This document shows positions 1 through 64,000 of a stretch of 64,000 nucleotides of DNA, piece after piece. The notes below the pieces were generated by a model. That model saw only the letters and a program-made list of their open reading frames with translations. It was not told where the DNA came from and made no database searches. Numbering within the stretch: the first letter of the stretch is position 1; each line of letters starts with the position of its first letter. A program made the translations under genes and the position numbers. The stretch lies in the NCBI GenBank assembly GCA_018818965.1, contig JAHJQX010000010.1, positions 4,579-68,578 of the forward strand. Direction: 5' to 3'. This stretch comes from Patescibacteria group bacterium. GTDB lineage: Bacteria; Patescibacteriota; JABMPQ01.

Positions 1-696
1 GAGGTTGAAAGTGAAGGGACAAAAGATAGTGACCAACTAGAGGGAACGAACGAGGAGACAAGTAACACGGAACAGGAAAAAGTAGAAAAGCAGTCCGAAC
101 CCGAACCAATTCCCGCCAGTCATCAACTCACCGCCGCTTTCATCCCTCAAGCTCCTTTCCACGATTGGTCGGAGCCGTGGCAGAATGCTTGCGAGGAAGC
201 AGCGCTGCTCGTCGCTCACCACTATATTCAGGGCGATAAGACAGTCCCGCCAGCGCAGGTCAAGCAAGAAATTCAAGCAATGCTTAATTGGCAGGATAAA
301 TATTACGGAACCCACAAAGATCTAGTGGCCGCCGAGGTAGCGGAAATGGCGCGGGAATATTTAGGCTACGAAGATGTCGAAGTGGCCTACGATATTACGA
401 TCGAAGATATAAAAAGAGAAGTGACAGCTGACAATCCAGTAATTATACCCGCTGCCGGCCGCACGCTTAATAATCCTAACTACACTGCTCCGGGACCGGT
501 TTACCATATGCTGACGGCAATTGGCTATACTGAGAGCACAATTATTACCAATGATCCAGGCACACGCAAAGGAGCGGGCTTTACTTTCACTTATGACAAT
601 TTTTATAACTCTATCCACGATTTTGTCGCCGGGGCGAATGCCAAGCCAGCCTTGATGGGGGAGGGAAGGCGGGCGATGGTGGTGGTTAACAAATAG
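1..696 (+). CDS. C39-like (papain-fold) cysteine peptidase domain protein; 5' end lies outside the window
   Basis: Frame 1 is open from nt 1 to the stop at 697. The translation contains ...QAPFHDWSEPWQNACEEAALLVAHHY... followed by a C-terminal half with conserved Y/H residues typical of peptidase_C39_2-type domains. The N-terminal part is acidic and low-complexity. Confidence 0.5.
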   Translation, partial: EVESEGTKDSDQLEGTNEETSNTEQEKVEKQSEPEPIPASHQLTAAFIPQAPFHDWSEPWQNACEEAALLVAHHYIQGDKTVPPAQVKQEIQAMLNWQDKYYGTHKDLVAAEVAEMAREYLGYEDVEVAYDITIEDIKREVTADNPVIIPAAGRTLNNPNYTAPGPVYHMLTAIGYTESTIITNDPGTRKGAGFTFTYDNFYNSIHDFVAGANAKPALMGEGRRAMVVVNK

Positions 697-792
697 GCTT
701 GCGAGAGCCCTTATTCTAGTTGTAGTTAAGGGGATTTTTATTGTTGTACAAATTTGACAATTCTATTGACAATTGTTCTAATATTAGGTAAC

Positions 793-821
793 TTGACTAG
801 CTTTTAGACTAGTGATAAAAG
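793..821 (+). promoter_or_regulatory. putative sigma70-type promoter (TTGACT-N17-TGaTAAAAG) for the 916..2424 gene
   Basis: -35 TTGACT at 793-798 and extended -10 TGATAAAAG at 813-821, in a 220-nt AT-rich intergenic region that also carries tandem TTGACA hexamers at 754-759 and 766-771. Confidence 0.3.
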
Positions 822-849
822 CCCTATTTATTGAGAAAAATTAAATTAT

Positions 850-886
850 TTTGCCTAATTAGCCGTTTAAAATAGTTAATTAGGCA
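850..886. promoter_or_regulatory. perfect 11-bp inverted repeat (TTGCCTAATTA-N15-TAATTAGGCAA); candidate operator/regulator-binding site
   Basis: 850-860 is the exact reverse complement of 876-886, with a 15-nt spacer. It lies between the putative promoter and the start of the 916..2424 gene. Confidence 0.35.
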
Positions 887-915
887 AGGTAATTTTTGAA
901 CGCAACTTTTCAAAC

Positions 916-2424
916 TTGTGGCTAAAATGCTGCAAAAGGAAATCTATCGTGAAACTTGAAATCACAACTTCCGTGGTCTTTTTTTCAACCATCAGTCTGA
1001 TCGTTGGCTATCTGCTGGGAGTGATTACTGCCCTGGTGGCGGTGATTATTCGCCGCAATCGAAGAGGTAACAAATCCCAGAAAGAGGAGGTTATGCCCTC
1101 AGTTTCAGCCGAAATACCTGGAGCGATGCCGGCAACCTCTGCTCCTGCCACCTCTCAACCGCCAGCCCCCGGTCCTCAGCCCACTATCCAGGCCTCGGCG
1201 GGCTTTCTCAAGGTTGAGTTGTCAGATAGTCGGCTAGGCATTGATGGTAAGCTGTCAATAAAACTAACCAACACTGGCCTTGAGCCAGTGAGAGTCGAAA
1301 AGCTTTGGGTTAGATCAGCGGGAGGAAACATCTATCTGACGCTTTGTCAAAAAGTGGATGCTTTCGGCTTGGGAGCTGGATGTGAGAAAACGATTGACAT
1401 CTTGCTCGAAGGCGGAGGAGACCGTAGTTGGCAGGACGTTTCCAAAATTGTTCTCGAGGTTGGGGTCAAGGCGGGTGGTAAGAATTTCACCGAGAAATAT
1501 CCACCGTTTCCCCTCACGCCTGTCATCCCCCCCGGATTTTCTCCCGAACAGTCTCATGCCAAGACCAGTTCGACCACCAGCCTGTTCCGGTGGTGGGCCG
1601 ATATGGTTCCCAGTGAGGCTCCTGACGGCTGCCAGGTGAAGTTTGTCGACCTGGCTCTGCTCTACCCACCTGATCGATGTGTGTTGTTTTCTGATCTGGC
1701 TGACTGGGATGGGCAGGAGGCAAGGGAGGTGTCTGCAGCTGGCACAGACCTGACGGTCAAGCTCAGCGCTGGCAAGTTCGAGCTGGTCAGCCAGGATCCG
1801 CTGGCAACGACTCAGTGGCCGACAGGCTGCCGATTGTCGTTAACCCTCACTCACCGTGGGAGCCGATTTCAGATTCACTCGAATCAGTTCTTCAGCTTCG
1901 ATCCGCCGGAGCTGAAGATTGATGAAGGCCTGACAGAGCTGCATGCTGGTCTGGGTCGTCTTCCGTCGATGAGCTCGCCAGGAGGCAACATTAATATGAC
2001 CCGAACTATTCGGGAGCTAAGAGGCTTTTTGAAAGGATTGGCAGATTTAGAACAGACTAGACAGATCATTTTACCTCGATACCTTAAGGGGGTAAGTGAG
2101 AGGTTTCTTAGCCCCTTTGGCGTCGCCCTTAGAAAGAGATACAGCACTGACCCCCTGTTTGTTAAACAGAGGGAAGGTGGGGAGGTCTGGCACGATTGTC
2201 TGAGGGAGTTTGCCTGGGCTTGGGCACAGTCTTCAGGGCAGGCGGAGCTACTCTGGTGGCCAGCGCTTGATGGCTCATTATCAGGCAAGGAAGGGGAGGA
2301 TTATAGCGTTATTACGACAATTGGCAAGGACGGATCTTCCCATGTTTATTGGGTTTATTCTCCAGGTTGGCTCGAGAGAGGTCCGGGAATGAGATCTGGC
2401 CAGGTTTATATTTACAAGCGATGA
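916..2424 (+). CDS. hypothetical membrane-anchored protein with a Pro-rich linker; compositionally atypical (GC-rich)
   Basis: 502-aa ORF with one N-terminal TM helix (VVFFSTISLIVGYLLGVITALVAVII), then a Pro/Ala/Ser-rich linker and a large domain of unknown family. Local GC is about 55-58% against about 40% for the window. The true start may be GTG at 949. Confidence 0.55.
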   Translation: MWLKCCKRKSIVKLEITTSVVFFSTISLIVGYLLGVITALVAVIIRRNRRGNKSQKEEVMPSVSAEIPGAMPATSAPATSQPPAPGPQPTIQASAGFLKVELSDSRLGIDGKLSIKLTNTGLEPVRVEKLWVRSAGGNIYLTLCQKVDAFGLGAGCEKTIDILLEGGGDRSWQDVSKIVLEVGVKAGGKNFTEKYPPFPLTPVIPPGFSPEQSHAKTSSTTSLFRWWADMVPSEAPDGCQVKFVDLALLYPPDRCVLFSDLADWDGQEAREVSAAGTDLTVKLSAGKFELVSQDPLATTQWPTGCRLSLTLTHRGSRFQIHSNQFFSFDPPELKIDEGLTELHAGLGRLPSMSSPGGNINMTRTIRELRGFLKGLADLEQTRQIILPRYLKGVSERFLSPFGVALRKRYSTDPLFVKQREGGEVWHDCLREFAWAWAQSSGQAELLWWPALDGSLSGKEGEDYSVITTIGKDGSSHVYWVYSPGWLERGPGMRSGQVYIYKR

Positions 2425-2435
2425 TCTTTCACAGT

Positions 2436-2467
2436 CCCCAGCGTTTCGACGTTTGGGGATTTTTTTA
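2436..2467 (+). terminator. rho-independent terminator after the 916..2424 gene
   Basis: Hairpin CCCCAGCG...CGTTTGGGG (2436-2458) followed by ATTTTTTTAT (2459-2468). Confidence 0.5.
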
Positions 2468-2561
2468 TAAGCGGAATTCTGCTACGGAATTTTATCGACA
2501 AATATCCCAATTGACACCCTCTTACAATCAGCTAAAATAGACCTATTATATAACAAACGAT

Positions 2562-4388
2562 ATGTGTGGAATAATAGGTTATGTCGGAAAAAAAGAAGCG
2601 CTGCCTATCCTCCTGCAAGGGCTACGACGCTTGGAATACCGCGGTTATGACAGTGCGGGAGTGGCAATAGCTAACAAAGGCAAGATCTGTCGGGTAAAGT
2701 CTGTCGGTCGAATAGATAAGTTAACGGAGAAGGCTAAAGGCAAAAATCTAGCTGGTACTATTGGCATTGCCCACACTCGTTGGGCTACCCATGGCGGGGT
2801 GACGGAGGTTAACGCCCATCCGCATACTTCTTGTGGCGACAAAATCACTCTTGTTCATAATGGCATTATCGAAAATTACCAAGAGCTTAAAGAAAAATTG
2901 AGCGCGAAGCATAAATTTCTTTCCGACACTGATTCGGAAGTAATGGCACATTTGATTGAAAGTTATTACCAAGATGACCTGCGCGCAGCGGTCGAGCAAG
3001 CGCTGGCTGAAGTACGTGGTACTTATGGTATCGCCGTGATGTCAAGTGACGAGCCAGACAAGATTATTATTGCCCGCCTGGGTAGTCCGATTGTAATTGG
3101 CCTGGGTCGGGATGAATATTTTGTGGCCAGTGATCCGACACCTTTACTACCGCACACTAAAGAAATGGTTTTTCTCGATGATGGTGAGCTAGCGGAGATT
3201 ACTAGTGAGGGAGTAAAGACATATAACCTAGAGCAGCACAGAGCTGTTAAAAAAGAAGTGGAGACAATCGACTGGGATGAAGCTAAGGCGCAAAAGCAAG
3301 GCTACCAGCATTTCATGTTTAAAGAGATCTCCGAGCAATCGCATGTTTTGCAAGATGCCATTCGCGGTCGCTACGACGAGGAGGAAGGCACGGCTCATCT
3401 TGGCGGTCTCAATATGACTGAGGAGGAAATGCGCAAGATTAATCGGGTGGTCTTTATCGCCTGTGGAACAGCTTCCTACGCGGCCATGATTGGAAAATAT
3501 GCTTTTGAGCGGTTGGCTGGGATCTCGACGGAGGTAGATGTTTCCAGTGAGTTTCGTTATCGTGATCCGGTAGTGGATAAGCACACACTAGTTTTTGCTG
3601 TCTCGCAATCGGGGGAGACTTTGGACACCCTGGCAGCTTTGCGTGAAGCCAAGCGACGAGGCGCCCAGGTACGAGGGATTATCAATTCGATTGGTTCGAC
3701 CATTGCCCGGGAAACGGATGGTGGTACCTATATCCACGCTGGCCCGGAACTAGCAGTTGCTTCGACTAAGGCGTATACCAATATGACGGCCATTATGTTT
3801 CTTTATGCTTTGCAATTTGGCCGACTACGAGGGGTATCGCTCGGAACAGGGAAAAAATTAATCAAAGCGCTCTTGGAAATCCCGACCAAGATAGAATCGA
3901 TTCTTGAGCAAAGTAACGAAATTAAAAAACTAGCTAAGAAATATAGTAAATATGAAGCTTTCTTGTATTTGGGACGAGGAGTTAACTTTCCCGTAGCTTT
4001 GGAGGGATCACATAAGCTTAAAGAGATTTCATATATCCACAGCGAAGCTTATCCGGCAGGCGAGATGAAGCATGGCGTCAATGCACTGCTCTCCGAAGAC
4101 TTTCCCGTTTTTGCGATTGCCACCCAGAATCAGCTGTACGAGAAAATGATCAGTAATATCGAGGAGGTAAAGGCGCGTCAGAGCAAAATTGTTATCCTGG
4201 CCAATGAAGGCGATGAAAAAATAGCCGATCTGGCTGATGACGTTATCTATATTCCCGAAACCATGGAGTTGCTAGAGCCCCTGCTTAATACTATCCCACT
4301 GCAAATCTTTGCTTATCATATGGCAGTTCTACTGGGGCGGGACGTTGACCGACCGCGTAATTTAGCCAAGAGCGTAACGGTTGAATAA
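2562..4388 (+). CDS. glmS: glutamine--fructose-6-phosphate aminotransferase (isomerizing)
   Basis: 608 aa. N-terminal MCGIIGY (Cys2 Ntn amidotransferase), two SIS domains and a C-terminal ...RPRNLAKSVTVE. Confidence 0.95.
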   Translation: MCGIIGYVGKKEALPILLQGLRRLEYRGYDSAGVAIANKGKICRVKSVGRIDKLTEKAKGKNLAGTIGIAHTRWATHGGVTEVNAHPHTSCGDKITLVHNGIIENYQELKEKLSAKHKFLSDTDSEVMAHLIESYYQDDLRAAVEQALAEVRGTYGIAVMSSDEPDKIIIARLGSPIVIGLGRDEYFVASDPTPLLPHTKEMVFLDDGELAEITSEGVKTYNLEQHRAVKKEVETIDWDEAKAQKQGYQHFMFKEISEQSHVLQDAIRGRYDEEEGTAHLGGLNMTEEEMRKINRVVFIACGTASYAAMIGKYAFERLAGISTEVDVSSEFRYRDPVVDKHTLVFAVSQSGETLDTLAALREAKRRGAQVRGIINSIGSTIARETDGGTYIHAGPELAVASTKAYTNMTAIMFLYALQFGRLRGVSLGTGKKLIKALLEIPTKIESILEQSNEIKKLAKKYSKYEAFLYLGRGVNFPVALEGSHKLKEISYIHSEAYPAGEMKHGVNALLSEDFPVFAIATQNQLYEKMISNIEEVKARQSKIVILANEGDEKIADLADDVIYIPETMELLEPLLNTIPLQIFAYHMAVLLGRDVDRPRNLAKSVTVE

Positions 4389-4390
4389 AT

Positions 4391-5044
4391 ATGAAATACA
4401 AAGCAGCCATCTTTGATATGGACGGGGTTTTGGTTGATAGTGAATATTATTGGCAAAAATTTGAATTAAAGATCTGGCAGCGTTTGGGAGTGGACACTAA
4501 TCAGGAATTTCGTGAGCAGATAGTGGGCTTGGGGATTAGTAGTATTGCCAAGCTTCTTAAAGAGGAGCATGACATAAATATTTCAGCGGATAAGTTGGCG
4601 GCTGAATTAAATGAAGAAGCCAAGCAGGTTTATCTAGAATATTGCGATTTGATCCCGGGAGTCACCGAATTATTAGATAAATTAAAAAACAACTCAGTCC
4701 AATTATCTTTAGCCTCAGCTTCGCCACAGAATTGGGTAGATATGGTGATAGATAGATTTAGCCTAAAAAAATATTTCTCCTTGACTTTATCAACTCGCAC
4801 TATGCAGATACCACCCAAGCCTGATCCAGCTGTCTTCATTCGGGCGATGGAGGAGATGCAGGTAAGTCCAAATACGACATTGATATTTGAAGATTCTAGC
4901 TATGGCGTGTTGGCTGGCAGCCGTAGCGGGGCAACGGTGGTAGCTGTCAAGGATGGTCGCTGGTTAACGGGTGATATTGAGCCGGCTGATTTGGTCATCA
5001 AGTCGTTTACGGATGAGAGGTTAGAAGAGTTTTTGATAGAGTAG
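4391..5044 (+). CDS. HAD-superfamily hydrolase (beta-phosphoglucomutase-like subfamily IA)
   Basis: 217 aa. Motif I FDMDGVLVDSE and the HAD motif III/IV region. Separated from glmS by only 2 nt. Confidence 0.8.
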   Translation: MKYKAAIFDMDGVLVDSEYYWQKFELKIWQRLGVDTNQEFREQIVGLGISSIAKLLKEEHDINISADKLAAELNEEAKQVYLEYCDLIPGVTELLDKLKNNSVQLSLASASPQNWVDMVIDRFSLKKYFSLTLSTRTMQIPPKPDPAVFIRAMEEMQVSPNTTLIFEDSSYGVLAGSRSGATVVAVKDGRWLTGDIEPADLVIKSFTDERLEEFLIE

Positions 5045-5046
5045 TC

Positions 5047-5197
5047 TGCAGTCATTCTGATATATTTTGAAGGATTTTGAGAGGTTGAGCGGGCATGGTT
5101 TCCCGATTCTGATCGGGAAGAGCGAAACCTCTCCCAAAGTTAGATTTCCTCGCCGGGGAAATCTAACGCTCCTTCAGGATGTATCAGAATGACTGCA
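5047..5197. repeat. 151-nt nested perfect-palindrome element (candidate structured RNA, or a MITE/REP-like repeat)
   Basis: The 16-bp terminal inverted repeat TGCAGTCATTCTGATA (5047-5062) pairs with 5182-5197. Inside it, GAGAGGTT (5079-5086) pairs with AACCTCTC (5126-5133), and this stem encloses TCCCGAT-tctg-ATCGGGA (5101-5118). A further perfect 11-bp stem GTTAGATTTCC (5139-5149) pairs with GGAAATCTAAC (5157-5167). The element begins 3 nt after the HAD gene stop and ends 27 nt before the glmM start. Confidence 0.45.
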
Positions 5198-5224
5198 AAT
5201 AAGACTGGTTGATAAACATAAATT

Positions 5225-6562
5225 ATGCCACACAAGCTATTCGGCACCGACGGTATCCGCGGAAAATATGGCGAGGAACCAGTCACACCGGCCACAGCAG
5301 CCAAGTTAGGTCGGGCAGTGGTGGATTACTTTGGTGGCGAGAATAAATCTCCCCAAATCGTGATTGGACGTGATACTAGAGAGAGTGGTTCTGAGTTAGA
5401 GAGTGCTTTGATTGAAGGCGTCACTTCTCGGGGCGGGAAAGTTATTCGCTTAGGCGTAGTACCAACCCCGACCGTAGCCTATATTACCAAAGTGCGATCA
5501 GCTGCAGCTGGTATAGTGATTTCTGCTTCCCATAATCCTTATTATGATAATGGTCTAAAAATATTTGCGGCTGACGGCTATAAGTTACCGGATGAGGTAG
5601 AAAAAGAACTAGAGAAATCGATTTTAGCAGATGATTATACTTTCACTAGTAAAATTATCGCGGATGGTGCTCAAAATAGTAATGAATATATAGAATTTGC
5701 CAAAGAGTCTGTTGGCGAATTGTCTCTCAAGGGGATGAAAATAGCCCTCGACTGTGCCAATGGCGCGGCATATAAATTGGCTCCGCAGATTTTCCGGGAA
5801 TTAGGAGCGGAAGTTGAGATAATAAACAATCAGCCTAACGGTAAAAATATTAACGATAATTGTGGCAGCCAGTTTTTGGCTGGCCTACAAGCCTCAACAA
5901 AAGAAAAAAACTGCGATATCGGCATTGCTTTTGATGGTGACGCTGATCGGGTGATTATTTGTGACGAGAAGGGCAAAGAATTGAACGGTGATCATATTTT
6001 GGCCCTGAGTAGCCTTGATTTGTTGGAGAAAGATGAGCTGATTGGCAAAACCGTCGTCGTAACTGAGTACAGCAATTTGGGCCTAGACAAATTACTGGAG
6101 TCACGGGGAGTTAAGGTAGTACGGGTATTAAACGGTGACCGATATGTTATTGAAGAGATGCGCAAAAACGGGTATATTTTAGGAGGAGAACGTTCTGGTC
6201 ATATTATTTTTGGTCAGCTAACTACGACGGGTGATGGTATTATTGCCGCCTTACAAATCGCATCGCTACTCAAAGAAAGAAATCAGTCACTTTCCGAGCT
6301 GGCGAGTGTTTTAAAAGAGTACTCTCAAGTTTTGCTTAGTGTGCCAGTCGCCGAGAAGAAAGATCTGTCTGAGTTGAGTATGACCCAACAGGCTGTTGAG
6401 CAAGCCAAGGAGGAACTAGCTGATCAGGGTCGAGTGTTGATAAGGTATTCCGGAACAGAGATGAAAGCACGAGTATTAGTGGAAGGACAAAGCCAAACGC
6501 AAGTCAATAAATTTGCTAATGAAATTGCCCAGACGTGGCAGAAAGAGGTTAATAATAATTAA
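5225..6562 (+). CDS. glmM: phosphoglucosamine mutase
   Basis: 445 aa. FGTDGIRG start, the phosphoserine loop ...SASHNP..., and the alpha-D-phosphohexomutase domains. Confidence 0.9.
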   Translation: MPHKLFGTDGIRGKYGEEPVTPATAAKLGRAVVDYFGGENKSPQIVIGRDTRESGSELESALIEGVTSRGGKVIRLGVVPTPTVAYITKVRSAAAGIVISASHNPYYDNGLKIFAADGYKLPDEVEKELEKSILADDYTFTSKIIADGAQNSNEYIEFAKESVGELSLKGMKIALDCANGAAYKLAPQIFRELGAEVEIINNQPNGKNINDNCGSQFLAGLQASTKEKNCDIGIAFDGDADRVIICDEKGKELNGDHILALSSLDLLEKDELIGKTVVVTEYSNLGLDKLLESRGVKVVRVLNGDRYVIEEMRKNGYILGGERSGHIIFGQLTTTGDGIIAALQIASLLKERNQSLSELASVLKEYSQVLLSVPVAEKKDLSELSMTQQAVEQAKEELADQGRVLIRYSGTEMKARVLVEGQSQTQVNKFANEIAQTWQKEVNNN

Positions 6563-6573
6563 AATAATAATTC

Positions 6574-8610
6574 ATGATAGACAATTGCCAAGAATTTGCT
6601 TCCGGTCACCGAAGTTGTCGGGGTTGCACAGCGGTGCCGCAGCCAATTCGCTATACTATTTCGGCGATGAAGGAAGAGGGGATCCCAGTTGTAATTGCTA
6701 ATGCTACGGGGTGTACTGAGGTTACCTCGACTATTTCACCTTATACCTGTTGGAATGTGCCTTATATACACAGCGTGTTTGCTAATGTTGCGGCCACCGC
6801 CTCCGGGATAGAGTCAGCCTACAAGGCGTTGGCCAAAAGTGGCAAACTTAAAGAGATAAATGGCGGTAAGGATATAAAAAAACCAGCTATTATTGCTCTC
6901 GCCGGTGATGGCGGCTCCTATGATATTGGTCTGCAAGCTCTCTCGGGAGCATTTGAGCGACGTCATGATTTTGTCTATATTTGCTACGACAACGAAGCTT
7001 ATATGAATTGCTTGTCTACGGATTCTCTGGTAATGACTGCAGCCGGATTGAAGAAAATTACTGAGGTAAAAAAAGGAGAAAAAGTATGCACTTTTGATCA
7101 GAAAGACTACAAGCTAGTTTTAAAGAAATGCACTGGCGTTTTTGATAATGGTATAAAACAAGTATATAATCTTAAAACCTTTCATCACGACATTAAGGCT
7201 ACTACCAATCATCCCTTTTTAGTATTACAGCGGGGAGGTCGGGGAGGAAAAAATAAATTTATTTGGAAAGTGCTTGGTAAAATCAAACCAGGGGACGAAG
7301 TGGTGGTATCGAAAAAAATAGACGAGGGTAAATCTTTTGATTTTCATTTTAAGAAAACAAAGGTCGGAGATTACAAAGTGTCTCATCTAAATAAAATTAT
7401 ATTACCGAAAAATTCCAGTCCGGACTTGATGAAATATCTGGGATTATATGTTGGTGATGGTTGGCTGCGAGAAAAAAAGGGAGAAGTTGGTTTTGCGTTG
7501 CCGGCTAACACTTCTGGCCGACGAGCTTTAGTTGCCTTACATCGTAAAATTTTTCAGAGTAAGGTAAAAACTGATGAACTATATGCTTATATTAATTCAG
7601 TTAATCTGGCTAAATTTATTAAGTCGCTCGGTTTTGGTCAGGGGGCAGAAAATAAGCGGGTACCGTTCTGGATTTTTACTTTGCCACAAAAAGAAAAGGA
7701 AGCTTTTTTGGAAGGACTGATGTTATCTGATGGATACAAGCATGGTAATAGCTGGCGATACGTTTCTGCTAGTGGAGGGCTATTGCAAACTCTACGTTTA
7801 TTACTGCAAACTTTTGATTATCGAGTGGGTGGTATCCATTGGCAAACTAAAAAGAAAGGCACCAAGGTGGTTTACCGCAGATTGCTTAAGGATGCTAAAT
7901 ATGGCTATATTTGCTTTAGTAAAAAGCGTAAGTGGAATTTAGAGAAATATCCCAACCAATATAAATATCAAAATTTCTTAGTTGATAATGACTATTTTAA
8001 TGTCGAAAAGGTAAAATCTGTAAAGCTAGTTGGTCGAGAACCAACATTGGATTTGAGAGTAGAGGGCGAACATAACTTTATTGCTGATGGGGTTGTAGTT
8101 CACAATACCGGCAATCAACGTTCTTCCGCTACTCCCTTTGGTAGCGCCACTTCTACCACCCCAGCGGGAAAAAAGATTGGCGGCAAACAACGCCAACGCA
8201 AAGATTTAACTAAAATAGCGGTCGCTCATAATATTCCCTACGTGGCTACTGCCGCTGTTAGCCACCGCGCTGATTTTATGACCAAAGTAAAGAAAGCCGT
8301 GGCGGTCGATGGGCCAGCATTTATTAATATCTTAGCCCCTTGCACTTTGGGCTGGAAATTTCCGGAGGATATGGGAATTACTATCGCGCGCTTGGGAGTT
8401 GAGACAAACTACTGGCCACTCTACGAGGTTGAGGACGGAGAATATAAGTTGAGTTATCAGCTAAAACAGCGCAAGCCGATCACGGAATTTGTTAAATTGC
8501 AGGGACGGTTTAAGCACTTATTTAAAGACAAGGATCAACTGGTTATAACAGAGATGCAAAAATATGTTGATGATCAATGGCGTCGGTTATTATCTTTGTG
8601 CGGTAAGTAA
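6574..8610 (+). CDS. porB: 2-oxoacid (pyruvate):ferredoxin oxidoreductase beta subunit (TPP-binding, PorB-like), interrupted by an intein
   Basis: Exteins 6574-7008 and 8107-8610 (about 312 aa together) carry the Cys cluster (CRGC...C) and the GDGG TPP motif. The YDNEAYMN|TGNQRSS junction is reconstituted by removing residues 146-511. Confidence 0.8.
   Translation: MIDNCQEFASGHRSCRGCTAVPQPIRYTISAMKEEGIPVVIANATGCTEVTSTISPYTCWNVPYIHSVFANVAATASGIESAYKALAKSGKLKEINGGKDIKKPAIIALAGDGGSYDIGLQALSGAFERRHDFVYICYDNEAYMNCLSTDSLVMTAAGLKKITEVKKGEKVCTFDQKDYKLVLKKCTGVFDNGIKQVYNLKTFHHDIKATTNHPFLVLQRGGRGGKNKFIWKVLGKIKPGDEVVVSKKIDEGKSFDFHFKKTKVGDYKVSHLNKIILPKNSSPDLMKYLGLYVGDGWLREKKGEVGFALPANTSGRRALVALHRKIFQSKVKTDELYAYINSVNLAKFIKSLGFGQGAENKRVPFWIFTLPQKEKEAFLEGLMLSDGYKHGNSWRYVSASGGLLQTLRLLLQTFDYRVGGIHWQTKKKGTKVVYRRLLKDAKYGYICFSKKRKWNLEKYPNQYKYQNFLVDNDYFNVEKVKSVKLVGREPTLDLRVEGEHNFIADGVVVHNTGNQRSSATPFGSATSTTPAGKKIGGKQRQRKDLTKIAVAHNIPYVATAAVSHRADFMTKVKKAVAVDGPAFINILAPCTLGWKFPEDMGITIARLGVETNYWPLYEVEDGEYKLSYQLKQRKPITEFVKLQGRFKHLFKDKDQLVITEMQKYVDDQWRRLLSLCGK
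7009..8106 (+). mobile_element. intein (366 aa) with a LAGLIDADG homing-endonuclease domain, inserted in the porB TPP motif
   Basis: Begins with Cys (CLSTDSLV, block A) and has TTNHPF (block B). Two LAGLIDADG motifs: LGLYVGDGW at about 7440 and LEGLMLSDG at about 7715. Ends ...VVVHN followed by Thr (+1). The insert is more AT-rich than the flanking extein. Confidence 0.85.
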
Positions 8611-8635
8611 TTAAATAATTAAGAGTAATAAAAAT

Positions 8636-9343
8636 ATGTCTGCCGCTAAAGCACAAACTACTATCAAATCCACTCCTGCTCCACCACCTCAGACTCCCAC
8701 CGAGCAACCCCCAGCTAGTAAAGGTAAGTCTAAGGGAGGCAAAATAGCTTGCAGCATCACTCTCGGTTGTTTAGTGGCGGCGTTGATTAGTGCTGTTTTG
8801 GGTTACTATATTTATCAACAAGTACAAAAGAGAGCCGAAGAGAAGCTGGAGGGAATCTCGTTTGCAGAGTTGGAGAAAAATTTAACCAATTTCCCTAGTA
8901 CAGAAGAATTAGATAAAATAGCCAAAAATGCTGCTGATGATTCAGCTAAATCGGCACAAAAATCAGGCCAAGTAGGAGAGGAATTGTCTGACGGCGAGGT
9001 GACTATCACAGTTAATTCTTCCCAGCGACAGGATAAAATAGGGGACAACACTCCGATGGCCGACTATGAATATATTGTAGTTAATGTTACTCTTAAAAAC
9101 GAACTGCAGCAGGAGATCTCTGTGTTCACCTCTAACTTTTTTCTCCGTGATGGCAACGCCAATCAATACTATGAGGCCTATCTAGAAGGAGATTCAGTTG
9201 AACAGCCGATCGCTGCCTGGCAGTACCTCTCCATCGGACAAAGTATAGTTGGTAATATAGTATTTGAAGCCAAGAAAGACGTCGGTGATCTCGATGTGAT
9301 GTATGATGGGGAGAAGGTTTTAGAATTTAAGCCAGTAAGTTAG
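8636..9343 (+). CDS. DUF4352-domain membrane-anchored protein
   Basis: 235 aa. Pro-rich N-terminus, one TM helix, and a C-terminal region (...YEYIVVNVTLKNELQQEISVFTSNFFLRDGNANQYY...) matching the DUF4352 pattern. Confidence 0.6.
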   Translation: MSAAKAQTTIKSTPAPPPQTPTEQPPASKGKSKGGKIACSITLGCLVAALISAVLGYYIYQQVQKRAEEKLEGISFAELEKNLTNFPSTEELDKIAKNAADDSAKSAQKSGQVGEELSDGEVTITVNSSQRQDKIGDNTPMADYEYIVVNVTLKNELQQEISVFTSNFFLRDGNANQYYEAYLEGDSVEQPIAAWQYLSIGQSIVGNIVFEAKKDVGDLDVMYDGEKVLEFKPVS

Positions 9344-9374
9344 TTTTTGTTATTCATATATTAATAAAACGAAC

Positions 9375-10388
9375 ATGGCTAAAAGAAAATATACTTGGCT
9401 TTGGATTTTACTGGGGGCGGTGTTAGTTGTATTGGTTTTGGGAATTACAGTTGTAGTGGGTATCGGGTATTTGGTAAATAAAAATTATGCAGTTGATGAT
9501 TATTTATCCTCTTCTGATTACGGCCTAACTAAAGGTTCATCGTCGGGGTATAGCTTGAGTGGTGCCAGTGATACTGAGTCAGCCCTAAGCGAGGAAAAAA
9601 CTTTGTCTAAATCTGCGGCTGAGCCATCCGCCTTAACTACCAGTAATTCTGCATCTTTAGACACGAGCGTTGACGAAGTTTATTCCGCTGCTAGCGATAT
9701 TTCTGAAAAGAAAGTAATTAAAACTGGCAACCTTTCCGTAACAGTAGAAAATGCGGGGGAAGCGGTTACTAAAATTACTGACGTGATAGACGACGAGGGT
9801 GGTTTTGTACAGAGCTCTAATGTCTATACTGCCTCTGATGATTCACAGTCGGCTACCGTCGTCGTAAAAGTCCCCGCCAAGGATTTTGAAAAGACAGTCA
9901 AAGATATCAAAAAACTAGTCAAAAGCGTAGAAAGTGAAAGTGTGTCGGGTCAGGATGTCACGGCCGAATATGTGGATTTGCAAGCTCAGCTGAAAAATTA
10001 TCGTGCTGAAGAGGAGCAGTACATCAAGATAATGGAGCAGGCGACTACGGTTGAAGACACCCTGAAGGTAGCAGACAAATTAGCCCGGGTACGAGGAAAT
10101 ATCGAACAGGTAGAAGGCAGGATCAAATATTTGGAAAATCAAACAGATTTTTCTACCATTACTATCTATTTGAGCGAGGAAACTAAGGTTAGTATACCCA
10201 CTAAGGAATGGAAGCCCTGGGAAAATGCCAAAGTAGCTTTTCAATATTGGGTAAAAGCTTTGCAGGGGTTAGTTGATGCCTCGGTCTGGATTATCTTGTT
10301 TGTCGGACCGGTAGTGATTGTGGCTCTGATAATAGTGTTGATCATTAGAGCAGTAATCAGAAAGAGAAAGAAAGCGAAAATAGAGTAG
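9375..10388 (+). CDS. DUF4349-domain protein with N- and C-terminal TM helices
   Basis: 337 aa. The core ...VKVPAKDFEKTVKDIKKLVKSVESESVSGQDVTAEYVDLQAQLKNYRAEEEQ...STITIYLSEE is a typical DUF4349 signature. Hydrophobic at both ends. Confidence 0.65.
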   Translation: MAKRKYTWLWILLGAVLVVLVLGITVVVGIGYLVNKNYAVDDYLSSSDYGLTKGSSSGYSLSGASDTESALSEEKTLSKSAAEPSALTTSNSASLDTSVDEVYSAASDISEKKVIKTGNLSVTVENAGEAVTKITDVIDDEGGFVQSSNVYTASDDSQSATVVVKVPAKDFEKTVKDIKKLVKSVESESVSGQDVTAEYVDLQAQLKNYRAEEEQYIKIMEQATTVEDTLKVADKLARVRGNIEQVEGRIKYLENQTDFSTITIYLSEETKVSIPTKEWKPWENAKVAFQYWVKALQGLVDASVWIILFVGPVVIVALIIVLIIRAVIRKRKKAKIE

Positions 10389-10443
10389 ATTTAAATTCTG
10401 TGAAATATCAGGAACCGCTTTTTGTAATGTAAATTTATACCAT

Positions 10444-11766
10444 ATGACCAAAGTAGAGATAAAAAAACTGTGTAAGACTCATAACGTCAACTCTGTTAGT
10501 CTTTGGTTTACCGATGTTCTGGGGATGCTCAAATCAGTCTCGGTATCAATCAAAGAGATTGATGATGTGATAGAGAATGGCAAGTTTTTTGATGGGTCAT
10601 CGATTGAAGGTTTTGCTCGGATTGAGGAATCAGATTTATTACTCCAGCCCGATTTAGATACCTTCTTAGTATTACCCTTCGAAATAGGTGATTATAAAAT
10701 TGGTCGACTAATTTGCGATGTTTATAAACCTAACAATACTTCTTTTACTAATTGTCCCCGGGGAGTTTTAAAAAGGACTCTCCAAAAATTATCTCGGCCG
10801 GGCTATAAAATGTATTGTGGTCCTGAATTAGAATATTTTTACCTTAAAGAAAATGAGGATCAGCACGATTTGATCGATAGAGGTAAATATTTTGATATGT
10901 TGGGCATTGATGAAGGAACAGTACTGCGGGAAAAGACATTATCTACTTTAGAAAGTATTGGGATTAAGTGTGAATGTACCCATCACGAAGTAGCCCCTTC
11001 CTCACACGAGATTGGCCTCAAGTATGCCGAAGCTCTCAAGATGGCTGATCAGGTGATGACTTACCGTTTTATAGTCAAGGCTGTCGCCCAACAAGCTGGT
11101 TTTCACGCCACCTTTATGCCCAAGCCAATCACTGGCATCAACGGTAGCGGTATGCATGTGCATCAATCGCTGTTTAAAGGCGCGAAAAATATATTTTATG
11201 ATAAACAAGATGAATATGGTTTGTCAGCTATCGCCAAATTTTACACAGCCGGATTATTAAAATATAGTCGAGAAATTACTTTAACCACTAACCAATGGGT
11301 TAATTCCTATAAAAGATTAGTCCCGGGCTATGAAGCTCCAACCTATATTGCTTGGGGACGAGCTAATCGTTCCGCTTTGGTTAGAATACCAGCTACCAGG
11401 CCGGGTAAGGCTAAAGCGACTAGGGTAGAATATCGTGCTCCTGATCCAGCCTGTAATCCCTATTTAGCCTTTGCGTCAATGTTAGGAGCAGGCTTACAGG
11501 GCATTAAAGAAAAACTAGTCTTAGACAAACCAGCCGAGGATGATATCTATCATCTAAGTAAAGAGGAGCTGGATGGAAGAAAGATTGGCGTTTTACCAGA
11601 TAATTTAATTGAAGCTGTCCAGGAAGCAGAAGAGAGTAAATTTTTGCAAGATTTATTAGGAGAAGGCCTACATACTAAATTGCTTGAAAATAAACATCAG
11701 GAATGGGATGAATATCGTATCCAAGTTTCTGATTACGAGAAGAAAAGATATTTGCCGATTTTGTAG
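10444..11766 (+). CDS. glnA: glutamine synthetase, type I
   Basis: 440 aa. Has the GS beta-grasp and catalytic domains (...NGSGMHVHQSLF..., the Mn/ATP-binding region, and the region equivalent to the adenylylation loop). Confidence 0.9.
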   Translation: MTKVEIKKLCKTHNVNSVSLWFTDVLGMLKSVSVSIKEIDDVIENGKFFDGSSIEGFARIEESDLLLQPDLDTFLVLPFEIGDYKIGRLICDVYKPNNTSFTNCPRGVLKRTLQKLSRPGYKMYCGPELEYFYLKENEDQHDLIDRGKYFDMLGIDEGTVLREKTLSTLESIGIKCECTHHEVAPSSHEIGLKYAEALKMADQVMTYRFIVKAVAQQAGFHATFMPKPITGINGSGMHVHQSLFKGAKNIFYDKQDEYGLSAIAKFYTAGLLKYSREITLTTNQWVNSYKRLVPGYEAPTYIAWGRANRSALVRIPATRPGKAKATRVEYRAPDPACNPYLAFASMLGAGLQGIKEKLVLDKPAEDDIYHLSKEELDGRKIGVLPDNLIEAVQEAEESKFLQDLLGEGLHTKLLENKHQEWDEYRIQVSDYEKKRYLPIL

Positions 11767-11774
11767 TTGCGCCT

Positions 11775-12977
11775 ATGTCAAAACTAGAGCTACTAGCCCC
11801 AGCGGGGGATTTACGCAAACTTAAAACAGCGTTAGCCTTTGGGGCGGACGCTGTTTATTTTGGTTTGCCGGCTTTTTCGCTACGGTCACGGCTTAATCCT
11901 TTTGATAAAGGGAAAGTCAAGGAGGCGATGGCCTATGTGCATCAACAGGGTCGCCGAGCTTATTTAACCTTTAATATCTATCCCCACAGTCGTCATCTAA
12001 AAGAGTTGCCGAAATATGTTGATTTGATCGCTGAGCTCAAGCCCGATGCGCTGATCATGTCTGATCCGGGCATTATATCTTTTGTTAAAGAAAAGTTGCC
12101 GGAAATCCCGCGCCATCTTTCTACTCAGGCCAATTGCACTAACTGGCGGGCGGCTAAATTCTGGCATGAGCAAGGGATTAAGCGGATTATCTTAGCGCGG
12201 GAGGTGATTCTAGAAGATGTCAAAGAAATCCATCAAAAGGTTCCGAAATTAGAATTAGAATATTTTGTTCACGGGGCGATGTGCATGGCTTATTCGGGGC
12301 GGTGTATCTTGAGTAAATGGCTAACCGGTCGCAGTGCTAACCTGGGTGATTGTTCGCAGCCTTGCCGTTGGAAGTATCATCTAACGGAAGAAAAGCATCC
12401 AGGCGAGTATATGCCGATAGAAGAGGATCAACATGGTACTTACATCATGAATTCTAAGGATATATGCTTGATAGAACATATTGATGAGCTGCGCCAGGCT
12501 GGTGTTTGCAGTGTAAAGATCGAAGGACGGACGAAAAGTATTTACTATGTAGCCAATATTGTCAAAGCTTATCGGCAGGCTATTGATGGTGATAGGCCGG
12601 TTAAAGAGTTACGTCAAGAATTAGATAAAATCACTAATCGAGGCTATATCCCAGGATTTTTGTTTGGTGAAGAAAAATGCGAGCATAATCTGGCTAATTC
12701 GCATAATATTGCTGATTGGCAATTTGTGGGCGAGGTAATAGAATATGATCGGAAAAAAGAGACAGCGAACATTAAAGTTCACAATGAAATTCATCAAGGT
12801 GATAAAATAGAATTCGTAGTGCCAGGGGGAGATAATTTTACGCAAAAGCTGGATAAATTTCAGGATACTGAATCGGGAGAAGAGCTAACGGAAGCACACG
12901 GAGGAGCGGGGCAGAAAATAATTGTCAACCCTAGGAACCTGGCCCCAAAATACTCAGTCTTAAGAAGAAAAATATAA
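11775..12977 (+). CDS. peptidase U32 family protein (collagenase-like)
   Basis: 400 aa. Begins MSKLELLAPAGDL..., has a Cys-rich segment (CMAYSGRC...CSQPCRW) and the U32 C-terminal beta-barrel. Confidence 0.8.
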   Translation: MSKLELLAPAGDLRKLKTALAFGADAVYFGLPAFSLRSRLNPFDKGKVKEAMAYVHQQGRRAYLTFNIYPHSRHLKELPKYVDLIAELKPDALIMSDPGIISFVKEKLPEIPRHLSTQANCTNWRAAKFWHEQGIKRIILAREVILEDVKEIHQKVPKLELEYFVHGAMCMAYSGRCILSKWLTGRSANLGDCSQPCRWKYHLTEEKHPGEYMPIEEDQHGTYIMNSKDICLIEHIDELRQAGVCSVKIEGRTKSIYYVANIVKAYRQAIDGDRPVKELRQELDKITNRGYIPGFLFGEEKCEHNLANSHNIADWQFVGEVIEYDRKKETANIKVHNEIHQGDKIEFVVPGGDNFTQKLDKFQDTESGEELTEAHGGAGQKIIVNPRNLAPKYSVLRRKI

Positions 12978-12990
12978 TTTGTGCTAATAA

Positions 12991-13027
12991 AAAAACTACC
13001 CCACATAAAACAAGGGTAGTTTTTTAT
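12991..13027. terminator. bidirectional intrinsic terminator between convergent genes
   Basis: Stem CTACCC (12996-13001) pairs with GGGTAG (13014-13019). An A-run lies 5' and TTTTTTT 3' (13020-13026). Confidence 0.6.
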
Positions 13028-13035
13028 TAGTATGC

Positions 13036-13317
13036 TTACAGTGTTTTCTCAGCGTCAGCGACGAAATTATCAACGGCTGTTTGTAATATTGATTCGTAAT
13101 CTGGCACATTACTCTTGAGGTATTCTGCTAGCTTGGGGTCGTCGTCGTTAATTTTTTCTTCTAACTCGGCGGCTTTATCATCTGGAATGCTATTTGCGAG
13201 AGCGGTAATGATATATTTCTCTAGTTTTTCTCCCAGTTTTTCCGTCAATAATTCGCTAGCAGATAATTTATCGAGTAACCCCGTGCTTTGCAAAAGTTGT
13301 TTTGTTTGAGTAAGCAT
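13036..13317 (-). CDS. small acidic hypothetical protein (93 aa)
   Basis: ORF with a start and a convergent terminator. Acidic, helical-looking sequence with no recognisable family. Confidence 0.45.
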   Translation of the reverse strand: MLTQTKQLLQSTGLLDKLSASELLTEKLGEKLEKYIITALANSIPDDKAAELEEKINDDDPKLAEYLKSNVPDYESILQTAVDNFVADAEKTL

Positions 13318-13359
13318 TTATTTTTTTATTTAGGTGTTCATTAGTTAGTTTATGGAATG

Positions 13360-14115
13360 CTATCTACTGGCTACTTTTTCTGGCTCTTCTTGATCAGCTC
13401 TTTGCGGCACAGGTTTTCCGACAGTTCTTGGTGGCTTAGGTTTTTTATCAGCAAATAAATAATCGATTTCAGACCCTGCATTTCCTTGGCGCGGTGCTCG
13501 ATGGGAAGGACCCTGGCGACGTTTTTTACCACCAGGACGTTCTAAAGGAGCAGGTGATCCCTTTAGAGCCCTACCGGCTGTCTCCATGTTTCTTCTGTCC
13601 TCTACTTCCTTCAGAGCTCGTTTGTAAAATCCCTGTAAAGAATCTGGTAGTTGTAAATTTTTATCATCGCCGGACTCAATCGCTACTTTAAGGGTGTCGA
13701 TTATTTTACGCCCGTTCATTTCCAGGATACTTCCTTTAATTTCACCTTGACCAACTTTGGGGGCTGTATCACCCTGTTGTTTAATTTTCAAGCGCTCTTT
13801 TAGTAAATCTTCTAGTTGGTAAGAAGTCACTATTTCATCACTGTCTAAAGATTCTAGATCAACTCCTGGCTTAAAAAAGCTAGCAGGAATAGGTCTATCC
13901 ACATAACTATCTAAATGTCTTCCAGTCTCCGCGCTAGCATTACCAGCCAAACTCAACAGAGTCGCTGCGAGTATGATCTCTTTTTTACCGAACAACCCAC
14001 CCCGAAGACGCTCTCTTCCGGGAGACAATTTCGGTTCCATGATTTCCAACCGAGCCTCTCTGTCGGCTCCTGCTAATTCTTCGCTCGGCACTCCTTCAGG
14101 TGATCCCTCAGTCAT
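13360..14115 (-). CDS. hypothetical exported protein, GC-rich, next to an IS element
   Basis: 251-aa ORF. Signal-anchor-like segment (EIILAATLLSLAGNASA), a low-complexity Lys/Arg/Pro-rich C-terminus and no family match. About 50% GC. Confidence 0.35.
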   Translation of the reverse strand: MTEGSPEGVPSEELAGADREARLEIMEPKLSPGRERLRGGLFGKKEIILAATLLSLAGNASAETGRHLDSYVDRPIPASFFKPGVDLESLDSDEIVTSYQLEDLLKERLKIKQQGDTAPKVGQGEIKGSILEMNGRKIIDTLKVAIESGDDKNLQLPDSLQGFYKRALKEVEDRRNMETAGRALKGSPAPLERPGGKKRRQGPSHRAPRQGNAGSEIDYLFADKKPKPPRTVGKPVPQRADQEEPEKVASR

Positions 14116-14203
14116 ATTTTTATAGTTATTTATTATCTATCTTCCCTATGCTAACATAATATAACACAAATGTCAATAGTACTATAAAGGGTATACTAAC
14201 CCT

Positions 14204-15041
14204 GTTGGAACAAGAGTAGGATAGAATGAAATATATTAATTAACTCTTGTTCTATGATTGCATTTATCAATCAGGTTCCCTCGGAAACTAAAATCAAGAA
14301 ACAATTAAGAAAGATTATCTTTGGTCAAAATATGTTTTGTCCTCACTGTAATTCTAGGCAAGTGTATCGTTGTGAGAGTAGATACAGGTGTCGTAAGTGT
14401 AGAAGACCATTCACCCTACTATCAGGTACTTGGCTGAAGGACATGAAATTATCCCTGCGTACCTTCTGGGCTTTACTCTGGTGTTGGACACAGAAGGTTC
14501 CAGTGTTACAAACTATTAAACTATGCCATGTCAGCGAGAAGACTGCTAGGCATTGGTTCAGACAGTTCAGGCTACATTTGCCTCAATTTGAGGAGATTCT
14601 AGAAGGGACAGCTCAAATGGATGAAGCCTACTTCAGAAGTCTATCTCTGATTATGGCTAAACAACAAGGTAGTAGAAAACTAGCTCATCAGATCATAACC
14701 GGGAATTCCGTAAACAAAACTGAAGCAGCAAATTTCCTTTTTCAATATGTTCAACCTAATACTAAATTACATACAGATGGAGCTGGTATATATCGTAGTA
14801 TTGATCAGTGGTGGCCAGTCAAGCACAAGAGAGATATTCATTCCAAATGGGAATTTGGATTAACCTCAGAAATTGAAGGAATGTTTGGTAATTTACGTAC
14901 TTTTATTCGCAGAATGTATCATCATGTTACTCCACAATACCTACCAGAATATGTGAGTGAATTCTGCCTCAGATTTTCCTCACCTAAAATGTTCAGTTCT
15001 CCCTTAGAATATCTTAAAAAGTCCCTTTAGCTTGTTCCAAC
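14204..15041 (+). mobile_element. IS1595-family insertion sequence (about 840 bp)
   Basis: Terminal 11-bp inverted repeats: GTTGGAACAAG at 14204-14214 and CTTGTTCCAAC at 15031-15041. The 10-bp direct repeat TACTAACCCT sits at 14194-14203 (abutting the left IR) and again at 15058-15067 (16 bp beyond the right IR). Confidence 0.5.
14254..15030 (+). CDS. IS1595-family (ISXO2-like) transposase
   Basis: 258 aa. N-terminal zinc ribbon (CPHCNS...CRKC), the ...AQMDEAYF... motif (cf. VEVDETYF) and a DDE-type catalytic region. Confidence 0.8.
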   Translation: MIAFINQVPSETKIKKQLRKIIFGQNMFCPHCNSRQVYRCESRYRCRKCRRPFTLLSGTWLKDMKLSLRTFWALLWCWTQKVPVLQTIKLCHVSEKTARHWFRQFRLHLPQFEEILEGTAQMDEAYFRSLSLIMAKQQGSRKLAHQIITGNSVNKTEAANFLFQYVQPNTKLHTDGAGIYRSIDQWWPVKHKRDIHSKWEFGLTSEIEGMFGNLRTFIRRMYHHVTPQYLPEYVSEFCLRFSSPKMFSSPLEYLKKSL

Positions 15042-15185
15042 TTGTAATGATTACCCCTACTAACCCTCTTGACATAGGCTACAACAAAGAACGTTATAAC
15101 AATTTTTAAATCTTTTCAGTATAAATAAAATGTCTAATTAGTAAAGGTCTTTTATATAGAAAGTTCTACCATCCACGCTCTTCCA

Positions 15186-15221
15186 TCAAAAAAAGGCTTA
15201 AATAAGCCTTAAAATCGTCTA
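15186..15221 (-). terminator. intrinsic terminator after tRNA-Gln
   Basis: On the minus strand: CGATTTT-AAGGCTT-attt-AAGCCTT-TTTTTTT. Confidence 0.55.
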
Positions 15222-15292
15222 CTGGGGAGGAGGGATTCGAACCCCCGATCATGGAGCCAGAGTCCATTGCCTTACCGCTTGGCTACTCCCCA
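15222..15292 (-). tRNA. tRNA-Gln (anticodon CUG)
   Basis: Minus-strand sequence UGGGGAG UA GCC AAGCGGUAA GGC A AUGGA CUCUGGC UCCAU GAUC GGGGG UUCGAAU CCCUC CUCCCCA G. Has a U1:A72 pair and a 7-nt anticodon loop with U33 and CUG at positions 34-36. Closely resembles E. coli tRNA-Gln. CCA is not encoded. Confidence 0.9.
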
Positions 15293-15338
15293 TTATAAAA
15301 CCTATTGCCCCCGGAGTATAAAAAATCGTAGCTGACTT

Positions 15339-16484
15339 TTACTTTTTGGTCAAGGTTGCACTCTTACCTCCAACCTGCCTGTCCGGCAAACAAATCCGTT
15401 TCGCCTTCAAAACTAAAATCATTCCCAAGACGAACATAAAAATAAACAACAAGGCTAACACGAGAGACTTGTATTTACCTTCAACCAACAAAGCTACCGA
15501 ACCGAATATTGCACTGACAATATAGAAAAATACAACGGCACCTCGTTGAGTAAACCCCAAATCTAGCAAACGAAAATGTAAGTGTTTGCGATCAGCTGAT
15601 TTAAAAGGTGACTGCCTAAACCACAGGCGGCGGGCAATTACCCAACCCACATCTAAGATAGGGATGCCCATGATTAGCAAAGCTGTAGCAATCTTCCCAC
15701 CGCTAATGATAGCTAACACTCCTAACATAAACCCAACCCACGTACTACCTGCTTCCCCGAGAAATATTCGAGCGGGATGAAAATTTAGCAAGAGAAATCC
15801 TAGAGCAGCCCCGGCCAAGACGATACATAACAAAGCAGTTTCTGGTTGCATCACCTGTGGAGTGAGACTGAGAAAAAATAGAACCACCGCTCCGATTACA
15901 GTGACACCAGACACTAATCCATCAAGTCCATCAAGCAATTTGGTGGTGTACACCATTCCTAATAACCACAACAGAGTAAAAATATCGGCTAGAGGAGTAA
16001 AATAATAGGGCACTCCCTGCCAATTAAGAACTTCAATATTGATAAGATCAAGTCGGAAAGCACTACCAAAGGGATTGGAAATAAAATCAATGCCAATACC
16101 AGCAGTGATAATAACTAAAGAAGCTAATACTGGCCAAATAATCAGCTTGCCGGGCGATAAGTTATATTTATCATCAAGAACACCACCAACCATTAAAATC
16201 AGTCCTCCCAAAATTATACCGGCGATATGTTTTGGCAACATGTAGCCAGTAAAATAAGAATCGTCCCAAAGTAAAAAGAAAAGCAACACTAGTGTGAAAG
16301 CCAAAAAAACAGCTACTCCACCTAGTAGTGGAATCGGCTTCCGATGTATCTTCCGTTGGCCCTCTGGCTGATCAACAATCCCCCAACGCAAAGCTAACTT
16401 TTTCGTTAACAAAGTCAACAACGCCGACAGAGAACCAGCGAGAAAAAAAAGGGTAACAAATTGAACAACATTAGTCAGCATCAA
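15339..16484 (-). CDS. polyprenyl-phosphate N-acetylhexosamine-1-phosphate transferase (WecA/TagO-like GT4 MraY superfamily)
   Basis: 381 aa, polytopic. Motifs VDQPEGQRKIHRKPIPLLGG, LLDGLDGL, IFLGEAGSTWVG and SPFKSADRKHLH align with WecA rather than MraY. Confidence 0.8.
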   Translation of the reverse strand: MMLTNVVQFVTLFFLAGSLSALLTLLTKKLALRWGIVDQPEGQRKIHRKPIPLLGGVAVFLAFTLVLLFFLLWDDSYFTGYMLPKHIAGIILGGLILMVGGVLDDKYNLSPGKLIIWPVLASLVIITAGIGIDFISNPFGSAFRLDLINIEVLNWQGVPYYFTPLADIFTLLWLLGMVYTTKLLDGLDGLVSGVTVIGAVVLFFLSLTPQVMQPETALLCIVLAGAALGFLLLNFHPARIFLGEAGSTWVGFMLGVLAIISGGKIATALLIMGIPILDVGWVIARRLWFRQSPFKSADRKHLHFRLLDLGFTQRGAVVFFYIVSAIFGSVALLVEGKYKSLVLALLFIFMFVLGMILVLKAKRICLPDRQVGGKSATLTKK

Positions 16485-17998
16485 ATTTTACGTTTTTTCT
16501 CTGTCACCCAAAATCCCATATATTTTCCTATCATCAGTCTAGTTTGCGATTCTAGGGCTGGTACCGACCCAAGTAAAATAGCAGCGATAGGAAGTAACAG
16601 CCATTGCAAGAGCATGCTAATAATCATGCTTTTCTTCTTGTGCTTTGGCCTTTCGGGAATAATTAACATATTAATAGTAGCGGAAATAAACATACCAATC
16701 ATCGCTAAAGTCATCAAAACTTGAGTAATGTAGGGTAGGCTTTGGGCTAAAACTGTTTGGGTAAAATCATCTCCGCCCACAATTAACGGTAACCAGCCTA
16801 AAGAGAATATGATAATAGCATTGGTCGCCCAGGAATGAAAACCTTCCAGCGACCAAAAACCAAACTTGATTTTTTTCCGCCAGTTGATTTTGGTATTGCC
16901 GATAAAATTAGTAAAAATATAAGGGATATCTTCAATCCCCCAGGACCAACGTCGTTGCTGTTTGTACTGATTAATGACGCTTTCTCTGTAAGTATCGGCT
17001 AACACTGTATCCATGTAAACCGGGATTAACAAGGGCTCTACTCTGTATTCGCCATTATAATGGATTAAACACTGCCAAAAAACATGGGCGTCTTCAGACA
17101 CCACATCCACATCCCAAAAGCCGATATCAACTAGTGTTTTAAAACTCATGCTGTGGCTAGAGAAGGTTACCAACTTATCCGGCTTACTCTGTTCCATCAT
17201 CATCCAAAAAGTGGTGTGCATGGCTACTACCCGCATCAGAGCGGGTGAATCCCAAATATTATTAAAGAACATCGGCACTGGTTGATAACTAGCTTGGTGT
17301 GGATTCTCGGTAGTAAGAAATTTATATGTTAAAGCTCCGAAGTATTCGGGATGGATACAAGTGTCAACGTCTAGCACCGAGACAATCACTTTTTCGTATG
17401 GTATTTTTTGCTCGTCGATCACTTTTTTGGCTTCCCGCGCTGCCCAAGTTTCGTTTGATCCCTTGCCCGCAATTTCTCCCGGAATATTAGACGGATGCAA
17501 GGTACTCAAAAAAGTTTTGAATTTGTCACCATACAGGCCACGAATTGCCGCTGCATTTTTTTCCGCCCTTGCCTGATCTCTTTCCTCACCGGCGAAAACC
17601 ACAATCATCTTCTCTAGCGGATAATTAGCTTTTATTAAAGCTTCAAAGGTGGGCCTAATGACATCCAGTTCCTCCTTATAGGTCGGTAAAATTACCAAGT
17701 GATAAATATCATCCCACCCTTTGCTAGACTGACACTTTTGTTGCCAATCCACCCGTATCACTTTTTTTAAATTACGGTAAGAGGAAACCAGATGAATTGC
17801 CGAATAAAGAGCTTTAATCAACCAGTAAATATCAAAACAAATAATAAAAACTGCTACCCAAACAGGTTTGATAAAAGATAAAGTTATACTTCCGATTAAT
17901 GTTCCCCACGACAATACCCCCGGCAATACCTCAAAAAAACGCCAACCCGGCATTTTCCTCTTCTCGTGAATACTTAACTTGTTAATACTTATATTCAT
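16481..17998 (-). CDS. family 2 glycosyltransferase, processive type (QxxRW motif)
   Basis: 505 aa. N-terminal TMs, catalytic DxD region (VLDVDTC), QQRRWSWG motif and C-terminal TM helices. Resembles cellulose/hyaluronan-synthase enzymes. Overlaps the wecA-like gene by 4 nt. Confidence 0.75.
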   Translation of the reverse strand: MNISINKLSIHEKRKMPGWRFFEVLPGVLSWGTLIGSITLSFIKPVWVAVFIICFDIYWLIKALYSAIHLVSSYRNLKKVIRVDWQQKCQSSKGWDDIYHLVILPTYKEELDVIRPTFEALIKANYPLEKMIVVFAGEERDQARAEKNAAAIRGLYGDKFKTFLSTLHPSNIPGEIAGKGSNETWAAREAKKVIDEQKIPYEKVIVSVLDVDTCIHPEYFGALTYKFLTTENPHQASYQPVPMFFNNIWDSPALMRVVAMHTTFWMMMEQSKPDKLVTFSSHSMSFKTLVDIGFWDVDVVSEDAHVFWQCLIHYNGEYRVEPLLIPVYMDTVLADTYRESVINQYKQQRRWSWGIEDIPYIFTNFIGNTKINWRKKIKFGFWSLEGFHSWATNAIIIFSLGWLPLIVGGDDFTQTVLAQSLPYITQVLMTLAMIGMFISATINMLIIPERPKHKKKSMIISMLLQWLLLPIAAILLGSVPALESQTRLMIGKYMGFWVTEKKRKI

Positions 17999-18000
17999 GT

Positions 18001-18369
18001 TTAAATTTCCTGGGTCATGGCGATACTGGCAGCTAGTAATAATAATTGAACTAAAATATTACTTAAGTTCAAAAGATAGGCTATAAATTTTTCTCGTCGG
18101 AAGAAAGATATACTAGTAATTAAATTAATAAGCAAAAGAAACAGGCCAAAGGCGGGAATAATAAACACTTTGTACCATAAATCAACAATATCTATCCCAT
18201 TATAGATATTATAATGCAACGGGATGGGATAGACACTGGGCTTAATTCTTAGAACCAGTACCATCCAAACCGCAAAATTGGTCAAGACACCAAAAATTAC
18301 CAAAACTAGAAAAAATTTGTCTCGTCGGATATTTGCTTGCTTGGCCTTTTGGATAATTTTACCTAACAT
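18001..18369 (-). CDS. small polytopic membrane protein (122 aa), hypothetical
   Basis: ORF packed between ftsQ and the GT2 gene with gaps of 5 nt and 2 nt. Three predicted TM helices. Confidence 0.5.
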   Translation of the reverse strand: MLGKIIQKAKQANIRRDKFFLVLVIFGVLTNFAVWMVLVLRIKPSVYPIPLHYNIYNGIDIVDLWYKVFIIPAFGLFLLLINLITSISFFRREKFIAYLLNLSNILVQLLLLAASIAMTQEI

Positions 18370-18374
18370 AATAA

Positions 18375-19301
18375 CTATTTATACTTGTAGTAGGCCCAGT
18401 TACCAATACGCAGATCTATGTAATCAACTCGCTCAATCCCCTCTTTGATTTGCTCATCCATAACAACCTTGAGATCGCCCAATTGCGACTCCACGCTGCG
18501 ATCAATACTGAAATAAACACGCCAGCCCCCCGTAGTTTCAAGATGAACTTCTTTAGCTAAAATAGAAGGTGCCCAGAATTTTTTGATATCTACATTTATT
18601 TGCAAGGGAAATTGTTGGTGCAAATCTTGCAGGAAGCCAACAAAATTACGTGTTACTACTTCCTCGCGTAAGTATACTTCGCGATCATTAGAGTCATACA
18701 CTAAAGGTAAATCCCGTTCGACCACTTCATCCAGGGTGGCTCGACAGCAAATACTGCCGTATTGATCAACGTAATGTAATTGGTTACCAGCCACCCAGAC
18801 CAACAACAATTGCCGTTCTCTGACTTTAACCTTGATAACATCGGTTAACTTTTTTTCTATCTCTATCTGCTCTAGCCGTGGTATTTCTGCCAGCAAAAAA
18901 TCATTCAGGCTATTTTTATCCAATAAAAATATATTGTCAGCTGGTAACACCCACAATATTTTTCTGGTAGCAAATTTATTGAAAGCCTCTTCAACTTCTG
19001 TCTGGTTTACTTCGACATTATCGATCAAGACCACCTTTTCAACCCGGAAAAAGTTAGTGAAAAAGAGAAAATAGATTAAAAAGGACAAAGTAGTAATGCT
19101 AACCAGTAGATATACCTTTTTAAGAGTTGCAGAAAGCCACTCGCGCTTCTTCCGTTGGGTCGCTCGATTCCGATAATAGAGATCTTTACGCAATTTCTGC
19201 TTGCTCCACAGTTTATTCTTCTTCGGCGTGGAACTACTATGGCTGGCTCGGCGACGAAACAGCTTCTTTTTTCTTCTTTTATTTATACTCATCCAAGCCA
19301 T
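18375..19301 (-). CDS. ftsQ: cell division protein FtsQ/DivIB (POTRA domain)
   Basis: 308 aa. Highly basic N-terminus, a single TM helix, then POTRA and FtsQ-type beta domains (FRVEKVVLIDNVEVNQTEVEEAF...). Confidence 0.7.
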   Translation of the reverse strand: MAWMSINKRRKKKLFRRRASHSSSTPKKNKLWSKQKLRKDLYYRNRATQRKKREWLSATLKKVYLLVSITTLSFLIYFLFFTNFFRVEKVVLIDNVEVNQTEVEEAFNKFATRKILWVLPADNIFLLDKNSLNDFLLAEIPRLEQIEIEKKLTDVIKVKVRERQLLLVWVAGNQLHYVDQYGSICCRATLDEVVERDLPLVYDSNDREVYLREEVVTRNFVGFLQDLHQQFPLQINVDIKKFWAPSILAKEVHLETTGGWRVYFSIDRSVESQLGDLKVVMDEQIKEGIERVDYIDLRIGNWAYYKYK

Positions 19302-19308
19302 CTCAGTT

Positions 19309-20463
19309 TTAAATTACTACTCTCTTAATCAGAGGATTAATCCTAGTAACAAATTCATAATTGATTGTCCCAATACTATCGGCCAATGAGTCGGCGGTAA
19401 TCTCTTCCAAGCCCTGTTTGCCTAATAATACCACTTCATCCTCTACCGCTACCTCCTTACAATTAGTTACATCGACCACGATCATATTCATGAATACCCG
19501 CCCCAGCACTTTACAACGTTGACCCTTAATTAACACCTCACCGACCCGAGATAATTTTCGATCGTAGCCGTCCCAATAACCAATTGGTAGCACCGCTATT
19601 TGGCTATCTCGTTTCACCTTTTCCGTGCAACCATAACCCACTGCCGTTCCCGCCTTGATGTTCTTGACCTGAGCCACTACCGTTTTCCAAGTAAGGACGG
19701 TTTGCAGAGAAAAATCCTTCAGGCGCCCATTTTTTTCCTGCACTGTTTGCCGTGTCTCTGGTGATGGCCAGAAACCATACAGACTAATACCTACTCGTAC
19801 CATAGCAAAGTGAGTTTCGGGAAATAACATCGTCGCGGCCGAGTTGGCAGTATGCTTAAGGGGGATATTAATGCCTGCTTTTTCTAAATTGGAGACAACT
19901 TCCTGGAAAGTCTTTAATTGTTTTTGGGCATAACTATAATCCGTTGTGTCCTCAATATTAGCAAAGTGGGTCGAAATTCCTTCGATATGAACGCCAGGAT
20001 ACTTTTTGATGAATTTGATAAACTTGAGAGTGTCCTCGGGCATTACCCCCTGGCGCGATGTCCCCGTTTCAATTTTAAGGTGAATGTTAACTTCCGACTT
20101 TCCCAAATTAGTTATTCTCCCCAGCTCTTCAATCGTCTCCTGATTATAAACAGTCAGCCTAAGATCATTTTCCACTGCCTCTGCTAATCGTGACCGCAAT
20201 ACATAGCCAATTATCAAAATGGAGGCGTCAACGCCCGCCTGACGTAAAACTAATGCCTCATCAATTGAATCCACTCCCAGACAATCAGCCCCTGCCGCTA
20301 GCGCGATTTTGCTCACTCCCACTAGGCCGTGTCCATAAGCATTCGCTTTAACAGCTACCAGCAATTTTACTTCCGACCCGATAAGATTTTTAAACTGCTG
20401 CACATTATGTGTAAGTGCTGCCTGATCTATTTCTACCCAAGTTTTCTGACTAGCTGAATCCAT
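19309..20463 (-). CDS. alr: alanine racemase
   Basis: 384 aa. PLP motif AVVKANAYGHG and the C-terminal beta domain. Confidence 0.9.
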   Translation of the reverse strand: MDSASQKTWVEIDQAALTHNVQQFKNLIGSEVKLLVAVKANAYGHGLVGVSKIALAAGADCLGVDSIDEALVLRQAGVDASILIIGYVLRSRLAEAVENDLRLTVYNQETIEELGRITNLGKSEVNIHLKIETGTSRQGVMPEDTLKFIKFIKKYPGVHIEGISTHFANIEDTTDYSYAQKQLKTFQEVVSNLEKAGINIPLKHTANSAATMLFPETHFAMVRVGISLYGFWPSPETRQTVQEKNGRLKDFSLQTVLTWKTVVAQVKNIKAGTAVGYGCTEKVKRDSQIAVLPIGYWDGYDRKLSRVGEVLIKGQRCKVLGRVFMNMIVVDVTNCKEVAVEDEVVLLGKQGLEEITADSLADSIGTINYEFVTRINPLIKRVVI

Positions 20464-20472
20464 GTTAACCAG

Positions 20473-21738
20473 CTATTTGATAACTTTCATCCCGCTCATA
20501 TATTCTTGCAGGGCAATTGGCACGACTACGCTACCATCCGCCTGTTGATAATTTTCTAAAATAGCAATAATCATCCGCCCCATCGCCAAAGCAGTACCAT
20601 TCAAGATGTGAACTAATTCATTCTTTTTACTTTTCTGATCACGATATTTGATATTCAGCCGTCGTGCCTGAAAATCTGTGCAATTGCTAGTTGAGTGAGT
20701 TTCCCGATACTTATCCTGCGAAGGTATCCAGCACTCTAGATCATAGGTATTAGCTGATTGATAGCTCAAATCACCGGTACATACTTGGATAATCCGATAC
20801 GGCAATTTTAACTCGGCTACTAATTTTTCCTGCAAAGACAGTAAATATTTATGCTCTTTGTCAGATTGCTCCGGCTTGGTGAAAGAAACCATTTCAACTT
20901 TGTCAAATTGGTGCACGCGGAGAATGCCTTTGGTATCTTTGCCATAAGAACCAGCCTCCCGACGAAAGCAAGTGGAAAAGGCGGCGTAGCGCTTGGGCAG
21001 CTCCTCTTCAGCTAATATCTCATCCATATGCAACGGAACCACTGATTGCTCGGAGGTGCCAGTAAAATATTGCTTATCTTTGGTGAAGTGATAAGTGTCT
21101 TCTTCTCCCCCACCTGATAAATAACCCAACCCCTGCATGGCTTTCTCTTTAATAACCACCGGCGGAACAATCGGCGTGAAACCTTCTTTAATCAGCAAAT
21201 CAAAAGCAAAACGCATTAGAGCAAATTCGAGTAAAGCAGCCGCTCCCTTGAAGTAGCCAAAGCGTGACCCGGAAACCTTGGCTGCTCTTTTGACATCAAT
21301 AATGTCTAGTTTTTCTCCTAAGGCAGCGTGATCGAGGGGTTTGAAATTAAATTCGGTGGGCTGACTGACAACCTTTAGCTCTTTATTTTCACTGTCGTCT
21401 TCGCCCACTGGCACACTTGGTTGTGGAATATTAGGCAGCTCCAGCATCATTTGCTTAATCTGAGCTTCTATTTCTTTCAACTCCGGCTCACTTTCTTTCA
21501 CGCGTTGTGAAATAGCCTTCATTTCCATAACTAGTTTCTGCTTGGTCGCACCACTACTTTTAGCAATCTCGGCTGAAGCTTTATTTTGCTCAGCCCGCAA
21601 TTTTTCCACTTCTTGAAGTAAGTCCCGTTTCTTTTTATCAAGCTTAATCAAGGCGTCAACATCGAATTTTAGTTGACGATCTTTAATAATCTGTTTAAGT
21701 TTCTTGGGATCTTTACGAATGAGATTAATATCTAGCAT
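20473..21738 (-). CDS. serS: seryl-tRNA synthetase
   Basis: 421 aa. N-terminal coiled-coil arm and class II motifs 1-3 (...FRREAGS..., GTALA...R). Confidence 0.95.
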   Translation of the reverse strand: MLDINLIRKDPKKLKQIIKDRQLKFDVDALIKLDKKKRDLLQEVEKLRAEQNKASAEIAKSSGATKQKLVMEMKAISQRVKESEPELKEIEAQIKQMMLELPNIPQPSVPVGEDDSENKELKVVSQPTEFNFKPLDHAALGEKLDIIDVKRAAKVSGSRFGYFKGAAALLEFALMRFAFDLLIKEGFTPIVPPVVIKEKAMQGLGYLSGGGEEDTYHFTKDKQYFTGTSEQSVVPLHMDEILAEEELPKRYAAFSTCFRREAGSYGKDTKGILRVHQFDKVEMVSFTKPEQSDKEHKYLLSLQEKLVAELKLPYRIIQVCTGDLSYQSANTYDLECWIPSQDKYRETHSTSNCTDFQARRLNIKYRDQKSKKNELVHILNGTALAMGRMIIAILENYQQADGSVVVPIALQEYMSGMKVIK

Positions 21739-21743
21739 ATAGG

Positions 21744-22916
21744 TTAGGTTTTAAGTTGTGATCCTTTGCCCATATAACCTTTCAGTACCGACAACCAGGC
21801 TCCCAAGCCGAAGGCGATAGCCACGAGCTTTACTAGCCAACCAATAAAAGGAACTGCTACTACAATCCCAAAGATTACCAAGCCCAGCCCAACAGACCAG
21901 ATCAGAGAAACTTCTTGCTTTTTACCAATCGCTTTGATCAAACGATCACCAATCCACAAGCCAACAATAACCTTAGCCAAATAAATAGCTGCACTGTATA
22001 AGACAAAGACAAGCAAGGCTAGAGGAAAACCAACAATTGTTACCATAACCATGACAGCTGCAATTGGGGTGGCGATTAATACTAACAGTCCCCAACCAAA
22101 ACTTGCACCAGGCTGACCAGTAAGTTTTGCTAAAACTCTACTGGCAATACGCGGGAATAGTAATACAAATAAAATACCGATAATTAATAAACCTAGACCA
22201 CTAATAATCTTACTCGCTGTCCCAGTAATCATCGCCAGGACAGGATTGCCAGAGCCCACCTTAGCCCCACTGTATGAATTTTTAGCCTCCGTCCATTCTT
22301 TGACACCAGCCACTTCTGCTCCACTATCTATTTGCGCTTCTTGAGTAGAGCTATATTTTAAATCACCATTAATCCTTGCATCCGAAGTTAGACTTAGATT
22401 TTCAATTTCTCCCTCTACATTACCACCAACTTCACCCGCTAATTTCATCTCACCCGCTCCCACCCAGATATTACGACCAACATCACCATATAAACTTACG
22501 TTTCCCGCTCCCACGATCAAATCACGACCGATTAGAACATTATCATCTATTTCAACCATGCCGCCCGCCAAGATCACATTATCCTCTATTCTCTCCTTGA
22601 TCCTAACTTGCCCCCCAGAAGCAACCACGTCATCCATTACCGGTCCTTCGATAGTCACTTGGCCTGCTCCCACCAGCACATCGCCATTTACCTGACCAGT
22701 TACTTCTACATCCCCTCCAGCGATAACCAAATCGCCATTTATTTGCCCGTGGATTCTTATATTCCCTCCGGCCACTAATAAATCGTCCTCAATAATCTGA
22801 TCTGCAGCGATAATAACTTCATCACCATTCTTGAATTCAATAGCCTGAGCGCTCACTGGTAGCACTAGAAACATAAACAAGGCAACTACACCAATTAATC
22901 CCCATTTGACCTTCAT
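21744..22916 (-). CDS. exported beta-helical repeat (bactofilin/DUF583-like) domain fused to a C-terminal polytopic membrane domain
   Basis: 390 aa. Signal peptide MKVKWGLIGVVALFMFLVLPVSAQA, then about 150 aa of G-x-V/I-x-G-D/N repeats (INGDLVIAGGDVEVTGQVNGDVLVGAGQV...), then 5-6 TM helices. Confidence 0.55.
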   Translation of the reverse strand: MKVKWGLIGVVALFMFLVLPVSAQAIEFKNGDEVIIAADQIIEDDLLVAGGNIRIHGQINGDLVIAGGDVEVTGQVNGDVLVGAGQVTIEGPVMDDVVASGGQVRIKERIEDNVILAGGMVEIDDNVLIGRDLIVGAGNVSLYGDVGRNIWVGAGEMKLAGEVGGNVEGEIENLSLTSDARINGDLKYSSTQEAQIDSGAEVAGVKEWTEAKNSYSGAKVGSGNPVLAMITGTASKIISGLGLLIIGILFVLLFPRIASRVLAKLTGQPGASFGWGLLVLIATPIAAVMVMVTIVGFPLALLVFVLYSAAIYLAKVIVGLWIGDRLIKAIGKKQEVSLIWSVGLGLVIFGIVVAVPFIGWLVKLVAIAFGLGAWLSVLKGYMGKGSQLKT

Positions 22917-23329
22917 ATTTTTATTTTTTTAATTAGTTTTGATGATTTATATATCTCCGGCTTATACGATCTTGCTCGTATTATTTTAATATTTTGGTTG
23001 CTTCCCTTAATATATCTTTCCAACTCACCGACAAACTTCCGCTGATCATAGCCTAAACAAATTATAGCTGGCTGGCGCTCACGGATTATTTGTAATTTAT
23101 CACCTCCCGACTGAGCAGCTATTACCTCATCAACTATTCCTTGTTTCTCAATCTCGGCCATCCGCTCAGTTTGTTTATGTATTGGATATTCGCCTTTGAT
23201 TGTCTTTACCGTCTCATCGTGAGCTACCACCACCGTTAGCTGATCACCATGCTCCTTGGCTTGGCGGAAAAAATCTAGATGACCCAGATGAAGAATATCA
23301 AAGGTGCCGAAGACCATTATTTTAATCAT
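22913..23329 (-). CDS. HxGH-motif nucleotidyltransferase (cytidylyltransferase-like; RibL/TagD-type)
   Basis: 138 aa. MVFGTFDILHLGHLDFFRQAK... carries the (T/H)xGH signature. Resembles glycerol-3-P cytidylyltransferase and the archaeal-type FAD synthetase. Confidence 0.7.
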   Translation of the reverse strand: MIKIMVFGTFDILHLGHLDFFRQAKEHGDQLTVVVAHDETVKTIKGEYPIHKQTERMAEIEKQGIVDEVIAAQSGGDKLQIIRERQPAIICLGYDQRKFVGELERYIKGSNQNIKIIRARSYKPEIYKSSKLIKKIKI

Positions 23330-25428
23330 AATCCTAACTCATCACTAATTTCCTGCATCGCCTTGAGGCTAAGTTCGATAAACTCATCTAACGATAATCC
23401 TAATTGATCACACTCTCCAATCATCTCACGCGACACTTTAGCGGCAAAAGACTTGTCTTTCATTTTTTTCTTAAGCGACTTGGCTTTGACGTTGGCTAGT
23501 TTTTTGTCTGGATGCACTAGAGCAGAAGCAAAAATCAAACCAGTGATACTCTCTGCACAAGCCACCGCATGATCGAGCTTAGTTTGCCGCTCAATCACCT
23601 TATTATATTCATAACTGTGAGCTTGGATAGCGTTGATACCAACTTCAGGAAACTTTTGCGCCCGGAGAATATCAGCTGTTACCTTACCATGCTCGGCTGG
23701 CTTATCTTGAGTCTCCTCCCAATCAAGATCGTGTAGTAAACCTGTTACTGCCCACAACTCCTCGTCCTCACCTAACTTTTTAGCCAAAGCTCGCATAATT
23801 ACTTCCGTCTCGCGGGAGTGAAGAATGTTTTTTTCGTCTTTCAAATGCTCTTTGAGTAGAGCAAACGCATCGTCGCGAGTCAGGGATAAATTAACTTTGG
23901 CCATTTTTTGAGATTTAGTTAGCAGGGTTTTATTTCTATCTGCAGTTGATGTCAGCCGGTGACCGTCGTCACCTTTGGGCTTCATGGTGGGGAACAAGAT
24001 CACTTCTTTGATCGAATTGGTATTGGTAAACAACATTGCCATACGATCAATCCCGATACCAATTCCAGTTACGGGTGGCATTCCATGCTCAATCGCTTCG
24101 ATAAATTCTTCGTCAGTCTGGTGGGCTTCGTCAAAACCAGATTGTTCTTTCTTTTTTTCCTCAACGAAACGTTGACGCAAATCAACCGGATCATTAAGCT
24201 CTGAATAATGATTGCCAGCTTCAGATCCGATAATGAAATGTTCGAAGCGCTCAACAAAACGAGGATCATCGGCGCATTTCTTGGCTAGGGGAGATGTTTC
24301 TACTGGGTAATTGTAAATGATGGTCGGCTGAATTAGTTTCTCCTCCACTTTCTCTTCAAAAATATAAGCAATCATCTCACCTGTGGTCTGGAACATGGCA
24401 AGCTCCTCTTTGTCTAGCCCCAACTTTAAGGCCTTTTCCCTGACCTGGTCACAGCTATCACCGATAGTAAAATCAGCTCCGGTATATTCTTTAATAGACT
24501 CGACCATAGTTAACCGCTTCCAAGGTCGTTCCAGATTAATCTTCTGTCCCTGATATTCAATCTCCGTTCCACCTAGCACTTCTTGAGCCGTCTGCAAATA
24601 GATCTCCTCCACCAAATCCATACTAAACTCATAGTTTTGGTAAGCCGTCATAATTTCTAGCAGAGTAAACTCAGGATTATGACTTAGATCAATGCCTTCA
24701 TTGCGAAAGTCCTTACAAAACTCAAACACTTTCTCAAAACCACCCACTATTAATCTCTTAAGATACAGCTCGTCAGAAATACGCAGATAAAGTGGAATAT
24801 CCAAGGCATTATGATGAGTCTTAAATGGCTTAGCAAAACCGCCACCATAAATCGTTTGCAAAATAGGAGTGTCGACTTCCATATACCCTTTAGTAATCAG
24901 AATCTGCCGAATTTTTTCAATCATGGCGGAACGAAGTTCAAATCTTTTTCTAACTTCCGGATTGACTGCCAAATCCAAATAACGCTTACGAAATCTTTCC
25001 TCGACATCTTTTAAACCATGCCATTTTTCTGGCAATGGCTTTAGGCTCTTAGTGAGAAGGGAATAGTCAGATACTTCGAGAGTCTTTTCGCCCTTCTTAG
25101 TAGTAAATAATTTACCAGTCAGCTGCACAAAATCTCCCATATCAAGACTTGAGAAAGATTTATACTTGTCTTCGCCAAGGATATCTCGTCGTAAATAAGC
25201 TTGGATTCGAGCAGTACCATCTTGCACCTGGACAAAAGTAGATCCCCCATGGGAGCGAATAGCATAAATCCTTCCCACTAAGGATATTTCCCGTCCCTTG
25301 AGCTTAGCAAAATCAGCCAACATTTCCTGGCAAGTGTTTGTCCTTTTGGCTTTAGCCGGATAGGGATTTAATTTTGCCTGCTTAATTTTATTGAGTTTGG
25401 CAAGACGTATTGCTGACTCTTCCGCCAT
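23326..25428 (-). CDS. lysS: lysyl-tRNA synthetase (class II) fused to a C-terminal HD-domain phosphohydrolase
   Basis: 700 aa. Residues 1 to about 500 are a complete LysRS (OB anticodon-binding domain, motifs 1-3, ...GIGIDRMAMLF...VILFPTMKP). Residues about 520-700 carry H...HD...H...D (ILHSRE...LLHDLDW...AHSYE...LDHAV), typical of HD/YqeK-like hydrolases. No stop separates the two parts. Confidence 0.9.
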   Translation of the reverse strand: MAEESAIRLAKLNKIKQAKLNPYPAKAKRTNTCQEMLADFAKLKGREISLVGRIYAIRSHGGSTFVQVQDGTARIQAYLRRDILGEDKYKSFSSLDMGDFVQLTGKLFTTKKGEKTLEVSDYSLLTKSLKPLPEKWHGLKDVEERFRKRYLDLAVNPEVRKRFELRSAMIEKIRQILITKGYMEVDTPILQTIYGGGFAKPFKTHHNALDIPLYLRISDELYLKRLIVGGFEKVFEFCKDFRNEGIDLSHNPEFTLLEIMTAYQNYEFSMDLVEEIYLQTAQEVLGGTEIEYQGQKINLERPWKRLTMVESIKEYTGADFTIGDSCDQVREKALKLGLDKEELAMFQTTGEMIAYIFEEKVEEKLIQPTIIYNYPVETSPLAKKCADDPRFVERFEHFIIGSEAGNHYSELNDPVDLRQRFVEEKKKEQSGFDEAHQTDEEFIEAIEHGMPPVTGIGIGIDRMAMLFTNTNSIKEVILFPTMKPKGDDGHRLTSTADRNKTLLTKSQKMAKVNLSLTRDDAFALLKEHLKDEKNILHSRETEVIMRALAKKLGEDEELWAVTGLLHDLDWEETQDKPAEHGKVTADILRAQKFPEVGINAIQAHSYEYNKVIERQTKLDHAVACAESITGLIFASALVHPDKKLANVKAKSLKKKMKDKSFAAKVSREMIGECDQLGLSLDEFIELSLKAMQEISDELGL

Positions 25429-25467
25429 AAATATAATTTATTTACGATTTTACTTTAAGCAATAGCT

Positions 25468-25502
25468 GCAAACAAAAGCAATCTACTTTAACGTAGATTG
25501 CT
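25468..25502 (-). terminator. putative intrinsic terminator after greA
   Basis: 10-bp stem AGCAATCTAC (25477-25486) pairs with GTAGATTGCT (25493-25502). On the minus strand it is followed by TTTTGTTTG. Confidence 0.4.
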
Positions 25503-25537
25503 TGTATTATAGCAAAAAATATACTTATTCAAAGCAA

Positions 25538-25999
25538 TTATCCGATAGTCATCACTCTATAACTTTTCTGTCCGACAGGAGTTTCTACTTTGACTATTTC
25601 GCCTACTTCTCTATCTAAAAAAGCTTGACCAATCGGTGATTCGTTAGAAATTTTACCCGCTACCGGATCAGCTTCATCTGATCCTACTATTTTGTACTCG
25701 ATTTCTTTGCCATTACTTTTCACCACAATCGTTGAACCTACTCTAATAGATTTCCCCTGACCACTTTTCTTGATAATGACAGCGTTTTTTATCTTGCTCG
25801 CCAATTCAATAATTCTCCCCTCGACAAAGGCCTGCTGCTCCTTAGCCTCTGAATATTCACCACTCTCAGAAATATCACCTTCTTCTAGAGCCTTCCGGAT
25901 ACGATCAGAAACTTCTTTACGCTCGACTTTCTGCAAATGCTCTAGCTCTTTTTTTAATTCGCTCAGACCTTCTTCGGTTAAGTAGTTCTTTTTTATCAT
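25538..25999 (-). CDS. greA: transcription elongation factor GreA
   Basis: 153 aa. N-terminal coiled coil with acidic tip residues, and a C-terminal FKBP-like domain. Confidence 0.9.
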   Translation of the reverse strand: MIKKNYLTEEGLSELKKELEHLQKVERKEVSDRIRKALEEGDISESGEYSEAKEQQAFVEGRIIELASKIKNAVIIKKSGQGKSIRVGSTIVVKSNGKEIEYKIVGSDEADPVAGKISNESPIGQAFLDREVGEIVKVETPVGQKSYRVMTIG

Positions 26000-26149
26000 T
26001 TTTCTGTTTTAACTAAAACTGAGCCTGTCCAGTTTGGCAAAAAGCCCATTATTTTACTTGTACACCCCTCCGATCTTAGCTTGCTTCACCGTTATGTCAA
26101 CAACAGTTATCCACAAAATAATCTGCGAGCGGTAACTCAGATAATTAAC

Positions 26150-28105
26150 TTACTGTTTATTATCAAAATACCACTCCAAAATCTTTCCGGCAATTGGCAC
26201 CGCTACTTCGCTACCTTCTCCTCCTTCTTCTACCAGAACCGTCACTACTACCTCTGGATTTTCGTAAGGAGCAAAAGTTGTATACCAAGCATGATTATCA
26301 CCGCTGCCGGAATGTTGAGCCGTCCCTGTCTTGCCGGCCGACGATACCGATAAATAATTTAAGGATTTACCTGATCCGGATAATACTGTCTCGCGCATAG
26401 CCCTTTGCACAATCTTAATATTCTCCTGACTAACCAGTCCTTCTTTCATAGAATGAGGGAAATGTTCCTTAATACTATTACTGCTATTATCGACTACCTT
26501 TTGCACCAAATATGGTTGATAGACAACTCCCCCGTTGGCAACGGCAGCCGTCCAGCAAGCTACTTGAAGAGGAGTAGTTAGAACATCTCCCTGGCCAATC
26601 GCCATATGGTAAGTATCGCCTAGGTACCATTCCTCTCCTTTGGTTTCCCCTTTCCAATCGGGAGTGGGAATCAATCCTTTCTTTTCATTGGGTAAATCTA
26701 TGCCTGTAGCCTGACCCAAACCAAATTTTTGATAATACTTTTCTAATTTTTCCGCCCCTAGACCTTCCCGACTTTCATATCCTCCGCCCGCAATGTAAAA
26801 ATAGATATCTGATGACTGGGCAATGGCACTATAAATATCCATCGGGCCCAAACCAGCTAAATTCCAGCCAACGAAATTATAAACAACGTCTGGATTATAT
26901 TTATTGGGCACACTAATCGAGCCAGTATCTTCGATAATGGTGTGCTCATTCACCACCCGTTCCTCGAGAGCAGCGGCAGCCACTACTGGTTTAATAGTTG
27001 ATCCGGGAGGGTAAACACCGTTTATCACCCGGTTGAATAAAGGTTTATCCTCATCATTAATTAGACGTTCGTAATCTTCTGATAATACACCCCCCGTAAA
27101 AATGTTGTTATTATAATCAGGTGTGCTAACCAAAGACAGAACTCGACCACTATCTGGTTCCATTACTACCACTGCTGCTTTATTTGATTGTATTTTCTCT
27201 AGCTCGGCAGCCACTATTTCATTAACTTTCAGCTGCAATTCCCGATCCACAGTTAAAATCAAATCGCTGCCAGCCACTGATTCACTGACCGCTACCACTT
27301 CTTTTACCTTACCGCGGGAATCAACTTCAACTTGCTCTCGGCCGTGCTGACCTCGCAGCTCTGATTCATAATAATTTTCGAGACCACTCTTCCCTAGCCA
27401 GTCAGTTGTCTGATAGTCATCTTCTCCTAATTCGTTTAACTCTTCCTCGGTTATTTTGCCAACATAACCCAAAATGTGGGCAAACGCAGCCGCCTCTTCA
27501 TAGTAACGTCTGGTATTAATTTCAATATCAACACCAGGCCACTGCGCTAATCGCGGTTGGAGAAATAATGCCTTGTCTCGCTCTAAATTACGCTTTATTG
27601 GCACTGGCGTATAGGAACTATAATCTAAATTGTTCTCTACTTCACTAAATTCGTCTTCTCCTATTGCCAAATGCAATTTGACTTTACCTAACACCTCTTG
27701 CCGCTGCTTTTCTTCTTTAGGTAAATCAGCCGGAATAACTAATAAATCAAAACTGGGCTCATTACGTACTAAGATATTTTTATCGGAGTCATAGATTATG
27801 CCCCGAACTGTTTTTTTAATATTTACCCTGAATCTATTTTCAGCAGCTGCTTGCTTATACTCATCCCCAGCGAATACCTGTAGTTGAATTAAACGCAACA
27901 AAAGCACAATAAAGACAGATAAAATGATAGCCGCAAAAATTTTTATCTTGCCATAATCAAACAGGGGGTTAATTGTTCTAACCTCTTGAGCATCCTGCCG
28001 TCCTGTCATCAGAGCTTCGTCCCAATTTTCCATTACCTCATTACTATCGCGATCTATTGTTTTCCCCTCCAAATAGTCAGTGTGAAAGGGATTTTTATTT
28101 GTCAT
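26150..28105 (-). CDS. mrdA: penicillin-binding protein 2 (peptidoglycan D,D-transpeptidase)
   Basis: 651 aa. N-terminal TM, PBP dimerisation domain, and a transpeptidase domain with STIKP, SGN-like and KTGTA motifs. Overlaps mreD by 4 nt. Confidence 0.9.
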   Translation of the reverse strand: MTNKNPFHTDYLEGKTIDRDSNEVMENWDEALMTGRQDAQEVRTINPLFDYGKIKIFAAIILSVFIVLLLRLIQLQVFAGDEYKQAAAENRFRVNIKKTVRGIIYDSDKNILVRNEPSFDLLVIPADLPKEEKQRQEVLGKVKLHLAIGEDEFSEVENNLDYSSYTPVPIKRNLERDKALFLQPRLAQWPGVDIEINTRRYYEEAAAFAHILGYVGKITEEELNELGEDDYQTTDWLGKSGLENYYESELRGQHGREQVEVDSRGKVKEVVAVSESVAGSDLILTVDRELQLKVNEIVAAELEKIQSNKAAVVVMEPDSGRVLSLVSTPDYNNNIFTGGVLSEDYERLINDEDKPLFNRVINGVYPPGSTIKPVVAAAALEERVVNEHTIIEDTGSISVPNKYNPDVVYNFVGWNLAGLGPMDIYSAIAQSSDIYFYIAGGGYESREGLGAEKLEKYYQKFGLGQATGIDLPNEKKGLIPTPDWKGETKGEEWYLGDTYHMAIGQGDVLTTPLQVACWTAAVANGGVVYQPYLVQKVVDNSSNSIKEHFPHSMKEGLVSQENIKIVQRAMRETVLSGSGKSLNYLSVSSAGKTGTAQHSGSGDNHAWYTTFAPYENPEVVVTVLVEEGGEGSEVAVPIAGKILEWYFDNKQ

Positions 28106-28635
28106 AATTTACTAGCCAGACTAGTGGCAAATCCATTAATTATTTTTTGATATTTGGCGATCAGTGGATAAATAATTAACATCAATAACACATTTGCTAC
28201 TGTTCCCAATAGTATTGACCAAAAAACAGTAGTTGATAGACCAATTCCAGTTTCGGCAAAACTGATAAAGCTAAATAACCACGAAAAAAAGTAAATCAAC
28301 CCGTAGTATAAAATGGCTATTAGTCCGCATAGCCAAGTTCGAGTATAGTACTTATTAAAACTGATTGCGGTATTAGAAATTAAATAGAGACTGAGGACTA
28401 TTACTAGTAGAGATATCATGAAAACACTTAATTTGACTGACGAAAAAATATCTAAGAGAACACCGCCGCCAATAGCCCAGAAAAATGCCTCTTGGTAATC
28501 ACCGAGTAGACACCAACAAAATACTACTACCATTATAATACTAGGCAAAAAACCCCGCGTAGAAAAATGAGGCAAAAAAGAAACCTGCAAAATGGCAGCT
28601 ATGAAGACTCCTATTAGAGCAATAAATCTTTTCAC
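28102..28635 (-). CDS. mreD: rod shape-determining protein MreD
   Basis: 177-aa polytopic membrane protein in mreC-mreD-mrdA order, overlapping both neighbours. Confidence 0.75.
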   Translation of the reverse strand: MKRFIALIGVFIAAILQVSFLPHFSTRGFLPSIIMVVVFCWCLLGDYQEAFFWAIGGGVLLDIFSSVKLSVFMISLLVIVLSLYLISNTAISFNKYYTRTWLCGLIAILYYGLIYFFSWLFSFISFAETGIGLSTTVFWSILLGTVANVLLMLIIYPLIAKYQKIINGFATSLASKL

Positions 28636-29438
28636 CAGCTCGTGATTACAAAAATCAAGCGTAAATCCTGGAAATTAAACAAAGGTTTGATTTTGGCTTT
28701 TTGAAATAAAGCATTGTCACTGTTGCTTACCTCCTCTACCTCTCCGAGCAACAACCCACGGGGGAACAATTGTCCAATTCCCGAGGTAGCGACTAAATCA
28801 CCTGGTTTTACTTCTTTGTTTTGCGGAATCATGTCCATTACTAAAGCTAAATTGTGCTCACCAGTAATGATCCCAGTGGCACCCGAGTTGACTACTTCGG
28901 CATTAATTTTACTACGCGAATCTACCACGGGTAGAATACTGGCAGTCTTATCTTCAGTTGCCAATACTTGCCCGATCAAAACACCATCAGATAATACTAC
29001 CGGCATGTCTTGAACAATACCATCGCTGCTGCCCTTATCAATTCCCAAAGAGAAAAATAGATTATTGGGATCACGGCTGATAATAAAAGCAGGGGTCATT
29101 TCTTCTTTTCTTTCCCGAACCAGACTCAATTGCTCGCGCAGCATTTTGTTTTCTCTCGTTAAGGATTTGACCTGGCTTTTACTGACATATAGATTTCTCA
29201 CTTTCTCTTCCAGGGCTTTGTTTTCTTGATCTAGCTGACGAATAGACACTAACAGATGAGAATAAGTTGTTACTCGTTCACCCCAACCATAAAAATAAGA
29301 CTGGACGGGAGCCAGCCCTGCTTTTAAATAGCTCGTTAAAGGAGAAAGAAGACCAGTACTATTTAAAACGACAAATATTACTACCAAAATTACACTGACA
29401 AGTAAAAACAGAGAGCTGTTAATGCTTTTAAATTTCAT
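28632..29438 (-). CDS. mreC: rod shape-determining protein MreC
   Basis: 268 aa. N-terminal TM, coiled coil, then the MreC beta-barrel domain (...GLLLGEVEEV...). Confidence 0.85.
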   Translation of the reverse strand: MKFKSINSSLFLLVSVILVVIFVVLNSTGLLSPLTSYLKAGLAPVQSYFYGWGERVTTYSHLLVSIRQLDQENKALEEKVRNLYVSKSQVKSLTRENKMLREQLSLVRERKEEMTPAFIISRDPNNLFFSLGIDKGSSDGIVQDMPVVLSDGVLIGQVLATEDKTASILPVVDSRSKINAEVVNSGATGIITGEHNLALVMDMIPQNKEVKPGDLVATSGIGQLFPRGLLLGEVEEVSNSDNALFQKAKIKPLFNFQDLRLIFVITSW

Positions 29439-29448
29439 ACGGGCGGTC

Positions 29449-30510
29449 CTATTTCTTTATTATCATATTATCTTCCGAAGAAACCAGGACGTCCTTCAAA
29501 CTATCAATATCCTCTAGAATAATCCCGGTCCCACGAGCGACGCAAGTCAAGGGATCATCAGCCAGAAAAACGGGGATTTTAGTCTGCTCAGTGATTAATT
29601 TATCTAGACCCCGCAATAAAACCCCTCCTCCGGCTAAAACAATTCCCTTACGCATAATATCAGCTACCAGTTCGGGAGGAGTTTCTTCAATTACCATTTT
29701 AATATTATCAACGATTGTATAAACCGATCTGGCAATAGCTTTTCTAATATCTTCATCAAGAGCCTTCACTTCTTTGGGCAAGCCAGTGACAAGGTCACGA
29801 CCCCGCATAATGGTTTGTAAAGGTTTCCTCAGCGGAGTGGCCGATCCAACCGCTATTTTGATTTCTTCAGCGGTACGTTCTCCCAGCAGCAGATTGATTT
29901 CATCACGAGCATATTGAATAATGTTTTCATTCATTTCATCACCAGCCACCCGCAATGACTTTGACACTACCACTCCTCCCAAAGAAATCACCGCAATTTC
30001 CGTGGTACCACCACCAACATCAACAATCATACTACCAGCCGCGTCTTGCACTGGTAAACGAGCTCCGATTGCAGCGGCCATCGGTTCCTCGACTAGAAAT
30101 GTGCGCCGGGCACCAGCGCTCTTGGCTGCATCTTCCACTGCCTTTTTTTCAACCTCGGTTACTCCCGAAGGAATTCCAATCACCACTCGCGGACGGGGCA
30201 ACAAAGAAAAACCACCTTTGTGTACTTTTTCGACAAAATATTTTAACATCTGTTCGGTAATCTCAAAATCAGATACCACCCCATCAACCAAAGGACGACT
30301 AGCTACGATATGAGCGGGTGTTTTCCCTACCATTTTACGAGCCTCACTACCAATCGCTAAAATCTGACCAGTACGTTTATTGATAGCAACTACTGATGGT
30401 TCATTGATAACAATCCCTTCATTGCGAACATAAACCAAGGTATTGGCGGTGCCGAGATCGATACCGATATCTTTAGAAAATGTACCTAAAATGTCACTGA
30501 TTATTGGCAT
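29449..30510 (-). CDS. mreB: rod shape-determining protein MreB (actin homolog)
   Basis: 353 aa. DIGIDLGTANTLVY phosphate-1, DVGGGTTEIAVISLGG phosphate-2 and adenosine motifs. Confidence 0.95.
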   Translation of the reverse strand: MPIISDILGTFSKDIGIDLGTANTLVYVRNEGIVINEPSVVAINKRTGQILAIGSEARKMVGKTPAHIVASRPLVDGVVSDFEITEQMLKYFVEKVHKGGFSLLPRPRVVIGIPSGVTEVEKKAVEDAAKSAGARRTFLVEEPMAAAIGARLPVQDAAGSMIVDVGGGTTEIAVISLGGVVVSKSLRVAGDEMNENIIQYARDEINLLLGERTAEEIKIAVGSATPLRKPLQTIMRGRDLVTGLPKEVKALDEDIRKAIARSVYTIVDNIKMVIEETPPELVADIMRKGIVLAGGGVLLRGLDKLITEQTKIPVFLADDPLTCVARGTGIILEDIDSLKDVLVSSEDNMIIKK

Positions 30511-30649
30511 ATTGATGAAAATTGAAGATTTATTACAACCATTTCGCTTACTTGTTGGTACGAGTTTGCCTAATCTACCTGCCAGTAGATAGGATAGGAA
30601 GATCCATGATGGATCTCTATACTTTGCTTAAAGAATAATTTCTACTCTT

Positions 30650-31891
30650 TTATCCCTCACTTAAATACTCCGTCAATTTGTCTAACAACACAATTTTAGC
30701 TTCTTTTTCAGCCCGCTTTTTCACCTCACAACCACCCCTGGCTATTGTTTTCTCGCTTATAACCAAGCGTACAGGCAACCCTAATAAGTCTGCATCAGCA
30801 AATTTCTGGCCAACACCGATATCTACACGGTCGTCATATAATACTCCAATATTCTTTTCCTGTAAAGACTTATATAAATCAGTGGCAGTAGCTTGAATTT
30901 CTTGGTTTTTATCAGCTCCGATGGGGATTAGATGCACTCTGAAAGGAGCAATGTTAGTCGGCCAGATAATCCCCGCTTTATCGTGATGCACTTCCACTAC
31001 TGCCCCCAGCAATCGCGAAATACCAATTCCATAACAGCCCATAATCACATCCTGTTCTTGGCCTTTCTCATCCGTATAGGTAAGATTAAAATCCTTAGCA
31101 TATTTGCTACCTAGCTTAAATATATTACCAACTTCAATTGCCTTATTTTTCTCCAATTTCCCCTGACAATTGGGGCACTTATCCCCCGCAAAAATTTCTT
31201 TGTTTTGATGTAAATCACACTTGGAACAAGAAAAAACAATATCTTCTCCATAAGGTGTAAATACTTGAAATTCATCGGAAAACTTAGAAAAAGTCCCACC
31301 ACTAGCCTTTACTAACTTAACATCCAAGCCACAACGACTAAAAATCTTCTTGTAAGCCGTGATAAATTTCTCATAATATTTATCTAAATCGGCTTGATCA
31401 CGATGAAAGCTGTACAAATCCTTCATGCTGAATTCCCGCCCGCGCAACAAGCCTGATTTTGGACGCGGTTCATCCCGAAATTTAGTTTGGATCTGATACA
31501 AAGATACGGGTAAGTCCCGATAAGAATTAACATATTTATCTACTAACGGGGTGACCACCTCCTCATGACTAGCTCCCAAGGCATATTCTTTATCACCCGA
31601 GCCTTTTAATTTAAATAGGACATCAAACCCTTCCCAACGACCAGTCTTTTGCCAGTTGGATTTGGGAGAAAGGGCGGGCATTAATATTTCCTGACCACCA
31701 ATTTTGTTCATTTCCTCCCGGACAATATCTTGGATGTTGGACAATACTTGTAACCCCAAAGGAAGATAGGTATAAACACCGGCCATTAATTTATCAATAT
31801 ACCCTGCCCGTAATAATAATTGAGCGTTTAGACTAGCCTCATCAGGAGGAGTTTCTTTTTTAGTTTTGCTGAATAATTTTGTTTGCTTCAT
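30650..31891 (-). CDS. proS: prolyl-tRNA synthetase, compact form lacking the INS editing domain; Cys4 zinc ribbon at the insertion site
   Basis: 413 aa. Class II motifs 1-3, a C-terminal class II anticodon-binding domain, and CSKC...CPNC between motifs 2 and 3. Confidence 0.9.
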   Translation of the reverse strand: MKQTKLFSKTKKETPPDEASLNAQLLLRAGYIDKLMAGVYTYLPLGLQVLSNIQDIVREEMNKIGGQEILMPALSPKSNWQKTGRWEGFDVLFKLKGSGDKEYALGASHEEVVTPLVDKYVNSYRDLPVSLYQIQTKFRDEPRPKSGLLRGREFSMKDLYSFHRDQADLDKYYEKFITAYKKIFSRCGLDVKLVKASGGTFSKFSDEFQVFTPYGEDIVFSCSKCDLHQNKEIFAGDKCPNCQGKLEKNKAIEVGNIFKLGSKYAKDFNLTYTDEKGQEQDVIMGCYGIGISRLLGAVVEVHHDKAGIIWPTNIAPFRVHLIPIGADKNQEIQATATDLYKSLQEKNIGVLYDDRVDIGVGQKFADADLLGLPVRLVISEKTIARGGCEVKKRAEKEAKIVLLDKLTEYLSEG

Positions 31892-31900
31892 AATGTTGTC

Positions 31901-33067
31901 CTATTGCCCAATTATTCTTTTACCAATATTTACAAAAATATCTTGAAATTTAAAAACGTCACGAAAAGTAACGGCCAGCATTAACAAAAGCAGAAGAATG
32001 AAGCCAATCATGTGAATGGTATTTTCTAACTTACGCTCTACTTTTTTGCCCCGGATTTTTTCTAATGCCAGAAATATCAAACGTCCCCCATCAAGAGCTG
32101 GCAATGGAAATAAATTGATAATGGCTAGATTGATGCTTAAGATAGCAATAAACTGCAAGATATAAACATAACCCATCCGTGCCATCTGGCCAGTCATTAC
32201 CGCGATACCAACTGGACCACTAAGCTCTTCGGCTACTCCTGCCCCCACTAGTAGATTTTTGATAATATTAAACAAAGCTACTACTATTGCCACCAGCAAG
32301 GCGAAGGTCGCTACCGCTCCCTTGGTTAAAGCTTGGTACCAGGGATAAGACACAATTCCAACTTCTACCAAAGAAATGCCAACGGGGCCGTCACCATCTG
32401 AAAACTCACTGCGAGGCACTAAGGAAAGTTCACGCTTTTCTTCCCCACGCTTAATCTCTATCACCATCTCCCGATCCTGGTAGTCACGGGTGATATCTTG
32501 TATCCGATTCGCTTGGTCGACTGGTTGTCCCGCAACAGACAAAATTTGGTCGCCCATCTGAATTCCAGCCGCTGCCGCCGGGGAATTTTCACTGACAGCC
32601 ATTATTTGGACTTTTCTGTCTCGGATCTGATCTGTTGGTATACCATCCTCAATAGCCACCGGCAAACCAACCTTGAAGCCAATAATCAGCAGAACCATGG
32701 CTAACAAAACGTTCATTGTCACTCCCGCAATCAAAATCAACGCTCGCTGCCAAATTTTCTTTTTAGCAAAACTGTCAGAATCCTGATTGCCGCTATCATC
32801 TTCTCCCTTGATTTTACAAAATCCACCAATTGGCAACCAATTCAAAGAATAAACCGTTGGTGCATCCAATTTGGGTTCTGCGTTACCCCAAAGTTTCCCC
32901 CATTTGCCATTTTTATTACGATAAACTCCAAAAATACGTGGGGGAAAGCCCATACCAAACTCTTCCACTTTAGCTCCCATCTTGCGTGCAGCTACAAAAT
33001 GACCAAACTCGTGGACAAAAATGAGTAGACCCAGTATTAAAACAAATAAAACTATGGTAGTCAGCAT
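31901..33067 (-). CDS. rseP: RIP metalloprotease RseP (site-2 protease, M50) with a PDZ domain
   Basis: 388 aa. HEFGHF zinc motif in the first TM, a PDZ domain, and LDGG in the C-terminal TM. Confidence 0.85.
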   Translation of the reverse strand: MLTTIVLFVLILGLLIFVHEFGHFVAARKMGAKVEEFGMGFPPRIFGVYRNKNGKWGKLWGNAEPKLDAPTVYSLNWLPIGGFCKIKGEDDSGNQDSDSFAKKKIWQRALILIAGVTMNVLLAMVLLIIGFKVGLPVAIEDGIPTDQIRDRKVQIMAVSENSPAAAAGIQMGDQILSVAGQPVDQANRIQDITRDYQDREMVIEIKRGEEKRELSLVPRSEFSDGDGPVGISLVEVGIVSYPWYQALTKGAVATFALLVAIVVALFNIIKNLLVGAGVAEELSGPVGIAVMTGQMARMGYVYILQFIAILSINLAIINLFPLPALDGGRLIFLALEKIRGKKVERKLENTIHMIGFILLLLLMLAVTFRDVFKFQDIFVNIGKRIIGQ

Positions 33068-33090
33068 CGGCTGTTATTTTTACTTCTTTA

Positions 33091-33648
33091 TTAAACAGTC
33101 ATTACTTCTTGCTCTTTTTTCTCTTCTCTTTCCTTGATCTGATTATTAATCTCATTTACCACTTTATCAAGCTCTTCTTGGGCTTTATATTTATCATCTT
33201 CAGTAACCTGACCAGTATTTTCCAGATCTTTGATTTCCTTCCAGATTTTCTCGCGGGCGTTTCTGACGATAATCTTAGCTTCTTCAGCTTTTTGGCCAAT
33301 CACCTTGGCTAGTTCCTGACGCCTTTCTTCATTTGGTTCAGGAAAGGTTACTCGCACTACATCCTTTTCCGCGCTGCAGCTCAAACCTAAATCGGACTGA
33401 CTAATAACACCTTCTATTGCTTTAAGCGACCCTTTATCATAGGGCTGGATCGCTAACAAGCGGATATCAACCACGTTTATGGTAGCTAGTTGCTTCAGGG
33501 GCGTCTTAACGCCATAATAATCTACTGCTAAGTCCTCAATAAGGGACGGGGAAGCCTTACCTACACGCAACTTACTAAATTCCTTACTTAAATAATCTAA
33601 AGCTTTTTCCATCTCTTGCTTGCCTTCGATAATTTTTTGCTCGTACAT
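33091..33648 (-). CDS. frr: ribosome recycling factor
   Basis: 185 aa. Conserved over its full length (...RVGKASPSLIEDL...). Confidence 0.95.
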   Translation of the reverse strand: MYEQKIIEGKQEMEKALDYLSKEFSKLRVGKASPSLIEDLAVDYYGVKTPLKQLATINVVDIRLLAIQPYDKGSLKAIEGVISQSDLGLSCSAEKDVVRVTFPEPNEERRQELAKVIGQKAEEAKIIVRNAREKIWKEIKDLENTGQVTEDDKYKAQEELDKVVNEINNQIKEREEKKEQEVMTV

Positions 33649-33684
33649 ATGATTTTGATGTTAAGTGATAGAATAAAAAAACTC

Positions 33685-34737
33685 CTACTGTTGCTGAGTG
33701 GATAGCACCGTTGTGTAAAGAACCGAAGTATCTCCTGGGTCAACAGCTAGACCCCGTAACTTACCGGTGGTAAATTGTTTAACTGACCAATTTGCTCCTC
33801 CGTCAGCAGTTTTGTACAAATTAGAATCAAAAGTAAAATATATTTTGCCAGCGTCTTTAGGATCCAGGGCAATGTTGGCGACGGTATGGTATTCTGGATT
33901 AGCTAAAATATTAACTTTCTGCCAAGTTTGGCCCCAATCATAGGAAATCAAAAAACCGATTTCTCCGATTAGGTATACCCGACTCTTCTCCTCTGGATGC
34001 GCTACAATATCATGAATACCACTTGCTTTACCAATTGATTCGACCTTATCTTTGATGTCAGTTACTATTTTTCCACCATCACTACTCTGGTAGAGACTCT
34101 CGCTAGTAGCCACAAAAAGCTGGCGGCTATCCTGATAACCAACAGCGATTCCATTGACCGATTCACCTTCCTCAAACCACCTAATAGCCACCCAACTACG
34201 CCCACTGTCCTTACTTTTAAGAAGGGCACCGTTGCTGGTACCAGCGTAGACTCGACGCGGGTCATACCAATCTGCCACGACATCATTGACTACCGTATCA
34301 TCATGGGTCTCAGCGTAAACTTCCTCCCAATTGTTACCCCCGTCAGAACTTTTATAGATTTGTCCAATATCATTGGCACTACCAGCTGCATATATAACTG
34401 AGCTGTCATTTGGATTAATATCTAAGGAGTAAATATTACCAGCCCTAAGAGCGGTCTGTTGCCAGGTATCCCCGCCATCTGTACTCTTGTAGATTCCATT
34501 CAATTCAGTACCTACAAACACAATATTTGAATCACTAGGATCAATGGCCACTTCATTCACGCTCAAACCAGAGATATCGTTCTTATCATCTATTTTTACC
34601 TTTTGTTCCCATGTTTCTCCCCCGTCAGTAGATTTGTAAACGCCAGCGTCCGATTGTTTTTTATTACCACAACTGAGCCCGAGTAAAGACAGAGGAGCTA
34701 GCAATAAAACTATTAACGCTATTTTAAACCTGGTCAT
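33685..34737 (-). CDS. BNR/Asp-box repeat lipoprotein (Ycf48/sialidase-like beta-propeller)
   Basis: 350 aa. Lipobox LLGLSC. Repeated S-x-D-G-G-x-T-W motifs (STDGGETW, STDGGDTW, SSDGGNNW, SKDSGRSW, SSDGGK, TADGGANW). Overlaps holB by 14 nt. Confidence 0.6.
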   Translation of the reverse strand: MTRFKIALIVLLLAPLSLLGLSCGNKKQSDAGVYKSTDGGETWEQKVKIDDKNDISGLSVNEVAIDPSDSNIVFVGTELNGIYKSTDGGDTWQQTALRAGNIYSLDINPNDSSVIYAAGSANDIGQIYKSSDGGNNWEEVYAETHDDTVVNDVVADWYDPRRVYAGTSNGALLKSKDSGRSWVAIRWFEEGESVNGIAVGYQDSRQLFVATSESLYQSSDGGKIVTDIKDKVESIGKASGIHDIVAHPEEKSRVYLIGEIGFLISYDWGQTWQKVNILANPEYHTVANIALDPKDAGKIYFTFDSNLYKTADGGANWSVKQFTTGKLRGLAVDPGDTSVLYTTVLSTQQQ

Positions 34738-35713
34738 GATGAAGCATTACGATAAAATTTTCAATAACGAGCTTAGGATTAACATTGTGAGTTAGCAATT
34801 TACTAGCAGTTACTAAATAATTTAAAATATTCCTGATCTGCTGTCTAGAAAACTTTTTAGTTGCGACTTGGTTACTTTGGGTCAAAGCTAGTTCAGGACA
34901 GTGAGCTTGGCTGACAATTAAGTCCCGGAAATACTTGGTCATAGCATTGATGAATTCTAAGGCCTGTTCGTTTTTTACCTTCCAGCTGTTTATCATTTGA
35001 AAAGAACTATTTATGTCCTGATCTAGCACTTGGAGTAATTCCTGTTGACGTTGCTGCTGACGAGACAATTGTTCACTGTCGGCCTGATACTTAATCGCCA
35101 ATCCTGGCCGGCCGAAAGCAACCTGAGCTATTTCAGTTAAGATCACTGAGCTTTTATCCATTGCTAGATTCTTTTCTATTTCTGCTTTTGCTACCAAATT
35201 AAAATTAATAATTACTGACCGGGAAATAATAGTAGGAATAACACCCTCAATACTTTCCGCTAACAAGATAAATACTACCTTATCACCCGGTTCTTCTAGT
35301 ATTTTTAAAATAGCATTGGCCGCTGGCAAGGTGAAACAATCGACTCCATCAATTATGCAAACTCGATATCCACCCTGATAAGATTTCAGAGACAAGTGGT
35401 GCTGTACTTCTCGCACTTGAGCGATACCAATCTTGCCTTTGGTTTTAGTGACCAAGTTTACATCTGCTTGTTTGTTCGCGGCGACATCAAGGCAATTCCG
35501 ACACTGACCACAAGGTTTCCGAGCTTGCAAACAAAACAAAGTCCTGGCAAACTCAGTGGCTACCTTTCTCTTGCCAACTGATTCAGGCCCCACGAATAGA
35601 TAAGCATGATTAATTTTATCCGTTTCAATATGACGCGCTAGGATTGCTACTGCCCGTTGATGCCCGATAACGCCCCAATTATCCTGACTGGTTGTTTTCA
35701 CAGCGTTTTCCAT
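34724..35713 (-). CDS. holB: DNA polymerase III delta-prime subunit
   Basis: 329 aa. AAA+ fold with HAYLFVGPESVGKRK P-loop and a C-x2-C-x2-C zinc module (CGQCRNC). Confidence 0.8.
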   Translation of the reverse strand: MENAVKTTSQDNWGVIGHQRAVAILARHIETDKINHAYLFVGPESVGKRKVATEFARTLFCLQARKPCGQCRNCLDVAANKQADVNLVTKTKGKIGIAQVREVQHHLSLKSYQGGYRVCIIDGVDCFTLPAANAILKILEEPGDKVVFILLAESIEGVIPTIISRSVIINFNLVAKAEIEKNLAMDKSSVILTEIAQVAFGRPGLAIKYQADSEQLSRQQQRQQELLQVLDQDINSSFQMINSWKVKNEQALEFINAMTKYFRDLIVSQAHCPELALTQSNQVATKKFSRQQIRNILNYLVTASKLLTHNVNPKLVIENFIVMLHHDQV

Positions 35714-35765
35714 AATCCAAATATACCATATCTGGTCGTTTAGTTCTATAACTTCCTCGCAATGG

Positions 35766-36527
35766 CTAATTTTTAATTATTTTTATCAGCTTCTTGTGTA
35801 AATGTTCGTTAGCCGCTACCAAGCTTTTGCTATCTAGGGTCCAGGGTTGACCATCAATGTCACTCACTATACAACCTGCCTCCCTCATAATTAGTGTTGG
35901 GGCAGCGTAATCCCACACCTTGCCGCCCAAGGAAAATTTCCAATCGCGTCTACCATCAGCTACACAAAGAGAAGATATTGCCGCCGATCCAAAAGCGTTC
36001 ATCCAAAATTGTTTTTGGGAGGCTAGTTTTATTAGCTTTTTGTATATTTGAGCCCTTCCATGGTCCAAAGCCGCTATTCCAAAACCATAACTCTGCTCCC
36101 ATTCTTTAGTGTCAGAGCACTTCATCGGCTTGTCATTAAGAAAAGCTCCTTGCCCTTTCTCGGCAAAAGCCAACTGATTATGAACTGGATCACATACCGC
36201 TCCCATTTCCATCTCTCCTCCCTTCGCTAGTCCAACAATTACACCAAATATTGGGACATGCGTCGCAAAATTTCTCGTACCATCTAAAGGATCAATTATC
36301 CAAATATATTCCGCAGCAGCTTTACTCTCGCCACTTTCCTCGGAAATAATGCCATGTTCCGGATATTTCTGAGTAATTTGCTCTACCAAATAATCATTAG
36401 CTGCTAAATCAGCTTCCGTAACCACGTCAGCAATATTCGATTTAGTATATTTCACCCCCACTTTACCAAATTTCTCTAAAATAATTTGGCCAGCCTGGTG
36501 AGTAATTTTTTTGATAAAATTTTTCAT
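35766..36527 (-). CDS. inositol monophosphatase family protein
   Basis: 253 aa. WIIDPLDGTRNF and DxxD metal-binding motifs. Confidence 0.85.
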   Translation of the reverse strand: MKNFIKKITHQAGQIILEKFGKVGVKYTKSNIADVVTEADLAANDYLVEQITQKYPEHGIISEESGESKAAAEYIWIIDPLDGTRNFATHVPIFGVIVGLAKGGEMEMGAVCDPVHNQLAFAEKGQGAFLNDKPMKCSDTKEWEQSYGFGIAALDHGRAQIYKKLIKLASQKQFWMNAFGSAAISSLCVADGRRDWKFSLGGKVWDYAAPTLIMREAGCIVSDIDGQPWTLDSKSLVAANEHLHKKLIKIIKN

Positions 36528-36551
36528 CCTAACAAAATTAATTATTGATGA

Positions 36552-37682
36552 CTAATCGCCGGCTACCTTCTCAATCGCCTGCAAAGTCTCCCGAGCGCAC
36601 TTTCCCCAGCTAAAATCTTTCACTCTCTTGTTGCCCCGCTGCACTAGATCAATCCGGAGAGTTTCGTTATTAGCGATGGTCTCCATTTTCTTAGCCATAT
36701 CGGGCACATCGTAAGGGTCAAAAAGCAAAGCTGCTCCCTTAGTCACCTCCGGAATCGAAGCTGCCCGCGCTGCTAAAATTGGCGTCCAGCAACTCATGGC
36801 TTCAAGTAACGGTAATCCAAACCCCTCATAGAAGCTAGGGAAAATAAAGGCTAGACTGGCGCTAAGTAATACTGGCAAATCTTCTTCCGCTACCCAACCC
36901 GTTTCAATCACTTCTTCCGCTAACTTATTCTGGATGATTAATTCTCGGACTTTTTCATAATTATGACCAGGGCTACCCGCTAAAACCAGCTTGCACTGGC
37001 CGGCCAGATTCTCTTTTTTAAATTTAGCAAAGGCTTTTATTAAACCGGGAGTGTTTTTCTTTTCTTCTAGGCGACCAATGTACAAAAAGTATGGGGTGGC
37101 GGTTGGTATTTTATACTTGCGCAAAGCAGTTTTAATCTTAGCCCGATCTCTTGTCGGCTGAAAAATGCCGGCATCAAACCCCAAATATATAACTTGGATA
37201 CGCTCCGGATCAATGTCACACTGCTTCACCATTTCTTCTTTGGAAAAATTAGAGATGGTCAGTATGCGGGACGCCTTTTGGATCGCTTGACGCAAACCAA
37301 AATTATGATATTTAAGTTCTTTTTGTGGATACAGCTCCGGTTTACTAACAAAGCCAATGTCCATAATAGTCGTCACCGTTCTAGCTGGACTGACTAGCGG
37401 AATAATATGAGCTGGGACAAACAAAACGTCCGGGGATCGCCATTTCATTTCCCACGACAAACGAACCATTGTCCAGAGATATCTGGGGGGCCAAGATAAA
37501 GTTTTTTCCCGAAAATTATCAGGCAGAGATGACATTTCACCGCCTAGTTTATCCGGGGAATATAAAAAATATCGATTACGTGAATCGATTTTTGCTAATT
37601 CGAGAATTAAATTATAGGAATACCACTCCGTACCTGTTTTAGCAGCTCGGTTAGCACGAGAGGCGTCGATGCCGATATTCAT
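36552..37682 (-). CDS. glycosyltransferase family 4 (GT-B, glycosyl transferases group 1)
   Basis: 376 aa. C-terminal EGFGLPLLEAM motif. Confidence 0.8.
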   Translation of the reverse strand: MNIGIDASRANRAAKTGTEWYSYNLILELAKIDSRNRYFLYSPDKLGGEMSSLPDNFREKTLSWPPRYLWTMVRLSWEMKWRSPDVLFVPAHIIPLVSPARTVTTIMDIGFVSKPELYPQKELKYHNFGLRQAIQKASRILTISNFSKEEMVKQCDIDPERIQVIYLGFDAGIFQPTRDRAKIKTALRKYKIPTATPYFLYIGRLEEKKNTPGLIKAFAKFKKENLAGQCKLVLAGSPGHNYEKVRELIIQNKLAEEVIETGWVAEEDLPVLLSASLAFIFPSFYEGFGLPLLEAMSCWTPILAARAASIPEVTKGAALLFDPYDVPDMAKKMETIANNETLRIDLVQRGNKRVKDFSWGKCARETLQAIEKVAGD

Positions 37683-37701
37683 GGAAAACTTATATGTTTA
37701 T

Positions 37702-38712
37702 TTATTTTTTTGCTGATAGAACACTGCGCTTGTATGAGTCTAAGTTCTCCAACGCAATTCCGTTACCTTTGGCTACGCAAAGCAATGGATCCTCGGCCAC
37801 ATAACACAAAACACCGATTGATTTAGTAACTAAAGTATCCAGGCCTCGTAACAAAGCTCCCCCACCAGTTAATACTATTCCTTTATCAATGACATCGGCA
37901 GATAATTCTGGTGGAGTTTCTTGCAAGACAGATTTAATCGTTTGCAGCATTTCCCGTAGTTCATTCTTAATCGATTCTGCTACCTCATTAGAACAAATTT
38001 TGATAGTTTGGGGTAAGCCAGACACCATGTCCCGACCTTTAATCTCCATACATTGCTCTTTTTTAACCGGAATAGCCGAACCGATCTTGATTTTGATTTC
38101 TTCGGCCGTTCGGTCGCCAATGGCCAAACCATGTTTTCTTCTAACGTAATCGGTTATGGCTTGATCAAGCTTGTCGCCAGCGATGCGAACAGAACTAGCA
38201 GCTACAATACCACCCAGAGAAATAACAGCGACTTCGGTAGTACCACCACCAATATCAATTACCATGTTACCACTGGATTGAGCAATCGGAATTCCCGCTC
38301 CAATTGCCGCTGCCACTGGCTCTTTGATAACATAGGCTGCTTTAGCTCCAGCTTGGATAGTGGCATCGATCACTGCTCGTCGCTCAGTGCTAGTAATCCC
38401 CGCTGGAATCGAAACCATTACTTCGGGACGAAACATGCGGATATTACCAATTGCTTTAGTAATAAAATATTTAAGCATCGCCTCTGTCACCCGATAGTCA
38501 GCTATCACTCCATCTTTGAGGGGTCGGGAAGCAACGATTGTGTCGGGTGTTTTGCCCAACATCATCTTGGCTTCATTCCCTACCGCTAGAATTGAATTGT
38601 CGTCCATCGAAACTGCCACGACTGAAGGTTCATCAATGACAATTCCCCTGCCAGGGACATATACTAGTGTATTGGCCGTACCCAAATCAATACCAACTTT
38701 CTTAACAAACAT
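37702..38712 (-). CDS. mreB: second MreB-family actin homolog (MreB/Mbl paralog)
   Basis: 336 aa. KVGIDLGTANTLVYV and DIGGGTTEVAVISLGG. Recognisably related to the 29449..30510 copy over its full length but clearly divergent. Confidence 0.9.
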   Translation of the reverse strand: MFVKKVGIDLGTANTLVYVPGRGIVIDEPSVVAVSMDDNSILAVGNEAKMMLGKTPDTIVASRPLKDGVIADYRVTEAMLKYFITKAIGNIRMFRPEVMVSIPAGITSTERRAVIDATIQAGAKAAYVIKEPVAAAIGAGIPIAQSSGNMVIDIGGGTTEVAVISLGGIVAASSVRIAGDKLDQAITDYVRRKHGLAIGDRTAEEIKIKIGSAIPVKKEQCMEIKGRDMVSGLPQTIKICSNEVAESIKNELREMLQTIKSVLQETPPELSADVIDKGIVLTGGGALLRGLDTLVTKSIGVLCYVAEDPLLCVAKGNGIALENLDSYKRSVLSAKK

Positions 38713-38811
38713 GTTTTATGATTAAACGCAGATCTCAACGACTATAGCATTAGAGTGAGAAAATGCAAGATTAATAGATTAAAAGCCTGGACGATAACCT
38801 TGCGTTTTCGT

Positions 38812-40068
38812 TTATTCCACCCGCCTAATATCCGCTCCTAATTTCTTTAGCCTGCTCTCAATATCCTCATAGCCCCGGTCGATTTGGAAAGCATTGCCAA
38901 TTTCACTTTTCCCTTCAGCTATCAAAGCAGCTAAAACCAGAGCAATCCCCGCTCTTAAATCTGGGCTGATCAAGGTAGTGCCGTATAATTTAGTTGGGCC
39001 ATTTACTACCACCCGATGAGGATCACACATGGTAATATTGGCTCCCATTTTGTTTAAGCTATCAGTGTAGAAAAGACGGCCTTCGTATATAGTCTCGTGG
39101 ATTAAACTTGCGCCCTTAGCTTGCGTCATTAATACCGTGAAGGGAGCTTGAAGATCGGTAGCAAAGCCCGGATATTCGTGCGTCCTGGCCTCACAGGCCT
39201 TCAATCTACTAGCTGCTTTAACTTTCACCGTCTGTTTGCCTATCTTGCATTCTACCCCTGCCTTAGCCAGCATTTTCCAAAACACTTCCAGGTGGCTCGG
39301 ATCACAATTAGTTATTTGAACTTCCTTCCCAGTCAATGCCCCTAAAATAGCAAAGGTGCCAGTTTCAATCCGATCCGGGATTATTTTGTAACGGCTGCCT
39401 GTTAACCCCTTAATCCCCTTAATTTTGATCTCTCCTGCTTCTGAACAATTTATTTGTGCACCGCTCTGCTGTAAAAATTGGCAAAGAGCAACTACTTCAG
39501 GTTCGCGAGCGGCATTGATTAACTTAGTTTCACCGCGGGCCAATACTGAGGCCATAATCATACTTTCCGTAACAGTATGAGAAATCCAGGGGAAAACATA
39601 CCGGCAACCCGTTAATTGCTGAGCCTTGATATGATAAAAATTTTCCTTTCCGCTGACCTCTGCCCCAAGAGCTCGATATCCTTCTAAAAACATATCGATT
39701 GGCCTTTTTCCGAGAATGCAACCACCAGGATGGGGAAATTTAACTTCACCAAAACGGGCTAATAAAGGAGCGACAAACATGATCGAGGACCTGATTTTAG
39801 CCGCTAGATCAGCTGGAAGCTCACTTTTGTTAATACTCTTCCCCTGAATGATATACTCCCCCTTGCCTTCCTTGGTCACTTTGGCTCCTAAGTGCTCTAG
39901 AATATTAACCATCAAAAATACTTCTTCAATCTCTGGAACATTAGTAAAGCGACATTCTCCTGGTATTAAAACAGAAGCTGCTAATAATTTAAGCGCGCAG
40001 TTCTTGGCACCGGCAACAGCAATTTCTCCCTCTAATTCATTTTGTCCCTGGATAACAAATTTACTCAT
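38812..40068 (-). CDS. murA: UDP-N-acetylglucosamine 1-carboxyvinyltransferase
   Basis: 418 aa. Full-length EPT fold with the active-site Cys region (...HPGGCILGKRPID...). Confidence 0.95.
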   Translation of the reverse strand: MSKFVIQGQNELEGEIAVAGAKNCALKLLAASVLIPGECRFTNVPEIEEVFLMVNILEHLGAKVTKEGKGEYIIQGKSINKSELPADLAAKIRSSIMFVAPLLARFGEVKFPHPGGCILGKRPIDMFLEGYRALGAEVSGKENFYHIKAQQLTGCRYVFPWISHTVTESMIMASVLARGETKLINAAREPEVVALCQFLQQSGAQINCSEAGEIKIKGIKGLTGSRYKIIPDRIETGTFAILGALTGKEVQITNCDPSHLEVFWKMLAKAGVECKIGKQTVKVKAASRLKACEARTHEYPGFATDLQAPFTVLMTQAKGASLIHETIYEGRLFYTDSLNKMGANITMCDPHRVVVNGPTKLYGTTLISPDLRAGIALVLAALIAEGKSEIGNAFQIDRGYEDIESRLKKLGADIRRVE

Positions 40069-40130
40069 ATGTCAAATCAATTACTATCCATTATAGCTAA
40101 AAATAACTGTTTGGCAATTAAAAACTTGCT

Positions 40131-40162
40131 TTGACAGATTAGAGACAACCTGTTATTTTATA
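40131..40162 (+). promoter_or_regulatory. putative promoter TTGACA-N17-TGtTATTTT for the PEGA-domain gene
   Basis: -35 at 40131-40136 and extended -10 TGTTATTTT at 40151-40159, about 30 nt upstream of the ATG at 40189. Confidence 0.35.
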
Positions 40163-40188
40163 GCCAAGAAAACAATCAATAAAATTAG

Positions 40189-41604
40189 ATGAAACGTTGG
40201 AAGCGAAAAATATTCTTTATCCTAGCCATTATAATTTTTTTATTGGTCTCGCCTTTAGCCATTCTTTATACCAGTGGCTATCGCTATGATTTTGCTGATA
40301 AATCCCTAAAGAAAATAGGGATGATTATTGTTAAATCGGTACCAGAAGAAGCTGATGTTCATTTAAATGATCAGTATATGACTAATAAAACTCCCTACAA
40401 AGAAACTAGTCTTTTCCCTGACACCTACAATATTAAAATTACCAAAGAAGGGTACACTACCTGGGAGAAAAATTTAACAGTAGAATCAAAACTAGTTACT
40501 TGGATTAGTAAAGCTAGGATATTTAAGCTTAAACCGCCTACTCGGATCCTAGTCGAACAACCCCAGATTGCCGATTATTCTCTGGCACCTGATTATAAAA
40601 AGATAGTCCTGACTGTACCACAAGAAGAAGGATCAGAATTATGGCTAGTGAACATTGATGATTTACATCAAGAAAAGTTGTTCCCCTTAGAATCCATTCC
40701 GGTCAATCAGCAGAAAGGCTCTCTGTCAAACATCCGTTGGTCACCGGATAGCCGTAAGGTTCTATTTAACCTCACTACCGGCGATAATACTCATCATTGG
40801 ATTGTTAACACAACAAAGTTGACTGAATCTATATTTTTGCCGAATACTAATCTTCAACAACTAATTTGGGATACCCAGGACGCTGATTTTATTTACTACC
40901 TTGACAATAATAATTTAACTAGTGTCAACTTGGCTCAGCTAAACAAAACTGTCGTCATCGCCCAAAATGTTGTAAGTTACGACCTTGCCTCACGTAGTAT
41001 TTTTTATCTTAAAAGAGAATTAGAGGGAAAAGGACTAGCAATATTCAATATTACTAAAAACCAAAACGAACGAGACTACGAACCATCGCCTATATCACAA
41101 TTGCCCGGTGATAATTATATTCTAAAAGTTTCGCCATCAGAAAAGCTAGCTTTGTTAGCTGACAATAAATCACTTTTCCTTTCTGACGGACAGGAATTTA
41201 AGAAATTAAAGGATCGCGTGGTTGACTTCGATTGGACGGAAAAAAATGACGGCTTAGTATTCTGCACCGAAAATGAAATTTGGTATTATAAAGTAGAGAA
41301 AGATGAAAAATTAAACAGTCATCCTCAGTACAACCTTAATCAGGTCAACCTTTTTACCCGCTACAGTACTAAAATCGATCTAGCGATTTGGCACCCCGAT
41401 GAGGAACATATCATTTTTGCCACCAACAACAAATTATACATCAAGGAATTAGATAGCCGCGATAAAGCTAACAGCGCTGAATTGGCAGTGGATTTCCCCA
41501 GTGATGATCAACAAAAAGTCTGGTTTGATAAGAAAGGGCAGAAGATCTATCACAAAAGCTCCCTGGATAAGCTGGATGCTTTAGTGGAAAAAGAGATATA
41601 CTAG
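40189..41604 (+). CDS. PEGA-domain / beta-propeller (TolB-like) membrane-anchored protein
   Basis: 471 aa. N-terminal TM, a PEGA-like beta-sandwich (...ADVHLNDQYMTNKTPYKETSLFPDTYNIKITKEGY...) and repeats resembling a WD40/TolB-like propeller. Confidence 0.55.
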   Translation: MKRWKRKIFFILAIIIFLLVSPLAILYTSGYRYDFADKSLKKIGMIIVKSVPEEADVHLNDQYMTNKTPYKETSLFPDTYNIKITKEGYTTWEKNLTVESKLVTWISKARIFKLKPPTRILVEQPQIADYSLAPDYKKIVLTVPQEEGSELWLVNIDDLHQEKLFPLESIPVNQQKGSLSNIRWSPDSRKVLFNLTTGDNTHHWIVNTTKLTESIFLPNTNLQQLIWDTQDADFIYYLDNNNLTSVNLAQLNKTVVIAQNVVSYDLASRSIFYLKRELEGKGLAIFNITKNQNERDYEPSPISQLPGDNYILKVSPSEKLALLADNKSLFLSDGQEFKKLKDRVVDFDWTEKNDGLVFCTENEIWYYKVEKDEKLNSHPQYNLNQVNLFTRYSTKIDLAIWHPDEEHIIFATNNKLYIKELDSRDKANSAELAVDFPSDDQQKVWFDKKGQKIYHKSSLDKLDALVEKEIY

Positions 41605-41661
41605 AGGACTGTTGCCAAACAATCCCTCCCAATAAAAAAAGCGAGGACGGCCGCAAACTAC

Positions 41662-41877
41662 CTAAGTCCTCTGCTGTTCAATCCCTCTCCTTCTCAGCTC
41701 TCGGCCAGTGACATTGTGCACCCGGCCAACTTCTGTGCGGCAAGTACCGCACTTGTACACAATATCGTACCGACCTCCGTCCTCCTTTGGTACTATCTTG
41801 GTAGTCATTCCGGTCTTAGCAGTCTCCTGTTGACAACCAGGGCAGGTTTTTTTAATCGACATTGTCACACCTCTCAC
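41662..41877 (-). CDS. small Cys4 zinc-ribbon protein (hypothetical)
   Basis: 66-71 aa. C-P-G-C...C-G-T-C spacing. Lies directly downstream of rpsI in the same orientation. No family assigned. Confidence 0.35.
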   Translation of the reverse strand: MRGVTMSIKKTCPGCQQETAKTGMTTKIVPKEDGGRYDIVYKCGTCRTEVGRVHNVTGRELRRRGIEQQRT

Positions 41878-41990
41878 CCTTTGATGCTCGGGGTAGTGAT
41901 ATGTAATGAAACAAAGAACATCAACCTATAAGATACTGCCCATAATAGCTCCGGTCATAATCGACCCAGAGCTGCATATAAATATAATGA

Positions 41991-42476
41991 TTAGCGCTTC
42001 TGCCACTGAGGAGCCCGTCGTGCTTTCTTGAGACCACACTTTTTCCGTTCCTTCATGCGAGGATCCCTCTTAAGAAATCCTGCCTGCTTGAGCGGTATTC
42101 TTAATCCTTGGTCATTTTTTTCTAAAGCCCGAGCAATGCCATGACGGACTGCTTCCGCTTGACCTTTTACTCCGCCTCCTTTTACCTTCACCGTAATATC
42201 AAAACCATCAGTCTCGCCTGTCAGCACTAGAGCCTGGCGGACAAAGTGTTGTAACTCGGCAGTGGGGAAATATTCTTTATAATTTTTGCCATTGACTGTA
42301 ATACTACCCTTCCCTTTTTGATAGAGACGCACGCGGGCAACTGCTTCTTTACGCCGACCAGTCGCATAAACATAGCGTCCTGGTTTTTGAGCCGGAGTTG
42401 TTTTATTTTTAGAACTCTCGGCCTGACTATTGGCACTTTTCTTGACAGTATTTTTGACTTTTGCAACAACACTCAT
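41991..42476 (-). CDS. rpsI: 30S ribosomal protein S9 with an N-terminal extension of about 35 aa
   Basis: Core ...[13 protein letters not shown]...[19 protein letters not shown]...[12 protein letters not shown]. Confidence 0.9.
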
Positions 42477-42491
42477 AAATAAAATATTTTA

Positions 42492-42920
42492 CTATTTTTT
42501 AAATTGATCTTGGTAGGGATGTTCCTCGCTACCATATATCTTCAAGCGGACTAGACGCTCTCGCCGTAATCTATTCTTGGGTAACATCCCCCGCACTGCT
42601 TCTCTCACCACCCAAGTTGATCCTCGTTGCGCTAATTTTCCGGCCAAGTCCTTAGAACGCAATCCACCGGGATAACCAGAATAATGGTGATAAATTTTAC
42701 CTTTAAGCTTGCCGGCGGGAATATTAAGCTTGTCAGTATTAACCACTACTACATAACCTCCTTTGTCCTCATGCGGCAGATAGTCAGATCGGTTTTTCCC
42801 CGTCAAAAAAGTAGCAATTTGCGTAGCTATTCTCCCTAGAGAGGCCTCCTTGGCATCAACCAGATACCAAGCTCTAGGATTTATCTTTTCCTTATCTTTC
42901 TTGTTAGTTGTTTTAGTCAT
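42492..42920 (-). CDS. rplM: 50S ribosomal protein L13
   Basis: 142 aa. ...WYLVDAKEASLGRIAT... Confidence 0.95.
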   Translation of the reverse strand: MTKTTNKKDKEKINPRAWYLVDAKEASLGRIATQIATFLTGKNRSDYLPHEDKGGYVVVVNTDKLNIPAGKLKGKIYHHYSGYPGGLRSKDLAGKLAQRGSTWVVREAVRGMLPKNRLRRERLVRLKIYGSEEHPYQDQFKK

Positions 42921-42938
42921 AAAGTGTAAAACAGATTT

Positions 42939-43292
42939 TTACAATAATTCGATTTGCACCATGGTTGCTCCATCACCCTGACGACGATCCAGCTTGAGTA
43001 TTCTAGTATAGCCACCTGGCTTATTTTTGTACTTCTTGCTAAGCTCGGTCTTTAATTTCTTCTCGGCCGTCTTATTATTCAATAAGCTCTGAAGGCGTCG
43101 TTTAGTACTTAAATCACTCTGTCTGCTTAGAGTGATTAGTTTCTCAATAATGGGTTGGAGTAATCTAGCTTTCTTGGTGGTTGTCTTCAGCTTTTCATTT
43201 AAAATCAAAGAAGCGGTCAGATTACGATATAAAAGCTTATTTTGACTATTAGCCTTTGCCCCAATTTTTCGCTTGTTTTTCCGGTGACGCAT
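42939..43292 (-). CDS. rplQ: 50S ribosomal protein L17
   Basis: 117 aa. MRHRKNKRKIG... Confidence 0.95.
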   Translation of the reverse strand: MRHRKNKRKIGAKANSQNKLLYRNLTASLILNEKLKTTTKKARLLQPIIEKLITLSRQSDLSTKRRLQSLLNNKTAEKKLKTELSKKYKNKPGGYTRILKLDRRQGDGATMVQIELL

Positions 43293-43295
43293 TTT

Positions 43296-44255
43296 TTACT
43301 CTGGTAAAGTTAAATCAATTTTCTTTAAAGCGCGCTTGATCTCATCGAGAGCGGTCTGACCCAAGCCTTCAAGAGCCAGTAGATCTTTTTCTGCCCTTTT
43401 AGCTAAATCATCAATTGTTCTAATCTTGGCTTTACTGAGAGCATTAAACGTTCGAGTGGAAAAATTCAACTCTTGGATAGGAGTACCTGCGCCTTCAGTC
43501 TGCTCTTCTTTGGCTTGTTGCTCGACCAAGGCTTGCTCTTCTTCTTCTGCTGCTGCCTTCTTGATAGCTTCTTCTGGATTAGCTAAAAAATTGAACTGAT
43601 TAACTAATACCTTGGCAGCTTCGTTGAAAGCATCCAGAGGAGTGATAGTCCCATCAGTTTTAATGTTGATGACTAATTTATCATAATCAGTCCTTTTTCC
43701 CAAACGAATATTCTCTACCTCATAGCCAACCTTCAATACGGGCGTAAAAATAGAATCTACTAGGATTGTTCCTACCTCTAAATCTTTAGCGCTCTTTTGC
43801 TCAGTAGGGATATAGCCACGACCTTTTTCGACGGTAATTTCCATATCCAGCTCGGCATCTTTATGCGTCCCGGTGGCGATCACCAAATCCGGATTAGCAA
43901 TCTTGACATCAGCTGACACTTCAATGTCAGCTGCTTTAACTTCTTTGGCTCCCTGGCTGATGAGTTTTAATTTAACTGGCTCTTCAGTAAACATCGCTAG
44001 GCGTAAAGATTTTAGATTCATAATAATCTCTACTGTATCTTCCTTAACATTCTCAATTGTAGAAAATTCATGGTCTACCCCTTTAATCTTTACTGCTGAT
44101 ACGGCCGCTCCAGGCAACGAGGACAAGAGTACGCGTCTCATAGTGTTACCTAAGGTAGTACCATAGCCAGGATAACAAGGTTCGACGATCACCGCTGCCT
44201 CATTTTCACCCTTCTCTTCTAATTTTATTTTACTAGGTAGAGTAATTTCTTCCAT
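43296..44255 (-). CDS. rpoA: DNA-directed RNA polymerase alpha subunit
   Basis: 319 aa. NTD (...GYGTTLGNTMRRVLLSS...) and alpha-CTD (...FSTRTFNALSKAKI...). Confidence 0.95.
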   Translation of the reverse strand: MEEITLPSKIKLEEKGENEAAVIVEPCYPGYGTTLGNTMRRVLLSSLPGAAVSAVKIKGVDHEFSTIENVKEDTVEIIMNLKSLRLAMFTEEPVKLKLISQGAKEVKAADIEVSADVKIANPDLVIATGTHKDAELDMEITVEKGRGYIPTEQKSAKDLEVGTILVDSIFTPVLKVGYEVENIRLGKRTDYDKLVINIKTDGTITPLDAFNEAAKVLVNQFNFLANPEEAIKKAAAEEEEQALVEQQAKEEQTEGAGTPIQELNFSTRTFNALSKAKIRTIDDLAKRAEKDLLALEGLGQTALDEIKRALKKIDLTLPE

Positions 44256-44292
44256 GATGTTTTTCCTTTATTAAATATGGGGAACTAATAAC

Positions 44293-44925
44293 TTAACGTG
44301 AATAAAATTCAACAATAAGACTAGTATTTATTTTATGACCAACGTCATCTAGGGTAGGTTCACGAACTATTTTACCAGTGGCATTTTTGGTATTCACCTC
44401 AAGCCATGACGGCACCTCTTCTTTTCTAATCTCCTTGATTATATTAGCAAAACCTTTCTTTTGCCGAGTAGCTTTGGTCACCTCAATGACATCTCCCACT
44501 TTAACTGAATAGGAGGGGATTGTCACTCTCTGGTCATTAACACGTACGTGACCATGCGATACCATCTGCCTAGCCTGAGAACGTGATTTTGTTAAAGATA
44601 AACGGAAAACAACATTATCTAATCTTTTTTCTAGCAACTGGATTATAGTTTTACCAGTAGCGCTTTGTTTCTTATTTGCTTCCAGATAATAATTACGTAA
44701 TTGTTTCTCCAAAACATTATAGAACTTTTGGGCTTTTCGCTTTTCCCGTAACTGCACGCCATATTCTGATATCTTCCTTCTTGACTGATTCTGTCCAGTC
44801 TGGCCAGGAGGATAGTTTCTTTTTACTGCTGCACATTTCTGGGTAAAACAACGCTCCCCTTTCAAAAAAAGTTTTTCCCCCTCCCGACGACACTGCTTAC
44901 ATTTTGGATCTAAATTCCTGGCCAT
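44293..44925 (-). CDS. rpsD: 30S ribosomal protein S4
   Basis: 210 aa. N-terminal zinc-finger-like MARNLDPKCKQCRREG and an S4 RNA-binding domain. Confidence 0.95.
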   Translation of the reverse strand: MARNLDPKCKQCRREGEKLFLKGERCFTQKCAAVKRNYPPGQTGQNQSRRKISEYGVQLREKRKAQKFYNVLEKQLRNYYLEANKKQSATGKTIIQLLEKRLDNVVFRLSLTKSRSQARQMVSHGHVRVNDQRVTIPSYSVKVGDVIEVTKATRQKKGFANIIKEIRKEEVPSWLEVNTKNATGKIVREPTLDDVGHKINTSLIVEFYSR

Positions 44926-44961
44926 ATTTAACTAGTTGGCTAAATAGTAGTAAATAATTAC

Positions 44962-45432
44962 CTAGACACGACGCACTTTCTTGAGCCGGCAACCATTATG
45001 GGGTACCGGGGTGACATCCTTGATAGAATTCACCGTCAGGCCGTAATTGTGTAAAGCTCTCACAGCTGATTCCCGTCCTCCACCAATACCTCTGACCGAG
45101 ACATCGACATCACTCAAACCAGTATCTTTGACTTTATCGATTAATTGCTTAACCACTTGGGTAGCAGCGTAGGGCGTAGACTTCTTCGCACCCCTAAAAC
45201 CTAAAGATCCTGCACTCTGCCAAGCTAGAGCATTACCCTGTAAATCGGTAACAGTAACAACCGTATTATTATAGGTTGATTTAATATAAACCTTGCCTCG
45301 AGTCAGTTTTCTCATCTTACTTTGACGAGCCGGTCGCTTTTTCGCCTTGACCTTGGAAACTGACTTGCTTGCAGCGTCTTTCGTTTCTGCTTTGGATTTA
45401 GTTGAAGATTCTTGCACTTTTTCTTCTGCCAT
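44962..45432 (-). CDS. rpsK: 30S ribosomal protein S11 with a Lys/Ser-rich N-terminal extension
   Basis: Core ...GKVYIKSTYNNTVVTVTDLQGNAL... The preferred start is MAEEK at 45432. The ORF track begins at an upstream Met at 45447. Confidence 0.9.
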   Translation of the reverse strand: MAEEKVQESSTKSKAETKDAASKSVSKVKAKKRPARQSKMRKLTRGKVYIKSTYNNTVVTVTDLQGNALAWQSAGSLGFRGAKKSTPYAATQVVKQLIDKVKDTGLSDVDVSVRGIGGGRESAVRALHNYGLTVNSIKDVTPVPHNGCRLKKVRRV

Positions 45433-45453
45433 ATAAATTAGCAACAATTAAGA

Positions 45454-45843
45454 TTAAGTTTTCTGGGCTGACGTTTTACGTCCACTGCCGGCAGTTTTAC
45501 GCGTATTACCACGCACCGTACGAGAATTAGTCTTAGTTCTTTGCCCCCGCGCTGGTAGATTTTTAACATGTCTTCCGCCTCGATAACAATTTATTTCTTT
45601 GAGTCGTTTGATATTCATCAGCACAATCCGCCGTAGTTCACCTTCTACCTTGTGGTTACTTTCAATTGACTGACGCAGATCATTTATCTCCCCTTCGGAC
45701 AGTTCTTTTATTCTCTTACTGGGATCAATACCTGCTTTAGTGACAATTCCTCTGCTCAAAGAACGACCGATACCATAAATATAAGTTAGGGCTATTTCAA
45801 CTCGCTTGTCGACGGGGATGTTAACCCCAGCTATTCTGGCCAT
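45454..45843 (-). CDS. rpsM: 30S ribosomal protein S13
   Basis: 129 aa. [10 protein letters not shown]... Confidence 0.95.
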
Positions 45844-45870
45844 TACTAGTGTGAATTTATTAAGTAAGAT

Positions 45871-45984
45871 TTATCCTTGTCTTTGTTTGTGCCTCGGATT
45901 ACTGCAAATAATAAAAACCTTCCCCTTGCGGCGAACTACGCTACACTTTTCACAAATTTTCTTAACTGAAGTTTGGACTTTCAT
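45871..45984 (-). CDS. rpmJ: 50S ribosomal protein L36 (Zn-ribbon type); not in the supplied ORF track because it is under 60 aa
   Basis: Manual minus-strand translation gives [37 protein letters not shown] (37 aa, C-x2-C...C-x4-H). Starts 1 nt after the infA stop. Confidence 0.85.
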
Positions 45985-45985
45985 T

Positions 45986-46279
45986 CTAACATCTCTTAGT
46001 TATTCTTCCCTTGGTCAAATCGTAAGGAGTCATTTCCATGATTACTCTGTCTCCTGGCAAAACTTTTATTAAATACATACGCATTTTCCCTGAAACATGA
46101 CCTAAGATTTCTTGTCCATTATCAAGTTTGATCTTGAATTTGGCATCAGGCAATGTCTCTAGCACAATTCCTTCCACTTCAATAACATTGGCTTTCTTTT
46201 TTTTGGTAGCCTCGCTGGCAATTGTCGATGTCTGATCTTGCTTTTTACTTTTATCCCAACTGGAAACATGTTTTGCCAT
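45986..46279 (-). CDS. infA: translation initiation factor IF-1 (S1-like OB fold), apparent N-terminal extension of about 30 aa
   Basis: Core ...[61 protein letters not shown]... The annotated ATG abuts a hairpin and T-run (see findings), so the true start is uncertain. Confidence 0.8.
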
Positions 46280-46342
46280 AAAAAAAGGTAAAGGAAATTA
46301 TAAACCCTTTAGATAGTCCTAAATCGAGTTTAATTAATTAAT

Positions 46343-48211
46343 CTATATAGTATCAGCAATCCTCTCCTTGTCAAGCATAATTTCAATTTTTTTCTCGGTG
46401 CGCGGGATCTTTTTGACCCAGAATGGCCAAAGAGAAATTTCCACGCTAACTATGTTCGGATTGCCCAGAATATGATCACGTGCTTCCTGTTCAGTTTGAC
46501 CCCTAATATCCCTTTTCATCTTCTGCTCATCAAGACGCCAGGCTACTTCTTTACTAATCGACACCTTGATAGTAACTGCTTCTTGGCCATTAAAACCTTG
46601 TTCTACTTTCTCAAAAGCTATACCCTGTTCAATATCATCATTAATAATATATTTCTCGGTGGGAACCAATCGGTCAAATTTACTAGCTAACAACTGTGAA
46701 AAATCGTTTCGGGAAAAAGTTAAGCCGGTAGCCCGGACGCTAACTTTCATGTCAAACTCATCAGCTTCGGTATCGGCCTCAGCGCTGGCTTCAACCTCGG
46801 CGATTTCTTGCTCAAACATCCCGGACGGCAATATTTTATCACCACTTAGATCGTTGGTTAATTTTTTAGTTGCTTCGGCGGCAGCGGTAGTTACTAGTGA
46901 CTGTTTAGCCTCACTCAAATTTTCGGCTGATACTACTTTTACTTTGCGTGAAGAGCCGCCAGTAAACTGAGTTGTACTTTTGCCATAAATGTCACTTTGC
47001 TTACTCTGAGGTAGACTAGCAATAACAAAATTGGCTGGTCCAATATTGTAATCTTCCCCCGCTGTCCCCGCCTCCACTCGCACTTTTACTTGTCCTGGAA
47101 TGGCTTCACCCTCTTCTATGTGTGCTCCCGGTATTACTACTTCTTGCAAAGTAATATAAACCAAGCCATTAGTGATTAGTTGAGACGAGGTTGGTAAAAG
47201 TTGTGCCTCGGAAGAAAAACTATTATGCAAAACTACCTGCCCCCGAGCTTTATCACCAACTTCTTTTTCGCCAGTGGCCTCAAATTTCTTTTTGTCACTT
47301 TTACTTTCAGTTGTTACTAGTTCTCCCGGAATGGTTGCCTTTTCGGTATCAACGTCAGTAATATTTTGACTAATCACCATTTCAAAAGAAGTGGAAAATG
47401 GCTCTGTTTTAGGAACCAAGGATATTTCCGCTTTCGGTAAAACCAAAAAAAACACTAGCCCTAAAACTACCAAACTAATGGTAAAGAAAAGCGAGAAAGA
47501 TTTTATACTCAGGGAAGGCAGAAGAAATACTCGCCCTTTAACTGACTTTTTTGTTTTTCGACGGGAAGAAAGCGGACGCAAGTTAGACTGCTTAGCTTCA
47601 ACGGTAGTAGCTGGATTCGACGAAGGAGCTGCTGGCGGATGTTTGGGTTTGCTCTTTTTCCTGGCTGTAAATATCTTAGTCAAAACAGATAACTCGCTTT
47701 TACTTCTCTCTTTGGGAGAACGGGGCGTGTATTTTTTAGCTTTGCGTTGAAAAAGACGAGAATTATCTAGCCGAATTTCCTGGAACATATTGCTCTCCGA
47801 CTGGTCATCATCTGGTTCATTACCATCTCTAGATTGATAATCTGGGATTGAGTCTATCGGCTCTGCTTCCCCTATTTCTCCAACTTCGTCAGCTGATTCC
47901 GTTTCAGCTTCTGGCTCACTTAGATTTTCAATTTCCCCTGTCTCCCTAGCCAATTTTCCCGACAGCCTGGCTTGAGTAGTCAGACCCGCTTTTTTGGCCA
48001 GGCTCCTTCCGCCCACGTCAGTTGTTACCAAAATAACTTTCTTACCTAAAATATCAGCTTGCCGCCGCAGTAGTTTTAAATTGACAATGCTTTGCACAAT
48101 AGAAGCGCGACGCGGCACTAAAACATAAACAGTGCTACTGCTAGCACTGGCAATTTTATCAACCGCCGAAGTTATTTCTTCGTCTGTTTCTAAATAAACC
48201 TTGTCGCTCAT
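46343..48211 (-). CDS. large hypothetical bitopic membrane protein co-located with ftsA
   Basis: 622 aa. About 95-aa N-terminal cytoplasmic domain (MSDKVYLETDEEITSAVDKIAS...VILVTTDVGGRSLAKKAGL), an acidic then basic disordered linker, one TM (VFLLPSLSIKSFSLFFTISLVVLGLVFFLVLP) and an extracytoplasmic domain of about 370 aa. Starts 7 nt after the ftsA stop. Confidence 0.55.
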   Translation of the reverse strand: MSDKVYLETDEEITSAVDKIASASSSTVYVLVPRRASIVQSIVNLKLLRRQADILGKKVILVTTDVGGRSLAKKAGLTTQARLSGKLARETGEIENLSEPEAETESADEVGEIGEAEPIDSIPDYQSRDGNEPDDDQSESNMFQEIRLDNSRLFQRKAKKYTPRSPKERSKSELSVLTKIFTARKKSKPKHPPAAPSSNPATTVEAKQSNLRPLSSRRKTKKSVKGRVFLLPSLSIKSFSLFFTISLVVLGLVFFLVLPKAEISLVPKTEPFSTSFEMVISQNITDVDTEKATIPGELVTTESKSDKKKFEATGEKEVGDKARGQVVLHNSFSSEAQLLPTSSQLITNGLVYITLQEVVIPGAHIEEGEAIPGQVKVRVEAGTAGEDYNIGPANFVIASLPQSKQSDIYGKSTTQFTGGSSRKVKVVSAENLSEAKQSLVTTAAAEATKKLTNDLSGDKILPSGMFEQEIAEVEASAEADTEADEFDMKVSVRATGLTFSRNDFSQLLASKFDRLVPTEKYIINDDIEQGIAFEKVEQGFNGQEAVTIKVSISKEVAWRLDEQKMKRDIRGQTEQEARDHILGNPNIVSVEISLWPFWVKKIPRTEKKIEIMLDKERIADTI

Positions 48212-48218
48212 ATTTGTT

Positions 48219-49481
48219 TTAAGTCTGCATTATCTTTACCACCTTGCGCAAGGCACGATGCAAAATATCTTCCTCGCCCGCCAGATCAATCGCTAGGTTG
48301 GCCAAAGCCATCGGCGTAATATCCTGTTGATCAACCAGCTTACCAGTTTCATCAACAATATTAACTACCTCTCCTGGTTTAATGAAGGAAACATGGGGTG
48401 GTTTAGCAAAAGGTAAATTTTTGGTCCAAGTCTCTGAAAGTAGAGAAGATTTGATGCCTGGCAACACACTACCACCACCACAGAGAAGAATGCGTGCTGG
48501 TAAAAGATCCAAATTAGAAAATTCGCTGAGAGCCAGTTCTACTCCTGATAACCATACCTTACAATCGGCATCCAAAATATTTTTAACTTTACGTGTTCTC
48601 TGTACTGGTAGAGATCCTTTCGAGTATTCAATTTTTACCTTTTCCGCCTCCGTAAAACTTATCCCCAATTCATTGGAAACACGCTTAGTAAAAGCTCGTC
48701 CTCCTAGGGCAAACATCTTAGTGCCCTCTAGGCCTCCATTTCGTACTACGGCAATATCAGTGGTACCACCACCAACGTCCATAAAAATAGCGTTGAATTC
48801 CACCGAATCTTCCGCTCCGACTGAACGCGCCACCGTGTAAGGCTCAGCGGCAATCGAAAGCAAATCCATATCCAGTTCAGTGGCAATAGTCTGCAAAGCA
48901 CCCAGATGAACCAAGGGAGCATAGGCATTAAAAATTGAAATGGAGACATCCTTGCCCTGAAAACCAAGCGGGTTGGTAATCTTATATCCATCGATTTTAA
49001 CATCGACAATAGCTGCGTTGATCAAGCGGACGTCCATTTCATTGTGGCCTGTCTCCCACGACAACTGCTTGCGTACCTTATCAAAAGCTTTCCATTGTAC
49101 CTTGTGAATAATATTCTTTAGTTCCGACAGGTCTATTTTGGATTTGGGCTTCAGCCGCTCGTAGTGAACAGTGGTAGTGGTTCCCTTAACTAACTCACCC
49201 GCAATCCCCAAGATTACTTGATCGGGTCGAACACCAGCTTGCTCGACAGCTTCATCAAGTGCCTTCTCACTGGTGCGGACCACACCTTCAATATCAGTCA
49301 CCCCACCTGATTGCATATCACCTAGTCGTTGCTGATAACGACCCACTCCCTTGACAATTCCTTTACCTTCCTTGACGTCTATTTCAAAAACCAAAGCCTT
49401 CACGACCTCGGTGCCAACATCAAGGGCAAGAGCATAATGACCCAAGTTCTCCCGATGGATTATTTTATTAAAAATTCCCAT
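48219..49481 (-). CDS. ftsA: cell division protein FtsA (actin-like ATPase; FtsA/PilM family)
   Basis: 420 aa. LALDVGTEVVKALVFE phosphate-1, DVGGGTTDIAVV phosphate-2 and an SHS2-type insert. Confidence 0.75.
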   Translation of the reverse strand: MGIFNKIIHRENLGHYALALDVGTEVVKALVFEIDVKEGKGIVKGVGRYQQRLGDMQSGGVTDIEGVVRTSEKALDEAVEQAGVRPDQVILGIAGELVKGTTTTVHYERLKPKSKIDLSELKNIIHKVQWKAFDKVRKQLSWETGHNEMDVRLINAAIVDVKIDGYKITNPLGFQGKDVSISIFNAYAPLVHLGALQTIATELDMDLLSIAAEPYTVARSVGAEDSVEFNAIFMDVGGGTTDIAVVRNGGLEGTKMFALGGRAFTKRVSNELGISFTEAEKVKIEYSKGSLPVQRTRKVKNILDADCKVWLSGVELALSEFSNLDLLPARILLCGGGSVLPGIKSSLLSETWTKNLPFAKPPHVSFIKPGEVVNIVDETGKLVDQQDITPMALANLAIDLAGEEDILHRALRKVVKIMQT

Positions 49482-49529
49482 AAATATAATACAAACCTCT
49501 CGTAGTTAGTTACTACCAGCTGCCAGAAT

Positions 49530-49565
49530 ATTATACCACATTAGTTGGTAAATAAAAAACCCTAT
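49530..49565 (-). promoter_or_regulatory. putative promoter with extended -10 (TGGTATAAT) for ftsA
   Basis: Minus-strand TGGTATAAT at 49538-49530, with a weak -35 (TTTTTA) 17 nt upstream. About 50 nt upstream of the ftsA ATG. Confidence 0.35.
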
Positions 49566-49584
49566 ATCTGTTGTTGATATAAGG
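49553..49584 (-). terminator. intrinsic terminator after alaS
   Basis: Minus-strand hairpin CCTTATATC...GATATAGGG (49584-49560, one bulge) followed by TTTTTTA (49559-49553). Lies 27 nt after the alaS stop. Confidence 0.5.
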
Positions 49585-49610
49585 AAATGTTTAAAACTAA
49601 TATTGCCTAC

Positions 49611-51542
49611 CTATTCCAGTACTGCTTTTACTCGCCGCACTCCCGCTCCCGATGATTGCTCTTTCTTTATTTTAAATTTTCCTAGTTCTTTGGTATTTTT
49701 TACATGGGGACCACCACAAAGCTCACCGGAAATATCACTAATAGTATAGACTTTTACCTTATTGCCATACTTGTCTTCAAATAATCCAATTACATCGCGT
49801 TTTTTAGCTTCCTCGTAGGGCAATTCTTCGCATTCCACTTTCAGCCCGGCTGTAATCCATCCATTGACTAGTTTTTCGGTGGCGGCGATTTGTTCTGGGG
49901 TCACCTTTTCGTCATGACTAAAATCAAAGCGCAGACGTTCAGTGGTGATATTACTGCCCTTTTGCTGAACATGATCACCTAGCACCTGCCTAAGAGCCGC
50001 CTGGAGCAAATGAGTGGCAGTATGCAACTTGGTTGTTTGTTCGTCGGCATCAGCTAAGCCGCCTTTGAATTTATCAGTTGAGGCGGAGCGGGAGAGGGCT
50101 TGGTGTTTTTCTAGCTCTTCGGCAAATCCTTCCTCGTCAAACTTTACCTTTTTTTCCTCGCAAAGTTCTTGCATTATCTCTTTGGGAAATCCATAGGTTT
50201 GATAAAAATAAAAAGCGCTATCACCATATAGTATCCCTTGGTTCCATGATTTACCTATTCTGCCATATTTATCTAGCGGTTCTGTACTAAAAGCAAATTT
50301 ATCAAATTCTCTTAACCCTTTTTTCAACGCTTTACCAAATTTAGCTTCTTCTTTTCTTATTTCCTCAAGGATAAAATTGCTTTTTTCACCCACGTTTGAA
50401 TAAAAATCGGTCAACTTCGCATCCTCTTTATAAAAATCAATAACTGAAGCTGCTATAGGTTGAAGATAATATTCTCGTTCATTACCCAATCTCCTACCAG
50501 CCAAACAAGCACGCCTAATCAATCTTCTCACTAAATACCCCTGATCGACATTTGAAGGTCCCACTCCTCGATCATCAGCCATTATCATCGTCGCTGCTCT
50601 AACATGATCAGCAATAATCCTTATTTCTTTCTTTGTCTTTTCTCCACAATCTACATAACTTTTACCAATTTCTTTCTCCACCTTAGCAATAATTGGCTTA
50701 AAAACATCAATCATAAAAATATCAGGCACGTCGAGGCTCGCCATCACCATCCGCTCCAGACCCCCACCAAAGTCAACATTATTTTGCGGCAGGGGCTCGA
50801 AGCTATCTTCGGTCTTTTTGTACTGCATAAAGACACTATTGCCAATTTCAATAAACCGACCACAATCGCAATTAATGTGACACGGCTTGTTTTTGAAAGA
50901 AGATTTTTCGTGTATCTCTAGCTCCTCGCCAAAGTCCCAAAATATCTCCGAATCGGGACCACCGGGCTCGCCAACTGGCATGTTTTTCGTCACTCCACTG
51001 CGTGACCACCAGTTTTTGGTTTCGTCATAGTAAAATATTCGGCCATTCTGCATCCCTTTTTTCTCCGCCTCGTCAATCACTCGCGCTTTAATACCAGCTC
51101 CAGCAAAAACTTCTTGCCAAAGCTTAGCTGAATCCTCATCGCGTGGGATATTAGCTTCTTCCTGACCCCGAAAGATAGAAACATAAATCCGCCCCGGATC
51201 CAGCCCAACCACCTCCGTCAAAAACTCAAACACCCAGGGGATTTGTTCCTCTTTAAAATAATCTCCCAGCGACCAATTACCTAGCATTTCAAAAAAAGTA
51301 GTATGCCGATTATCACCTACTTCCTCAATATCCTGGGAACGAAAACACTTCTGCGAATCAGCTAGTCGCGCCCCCTGCGGATGCTTTTCGCCTAGTAGAT
51401 AAGGTATCATCGGCTGCATTCCCGAACCAGTAAAAAGAGTGGTGGGATCATTTTCAGGTAATAAAGAAGCCGAGGGTAAAATGGCATGCCCTTTTTCAAT
51501 AAAAAAGTCTAAATACTTTTCCCGCAACTCGGTGACGGTCAT
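49611..51542 (-). CDS. alaS: alanyl-tRNA synthetase, short form (catalytic, tRNA-recognition and editing domains; no C-Ala domain)
   Basis: 643 aa. N-terminal class II core (...FTGSGMQPM...) and editing-domain HxxxH...CGGPH motifs (HTATHLLQAAL...CGGPHV). Ends at least 200 aa short of typical bacterial AlaRS. Confidence 0.9.
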   Translation of the reverse strand: MTVTELREKYLDFFIEKGHAILPSASLLPENDPTTLFTGSGMQPMIPYLLGEKHPQGARLADSQKCFRSQDIEEVGDNRHTTFFEMLGNWSLGDYFKEEQIPWVFEFLTEVVGLDPGRIYVSIFRGQEEANIPRDEDSAKLWQEVFAGAGIKARVIDEAEKKGMQNGRIFYYDETKNWWSRSGVTKNMPVGEPGGPDSEIFWDFGEELEIHEKSSFKNKPCHINCDCGRFIEIGNSVFMQYKKTEDSFEPLPQNNVDFGGGLERMVMASLDVPDIFMIDVFKPIIAKVEKEIGKSYVDCGEKTKKEIRIIADHVRAATMIMADDRGVGPSNVDQGYLVRRLIRRACLAGRRLGNEREYYLQPIAASVIDFYKEDAKLTDFYSNVGEKSNFILEEIRKEEAKFGKALKKGLREFDKFAFSTEPLDKYGRIGKSWNQGILYGDSAFYFYQTYGFPKEIMQELCEEKKVKFDEEGFAEELEKHQALSRSASTDKFKGGLADADEQTTKLHTATHLLQAALRQVLGDHVQQKGSNITTERLRFDFSHDEKVTPEQIAATEKLVNGWITAGLKVECEELPYEEAKKRDVIGLFEDKYGNKVKVYTISDISGELCGGPHVKNTKELGKFKIKKEQSSGAGVRRVKAVLE

Positions 51543-51551
51543 TTCAATAAC

Positions 51552-51767
51552 TTATCCTTCTAGTCTCATACGCGTAGCCTCTCGTGCCAATCTTTTCTCT
51601 TCGGCAAATAATTCGTCTAACTCTTCTTCTAGCAACTCTTTCCGTTTTTCCAGATCGCGAATGTCTATTCTTACTCTTCTAACTTCTTTTTCTCGCTTAC
51701 CAATGTCCTCTCGGAGATCTTCTAATTCTCCCTGAATCCTTTTACTTGGATCACTAAAGTCTGGCAT
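51552..51767 (-). CDS. small coiled-coil protein (71 aa), hypothetical
   Basis: Charged heptad-like sequence (EDLREDIGKREKEVRRVRIDIRDLEKRKELLEEELDELFAEEKRL). Sits between mnmA and alaS with 11-nt and 9-nt gaps. Confidence 0.4.
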   Translation of the reverse strand: MPDFSDPSKRIQGELEDLREDIGKREKEVRRVRIDIRDLEKRKELLEEELDELFAEEKRLAREATRMRLEG

Positions 51768-51778
51768 ATTTTAGTAGT

Positions 51779-52861
51779 TTACTTTTTTATTATTCCCCCT
51801 CCTAATAATTCATTCTGATGATAAAAAACTACCGACTGGCCCGGCATGACCGCTCGTTGAGCAGTAACAAGATCAACTCGGTATCCTTGGGGATCAGCAG
51901 TGACCTCAGCCGCCACTGGTTTTGTATTATACCTCACTACCGCCTCCGCCACCAGAGGCCAAGTTGGCTCCTGCCCACTCACCCAATTAATTGTTCTACA
52001 TTTAACAATTCGAGAATATAGTTTTTTATCCTGCGGATTATTAGTAACTACTAAATTATTATTAGGCCAATCTCGATTCACCACATAATATGGCCCCTTA
52101 CCGCCAACCCTTACTCCTTTCCTCTGGCCAACAGTATATGAATGTAGCCCGTGATGCTGGCCAATCACCTTTCCAGATATGTCGACAATTGACCCTTCTT
52201 CCGCCCCACCTAAATGCCTGTCTACAAAATCTTCGACTGTATTACCAACAAAACAGATATCCTGGCTTTCTTTGACAGCAGTTACAGGCAAATCTAGCTG
52301 GAAAGCAATTTTTCTGACTTCACTTTTTTTATATCCTCCTAGGGGAAATAATAAATACTTAAGCTGCTGCTGGGTTAAATTATAGAGAAAATATGATTGA
52401 TCTTTTTTAACATCCTTAGCCTTAAAAAGCTTATATTTACCCTTGCTCTCACCCTTTTCTACGTAGTGCCCCGTCGCCAAACAATCAAATCCCAACTCTC
52501 TGATCTTATCAAGAAGCAAACCAAATTTTATCTCACGGTTACAAACTACGCAAGGATTAGGCGTATGGTGTTGCCGATATTCAGAGAGAAAATTGTCCAC
52601 TACTTGCTCTTTAAATTCCTTTTTAAAATCCAAGGAGTAAAAAGGAATTTTCAACTTGTTCGCCACCGCTCGCACCCGCTTTTCTGCTGCACTAGAGCAA
52701 CAACGATTCTCTCGCCGACAGCCAGACTGATCCTGCCAAAAGTACATAAAAAAACCAGTCACATCACAGTCACTTTTTTGTAACAGAGCAGCGGCCACTG
52801 ATGAATCTACTCCTCCTGACATAGCTACCGCCACCCGAAGTCGACGTTTGTTTCTCATCAT
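51779..52861 (-). CDS. mnmA: tRNA-specific 2-thiouridylase MnmA
   Basis: 360 aa. PP-loop SGGVDSSV, with catalytic Cys residues in the ...CCSS... region and a downstream conserved Cys. Confidence 0.9.
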   Translation of the reverse strand: MMRNKRRLRVAVAMSGGVDSSVAAALLQKSDCDVTGFFMYFWQDQSGCRRENRCCSSAAEKRVRAVANKLKIPFYSLDFKKEFKEQVVDNFLSEYRQHHTPNPCVVCNREIKFGLLLDKIRELGFDCLATGHYVEKGESKGKYKLFKAKDVKKDQSYFLYNLTQQQLKYLLFPLGGYKKSEVRKIAFQLDLPVTAVKESQDICFVGNTVEDFVDRHLGGAEEGSIVDISGKVIGQHHGLHSYTVGQRKGVRVGGKGPYYVVNRDWPNNNLVVTNNPQDKKLYSRIVKCRTINWVSGQEPTWPLVAEAVVRYNTKPVAAEVTADPQGYRVDLVTAQRAVMPGQSVVFYHQNELLGGGIIKK

Positions 52862-54426
52862 TACGAACGCTGGTCGTTAATTTTGACTACTTGGCCAGGT
52901 TTTATTCCGGCTCCTGATTTGCGACTCGGCCGCGAGTCAACTTTAGCTGGTTCGGTAGCTTTTTTCTGGTTACTGTTCCGCCCCCCGAGAGCAGTGGCGA
53001 AAGCTTTTTTAAAAGGCTGGTGAACTTTAGTATCCGGGGATGGTTGCGACGATCTATTAGATGTGATTGATCTATCTTTTGGTCTCCGATCCCTGTCCGC
53101 TGGTGCTCTATCAATCTTTTTCTCCTCGCTCTCTTCCTCCATTACCCCACTCCAACGAGCAATTTTATCTTCAACCACGTCTCGCTTCTTAGCATAACGC
53201 TCGCGCGAGATTTCAACAATTTTATCTCTGTTCCCCTCTGTTTCCCACAAAGGTGGTAGGGTCATAGCCGAAAAAGCCTGACTAGCCACCCCTTCTATCA
53301 TTAACTTTAAATATATGCGGTACTTAGTCAGATTAACTAGGTCAGTTTCGTCGAAAATTGGCTCAAATTCTTTAACTAGAACTTCGGCATCAGCTGCCCC
53401 GATTCGAAAACAGACAATCGTACCGACATTGCCAAACACAGCGTAGCGAACTTCTTCGGCTAGTTGATCAATATACTGGTGAGCCATTATCAAATCTAAG
53501 TGATACTTACGCGCTTCGGACAAGATATCAGCAAAACTTTCCGTCGCAAAATTTTGGAACTCATCGACATAGAGATAAAAATCGGCTCGTTCTTCCTCGG
53601 GAATATCAACTCGACTCATTGCTGCCAACTGGATTTTGGTAATTACCATCGCTCCAAAGAGAGCCGAGGCATCCTCACCTACCCTTCCCTTGGCTAAATT
53701 AAGTAATAGAATCTTCCGGTTATCCATGATGTCACGCATATCCAGAGTTGACTTAGACTGACCCACAATATTTCTGATCAAGGAAATTGACAAGAACTGA
53801 CCAACTTTATTCTGGATTGGAGCAATGGCTTCAGCCATAAATCTATCAGGATACTTCGAGAATTCATCTATCCAAAAAGACTTCACTACTGGATCAGTCA
53901 CCTTCTTGACCACTTTATTGCGAAAAGTCTTGTCCGTCAGCATTTTCATAATACCCAGTAGGGTGCTGCCAGGATAATCCATCAGAGCTAGAATAGTATT
54001 ACGCAGCACATATTCCAAACGCGGACCCCAAGAATCAGCCCAGATCTTTTTAAATACACCCAGCAGTCCTGACGCCACTAAATGCTTGTGATCAGGATCA
54101 ATATTCTCCATCACATTGAAAGCAATTGGATTATTAACGTCGCCAGGATTAAAATAGACAACATCGTTAATTCGGCTGGCGGGAACATAATCTAACATCC
54201 GATCAGCAAACTCACCATGAGGATCAACCACGCAGACTCCATTGCCAGCCTTAATATCAGAAATCACCATGTTCTCCAGCATGGTCGTTTTACCCATACC
54301 CGTTTTTCCGACCACATACATGTGCCGCCGTCGGTCATCAGTTCTAATACCAAACTTTCGACTTTGACCACGGAAATTGGTCTCGCCAAACAGGGTAACG
54401 TCTGATTGGGTTTTGTGTTTTTCCAT
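52861..54426 (-). CDS. TraD/VirD4-like (type IV coupling protein family, FtsK/HerA superfamily) P-loop ATPase, soluble form with a disordered basic C-terminal tail
   Basis: 521 aa. Walker A VVGKTGMGKTT and Walker B LYVDEFQNF. A TraG-D_C-like region (...ARKYHLDLIMAHQYIDQL...). The last roughly 100 aa are low-complexity Arg/Lys/Ser/Pro. Its stop overlaps the mnmA start (TAATGATG). No TM helix of its own. Confidence 0.6.
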   Translation of the reverse strand: MEKHKTQSDVTLFGETNFRGQSRKFGIRTDDRRRHMYVVGKTGMGKTTMLENMVISDIKAGNGVCVVDPHGEFADRMLDYVPASRINDVVYFNPGDVNNPIAFNVMENIDPDHKHLVASGLLGVFKKIWADSWGPRLEYVLRNTILALMDYPGSTLLGIMKMLTDKTFRNKVVKKVTDPVVKSFWIDEFSKYPDRFMAEAIAPIQNKVGQFLSISLIRNIVGQSKSTLDMRDIMDNRKILLLNLAKGRVGEDASALFGAMVITKIQLAAMSRVDIPEEERADFYLYVDEFQNFATESFADILSEARKYHLDLIMAHQYIDQLAEEVRYAVFGNVGTIVCFRIGAADAEVLVKEFEPIFDETDLVNLTKYRIYLKLMIEGVASQAFSAMTLPPLWETEGNRDKIVEISRERYAKKRDVVEDKIARWSGVMEEESEEKKIDRAPADRDRRPKDRSITSNRSSQPSPDTKVHQPFKKAFATALGGRNSNQKKATEPAKVDSRPSRKSGAGIKPGQVVKINDQRS

Positions 54427-54438
54427 CGATAATATAGA

Positions 54439-55713
54439 TTACTCCATTGGTAAATCACTCGGTGGCATTCCCTTACCCGCCTCGGCCGTGATAACTGCCG
54501 GAGATTTAACTGTAATATAAGGAAAGTGAAAAACCGTAGCTACTTCTTCCACACTCAGGATAAAGGGTTGGGCGCCAGCATCAATATCGCGAGCCTGATA
54601 ACGACGCACTAGATTAGACTGACGGGGAGGAATCCGAGTTTTCTTCCAGTAAGAAATAAACGTCCAATGCTTATGGTGAGGCTTGAAAGAATTAAGATTT
54701 TGGGAGTTAAACCCTTTGAATGTTCCCATCATGGGAAAACCGATTCTCTTTTTATTAAAGACATCTTTACGCCCTAAATACATCGTCCTAACTTTTACTT
54801 GAAATCCCCCTTTACTAATATTCTCCTGGATAGCTTTCACTGCTTCTTGCTCACCCGGCGACAGAAAAAGCATCTCGCTCGGCGGAGCTTCGCTCTTGTG
54901 AGAGGTATTTTGTGCCGCTCCCGCTGGCTCAATTGCACTAACAGCTGTATGCACTCCCTTTAGAAACAGCGGTTCATAGGGCTTGCCTTTTTTCTTAATC
55001 AGCTTGGCTACTAATTTATCACCAGCTTCTTTCCACTTATCGCTGACTGGACGTAAAATATACTGATACCAGATTTGTTCGCCATCACCGATACGACTCA
55101 TTACTTCCAGAGTGCCAGATAAGGGATCGATAAACTTGTCTTCATTAATCTCATCCATAAAATACTTATAAGTCCTAATCGGGTAAGCGTCCTCTCTCGT
55201 CAGTTTCCACTCTACTCCTACTAGGTCATACTCATCGTTCGGATACTTATTGGGAACAAAATGGACGTAGTCTTCTACTTCGATAATCTCAGCTTCTGGG
55301 TACTGAGCATAGACATTAGCTTCAACGTGATCGCGCAAAATCACCGGAACCCGGATAATAAAACGAATGTTACCAGCGATACTGACAATTTCTAAACTGA
55401 AAGTTTCCTGTGATTCTCCTTCTATAAATATCTCTTTAAAATTAGGTGGGGAATAAATAGTCCACAAGCCATTTAACACTTCTTCCATCGACTTGGGGTT
55501 CTTCTCGTTATCTTCGGGAACACTGATTGCCAACAAAATATACTCAATTGATTTTACATACTTGATTCTTTTAAAACTAAGCCAAATATAATAGACGGCT
55601 ACTATTGTCCCCGCGATGGCTAGCCACCATACTTTTTGGGCCACTATAAAAAACATGTACCAGAATTCGTACAAGAAATCAAAGAAATCAAGTGGCGGCA
55701 AATCGTTTAGCAC
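54439..55713 (-). CDS. hypothetical membrane protein (N-terminal TM hairpin plus a soluble domain of about 350 aa), partner of the TraD-like ATPase
   Basis: 424 aa. Two TM helices in residues 10-50 (FLYEFWYMFFIVAQKVWWLAIAGTIVAVYYIWL). No family recognised. Lies 12 nt upstream of the ATPase. Confidence 0.5.
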   Translation of the reverse strand: MLNDLPPLDFFDFLYEFWYMFFIVAQKVWWLAIAGTIVAVYYIWLSFKRIKYVKSIEYILLAISVPEDNEKNPKSMEEVLNGLWTIYSPPNFKEIFIEGESQETFSLEIVSIAGNIRFIIRVPVILRDHVEANVYAQYPEAEIIEVEDYVHFVPNKYPNDEYDLVGVEWKLTREDAYPIRTYKYFMDEINEDKFIDPLSGTLEVMSRIGDGEQIWYQYILRPVSDKWKEAGDKLVAKLIKKKGKPYEPLFLKGVHTAVSAIEPAGAAQNTSHKSEAPPSEMLFLSPGEQEAVKAIQENISKGGFQVKVRTMYLGRKDVFNKKRIGFPMMGTFKGFNSQNLNSFKPHHKHWTFISYWKKTRIPPRQSNLVRRYQARDIDAGAQPFILSVEEVATVFHFPYITVKSPAVITAEAGKGMPPSDLPME

Positions 55714-55782
55714 AGATATTCTTTTTACTAGGCTTTTATTTTTGTATTATATAATATCTGCTAGCCTGGGGAAATAGATAAA

Positions 55783-56871
55783 TTAGGCTAGAGTGTAAGA
55801 TTTCTGTCCAACTTTTTTGAAACGATCAGTATTTTGTAAAGCCAAGGCAACTGTGTTGCGCTTAACAATTCTTTGCTTTAATACTTTGGCGATAATATCT
55901 TCTTTAGGCAGTGGTTGACCAGCTGCTTTGAGAACACTGACTACTACATCCGCTACTGTACCCGAGCTGTATCCCCATTCAGTCAAACCATAAATACCTC
56001 GCCCCACTAGGACAAAACGTTTGTCTTTAATAAGCTCGTTGTGCACTGTTTGGGGAATAGCCTGACGACCGCCAAAATTAGTATTGTTGATTTTGCTAGT
56101 AATTTCCTTAAAGTGAAGAGGTTTATTGCTTTTCTTTAAAACTAAGTAAGCCTTATCTTTAACTCCCTTGGGCACGATCTCATTCCAAGTAACAAACCCC
56201 CATTCAGCGAAGGGGTTTTTGCGCATCTTTTTGCTTAGATTTAGATAAGATTGAATATGTTTAGATTCCGAAATATCACACTTTTCAGCTACCTCGTGCT
56301 GTAAAAGTTGCTCTACAATTCCGAACTCTTTTAGTGGCTTATTATGCTTTTTTAGCACCTCGTGGGCAGCTTCAATCACTTGCTTGGGAATATCAAGCGA
56401 ACCATTTTTTACTGCCCAAGCCTTATAAGTATGCTCGGAATCAGCTAAGTGCTCAAATTTATTGCTCAGATTTAATATAAAATCAACCACGTTAGCATGA
56501 GTTTCAACTGGTGATACAGCCTCGATAAAGGAATCAATCGCGTGGTTATGCTCCATTACCTGACCATGCTTGTCGATAATAGACTCCAGCAAAACTTCGC
56601 ACGGCTTGATTGCTTTAATTTTATTACCTTTCTGTAGATCTTTAAGGGCAGCTGATTCAATCTGACGAACTCGCTCCCTGGTAATTTCGTGGTTGCGGCC
56701 AATCTCTTCTAGTGTTTGGTGACGACTGCCGTCTAAACCAAAACGTTTGACTAAAATATCTTTAGTCCTCGGTTTGAGGCTAGAGATAAGCTGCAGAACA
56801 AAATCTGTTGGCAGCACTTGCAGCCCAGTCACGTTGTTACTAGTAATATTTTTTAGGTTGTTGCTTGTCAT
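55783..56871 (-). CDS. DNA-binding protein with sigma-70 region 4 and two HARE-HTH (RNAP delta/RpoE-like winged helix) domains
   Basis: Residues about 25-80, ...DILVKRFGLDGSRHQTLEEIGRNHEITRERVRQIESAALKDL, match the sigma70 r4.2 consensus. The C-terminal ...HFKEITSKIN...RFVLVGRGIYGLTEWGY and an internal ...NPFAEWGFVTWNEI... resemble HARE-HTH (cf. B. subtilis RpoE DGRFLALSDQTWGLRSWY). Confidence 0.6.
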   Translation of the reverse strand: MTSNNLKNITSNNVTGLQVLPTDFVLQLISSLKPRTKDILVKRFGLDGSRHQTLEEIGRNHEITRERVRQIESAALKDLQKGNKIKAIKPCEVLLESIIDKHGQVMEHNHAIDSFIEAVSPVETHANVVDFILNLSNKFEHLADSEHTYKAWAVKNGSLDIPKQVIEAAHEVLKKHNKPLKEFGIVEQLLQHEVAEKCDISESKHIQSYLNLSKKMRKNPFAEWGFVTWNEIVPKGVKDKAYLVLKKSNKPLHFKEITSKINNTNFGGRQAIPQTVHNELIKDKRFVLVGRGIYGLTEWGYSSGTVADVVVSVLKAAGQPLPKEDIIAKVLKQRIVKRNTVALALQNTDRFKKVGQKSYTLA

Positions 56872-56929
56872 GATTCTTCCCTTCTATTAGCAATTATTTA
56901 AACAAACCCGTAACTTCAATTCTCCGTAA

Positions 56930-57018
56930 AGTGTATCACAAACCTCTAACATTGTCAACACTTATTTTGCCTTTTACATTTAATCGTGACATAATATCAT
57001 CATCCTATTTTTCGTCAA
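56930..57018 (-). promoter_or_regulatory. two tandem sigma70-like promoters upstream of the sigma-r4/HARE-HTH gene
   Basis: Minus strand: TTGACG (57018-57013)-N16-TATTAT (56996-56991), and TTGACA (56958-56953)-N17-tgaTACACT (56935-56930). Confidence 0.35.
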
Positions 57019-57073
57019 GAGATTTTAGTAATAATATTAAGTCACAAGAAAGATTTGGCCTTGAATAAAAGAC

Positions 57074-57105
57074 AAACTCCCTCAATGACTGAGGGAGTTT
57101 TTTTA
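57074..57105. terminator. bidirectional intrinsic terminator (after wbaP-like gene)
   Basis: Perfect 11-bp stem AAACTCCCTCA (57074-57084) pairs with TGAGGGAGTTT (57090-57100). An A-run lies 5' and T7 3' (57098-57105). Confidence 0.6.
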
Positions 57106-57128
57106 CTTGAAGGTTAAATTTAATATCC

Positions 57129-58511
57129 TTAATAGGCGGCTTCTGCTCTAACTACGATCTTAGCGGTACGTAGTAATATCTGCAAATCCATCTTAAGCGA
57201 CCAATTTTCAATATAATAGGTGTCCAATTTTACCTCTTCGTCAAAAGAGAGGTCGGCTGCACCACTTACCTGTCCCATACCAGTCATACCAGGCTTGATA
57301 GCCAACACCTTATTTTGATGTTTTCGATACTGAGCTACTTCTTCTGGTTCGTGGGGACGTGGTCCCACCAAACTAATATCGTCCTTGAGGATATTAATAA
57401 ATTGGGGCAATTCATCAATCCGAGTTTTACGTAATAATTTACCAACTTGGGTGATGCGAGGATCATTTTTCATTTTAAACAGTGGCCCTTGACGCTCACT
57501 GTACTTAAGCAGGTCTTTTTTCATTTTATGGGCATCTTTGACCATGGAACGAAACTTAAACATATCAAAATTACCATCACGCCCTACTCGAGTCAGCCTG
57601 ACAAAAACTGGTCCGGGAGAATCTAATTTAATCGCAATGGCAACTAGCACAAATAAGGGGGTCAAGAATACTAAACCAAAAACTGCCCCGATAACATCAA
57701 TAACCCGTTTTATTATCTTCCCCCAGCCATCGAGAGGAGTGCGGCGGAATTCCACCAAAGGAAACCCGGCAATGACTTTAACCTCTATATTGATGGCCTC
57801 TGTGCCAAATAAGTCCGGGACATATTTCATATCAATCTTGCGCTCATTGGCAAAATCAATCAACTCCAACATTTTCGTCTTCGGAATACTGGGATCAGTT
57901 TGAATAATTTCGTCTATTCCTTGCGTTTGTGATAAATTTTCTAATTTTTCTAGCGTATCGCCATTAATTTCTGGTAATACTCCGACTACTTTATAGCCAA
58001 AAAGAGGGTTACGATAATTATCTTTGATGTGTTTGGTAGCAGAAGTTTGACCAATTAAGGCCACTCGGTGTGCCCCGTAGCCATAACGATATAGTCGCTG
58101 TTGGATAAAGCGGACCAGCGATCGACCAAAAACGACAAACATGATGGCTAAAGACCAAGTAACTAAGACTAAAAAACGGGAAGAAAACAACTCGGCTCGC
58201 AGAAAAATATACAAAACAATGCCCATTGCTCCCGTTGAAACCCCGACGAACACACTATAGAGATCATCAACAAAGCGCCTTTTCTTCTTAGGATTATACA
58301 GTCCCAATAAAGCAAAAATAATCAACCAAACCGGAGCTACTAATGCTATTAAGACAATGTATTGCTGCAGAGGTAAATCAAACTTGATTGGTCTGATCTC
58401 CACCACTTGCCCTGTAAAACGCAAAAAATAGGTAACAATAGCCGCCAATACTACCATTAGAAAATCAACGGGGACTAAGATCGCAGTAAAAAATAATTCT
58501 GATTTCTTCAT
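57129..58511 (-). CDS. polyprenyl-phosphate hexose-1-phosphate transferase (WbaP-type bacterial sugar transferase)
   Basis: 460 aa. Four or five N-terminal TMs, a cytoplasmic loop, and the C-terminal catalytic domain ...DELPQFINILKDDISLVGPRP...KPGMTGMGQVSG. Confidence 0.85.
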   Translation of the reverse strand: MKKSELFFTAILVPVDFLMVVLAAIVTYFLRFTGQVVEIRPIKFDLPLQQYIVLIALVAPVWLIIFALLGLYNPKKKRRFVDDLYSVFVGVSTGAMGIVLYIFLRAELFSSRFLVLVTWSLAIMFVVFGRSLVRFIQQRLYRYGYGAHRVALIGQTSATKHIKDNYRNPLFGYKVVGVLPEINGDTLEKLENLSQTQGIDEIIQTDPSIPKTKMLELIDFANERKIDMKYVPDLFGTEAINIEVKVIAGFPLVEFRRTPLDGWGKIIKRVIDVIGAVFGLVFLTPLFVLVAIAIKLDSPGPVFVRLTRVGRDGNFDMFKFRSMVKDAHKMKKDLLKYSERQGPLFKMKNDPRITQVGKLLRKTRIDELPQFINILKDDISLVGPRPHEPEEVAQYRKHQNKVLAIKPGMTGMGQVSGAADLSFDEEVKLDTYYIENWSLKMDLQILLRTAKIVVRAEAAY

Positions 58512-58553
58512 TTAAAGAAGGGGTTAACCTGCTCTGAATTATATACCAAAAAG

Positions 58554-58984
58554 CTCAAGCAAACAATAAGCCGAATTTAGTACCTCGTACCATTTCGGAT
58601 TTGAGTGATACGGGGCGATGATCATCTATCTGGTCCCATCATTGCTAATGGGATCAAGCGACCTACATTTTGGTCTTGCACCAGGCAGGGTTTACCAGAT
58701 TCCCATGTCACCATGAGATCAAATGGGTAGCTATCATGCTAACATCCCATTTCTTTTCACCTTTGCTCCCATCTGCCTGCCGGTAGGCAGGATCAGATCG
58801 GGACTAGTATTGTCTCTGCGGCACTTTCCCTAAGATTCAAGCCAGCTAAAAGTCTGCAGGACTCCTAACTATCTTTCTCCCGGTCGCCGTTAGCGACTGC
58901 CTTGCTGTCCCGATGGTCATCGGGACGGTGTTCGGACTTTCCTCCCCGATGAATATCGAGGCGATCATCTTGTTTACTTGAGCC
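58554..58984 (-). ncRNA. rnpB: RNase P RNA, bacterial type A
   Basis: ORF-free GC-rich block. The minus strand reads GCUCAAGUAAAC...GGGGAGGAAAGUCCGAAC (P4 5' strand)...AAGGUGAAAAG...GGUAAACCCUGCCUGGUGCAAGACCAAAAUGUAGG...ACUAAAUUCGGCUUAUU (P4 3' strand) GUUUGCUUGAGC. The two ends pair to form P1. Confidence 0.85.
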
Positions 58985-59072
58985 AGAACAGAATAACATA
59001 ATAATGACAGATGTCAATAATATTCACCCCGATAGATTCTCTTGTTTAGAGAATAACAAAAAAATCTAAATT

Positions 59073-59357
59073 TTATTCATCCCGCTCGACAATTCGATAA
59101 TTTTTCTGCAAATAGAGTAAATCTTTTTTAAATTTACTCAGTCGGGCACTACTGCCAACATCTTTTTTCCTAACCATCTGACCAGTTAAATCTAGTACGG
59201 TGGCTAAACTAGCAAAATAGTCACCTGCTTTGATATGCTCTTTGACTCCAGTGATTCTCTGTTCTTTCTCTGAATCATTTATGAGCAAGGGGAAATTAAA
59301 ACCAGTCCAAGGGTAATCCCCAAAAAACATCAGGTTGTGGGAGTTGATTTTATACAT
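59073..59357 (-). CDS. hypothetical protein (94 aa)
   Basis: ORF directly downstream of radC on the same strand (24-nt gap). No family recognised. Confidence 0.4.
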   Translation of the reverse strand: MYKINSHNLMFFGDYPWTGFNFPLLINDSEKEQRITGVKEHIKAGDYFASLATVLDLTGQMVRKKDVGSSARLSKFKKDLLYLQKNYRIVERDE

Positions 59358-59381
59358 GGCGACAGAGATGTTGGAGTTAAC

Positions 59382-60110
59382 TTAGTACTCAACTGGTACA
59401 CTAGCAAATCGATTTTTGGTAATGATAATATGATCTAGCAAATCAATACCGAGAATATGACCAGCCTCTACTAATTGTTTAGTGATGCTAATATCTGATT
59501 CGGTTGGTTTGACAACGCCAGAAGGATGGTTGTGTGCTAAAACCATGGCCACAGCTGAATACTCCAAAGCTGGTCGGAAAACCTCGCGGGGATGAACAAT
59601 ATTGGTTGTTAAACTACCAATGGAGATAATTTCATCGTGCACCACCCGATGACGACTATTAAGATAAATACCCCGCAGTTGTTCTTTGGGTAAGTCCCGC
59701 ATCTCTTTGAGATATTCATAAGCTTGCTTGGGTGTTCTAATGACAGCAGCCCGACCCTTAGTCTCTTTAAAAAACCGCCGGCCCAACTCGAAACAAGCGA
59801 CAATTTGACAAGACTTAGCTAGCGGAACACCTAATTCTTTTTCCAGTAATTTTGGATCGGTTTGGTTTATAATGCCTTTTTCGCCATATTCCTTAACTAT
59901 GCGAGAAGACATCATCATTACTTCCTCCTTTTTTGTGCCCACGTTTAAAACCACTGCCAATAATTCAGGCGTGGATAAAGAAATGGGACCTTCTTTGATT
60001 AATTTCTCCCGTGGTTTGTCCTCGTCTGGCAGATCTTTTATGCGGAGAGGATACTGTCGGTTTGGATTGTCGAGGATAAGGCTGTGATCTTGGAGGGAAT
60101 AGGTAGTCAT
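59382..60110 (-). CDS. radC: RadC-family JAB/MPN domain protein
   Basis: 242 aa. N-terminal HhH region (...ELLAVVLNVGTKKEEV...) and a JAMM-like motif ...VMVLAHNHPSGVVKPTESD... Confidence 0.85.
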   Translation of the reverse strand: MTTYSLQDHSLILDNPNRQYPLRIKDLPDEDKPREKLIKEGPISLSTPELLAVVLNVGTKKEEVMMMSSRIVKEYGEKGIINQTDPKLLEKELGVPLAKSCQIVACFELGRRFFKETKGRAAVIRTPKQAYEYLKEMRDLPKEQLRGIYLNSRHRVVHDEIISIGSLTTNIVHPREVFRPALEYSAVAMVLAHNHPSGVVKPTESDISITKQLVEAGHILGIDLLDHIIITKNRFASVPVEY

Positions 60111-60311
60111 GTTTTTCGTTTATGTTAAGCCCTTACTTGATACAGAAAAACTACTTATTGAGTCTACTTTAATATAAAATGAGAGGGAAAGCAAATGTTG
60201 GATTAAAACCTAAAGTAAGGTGCTGTTAGCCCCCATCTGGCAATAGAAATTTGACGTTGAACAAGTCCACATACATATTGGACTCTAGAAGAGGTGGACT
60301 CATACAGACGT

Positions 60312-60340
60312 TTGACTTAACTACTAGCTAATGTTATTTT
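60312..60340 (+). promoter_or_regulatory. putative promoter TTGACT-N17-TGtTATTTT for the 60390 gene
   Basis: -35 at 60312-60317 and extended -10 TGTTATTTT at 60332-60340, the same extended -10 sequence as at 40151-40159. A strong SD AAGGGAGG precedes the ATG. Confidence 0.3.
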
Positions 60341-60389
60341 TACGATCTGCTCATTCAACAACCATATCGTCCACTAAGGGAGGCAAGAA

Positions 60390-60866
60390 ATGTTCTTTCC
60401 TGTTTTCGGCATTGTTTTTGTTCTTCTCGGTGCTCTATTTCTTTCCTGGAGCAGCTGGCGGTTATACCAGAAAGTAAAAAGAGTACAACAAGGCATGATG
60501 GCGAGCCTGGATCGAAAAATATCCACAGCTGAGGAAAAACTGACTGCTATCAAGGAACTATGGGGAGACCAAGTTCCCTATTACCAACTCTTCGCTCATT
60601 GTTTGCTCGGAGAGAGCAGGGATGTTCCTCATATTATGACCGCGGCTTGTTTGGTTTTCTTCCCTCACGATGAAGCCCAACCGGGTAAAGACGTAAAAAT
60701 AGAAACTGAAAGAACTGAACAAGGAACTTTAATTACTGTCATCGTCCACGACAGTGAGGTCTTACTGACCGATGTTACCCTGAGCGAACGGCTGTTCGCA
60801 CTTATTCAGGTAGCAGACAACAGAGATGATAATCCCCGCTTTCTCGAGTTTAATCTTGAACCTTAG
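60390..60866 (+). CDS. hypothetical membrane-anchored protein (158 aa)
   Basis: N-terminal TM (FFPVFGIVFVLLGALFLSWSSW), SD-like AAGGGAGG 8 nt upstream, no family match. Confidence 0.45.
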   Translation: MFFPVFGIVFVLLGALFLSWSSWRLYQKVKRVQQGMMASLDRKISTAEEKLTAIKELWGDQVPYYQLFAHCLLGESRDVPHIMTAACLVFFPHDEAQPGKDVKIETERTEQGTLITVIVHDSEVLLTDVTLSERLFALIQVADNRDDNPRFLEFNLEP

Positions 60867-61058
60867 CCAGTTTAGAGCGCACTTCGCTGTGTGCTTTTTT
60901 TACAACAAAACCCTTTCGCCAGGGGTTAATTTTATTTATGGGAATTACTAGAAAATATTAGAATCTGTTTGGTAAAAAATGGCTTACAGCCCCAAGTGGT
61001 AATTTTGTTGGATTTGGGATACAATAAATTAGTGTTGGGTAAAAAGAAATATACTCAA

Positions 61059-63371
61059 ATGGACACAGAGTCTCCAGATACAAAAACCGAAACTCCAGAT
61101 CAAGAAATCCCCACTAAACCCCAAAAAAAGCACCGTCGCGGTCTCAAAATAGCCATTGGGGTCGTCTTGGCTGTGGCCGCTATTGGTGGCGGGATGCTCT
61201 TGGCCTATTTTGATGTGTTTAATAGTGGAGCAGATAAAGAAACGGTAGGAGGAATGACCATGGAAGAGTTTTTTGCCCAAGAAGGTGATACTAGCTTTGA
61301 TCTGATAGATAAGGCCTACGAGGAAGGCAAAATAGATAAAGAGACTTCGTTAATATATGGCGCTTACGCTGCTTTTGGGGATGAGAGGTTGCCGGAGGAA
61401 TATCAAAGTGACATTATAGCTTTTGAGGCTAATCATGTGTTTCGGGAGATTAGAGAAAACTATGACAGCTTCAGCCCAGAGAATAAAGAGATCATTGACC
61501 CTTTCCTGAAGCGGCCGGATGACCCGGAGAGTTGGTGGAATGAAAAAGTGAGGGAGAAACAAGTGAGAAATAATCCAGATTTAATAAAAGCGGCTCGAGC
61601 CAAAGACCGAGAAGTAAAAAGTATTTTCTCTGAACATTTAACCACCGTTGATGGTAAGATAAAAATCTGGTATGCCCAAATTGGAATATTTGATGATTTT
61701 ATTGATAAAATATTTAAGCCGGGGAGAGCTGAATACTTTGATGCTGCAGACAAAGAAATGGCAGAAAAAATAAAAGATATATTGGACAAAGATAGAGCAT
61801 ACGCCAAATTTTCCAACATTATGGCAAAAGAACCACTCAATGATGGTAATCTGGGTGGCGACGGCGAATTAGATATATATGCAATCAGTCCAACCATGAT
61901 GGAGTATAAGAGGTTACAATTGACAGCTACCGCTGGCTATTCTGGGGTACTCGGAGGGTATATCCCAGATACTGCTAATTTCCCTACCTCTGGCTATTTG
62001 ATCCTAATAGGTTCCAACAAAACAGTGATCGCCCACGAACTCTTTCATGCCTTCCAGGCTGCCTTTAAACAGAATGAGTCTAGCGATCGTTGGTTTGCTG
62101 AAGCCTCTGCTGTTTGGTCAGAAGATTTTATATATCCGCAAGATAACAGCGAGCAAAAATGGCTAAAAGTATCACCTATTAATCAGCCGGGGACTTCGTT
62201 AGACAATACCAATTTGTCAGGATACGAATATGGAGCATATTTATTCCCCTTCTACCTTACTCAACCGGGAGTTAGTGGTAGCGAGATAATAGGAAAAATC
62301 TGGGCAGGCTGCGGCAATTATAATTCATGTCTTAATTCGATCGACAAGAATATCAGTGGCGACTTTGAAGATACCTGGCGGGAATTTACGCTTTGGAACT
62401 ACAACAAAAAGCCAGTTAAACTATACCAAGACGAGGGTGGTTTTCCAGAAATTTCATCAGGCGTTGCTTCCTATCAAAGTGATATAAAAAAAATCGGTAA
62501 CAACTCTATTGAAATCTCATGGAAGAAGGATTTAGAATATCTAGCAGCTCATCTTGTTGAGGTACGTAATAAAACAAATTCCCCTGAGGTCAAACAAATC
62601 ATCTTCAAAGACTTTAAAAACTTCACCAGCCAATCTAACAAAGCCGCCATCAAAGCGATCGTCTATCCTAAAAATGGCGAGCCATATTTAGATGAGGAAT
62701 GGACTAACAAAGAAGAAAGAAAGTTCTGTCTGGAAGATCCACGAGAGAGCTTTGATAATATAGTTCTCATCTTTAGCAACGGCGAGATGAAAAAATCACT
62801 GACAGCAACCGAAATCACCGCCGAAGCTAAAACAGAATCCTGTTACGCCATTGAGCAAACAGATACCAGAGAAGCAACTTACCAGATCACTGGTTCGGAT
62901 AGCAGCAATAAGGCAAACTTTACCGTAAAAACTACTGGGACTATCCTAGAACCGGCTCCAGCAGAGGCTCAATATGGCTATCAAGCTAAATGGCAAGCTA
63001 AACTTGACTATCAAGAGCAATGGGATCCCTACAGTCAGGTCACCGGCTGTGTTGTTCATCCGGGAGAAACTAAGTATACCTCGACCTTTGAGTTTGATTT
63101 AAGCTCTGTTAAGAATAATAGTAGTTTTCCAGTCAAAGTGACCGAATCTAATGTCCATTATGATCCCTGGAGCCAAAAATGCACGATTGCTGGTTTTACT
63201 ACCGATACAGAGACGGAGCCAGTTGAATATGATGATTTATCATTTAGCGAAGGCTTTATCTACGATATGTCTGAGACTGAAGCTAAAATCAAGTTTCCGG
63301 GATCTCTGGCCTACGGTAATTTTATCTCTCGTCGTGAGATGGAGCCGATTGTGCTGGAGATTAAGAGATAG
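61059..63371 (+). CDS. large membrane-anchored extracytoplasmic protein with an HExxH zinc-metallopeptidase motif
   Basis: The open frame runs from 60969; the preferred start is MDTESPD at 61059. Signal anchor KIAIGVVLAVAAIGGGMLLAYF and HELFHAF (VIAHELFHAFQ). About 770 aa, otherwise unknown; the C-terminal part is rich in Thr, Ser and Tyr. Confidence 0.55.
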   Translation: MDTESPDTKTETPDQEIPTKPQKKHRRGLKIAIGVVLAVAAIGGGMLLAYFDVFNSGADKETVGGMTMEEFFAQEGDTSFDLIDKAYEEGKIDKETSLIYGAYAAFGDERLPEEYQSDIIAFEANHVFREIRENYDSFSPENKEIIDPFLKRPDDPESWWNEKVREKQVRNNPDLIKAARAKDREVKSIFSEHLTTVDGKIKIWYAQIGIFDDFIDKIFKPGRAEYFDAADKEMAEKIKDILDKDRAYAKFSNIMAKEPLNDGNLGGDGELDIYAISPTMMEYKRLQLTATAGYSGVLGGYIPDTANFPTSGYLILIGSNKTVIAHELFHAFQAAFKQNESSDRWFAEASAVWSEDFIYPQDNSEQKWLKVSPINQPGTSLDNTNLSGYEYGAYLFPFYLTQPGVSGSEIIGKIWAGCGNYNSCLNSIDKNISGDFEDTWREFTLWNYNKKPVKLYQDEGGFPEISSGVASYQSDIKKIGNNSIEISWKKDLEYLAAHLVEVRNKTNSPEVKQIIFKDFKNFTSQSNKAAIKAIVYPKNGEPYLDEEWTNKEERKFCLEDPRESFDNIVLIFSNGEMKKSLTATEITAEAKTESCYAIEQTDTREATYQITGSDSSNKANFTVKTTGTILEPAPAEAQYGYQAKWQAKLDYQEQWDPYSQVTGCVVHPGETKYTSTFEFDLSSVKNNSSFPVKVTESNVHYDPWSQKCTIAGFTTDTETEPVEYDDLSFSEGFIYDMSETEAKIKFPGSLAYGNFISRREMEPIVLEIKR

Positions 63372-63477
63372 TGGGGATTAGTTTAATAAAGCTACTGCCA
63401 AATTTATAGTCGAGTTGATAAATGCGGGTAAATCTATGCTCGCATTTTTAGATATATTCTAACTCCATACCCCCCAA

Positions 63478-63512
63478 CCAAAAAAGGCTTCAATAAGCCT
63501 TTTAAAATCGCA
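63478..63512 (-). terminator. intrinsic terminator after tRNA-Lys
   Basis: Minus strand: GCGATTTTAA-AAGGCTT-attg-AAGCCTT-TTTTTGG. Confidence 0.55.
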
Positions 63513-63585
63513 TGGGGCGTACAGGAATCGAACCTGTGACCTTCTCCTTAAAAGGGAGCTGCTCTACCGGCTGAGCTAACGCCCC
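63513..63585 (-). tRNA. tRNA-Lys (anticodon UUU)
   Basis: Minus strand: GGGGCGU UA GCUC AGCCGGUA GAGC A GCUCC CUUUUAA GGAGA AGGUC ACAGG UUCGAUU CCUGU ACGCCCC A. Close to E. coli tRNA-Lys. CCA is not encoded. Confidence 0.9.
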
Positions 63586-63667
63586 AAATTATAAATTTGG
63601 TTTAAAAATCCTAACAAAAAAACCAGTAGCCGGCAAGTATATTCCAAATCACCTGCCTATGCGTAGG

Positions 63668-64000
63668 CTACTCGCTACTTTTTTTCTTCATGAAAAACAT
63701 TGCTGCCAGTGGCGCCAACATCCACAAAAAACGGCTATTGTCCGCAGCAAACAAAGTCTTAGTAAACGGTCCCAATGATGCCAAGGCTGTCTCTGGTAAA
63801 AAGGATAAAACAATACTAATTAATAGTCCCACTTGCAAAAAACTGAAAACAATGATTTGTACGATCCCCGCTTCCGCCGAAAAAGTAGATAACGCTCCCA
63901 CCCGAGCGAACAAGAGAAATAATCCTACTACACAAACCAGAAAAACTGCTATTTGTAAAAAAGCAACCTGACTAAATCCTAATCGCTGTGAACTTTCTTC
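63668..64000 (-). CDS. hypothetical polytopic membrane protein; 5' end outside the window
   Basis: The minus-strand frame stays open from 63913 to the window edge at 64000. The ORF-track Met is actually a TTG codon, and the hydrophobic sequence continues upstream. Confidence 0.4.
   Translation of the reverse strand, partial: EESSQRLGFSQVAFLQIAVFLVCVVGLFLLFARVGALSTFSAEAGIVQIIVFSFLQVGLLISIVLSFLPETALASLGPFTKTLFAADNSRFLWMLAPLAAMFFMKKKSSE

What the first reader, a model, noticed from the sequence alone, without database searches (positions are those of the whole stretch)
46343..48211. Large unknown bitopic protein occupying the position after ftsA where ftsZ usually lies
ftsA is followed after 7 nt by a 622-aa protein rather than ftsZ. 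The protein has a structured cytoplasmic N-domain of about 95 aa, a long acidic and basic disordered linker, one TM helix and a periplasmic domain of about 370 aa. It has no GGGTGTG tubulin motif. The tight linkage to ftsA suggests a lineage-specific divisome component that links FtsA to the outside of the cell.
Basis: partly seen in the sequence, partly recalled or inferred. Interest (0 to 1): 0.5.

Follow-up and report, generated by a model that had tools for sequence, protein, structure and literature searches.

The report
CPR FtsA-paralog partner membrane protein
The 622-aa membrane protein is real, but its upstream neighbour is a second, Patescibacteria-specific FtsA-like gene rather than the cell-division ftsA, and the two form a widely conserved, uncharacterised gene pair that probably couples a cytoplasmic actin-like protein to a phage-baseplate-like domain outside the cell.

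Summary
The ORF is real. It lies at 46343..48211 on the minus strand, encodes 622 aa, and starts 7 nt after an FtsA-family gene. It has a folded N-domain (1-85), a 150-aa acidic then basic disordered linker, one TM helix (236-257) and a 365-aa outside domain. There is no tubulin motif.

The upstream gene is not the divisome ftsA. It is a Patescibacteria (CPR) FtsA/PilM-like paralog. In the complete genome of the Saccharibacterium Southlakia epibionticum, canonical ftsA-ftsZ lie elsewhere. The order alaS-'PilM'-'baseplate J/gp47 family protein'-ruvX-mltG there reproduces this locus.

At least 450 species genomes encode a relative. Among the best 80 loci the pair sits together in 75 of 77 informative ones. 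None of the 85 family loci has ftsZ within 10 kb.

The N-domain has a STAS-like fold with no Pfam family. The ectodomain is a baseplate-J/gp47 wedge-like fold whose beta-barrel is shared with Streptomyces GlxA. No phage genes are nearby.

The FtsA-like partner is very conserved (median 63% identity). The ectodomain evolves fast (28%).

Best reading: a two-gene membrane-spanning module. The bitopic protein docks on membrane-bound FtsA-like polymers and presents a scaffold outside, probably in envelope morphogenesis. Published Tn-seq suggests a fitness role, with a polarity caveat. No interaction or function has been tested.

The parts
46343..48211 (-). Target gene: 622-aa bitopic protein (STAS-like domain, disordered linker, TM helix, baseplate-J-like ectodomain). 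Identical to NCBI hypothetical protein KJ903_00840.
   Evidence: ORF. 100% identical database entry P0001 on a 94,948-bp contig. AF2 model mean pLDDT 80.4, with both domains above 90.
47957..48211 (-). Cytoplasmic N-terminal domain, residues 1-85: a (beta-alpha)4 unit with a STAS/SpoIIAA-like fold. It is the most conserved part of the protein. N44 is invariant; Y6, I13, T14, P33, S41, V43, L47, D65 and A72 are at least 90% conserved.
47507..47956 (-). Disordered cytoplasmic linker, residues 86-235: acidic first half, basic second half. Length varies from 54 to 257 aa in relatives.
   Evidence: pLDDT <50. Charge profile. Family composition is K/E/S/P-rich, and the 30 aa before the TM carry a median net charge of +5, consistent with the positive-inside rule.
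47441..47506 (-). Single transmembrane helix, residues 236-257, N-in / C-out.
   Evidence: Hydropathy peak of 2.77. AF2 helix at 236-257. One strong hydrophobic segment in every one of 80 relatives.
46346..47440 (-). Extracytoplasmic domain, residues 258-622: baseplate J/gp47/gp6 wedge-like multi-subdomain fold. Conserved C-terminal WPFWV..P motif.
46952..47284 (-). Beta-barrel subdomain, residues about 310-420, homologous at sequence level to the GlxA domain-2 barrel (PF21110) and to the barrel of baseplate J (PF04865, PHROG_6). Holds the invariant residues G314, G324, G385, N389 and G419.
48212..48218 (-). 7-nt spacer (AACAAAT) between the stop of the FtsA-like gene and the ATG of the target. 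No terminator-like site lies between them.
48219..49481 (-). Partner gene: 420-aa FtsA/PilM-like actin-fold ATPase paralog. ATP-binding motifs are intact (LDVGTE, MDVGGGTTD, LCGGGS). It has a conserved amphipathic C-terminal helix.
   Evidence: PF14450 FtsA 50 bits. TIGR01174 108 bits (cut-off 175.85). pilM 27 bits (cut-off 133). Best PDB hit is FtsA 7q6f, E 2.6e-16. 65-95% identity among the 120 best of 7999 significant database clusters. Tail hydrophobic moment 0.93, above the 99th percentile of the protein's own 11-mers.
49560..49584 (-). Terminator-like hairpin plus T-run between alaS and the FtsA-like gene. It suggests the pair is its own transcription unit.
   Evidence: Consensus scan only. 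Not evidence of function.

Best explanation
The gene is one half of a two-gene module conserved across Patescibacteria.

Its partner is a third actin-fold protein of these bacteria. This FtsA-like paralog is distinct from the divisome FtsA, which sits next to ftsZ elsewhere, and from the type IV pilus PilM.

Proposed mechanism:
1. The FtsA-like protein binds ATP and attaches to the inner face of the membrane through its conserved amphipathic C-terminal helix, probably as polymers.
2. The bitopic protein docks on it with its conserved STAS-like N-terminal domain, which is held on a long flexible polyampholyte tether.
3. Its single TM helix carries that positional or assembly signal across the membrane to a baseplate-wedge-type ectodomain. 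In phage tails the known job of this fold is to make lateral protein contacts that build rings.
4. The ectodomain would act as an extracellular scaffold or docking platform in the wall zone, most likely for envelope morphogenesis, growth or division.

Shown here: the architecture, the folds, the paralogy, the gene linkage and the conservation pattern. Inferred: the physical interaction, polymerisation, membrane binding, and the cellular process served.
For: Linkage:
- The FtsA-like gene is on the same strand directly upstream in 73 of 80 species-level loci, and within 1.7 kb in 75 of 77 informative loci.
- About 30 of 80 have gaps of 10 nt or less, or overlaps. The gap is 7 nt here.
- No third gene is consistently associated. 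The neighbours are alaS (52 loci), ruvX and mltG (40-42), or infA and the ribosomal-protein/rpoA genes (about 30).

Paralogy:
- S. epibionticum has FtsA-FtsZ (SEML1_0174/0175), PilM-PilN (0104/0105) and this pair (0656/0655).
- The canonical FtsA N-terminal half scores only 41-54 bits against the FtsA-like proteins. Its C-terminal 90 aa give no significant match.

Membrane-spanning design:
- N-in topology with basic residues before the TM in the whole family.
- The cytoplasmic N-domain is the conserved part: 44% median identity, against 28% for the ectodomain. The linker varies from 54 to 257 aa, as expected for a tether.

Co-variation:
- Distance matrices of the FtsA-like protein and the N-domain correlate at r = 0.66, against 0.45 with AlaRS.
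- The partial r given AlaRS is 0.59, and 0 of 500 permutations reach it.

FtsA-like features:
- The ATP-binding motifs are intact (sequence).
- The tail is amphipathic, with a hydrophobic moment of 0.93 here and a family median of 0.77.

Folds: STAS-like (independently 'SpoIIaa-like' in Table S2 of PMC10633639) and baseplate wedge.

Fitness:
- SEML1_0655 is called NE/ES/ES, with reads falling 373 to 34 to 24.
- SEML1_0656 is called NE/NE/GD, with reads falling 2427 to 660 to 221.

Established analogues, from general knowledge: PilM binds the N-terminus of bitopic PilN, FtsA binds the cytoplasmic tail of bitopic FtsN, and MreB binds the cytoplasmic domain of bitopic RodZ.
Against: - No interaction was tested or modelled.
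- The mirror-tree correlation can arise from shared lineage-specific rates. It is equally strong for the ectodomain (r = 0.66), so it does not single out the N-domain.
- The Tn-seq depletion of SEML1_0655 may be polar on the essential ruvX, which overlaps its 3' end and has the same NE/ES/ES pattern.
- In two loci (L021, L036) the target lacks the FtsA-like neighbour.
- The neighbourhood is mostly housekeeping, so it says little about process.
- Canonical ftsA and ftsZ were not located in this organism's own genome.
Confidence: 0.5

Rival explanations
1. One reading: a divisome protein that links the cell-division FtsA to the outside and occupies the ftsZ slot. On this view the FtsA-like gene is this lineage's working FtsA.
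For: The upstream protein is closer to FtsA than to any other actin-fold family: TIGR01174 E 5e-31, and FtsA structures are the best PDB hits. KEGG assigns K03590 to its Saccharibacterial ortholog. Canonical ftsA and ftsZ were not located in this particular genome, of which only 64 kb of a 95-kb contig was seen. The paralog could still act at the septum.
Against: S. epibionticum keeps an essential canonical ftsA-ftsZ pair elsewhere. A canonical ftsA-ftsZ-nrdR contig was also found. The FtsA-like gene scores below the FtsA equivalog cut-off. No ftsZ lies within 10 kb of the pair in any of the 85 family loci. The FtsA-like gene tolerates insertions at T0 and T1 (NE, NE, GD), unlike ftsA and ftsZ (GD, ES, ES).
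Confidence: 0.12
2. A pilus- or secretion-type alignment complex: a PilM-like ATPase plus a PilN/PilO-like bitopic partner serving a type IV pilus, competence or type IV secretion machine.
For: NCBI names some orthologs 'pilus assembly protein PilM'. PF11104 PilM_2 matches at 30.8 bits. The gene order, actin-like followed by bitopic, mirrors pilM-pilN. A TrwB/VirD4-like ATPase lies 4.6 kb upstream in the window.
Against: TIGR01175 pilM scores 27 bits against a cut-off of 133. The target has no PilN or PilO match and a quite different architecture. No pilB, pilC, pilT or pilin genes are among the conserved neighbours. S. epibionticum has a separate PilM-PilN pair in its T4P locus. The TrwB-like gene was seen only in the window and in L001, the one related locus whose called genes reach that far upstream.
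Confidence: 0.12
3. A surface or host-interaction protein: the fast-evolving ectodomain is an adhesin or receptor-binding module, and the FtsA-like protein only positions it.
For: The ectodomain is the fastest-evolving part (28% median identity). Cultivated CPR are episymbionts (PMC10633639). Baseplate wedge proteins sit next to receptor-binding proteins in phages (general knowledge).
Against: The barrel keeps invariant Gly and Asn residues across the whole radiation, which suggests a conserved structural role. The family is present in every CPR class sampled, whatever the habitat. No adhesin-type repeats or lectin folds were found.
Confidence: 0.15
4. A prophage or contractile-injection-system remnant: a real baseplate wedge gene.
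For: Sequence and fold matches to baseplate J/gp47/gp6. PGAP names some relatives 'baseplate J/gp47 family protein'.
Against: No sheath, tube, hub, gp25 or other tail genes lie nearby. The flanks are alaS, infA, ribosomal proteins, ruvX and mltG in 80 species. The protein has a TM helix and a cytoplasmic domain. No relative was found in 2.9 million viral contigs; that scan used N-domain motifs. Only the roughly 90-aa barrel matches at sequence level.
Confidence: 0.03

Closest known systems
SEML1_0655 / SEML1_0656 of Southlakia epibionticum ML1 (Wang et al. 2023, Cell, PMC10633639, Tables S1-S2)
   Same: Same gene order (mnmA-alaS-FtsA-like-bitopic protein-ruvX-mltG). Similar sizes (427 and 556 aa). 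Same domain calls: SpoIIaa-like N-domain, beta-barrel, gp6 domain III-like. Both are flagged as core, Patescibacteria-enriched families, with Tn-seq fitness data.
   Different: Orthology to the window genes is inferred from synteny, annotation and my own Saccharibacterial loci, not from the SEML1 sequences themselves. The paper lists them only in tables and proposes no function.
PilM-PilN, FtsA-FtsN and MreB-RodZ (an actin-fold protein plus a bitopic membrane adaptor)
   Same: An actin-fold ATPase is encoded next to, or works with, a single-pass N-in protein whose cytoplasmic part binds it and whose outer part acts in the envelope. RodZ also has a folded cytoplasmic domain, a disordered linker, a TM helix and a beta-rich outer domain (general knowledge).
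   Different: No homology of the target to PilN, FtsN, RodZ or FtsQ was detected. The cytoplasmic module is STAS-like, not a short peptide or an HTH. The outer module is a baseplate-wedge fold. The interaction itself is not shown.
Baseplate J / gp47 / T4 gp6 wedge proteins (PF04865, PHROG_6)
   Same: The barrel subdomain is homologous at profile level (E 9e-5 to Mu gp47). Fold-level similarity extends over most of the ectodomain.
   Different: The target is membrane-anchored with a cytoplasmic domain. It has no tail-gene context, is chromosomal and vertically conserved, and the window protein itself falls below every family threshold.
GlxA of Streptomyces lividans, domain 2 (PF21110)
   Different: GlxA is a copper radical oxidase whose catalytic propeller is absent here. 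Only the roughly 100-aa barrel is shared, and its role in GlxA is not defined.
STAS / anti-sigma-factor antagonist (SpoIIAA) domains
   Different: No sequence-level match. The domain is shorter than a full STAS. No partner kinase or phosphatase is encoded nearby. Any equivalence of Ser41 to the SpoIIAA phosphoserine is my conjecture.

Membership tests
FtsZ/tubulin (for the target) | Tubulin signature GGGTG(T/S)G and the Tubulin/FtsZ_C domains | tested here: not met
   No motif in any frame of the window. No Pfam hit. A CPR FtsZ from L087 used as phmmer query finds nothing in the window at E <= 10, nor in the related loci at E <= 0.001.
Baseplate J/gp47 (PF04865, PHROG_6) | Sequence match above the family threshold | tested here: not met
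   The window protein has no hit at E <= 1 in Pfam or E <= 0.01 in PHROGs. Of 45 relatives, 7 hit PF04865 at E <= 0.01, over profile positions 20-114 of 255 in the members examined. The family profile matches Mu gp47 at E 9e-5.
Baseplate J/gp47 (PF04865, PHROG_6) | Wedge-protein fold | tested here: met
Baseplate J/gp47 (PF04865, PHROG_6) | Encoded within a contractile tail, CIS or T6SS gene cluster and soluble | tested here: not met
   Housekeeping flanks in the window and in 80 loci. TM helix plus cytoplasmic domain. No relatives in viral contigs.
Canonical cell-division FtsA (for the upstream gene) | Score above the TIGR01174 equivalog cut-off | tested here: not met
   108 bits against a cut-off of 175.85. 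NF007009 scores 60 against 409.
Canonical cell-division FtsA (for the upstream gene) | Adjacency to ftsZ / dcw cluster context | tested here: not met
   No FtsZ in the window or within 10 kb in the 85 family loci. The canonical pair lies elsewhere in S. epibionticum.
Canonical cell-division FtsA (for the upstream gene) | FtsA domain order with the 1C (SHS2) insertion, and a C-terminal amphipathic membrane-targeting helix | tested here: inconclusive
   SHS2_FTSA matches only at E 0.035. The amphipathic tail is present and conserved. Membrane binding and FtsZ-peptide binding cannot be tested here.
Type IV pilus PilM-PilN | PilM above the TIGR01175 cut-off; a partner with PilN architecture; pil genes nearby | tested here: not met
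   27 bits against a cut-off of 133. The target has no PilN or PilO match. No pil genes are among the conserved neighbours.
STAS / SpoIIAA-like (for the N-domain) | STAS fold and sequence family (PF01740 / PF13466) | tested here: inconclusive
Bitopic divisome/elongasome adaptors (FtsN, FtsQ/DivIB, RodZ) | SPOR, POTRA or N-terminal HTH domains | tested here: not met

The most novel reading that the evidence does not exclude
Patescibacteria possess a third, dedicated actin-family cytoskeletal system. A highly conserved FtsA-like filament is coupled through a STAS-like switch domain and one TM helix to an extracellular ring or lattice built from a domesticated phage-baseplate wedge fold. This system would organise a CPR-specific envelope structure, for example the budding or division site or the host-contact zone.
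Probability: 0.25. Interest if true: 0.8.

Novelty: new variant of a known kind. Interest (0 to 1): 0.55.

Why it matters
Patescibacteria make up a large share of bacterial diversity, and almost nothing is known about how they build and divide their tiny cells.

This pair is near-universal in the group. One partner is more conserved than alanyl-tRNA synthetase (mean p-distance 0.44 against 0.51). It is absent from the described divisome, elongasome and pilus inventories, and it shows a fitness signal in the only genetically tractable member.

If the module works as proposed, two things follow. It would be a new way of coupling a bacterial actin to the outside of the cell. It would also be a clear case of a phage baseplate fold reused as a cellular envelope component.

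There is a practical point for annotation as well. 'FtsA', 'PilM' and 'baseplate J/gp47' labels on these two genes in CPR genomes should not be read as divisome, pilus or prophage genes.

Tried and rejected
Looking beyond the window for ftsZ
- Two look-ups failed because the mechanical TTG-start ORFs are not the called genes.
- A third returned only a 10-kb contig lying inside the window.
- So the remaining roughly 31 kb of the source contig, and the rest of the MAG, were not seen.

Canonical CPR FtsA
- I translated the 3' end of S. epibionticum ftsA from a published knockout cassette.
- The database search with it gave only 5 fragments.
- Two of those fragments still showed ftsA-ftsZ-nrdR and metAP-ftsA contexts.

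Tools unavailable or exhausted
- The afdb50 fold library was not available.
- I considered an AF2 complex of the FtsA-like protein with the target's cytoplasmic part, as a chimeric paired alignment.

Literature
- Searches for CPR divisome, baseplate-J or Parcubacteria ftsA descriptions found nothing that discusses this pair.

Rejected readings
- FtsZ substitute (no tubulin features).
- Prophage baseplate gene (context, TM anchor, no viral relatives).
- PilN, FtsQ, FtsN or RodZ homolog (no domain match).
- Weak Pfam hits of the N-domain (PIN_4, YscJ_FliF and others, E > 0.01) are treated as noise.
- The Foldseek hit to T. maritima FtsA (probability 0.21) is treated as spurious.
Full report
**1. 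The observation**

The ORF at 46343..48211 (-) is present as described. It encodes 622 aa with an ATG start.
- The upstream ORF 48219..49481 (-) ends in TAA, then AACAAAT, then the ATG. The 7-nt gap is therefore real.
- An AlphaFold2 model built on 45 relatives has mean pLDDT 80.4. It shows a folded domain at 1-85 (pLDDT >90), disorder at 86-230, a helix at 236-257, and a well-folded region at 260-615.
- The hydropathy peak lies in the window starts 231-249.
- The linker is acidic over residues 95-140 and basic over 150-235.
- No tubulin signature exists in any frame of the 64-kb window.
- A genuine CPR FtsZ recovered later (L087) finds nothing in the window.
- The protein is identical to NCBI 'hypothetical protein KJ903_00840 [Patescibacteria group bacterium]', on a 94,948-bp contig.

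**2. The upstream gene is an FtsA-family paralog, not the divisome ftsA**

It matches PF14450 (FtsA). It reaches only 108 bits on the FtsA equivalog model, whose cut-off is 175.85, and 27 bits on pilM, whose cut-off is 133. Its best solved relatives are FtsA structures, at E 2.6e-16.

It is extraordinarily conserved. 7999 database clusters match it, and the 120 listed share 65-95% identity with it. They are variously named 'FtsA', 'cell division FtsA domain-containing protein' or 'PilM'.

The decisive evidence comes from Tables S1 and S2 of Wang et al. 2023 (PMC10633639) for the complete genome of Southlakia epibionticum:
- SEML1_0174 'FtsA' (with the SHS2 domain) is immediately followed by SEML1_0175 'FtsZ'. 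Both are essential.
- SEML1_0104 and 0105 are the pilus PilM and a PilN-like protein.
- Separately, the order is SEML1_0658 mnmA, 0657 alaS, 0656 'pilus assembly protein PilM' (K03590; FtsA Pfam only), 0655 'baseplate J/gp47 family protein', 0654 ruvX, 0653 mltG.

That last arrangement is exactly the one I find around relatives of the target.

I translated the 3' end of the canonical S. epibionticum ftsA from a published knockout cassette.
- It has no significant similarity to any FtsA-like protein in my loci.
- The canonical N-terminal half scores 41-54 bits against them, while the FtsA-like orthologs score 290-840 bits against one another.
- A metagenome contig carrying the canonical ftsA fragment continues into ftsZ and nrdR.

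The published TM7x annotation also places its 'ftsA' (TM7x_02800) far from ftsZ (TM7x_00785). This fits automated pipelines labelling the paralog as FtsA.

Caveat: canonical ftsA and ftsZ were not located in this organism's own genome. Only the window could be read.

**3. Distribution and linkage**

- The best 80 are all Patescibacteria: Parcubacteria, Saccharibacteria, Berkelbacteria, Moranbacteria, Doudnabacteria, Portnoybacteria, Azambacteria and CPR2. One is labelled Bdellovibrionales and is probably mis-binned.
- In 75 of 77 informative loci the FtsA-like gene lies upstream on the same strand. In 73 it is directly adjacent, and in two a small ORF intervenes.
- L021 and L036 lack it. Three further loci are cut by contig ends.
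- About 30 of 80 gaps are 10 nt or less, or are overlaps.
- Conserved neighbours are alaS (52 loci), ruvX and mltG (40-42), or infA-rpsM-rpsK-rpsD-rpoA-rplQ as in the window (about 30). There is no third dedicated partner.
- No FtsZ lies within 10 kb in any of the 85 family loci.
- The N-domain profile finds 4035 representatives at 50% clustering. In the 150 best listed it sits at or near the N-terminus, and the full-length proteins among them are about 520-680 aa.
- None was found in 2.9 million viral contigs.

**4. Domains**

N-domain:
- A stand-alone model has pLDDT 91 and a beta-alpha-beta-alpha-beta-alpha-beta order.
- There is no Pfam or PDB sequence match.
- Wang et al.'s pipeline independently called the equivalent region of SEML1_0655 'SpoIIaa-like'.

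Ectodomain:
- The family profile matches the GlxA domain-2 barrel at E 3.4e-10 and Mu gp47 at E 9e-5.
- 19 of 45 relatives hit PF21110 and 7 of 45 hit PF04865. Three relatives hit PHROG_6 'baseplate wedge subunit'.
- Foldseek aligns 344-374 columns to wedge/triplex proteins, but with high rmsd. This means the same subdomains in a different mutual arrangement.
- The window protein on its own is below every sequence threshold, which explains why it looked 'unknown'.

**5. Evolutionary pattern**

Against the window proteins, median identity over 73 loci is:
- 63% for the FtsA-like protein;
- 44% for the N-domain;
- 28% for the ectodomain.

The linker ranges from 54 to 257 aa. The FtsA-like protein is more conserved than AlaRS, with mean p-distance 0.44 against 0.51.

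FtsA-like distances track those of the partner (r = 0.66) better than those of AlaRS (r = 0.45). The partial r is 0.59, and 0 of 500 permutations reach it. This is suggestive of co-evolution but not specific.

The FtsA-like C-terminus carries a conserved, strongly amphipathic helix, '..ILRRAVKMIQK'. Its hydrophobic moment is 0.93 here.

**6. Mechanism**

I commit to a membrane-spanning two-protein module.
- The ATP-binding FtsA-like protein sits on the membrane by its amphipathic tail.
- The bitopic protein's STAS-like domain docks on it via a flexible tether.
- The wedge-type ectodomain forms an oligomeric scaffold outside.

The architecture parallels PilM-PilN, FtsA-FtsN and especially MreB-RodZ (general knowledge), but none of the target's domains is homologous to those adaptors.

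Several observations point to envelope morphogenesis. mltG recurs in the neighbourhood, and mreB-mreC-pbp2 appear in many loci. The only other cellular protein with this barrel found here, GlxA, is membrane-anchored and extracellular and works in a morphogenetic glucan-synthase complex. This is inference only.

Tn-seq in S. epibionticum shows depletion of insertions:
- in the target ortholog, class II essential pattern NE/ES/ES;
- more mildly, in the FtsA-like gene, NE/NE/GD.

The target's result may be a polar effect on the overlapping essential ruvX.

**7. Rivals**

- The divisome / ftsZ-slot reading is weakened by the paralogy.
- The pilus reading is weakened by failed PilM/PilN membership and the absence of pil neighbours.
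- The prophage reading is excluded by context.
- An adhesin role for the fast-evolving ectodomain remains open.

**8. Novelty**

The family already exists in databases under misleading names. It is listed, without discussion, as a Patescibacteria-enriched core family with a Tn-seq phenotype.

I did not find the following described in the searchable literature:
- the CPR-wide FtsA-paralog plus STAS-TM-wedge pair treated as a unit;
- its separation from the divisome and the pilus;
- the asymmetric conservation of the two partners.

I rate it a new variant of the known 'actin-fold protein plus bitopic adaptor' kind, of moderate to good interest. It is directly testable in Saccharibacteria.

Noticed in passing
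window 6574..8610 (+): A 678-aa thiamine-pyrophosphate enzyme carries precomputed hits to PF02775 TPP_enzyme_C, PF14890 Intein_splicing and, faintly, LAGLIDADG_3. This suggests an intein-containing metabolic enzyme (gene table of L006).
   Followed up: no
window 23326..25428 (-): A class II Lys/Asp/Asn-type tRNA synthetase (tRNA-synt_2 plus anticodon OB) is fused to a C-terminal HD phosphohydrolase domain, 700 aa in all.
   Followed up: no
window 29449..30510 (-) and 37702..38712 (-): There are two full-length MreB paralogs, both about 461 bits on PF06723. One heads an mreB-mreC-(177-aa ORF)-PBP2 cluster at 26150..30510. With the FtsA-like gene, the window encodes three actin-fold proteins.
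   Followed up: partly
window 52861..54426 (-): A TrwB/VirD4-like type IV coupling-protein ATPase (PF10412, DUF87, TraG-D_C) with a long basic disordered tail lies directly upstream of mnmA-alaS. The same gene sits in the same place in the related locus L001.
   Followed up: no
window 40189..41604 (+): A 471-aa membrane-anchored protein has a PEGA domain plus a beta-propeller-like C-terminal region. A 480-aa-class relative recurs on the opposite strand after the rplM-rpsI genes in 18 of 80 related loci.
   Followed up: partly
window 55783..56871 (-): A 362-aa protein combines Sigma70 region 4 with a HARE-HTH domain. This is an unusual pairing.
   Followed up: no
window about 13,000-14,000 and about 60,000: The GC skew changes sign where gene orientation flips. 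Genes lie on the + strand with positive skew before about 13 kb, and on the - strand with negative skew from 14 to 60 kb. Whether this marks a replication landmark or only coding-strand bias was not examined.
   Followed up: no
window 46347..46374 (-): A good sigma-70-like promoter match (TTGACA, 16 nt, TG-TACTAT; 10 of 12) lies inside the last codons of the target gene, upstream of infA. It is a possible internal promoter for the infA-rpsM operon. This is a consensus match only.
   Followed up: no
L021 and L036: These are two species in which the target homolog is not preceded by the FtsA-like gene. In L036 none lies within 10 kb upstream. They could be natural experiments for whether the two genes can function apart.
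   Followed up: partly

What the first reader, a model, noticed from the sequence alone, without database searches (positions are those of the whole stretch)
52861..56871. Three-gene locus: sigma-r4/HARE-HTH DNA-binding protein, 2-TM membrane protein and TraD/VirD4-like ATPase, translationally coupled to mnmA
The ATPase has Walker A, Walker B and a TraG-D_C-like region as in type IV coupling proteins, and ends in a TraD-like disordered basic tail, but it lacks its own TM anchor. The membrane partner may be a separate 424-aa protein with an N-terminal TM hairpin, encoded 12 nt upstream. A third gene 70 nt further upstream encodes a DNA-binding protein combining sigma70 region 4 with HARE-HTH modules, and two promoters lie ahead of it. 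The ATPase stop overlaps the mnmA start (TAATGATG), so the module is embedded in a housekeeping transcription unit rather than an obvious mobile element. This could be a split coupling-protein-like DNA/protein translocation system (DNA uptake or host interaction), or a membrane-tethered DNA-processing ATPase with a dedicated transcription factor. The architecture is not standard and is worth characterising.
Basis: partly seen in the sequence, partly recalled or inferred. Interest (0 to 1): 0.6.

Follow-up and report, generated by a model that had tools for sequence, protein, structure and literature searches.

The report
Split, domesticated type IV coupling ATPase
This housekeeping operon of a Patescibacteria (CPR) genome encodes, as two separate proteins, a conjugation-type "coupling" ATPase and its membrane-anchor domain. 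They sit next to a CPR-specific DNA/RNA-polymerase-binding protein, and this trio is conserved across the phylum with no known role.

Summary
Three minus-strand genes lie upstream of mnmA: a sigma70-region-4 plus HARE-HTH protein, a 424-aa membrane protein and a TM-less 521-aa ATPase. A terminator and two promoter-like sites precede them. The ATPase stop overlaps the mnmA start (TAATG).

The genome is a Patescibacteria MAG and the whole window is housekeeping.

The two proteins form one functional unit:
- They are adjacent in 60/77 and 62/71 related loci.
- About 40% of the closest homologue clusters are natural DUF8128-ATPase fusions.

The same TM-DUF8128-ATPase architecture is the coupling protein of conjugation clusters on Embleya and Peribacillus plasmids. 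It also occurs in Bacillus phage G gp156.

So the "split coupling protein" idea is largely right. The "dedicated transcription factor" idea is not. The sigma-r4/HARE gene does co-occur (50/55, 51/67). But published Tn-seq in Southlakia epibionticum scores its apparent orthologue essential and the adjacent fused ATPase non-essential.

Orphan T4CP homologues in CPR are already reported. The split architecture, the identity of DUF8128 and the three-gene module appear undescribed. Function is inferred: a membrane-tethered DNA motor.

The parts
57074..57100 (.). Bidirectional intrinsic terminator hairpin that ends the upstream sugar-transferase gene and marks the 5' boundary of the unit
   Evidence: 12-bp stem with 5 GC pairs followed by a T-run on both strands
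56930..57018 (-). Two sigma70-like promoter matches: TTGACG-16-TATTAT at 57018-56991 and TTGACA-17-TACACT at 56958-56930, both with a TG-extended -10
   Evidence: Consensus scan, 10/12 matches each. These are consensus matches only. The count in the region is not above shuffled expectation.
55783..56871 (-). SigHARE gene (362 aa): sigma70 region 4 HTH (aa 29-81, nt 56629-56787) followed by four HARE-HTH-like winged-helix repeats. The canonical repeat is aa 237-299 (nt 55975-56163).
   Evidence: Pfam, NCBIfam RpoD C-terminus and RNAP-delta hits, internal-repeat hhalign, more than 7000 homologues with the same architecture
54439..55713 (-). DUF8128 (PF26449) membrane subunit (424 aa). It has an N-terminal hydrophobic helix (aa ~19-47, nt 55573-55659) and a cytoplasmic VirB4-N-terminal-domain-like alpha/beta domain. 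Its conserved C-terminal tail carries the motif EELAT..HFP...VKAP..EAKKGxPPxxLP.
52861..54426 (-). Soluble T4CP-type ATPase (521 aa). Walker A is aa 40-47 (nt 54286-54309). An all-alpha insertion spans aa ~111-235. Walker B is aa 284-290 (nt 53557-53577). The disordered basic tail is aa ~417-521 (nt 52864-53178). The tail holds a degenerate relic (HQPFKK) of the treble-clef Zn finger found in most homologues, and a terminal PGQVVK motif.
51779..52861 (-). mnmA (tRNA 2-thiouridine synthase). Its start shares one base with the ATPase stop (TAATG). It is a syntenic neighbour, not a demonstrated functional part.
   Evidence: NCBIfam MnmA 412 bits; sequence; variable distance in related loci

Best explanation
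The 424-aa and 521-aa genes together encode one machine: a split, chromosomally domesticated member of a monoderm-type type IV coupling protein (T4CP) class. The native architecture of that class is [TM helix]-[DUF8128, a VirB4-N-terminal-domain-like fold]-[VirD4/TrwB-like P-loop ATPase with an all-alpha insertion]-[basic disordered tail, usually with a treble-clef Zn finger].

Proposed mechanism:
1. The DUF8128 subunit inserts through its N-terminal helix, with its domain in the cytoplasm (positive-inside KRIKYVK follows the helix).
2. The soluble ATPase docks on it. This recreates the intramolecular N-domain/ATPase interface of the fused relatives. The conserved C-terminal tail of DUF8128 sits exactly where the covalent linker would be.
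3. The ATPase oligomerises, by analogy to TrwB as a hexamer.
4. It uses ATP to bind and move a nucleic-acid or nucleoprotein substrate at the inner face of the membrane. The all-alpha domain and the basic/Zn-finger tail would act as substrate or partner-binding elements.

The co-transcribed sigma-r4/HARE-HTH protein is a CPR-specific DNA- and/or RNA-polymerase-binding factor with an essential role of its own. It may also provide the DNA-recognition or adaptor function that relaxosome accessory proteins provide for plasmid T4CPs.

Shown here: the gene structure, domain identities and folds, the fusion/fission relationship, the conserved synteny, membership of the T4CP clade, and the housekeeping context.

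Inferred: physical docking, the hexamer, DNA as the substrate, any link to the CPR type IV secretion system or to DNA uptake, and any SigHARE-ATPase contact.
For: One functional unit:
- DUF8128 lies directly upstream of the ATPase in 60/77 ATPase-anchored genome loci. The ATPase lies directly downstream in 62/71 DUF8128-anchored metagenome loci. The median gap is about 20 nt.
- PHROG phrog_5156 (824 positions) matches both proteins collinearly: ATPase at positions 406-819 (E 3.5e-60) and DUF8128 at positions 49-223 (E 4.8e-11).
- Bacillus phage G gp156 (825 aa) aligns to the DUF8128 family over residues 6-323 (hhalign 97.9%) and to the ATPase family over residues 378-782 (99.9%).
- Of the best 150 cluster representatives (46-71% identical ATPase), 57 scored as clear DUF8128-ATPase fusions and about 8 more carry both domains.
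- P0391 carries Pfam DUF8128 plus TrwB_AAD_bind in one 972-aa protein. A fused TM-DUF8128-ATPase paralogue occurs in L077.

T4CP identity:
- Plasmid relatives occupy the T4CP position. The Embleya 812-aa protein (TM at aa 34-56, DUF8128-like region, ATPase) lies in the cluster PrgI - VirB4-like (AAA_10/TraC_F_IV) - T4CP - Replic_Relax - NlpC/P60. The Peribacillus 870-aa protein (DUF8128 HMM E 3.5e-20) is followed by Replic_Relax and TcpE.

DNA as substrate (circumstantial):
- The nearest families are DNA motors or DNA-dependent ATPases (TrwB, DndH/DptH, HerA, FtsK).
- The tail is basic, with zf_Tbcl_2 in 74/103 type-A and 10/10 type-B homologues.
- Neighbours in rearranged lineages are nrdR-nrdD-nrdG and a DnaQ-like exonuclease, or HIT/Nudix.
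- Phage homologues lie among recombination and replication genes.

Core status:
- Mean identity is 65% over 433 columns across CPR lineages. In the same loci AlaRS is 37-67% and MnmA 37-48% identical to the window proteins.
- PMC12102498 reports VirD4-type homologues in 2,918 of 3,035 CPR genomes.
Against: - No T4SS, relaxase or competence gene lies in the 64-kb window. According to PMC12102498 only 148 of 5,713 CPR T4CP homologues lie near virB4, so a classical coupling role is not supported by context.
- In S. epibionticum the T4SS is essential but the fused ATPase is not. This argues against an obligatory T4SS partnership.
- One TM helix per subunit is little to build a DNA-conducting pore.
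- DUF8128 has no sequence-level similarity to VirB4 or to any PDB chain. The fold relationship rests on a predicted model.
- The ATPase model is only moderately confident (pLDDT 70).
- The link from DUF8128 to the actinobacterial T4CP N-region is weak by score (hhalign 20.8%; HMM E 1e-5 in a 7-sequence search). It is, however, collinear and includes the C-terminal motif.
- Orthology of SEML1_0293/0294 to the window genes is inferred from annotation, domain coordinates and synteny. It was not aligned.
Confidence: 0.6

Rival explanations
1. T4SS-independent, exapted housekeeping DNA motor. The split T4CP no longer serves any type IV secretion system. It acts as a membrane-tethered pump on DNA. 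It might pull in host DNA behind ComEC for nucleotide scavenging in these nucleotide auxotrophs. Or it might handle the chromosome as FtsK does, with the multi-winged-helix SigHARE protein as the sequence-reading loader.
For: - The ATPase family is in 96% of CPR genomes and VirB4 in 80% (PMC12102498).
- It is almost never near virB4, and relaxases are rare.
- It sits in a housekeeping operon and a conserved block secD-secF-SigHARE-DUF8128-ATPase-mnmA-alaS-ftsA-like (window).
- It is unusually well conserved for a secretion component.
- Rearranged lineages place it by nrdDG plus a DnaQ-like exonuclease, or by HIT/Nudix.
- It is non-essential with slowly falling Tn-seq read counts (5817 -> 2940 -> 1372), while the T4SS is essential.
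- The authors of PMC12102498 themselves raise exaptation.
Against: - There is no direct evidence for any specific role.
- An FtsK is annotated in the Saccharibacterium TM7x, so replacement of FtsK is unlikely.
- No competence gene is consistently adjacent.
- MAG incompleteness may account for part of the 96% against 80% gap.
Confidence: 0.3
2. Split VirB4-like assembly ATPase rather than a coupling protein. The pair equals a VirB3/VirB4-type protein (TM plus VirB4 N-domain plus VirB4 C-domain). It would energise pilus or secretion-machine biogenesis, for example by extracting pilins from the membrane.
For: - The DUF8128 fold matches the VirB4 N-domain.
- CPR cells make several pilus types (papers listed).
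Against: - Sequence profiles favour T4CP families: TrwB_AAD_bind, T4SS-DNA_transf, SXT_TraD and CD1115 VirD4-like. There is no AAA_10 or CagE_TrbE_VirB hit.
- In the plasmid and phage G relatives a separate AAA_10/TraG-P-loop (VirB4-like) ATPase is encoded immediately upstream, and a relaxase lies downstream on the plasmids. The DUF8128 protein therefore occupies the T4CP slot.
- CPR genomes have their own VirB4 in the T4SS cluster (PMC12102498).
Confidence: 0.1
3. The three genes are merely syntenic neighbours. SigHARE is an independent essential transcription factor, an RNA polymerase delta-like subunit of CPR. Its adjacency to the T4CP pair reflects inherited gene order rather than shared function.
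For: - The apparent S. epibionticum orthologues differ in essentiality (SEML1_0294 essential, SEML1_0293 non-essential).
- SigHARE has its own promoter-like sites, and a 69-nt gap precedes DUF8128.
- mnmA, alaS and ftsA-like genes are also syntenic without an obvious functional link.
- It hits RNAP delta (TIGR04567, 41.5 bits against a cut-off of 42) and sigma region 4.
Against: - Adjacency holds across proteins only 31-45% identical, in both the split and the fused forms. This includes a 4-nt overlap with a fused gene (L170).
- It holds in 50/55 and 51/67 loci.
- It persists in two loci where DUF8128 has lost the adjacent ATPase (L140, L160).
- That is stronger than the mnmA/alaS linkage.
Confidence: 0.35
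4. Anti-phage defence or mobile-element remnant. This would be a HerA/DptH/Mad8-like defence ATPase, or a decayed integrative conjugative element or prophage.
For: - PADLOC mad8 E 2.4e-16 and HerA hits.
- Homologues occur in Bacillus phages and plasmids.
- The sigma-r4 part resembles MzaA.
Against: - The family is near-universal and very strongly conserved in CPR (PMC12102498).
- GC content is uniform.
- The window has no integrase, tRNA boundary, relaxase or partner defence genes.
- The Tn-seq table flags both gene families as 'core' and 'Patescibacteria enriched'.
Confidence: 0.03

Closest known systems
Type IV coupling proteins VirD4 / TrwB / TraD (T4CP)
   Same: - Membrane anchoring.
- A long, disordered C-terminal tail ending in a short conserved motif, as in F TraD (the TraD comparison is from general knowledge).
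   Different: - The anchor is on a separate polypeptide and carries an extra ~350-aa cytoplasmic DUF8128 domain.
- It has one TM helix rather than two.
- No relaxase and no T4SS genes are nearby.
- It is chromosomal, core and embedded in a housekeeping operon.
- The tail is basic, with a (here degenerate) treble-clef Zn finger.
TM-DUF8128-ATPase coupling proteins of monoderm conjugative elements (Embleya sp. plasmid NZ_CP108778, 812 aa; Peribacillus plasmid NZ_CP068052, 870 aa) and Bacillus phage G gp156 (PHROG 5156)
   Same: - Same collinear domain order, including the motif ELA..H(F/L)P...AP...PPxxLP at the N-domain/ATPase junction.
- The Embleya protein also has the N-terminal TM helix followed by a basic stretch.
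   Different: - Those proteins are single polypeptides on mobile elements. A VirB4-like ATPase lies upstream in Embleya and phage G, and a Replic_Relax relaxase lies downstream on both plasmids.
- The window version is split, orphaned from such partners, and paired with SigHARE.
- Sequence identity of the ATPase part is only 27-33%.
VirB4 (TrwK of R388)
   Same: - Membrane association through a small TM partner or fusion (VirB3), which is general knowledge.
   Different: - No sequence similarity to VirB4 families (no CagE_TrbE_VirB or AAA_10 hit).
- CPR genomes have a separate bona fide VirB4.
- The relatives occupy the T4CP rather than the VirB4 gene position.
Orphan 'T4CP homologues' of Patescibacteria reported in Microb Genom 2025 (PMC12102498), and SEML1_0293 of Southlakia epibionticum (PMC10633639)
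   Same: Almost certainly the same gene family. [quoted passage not shown] SEML1_0293 lies directly downstream of a sigma-r4/HARE gene.
   Different: In the passages I read, those papers treat it as a single T4CP gene of unknown role. I found no mention of the DUF8128 partner or N-domain, the split/fused alternation, the VirB4-N-domain fold, or the SigHARE linkage. SEML1_0293 is the fused form (921 aa).
RNA polymerase delta subunit (RpoE of Firmicutes) and sigma70 region 4
   Same: SigHARE contains a canonical sigma region 4.2 HTH (LTRERVRQIE) and HARE-HTH winged helices like the N-domain of delta (TIGR04567, 41.5 bits).
   Different: - It has no sigma regions 1-3, so it cannot be an initiation sigma factor.
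- It has four tandem winged helices and no acidic delta tail.
- It scores just below the delta family cut-off (42 bits).
- It is CPR-specific and, in S. epibionticum, essential.

Membership tests
T4CP (VirD4/TrwB/TraD) | VirD4/TrwB-type nucleotide-binding domain with Walker A and B | tested here: met
   - Pfam TrwB_AAD_bind 45.2 bits (cut-off 20.5) and T4SS-DNA_transf 23.3 bits (cut-off 20.1).
- TrwB and DotL are the only PDB sequence hits.
- The Walker motifs are invariant in alignment A1.
T4CP (VirD4/TrwB/TraD) | All-alpha domain inserted in the nucleotide-binding domain | tested here: met
   [not shown]
T4CP (VirD4/TrwB/TraD) | N-terminal transmembrane anchor in the same polypeptide | tested here: not met
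   The 521-aa protein has no hydrophobic segment. The anchor is supplied in trans by the DUF8128 protein. About 40% of close homologue clusters carry it in cis.
T4CP (VirD4/TrwB/TraD) | Genomic association with a T4SS (virB4, virB6) and/or a relaxase | tested here: not met
   None is present in the 64-kb window. The literature reports 148 of 5,713 CPR homologues near virB4 and relaxases in 103 genomes.
T4CP (VirD4/TrwB/TraD) | Hexameric assembly, DNA-dependent ATPase activity and substrate recruitment | not testable with these tools
   Needs biochemistry or structure determination.
Monoderm TM-DUF8128-ATPase coupling-protein class | Collinear DUF8128 N-domain immediately preceding the ATPase, as one protein or as adjacent genes | tested here: met
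   The window has the adjacent-gene (split) state with a 12-nt gap.
VirB4 | Sequence membership of the VirB4 families (CagE_TrbE_VirB N-domain, AAA_10 C-domain, TIGR00929) | tested here: not met
   There is no Pfam hit to these families. TIGR00929 gives E 0.0083 and 14 bits against a cut-off of 643. hhalign to A. tumefaciens VirB4 gives 0.2% and 11% probability.
VirB4 | N-domain fold plus C-domain fold | tested here: met
   [not shown]
HerA / FtsK translocases | Best match to HerA or FtsK families (HAS barrel or FtsK alpha/beta/gamma domains) | tested here: not met
   - Pfam FtsK_SpoIIIE (15 bits) and HerA_C (12 bits) are below their cut-offs.
Sigma-70 family initiation factor | Regions 2 and 4 both present | tested here: not met
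   Only region 4 is found (aa 29-81). All sigma-family NCBIfam hits cover the last ~60 residues of their models and lie far below their cut-offs.
RNA polymerase delta subunit (TIGR04567) | HARE-HTH N-domain scoring above the family cut-off, plus an acidic C-terminal tail | tested here: inconclusive
   41.5 bits against a cut-off of 42. No acidic tail is present. Binding to RNA polymerase is not testable here.

The most novel reading that the evidence does not exclude
The near-universal CPR 'T4CP' is not a secretion-system component at all. It would be a new cellular use of a coupling-protein motor: a membrane-tethered DNA pump, assembled from a DUF8128 anchor and a soluble ATPase. It would be loaded or oriented on DNA by an essential sigma-region-4/four-winged-helix protein. 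It might drive import of host DNA for nucleotide scavenging, or link the nucleoid or RNA polymerase to the membrane in these ultra-small epibionts.
Probability: 0.2. Interest if true: 0.8.

Novelty: new variant of a known kind. Interest (0 to 1): 0.5.

Why it matters
Patescibacteria make up a large share of bacterial diversity and depend on host cells for nucleotides, lipids and amino acids. Which envelope machines move macromolecules between epibiont and host is an open question.

This ATPase family is reported in about 96% of CPR genomes, more than VirB4 itself. It is more conserved than the aminoacyl-tRNA synthetase next to it. It has been noted only as an orphan T4CP that might have been exapted.

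Three points make its function directly testable in the genetically tractable Southlakia/Actinomyces system:
- It is a two-subunit (or fused) TM-DUF8128-ATPase machine.
- It descends from monoderm conjugative coupling proteins.
- It travels with an essential sigma-r4/HARE-HTH protein.

The work also gives DUF8128 an identity as the VirB4-N-domain-like module of a coupling-protein class. That bears on how VirB4 and VirD4 diverged.

Tried and rejected
- Sequence-level link of DUF8128 to solved structures: none found at E <= 10.
- hhalign of the DUF8128 and ATPase families against single A. tumefaciens VirB4 and TraG sequences: uninformative, 0.2-11% probability.
- pGO1 (for TrsD) and R388 (for TrwK) could not be fetched from the plasmid collection. 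Whether DUF8128 is what CONJScan calls 'TrsD' could not be tested.
- The AFDB50 fold library was unavailable.
- The supplements held for PMC12102498 do not list this MAG's accessions.
- A literature search for PF26449 found nothing. A HARE-HTH/sigma search found nothing relevant.
- Viral contigs gave only 3 relatives and no clear fusions. The Microcystis phage protein has no DUF8128 part.
- FtsK replacement was considered and set aside, because FtsK is annotated in TM7x.
- Deep paralogy was considered to explain loci that lack DUF8128. It was rejected: the two alternative contexts (nrdDG-linked and HIT/Nudix-linked) are tight clades (84% identity within each) nested inside the main diversity. 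They are lineage-specific rearrangements of the same orthologue. True paralogues do exist (L077, L093, P0483, P0500).
- A correlation between the C-terminal PGxVVK-type motif and SigHARE adjacency was looked for. It was not informative, because related motifs occur in all context types.
- Mobile-element and defence readings were rejected on composition, context and distribution.

Full report
**What is there**

On the minus strand the window carries, in order:
- a sugar transferase gene;
- a strong hairpin terminator (57074-57100);
- two sigma70-like promoter matches with TG-extended -10 boxes (57018-56991 and 56958-56930);
- three ORFs at 56871..55783 (362 aa), 55713..54439 (424 aa, GTG start) and 54426..52861 (521 aa);
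- mnmA (52861..51779).

The gaps between the three ORFs are 69 and 12 nt. The ATPase stop and the mnmA start share a base (TAATG). The promoter matches are consensus hits only. Their number in the region (12) equals the shuffled expectation (12.1).

The three proteins are 100% identical to MBU1177753, MBU1177752 and MBU1177751 of a 'Patescibacteria group bacterium' MAG.

The rest of the window is housekeeping. It holds ribosomal proteins, rpoA, alaS, serS, proS, a lysS-type gene, mreB/C, PBP2, murA, frr, glnA, RNase P RNA and radC. GC content is even. There is no T4SS, relaxase, integrase or competence gene.

**The ATPase**

Pfam gives TrwB_AAD_bind (45.2 bits, cut-off 20.5), DUF87, T4SS-DNA_transf and a marginal TraG-D_C. 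NCBIfam gives partial hits to SXT_TraD, the CD1115 VirD4-like family, CedD and others. All lie far below the equivalog cut-offs.

A profile of 24 homologues finds only TrwB and DotL among PDB sequences.

The family is extraordinarily conserved. Identity is 60-76% among 24 diverse CPR homologues. Mean identity is 65% over 433 columns among 137 loci. In the same loci AlaRS is 37-67% and MnmA 37-48% identical to the window proteins.

Most homologues carry a treble-clef Zn finger (zf_Tbcl_2) in the basic tail. In the window protein this is reduced to an HQPFKK relic. The tail ends in a PGQVVK-type motif that recurs in looser form across the family.

**The membrane protein**

The local Pfam copy finds nothing for it. 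The protein database labels every homologue PF26449 = DUF8128.

It has one hydrophobic stretch (aa ~19-47), modelled as a single long helix and followed by KRIKYVK. This predicts a cytoplasmic domain.

No other P-loop ATPase appears among those hits. The ATPase model aligns to the same TrwK chain over 303 other residues. The DUF8128 match must therefore be to the VirB4 N-terminal domain. There is no sequence-level similarity.

**The two genes are one unit**

Adjacency:
- In 80 species-representative genomes found with the ATPase profile, DUF8128 lies directly upstream in 60 of 77 loci with room.
- In 80 metagenome loci found with the DUF8128 profile, the ATPase lies directly downstream in 62 of 71 loci with room.
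- The median gap is about 20 nt.

The genome loci without DUF8128 fall mainly into two tight clades nested within the main diversity. One has the context nrdR-nrdD-nrdG-small ORF-ATPase-DnaQ-like exonuclease. The other has HIT-(Nudix)-ATPase-Zn-finger ORF, usually followed by mnmA. These are lineage-specific rearrangements, not ancient paralogues.

Fusions:
- PHROG 5156 matches both proteins collinearly.
- Bacillus phage G gp156 (825 aa) aligns to DUF8128 over residues 6-323 (97.9%) and to the ATPase over 378-782 (99.9%).
- A fused TM-DUF8128-ATPase paralogue sits 6 kb from a split pair in L077.
- Among the best 150 cluster representatives of 1.84 billion proteins, 57 scored as clear fusions and about 8 more carry both domains. 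Eighty are solo ATPases.

The split point is clean. The conserved DUF8128 C-tail (EELAT..HFP...VKAP..EAKKGxPPxxLP) and the ATPase N-terminal hairpin together correspond to the linker of the fused proteins.

**What family it is**

Outside CPR, the ATPase has relatives on 301 plasmids, mostly from Streptomyces, Bacillus, Staphylococcus, Clostridium and haloarchaea.
- An Embleya plasmid carries an 812-aa homologue with a TM helix (aa 34-56), a DUF8128-like region and the ATPase. It lies in the cluster PrgI - XF1762 - VirB4-like ATPase (AAA_10/TraC_F_IV) - this protein - Replic_Relax - NlpC/P60.
- A Peribacillus plasmid carries an 870-aa homologue (DUF8128 HMM E 3.5e-20). It is followed by Replic_Relax, a conjugal transfer protein and TcpE.
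- Phage G has the same tandem of a VirB4-like gp155 and gp156.

TM-DUF8128-ATPase is therefore the coupling-protein architecture of a class of monoderm conjugative systems. The window encodes a split, chromosomal, orphan version of it.

This fits the published conclusion that the CPR T4SS derives from monoderm conjugation machinery. The same paper reports VirD4-type homologues in 2,918 of 3,035 CPR genomes. Only 148 of 5,713 lie near virB4, and the authors raise possible exaptation (PMC12102498).

**The third gene**

SigHARE is sigma70 region 4 plus four HARE-HTH-like winged helices. It has more than 7000 homologues of the same architecture.
- It lies directly upstream of DUF8128 in 50 of 55 and 51 of 67 loci with room.
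- It lies upstream of a fused gene with a 4-nt overlap (L170).
- It lies upstream of DUF8128 in two loci where the ATPase is not adjacent (L140, L160).
- The block secD-secF-SigHARE-DUF8128-ATPase-mnmA-x-alaS-ftsA-like recurs on a 1.2-Mb contig.

In Southlakia epibionticum, SEML1_0294 (349 aa; Sigma70_r4 plus HARE-HTH; ECOD tri-helical plus three winged domains) lies 155 nt upstream of SEML1_0293. SEML1_0293 is 921 aa with TrwB_AAD_bind at residues 402-719, so it is the fused form. Both are flagged 'core family' and 'Patescibacteria enriched'. The former is essential at all time points. The latter is non-essential, with normalised reads falling 5817 -> 2940 -> 1372 (Table S1 and the structure-annotation table of PMC10633639).

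I did not align these proteins to the window proteins. Orthology is inferred from annotation, domain positions and synteny. It follows that SigHARE is not merely a dedicated regulator of the motor.

**Mechanism**

Shown:
- a conserved operon;
- a membrane subunit with a VirB4-N-domain-like fold;
- a soluble T4CP-type ATPase;
- interchangeable split and fused states;
- descent from conjugative T4CPs.

Inferred:
- the ATPase docks on DUF8128 at the membrane and oligomerises, as TrwB does;
- it moves DNA or nucleoprotein;
- the basic Zn-finger tail, the all-alpha domain and perhaps SigHARE bind the substrate.

DNA is favoured by the nature of the nearest families, the tail, the DNA-binding partner, the nucleotide/DNA-metabolism neighbours in rearranged lineages and the recombination-module context of the phage homologues. 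None of this is direct evidence.

Whether the motor feeds the CPR T4SS or acts independently is open. Three things lean toward independence: the essentiality mismatch, the 96% against 80% prevalence, and the lack of linkage to virB4 or relaxases. I keep that as the main rival and as the basis of the most novel reading.

**Verdict**

The refinement is that the detached part is a whole DUF8128 domain, not just an anchor.

The gene family is already on record as an orphan CPR T4CP. In the searchable literature I found no description of the two-subunit architecture, the identity of DUF8128, the fusion/fission pattern or the SigHARE linkage.

I rate it a new variant of a known kind, of moderate interest.

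Noticed in passing
window 6574-8610 (+): A 678-aa ORF with a thiamine-pyrophosphate-enzyme C-terminal domain is interrupted by an intein (Intein_splicing at aa 157-511) that carries a LAGLIDADG homing-endonuclease domain.
   Followed up: no
window 23326-25428 (-): A class II aminoacyl-tRNA synthetase (Lys/Asp/Asn type, with an OB anticodon domain) is fused to a C-terminal HD phosphohydrolase domain. The ORF is 700 aa.
   Followed up: no
window 29449-30510 and 37702-38712 (-): Two full-length MreB paralogues (461.7 and 460.9 bits) occur with MreC and a PBP2-type transpeptidase in this ultra-small-cell lineage. A divergent FtsA/PilM-like actin-fold protein (48219-49481) sits next to a 622-aa ORF with no family hit (46343-48211).
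   Followed up: no
window 51552-51767 (-): A 71-aa, highly charged coiled-coil ORF lies between mnmA and alaS. A longer unannotated ORF (346 aa) occupies the same position in L169.
   Followed up: partly
window 58552-58980 (-): The RNase P RNA (bacterial class A, 165 bits) spans 429 nt against a 367-position model, so it carries insertions.
   Followed up: no
L164 (Bacillus phage G, NC_023719, 89194-93336): The jumbo phage G encodes a tandem of a VirB4-like ATPase (gp155; P-loop_TraG/AAA_10) and a fused DUF8128-T4CP-like ATPase (gp156). This is the same pair order as in actinobacterial conjugation clusters. Related fused genes lie in the early/recombination modules of Bacillus phage 055SW001 and Geobacillus phage TP-84.
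   Followed up: partly
L019, L033, L034, L048-L051, L057, L061, L068, L070 (just upstream of the ATPase): In the nrdDG-linked lineage a small ORF of 90-143 aa with no Pfam hit lies just upstream of the ATPase where called, in place of DUF8128. A DnaQ-like exonuclease (RNase_T) follows the ATPase in most of these loci, and a ~530-aa membrane protein (weak Glyco_trans_2_3 match) follows in all complete ones. Whether the small ORF is an alternative anchor was not resolved.
   Followed up: partly
L055, L071, L080 (downstream of the ATPase); a similar short ORF in L066: In the HIT/Nudix-linked lineage the treble-clef Zn finger (zf_Tbcl_2, two copies) is encoded as a separate ~110-aa gene just downstream of the ATPase. 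This is a second fission of the same protein.
   Followed up: partly
L077 11200-12610; L093 11000-12442; L171; L172: Many CPR genomes carry further, more divergent paralogues of the ATPase. Some are fused to DUF8128 in other contexts. One 990-aa form has a different N-terminal region and follows a ResIII/Helicase_C helicase. This fits the roughly 2 T4CP homologues per genome reported in PMC12102498.
   Followed up: partly
window 1-64000: Cumulative GC skew rises to about 14 kb and then falls steadily to about 60 kb. It tracks the switch from plus-strand to minus-strand genes. Whether 12-15 kb marks a replication landmark was not examined.
   Followed up: no
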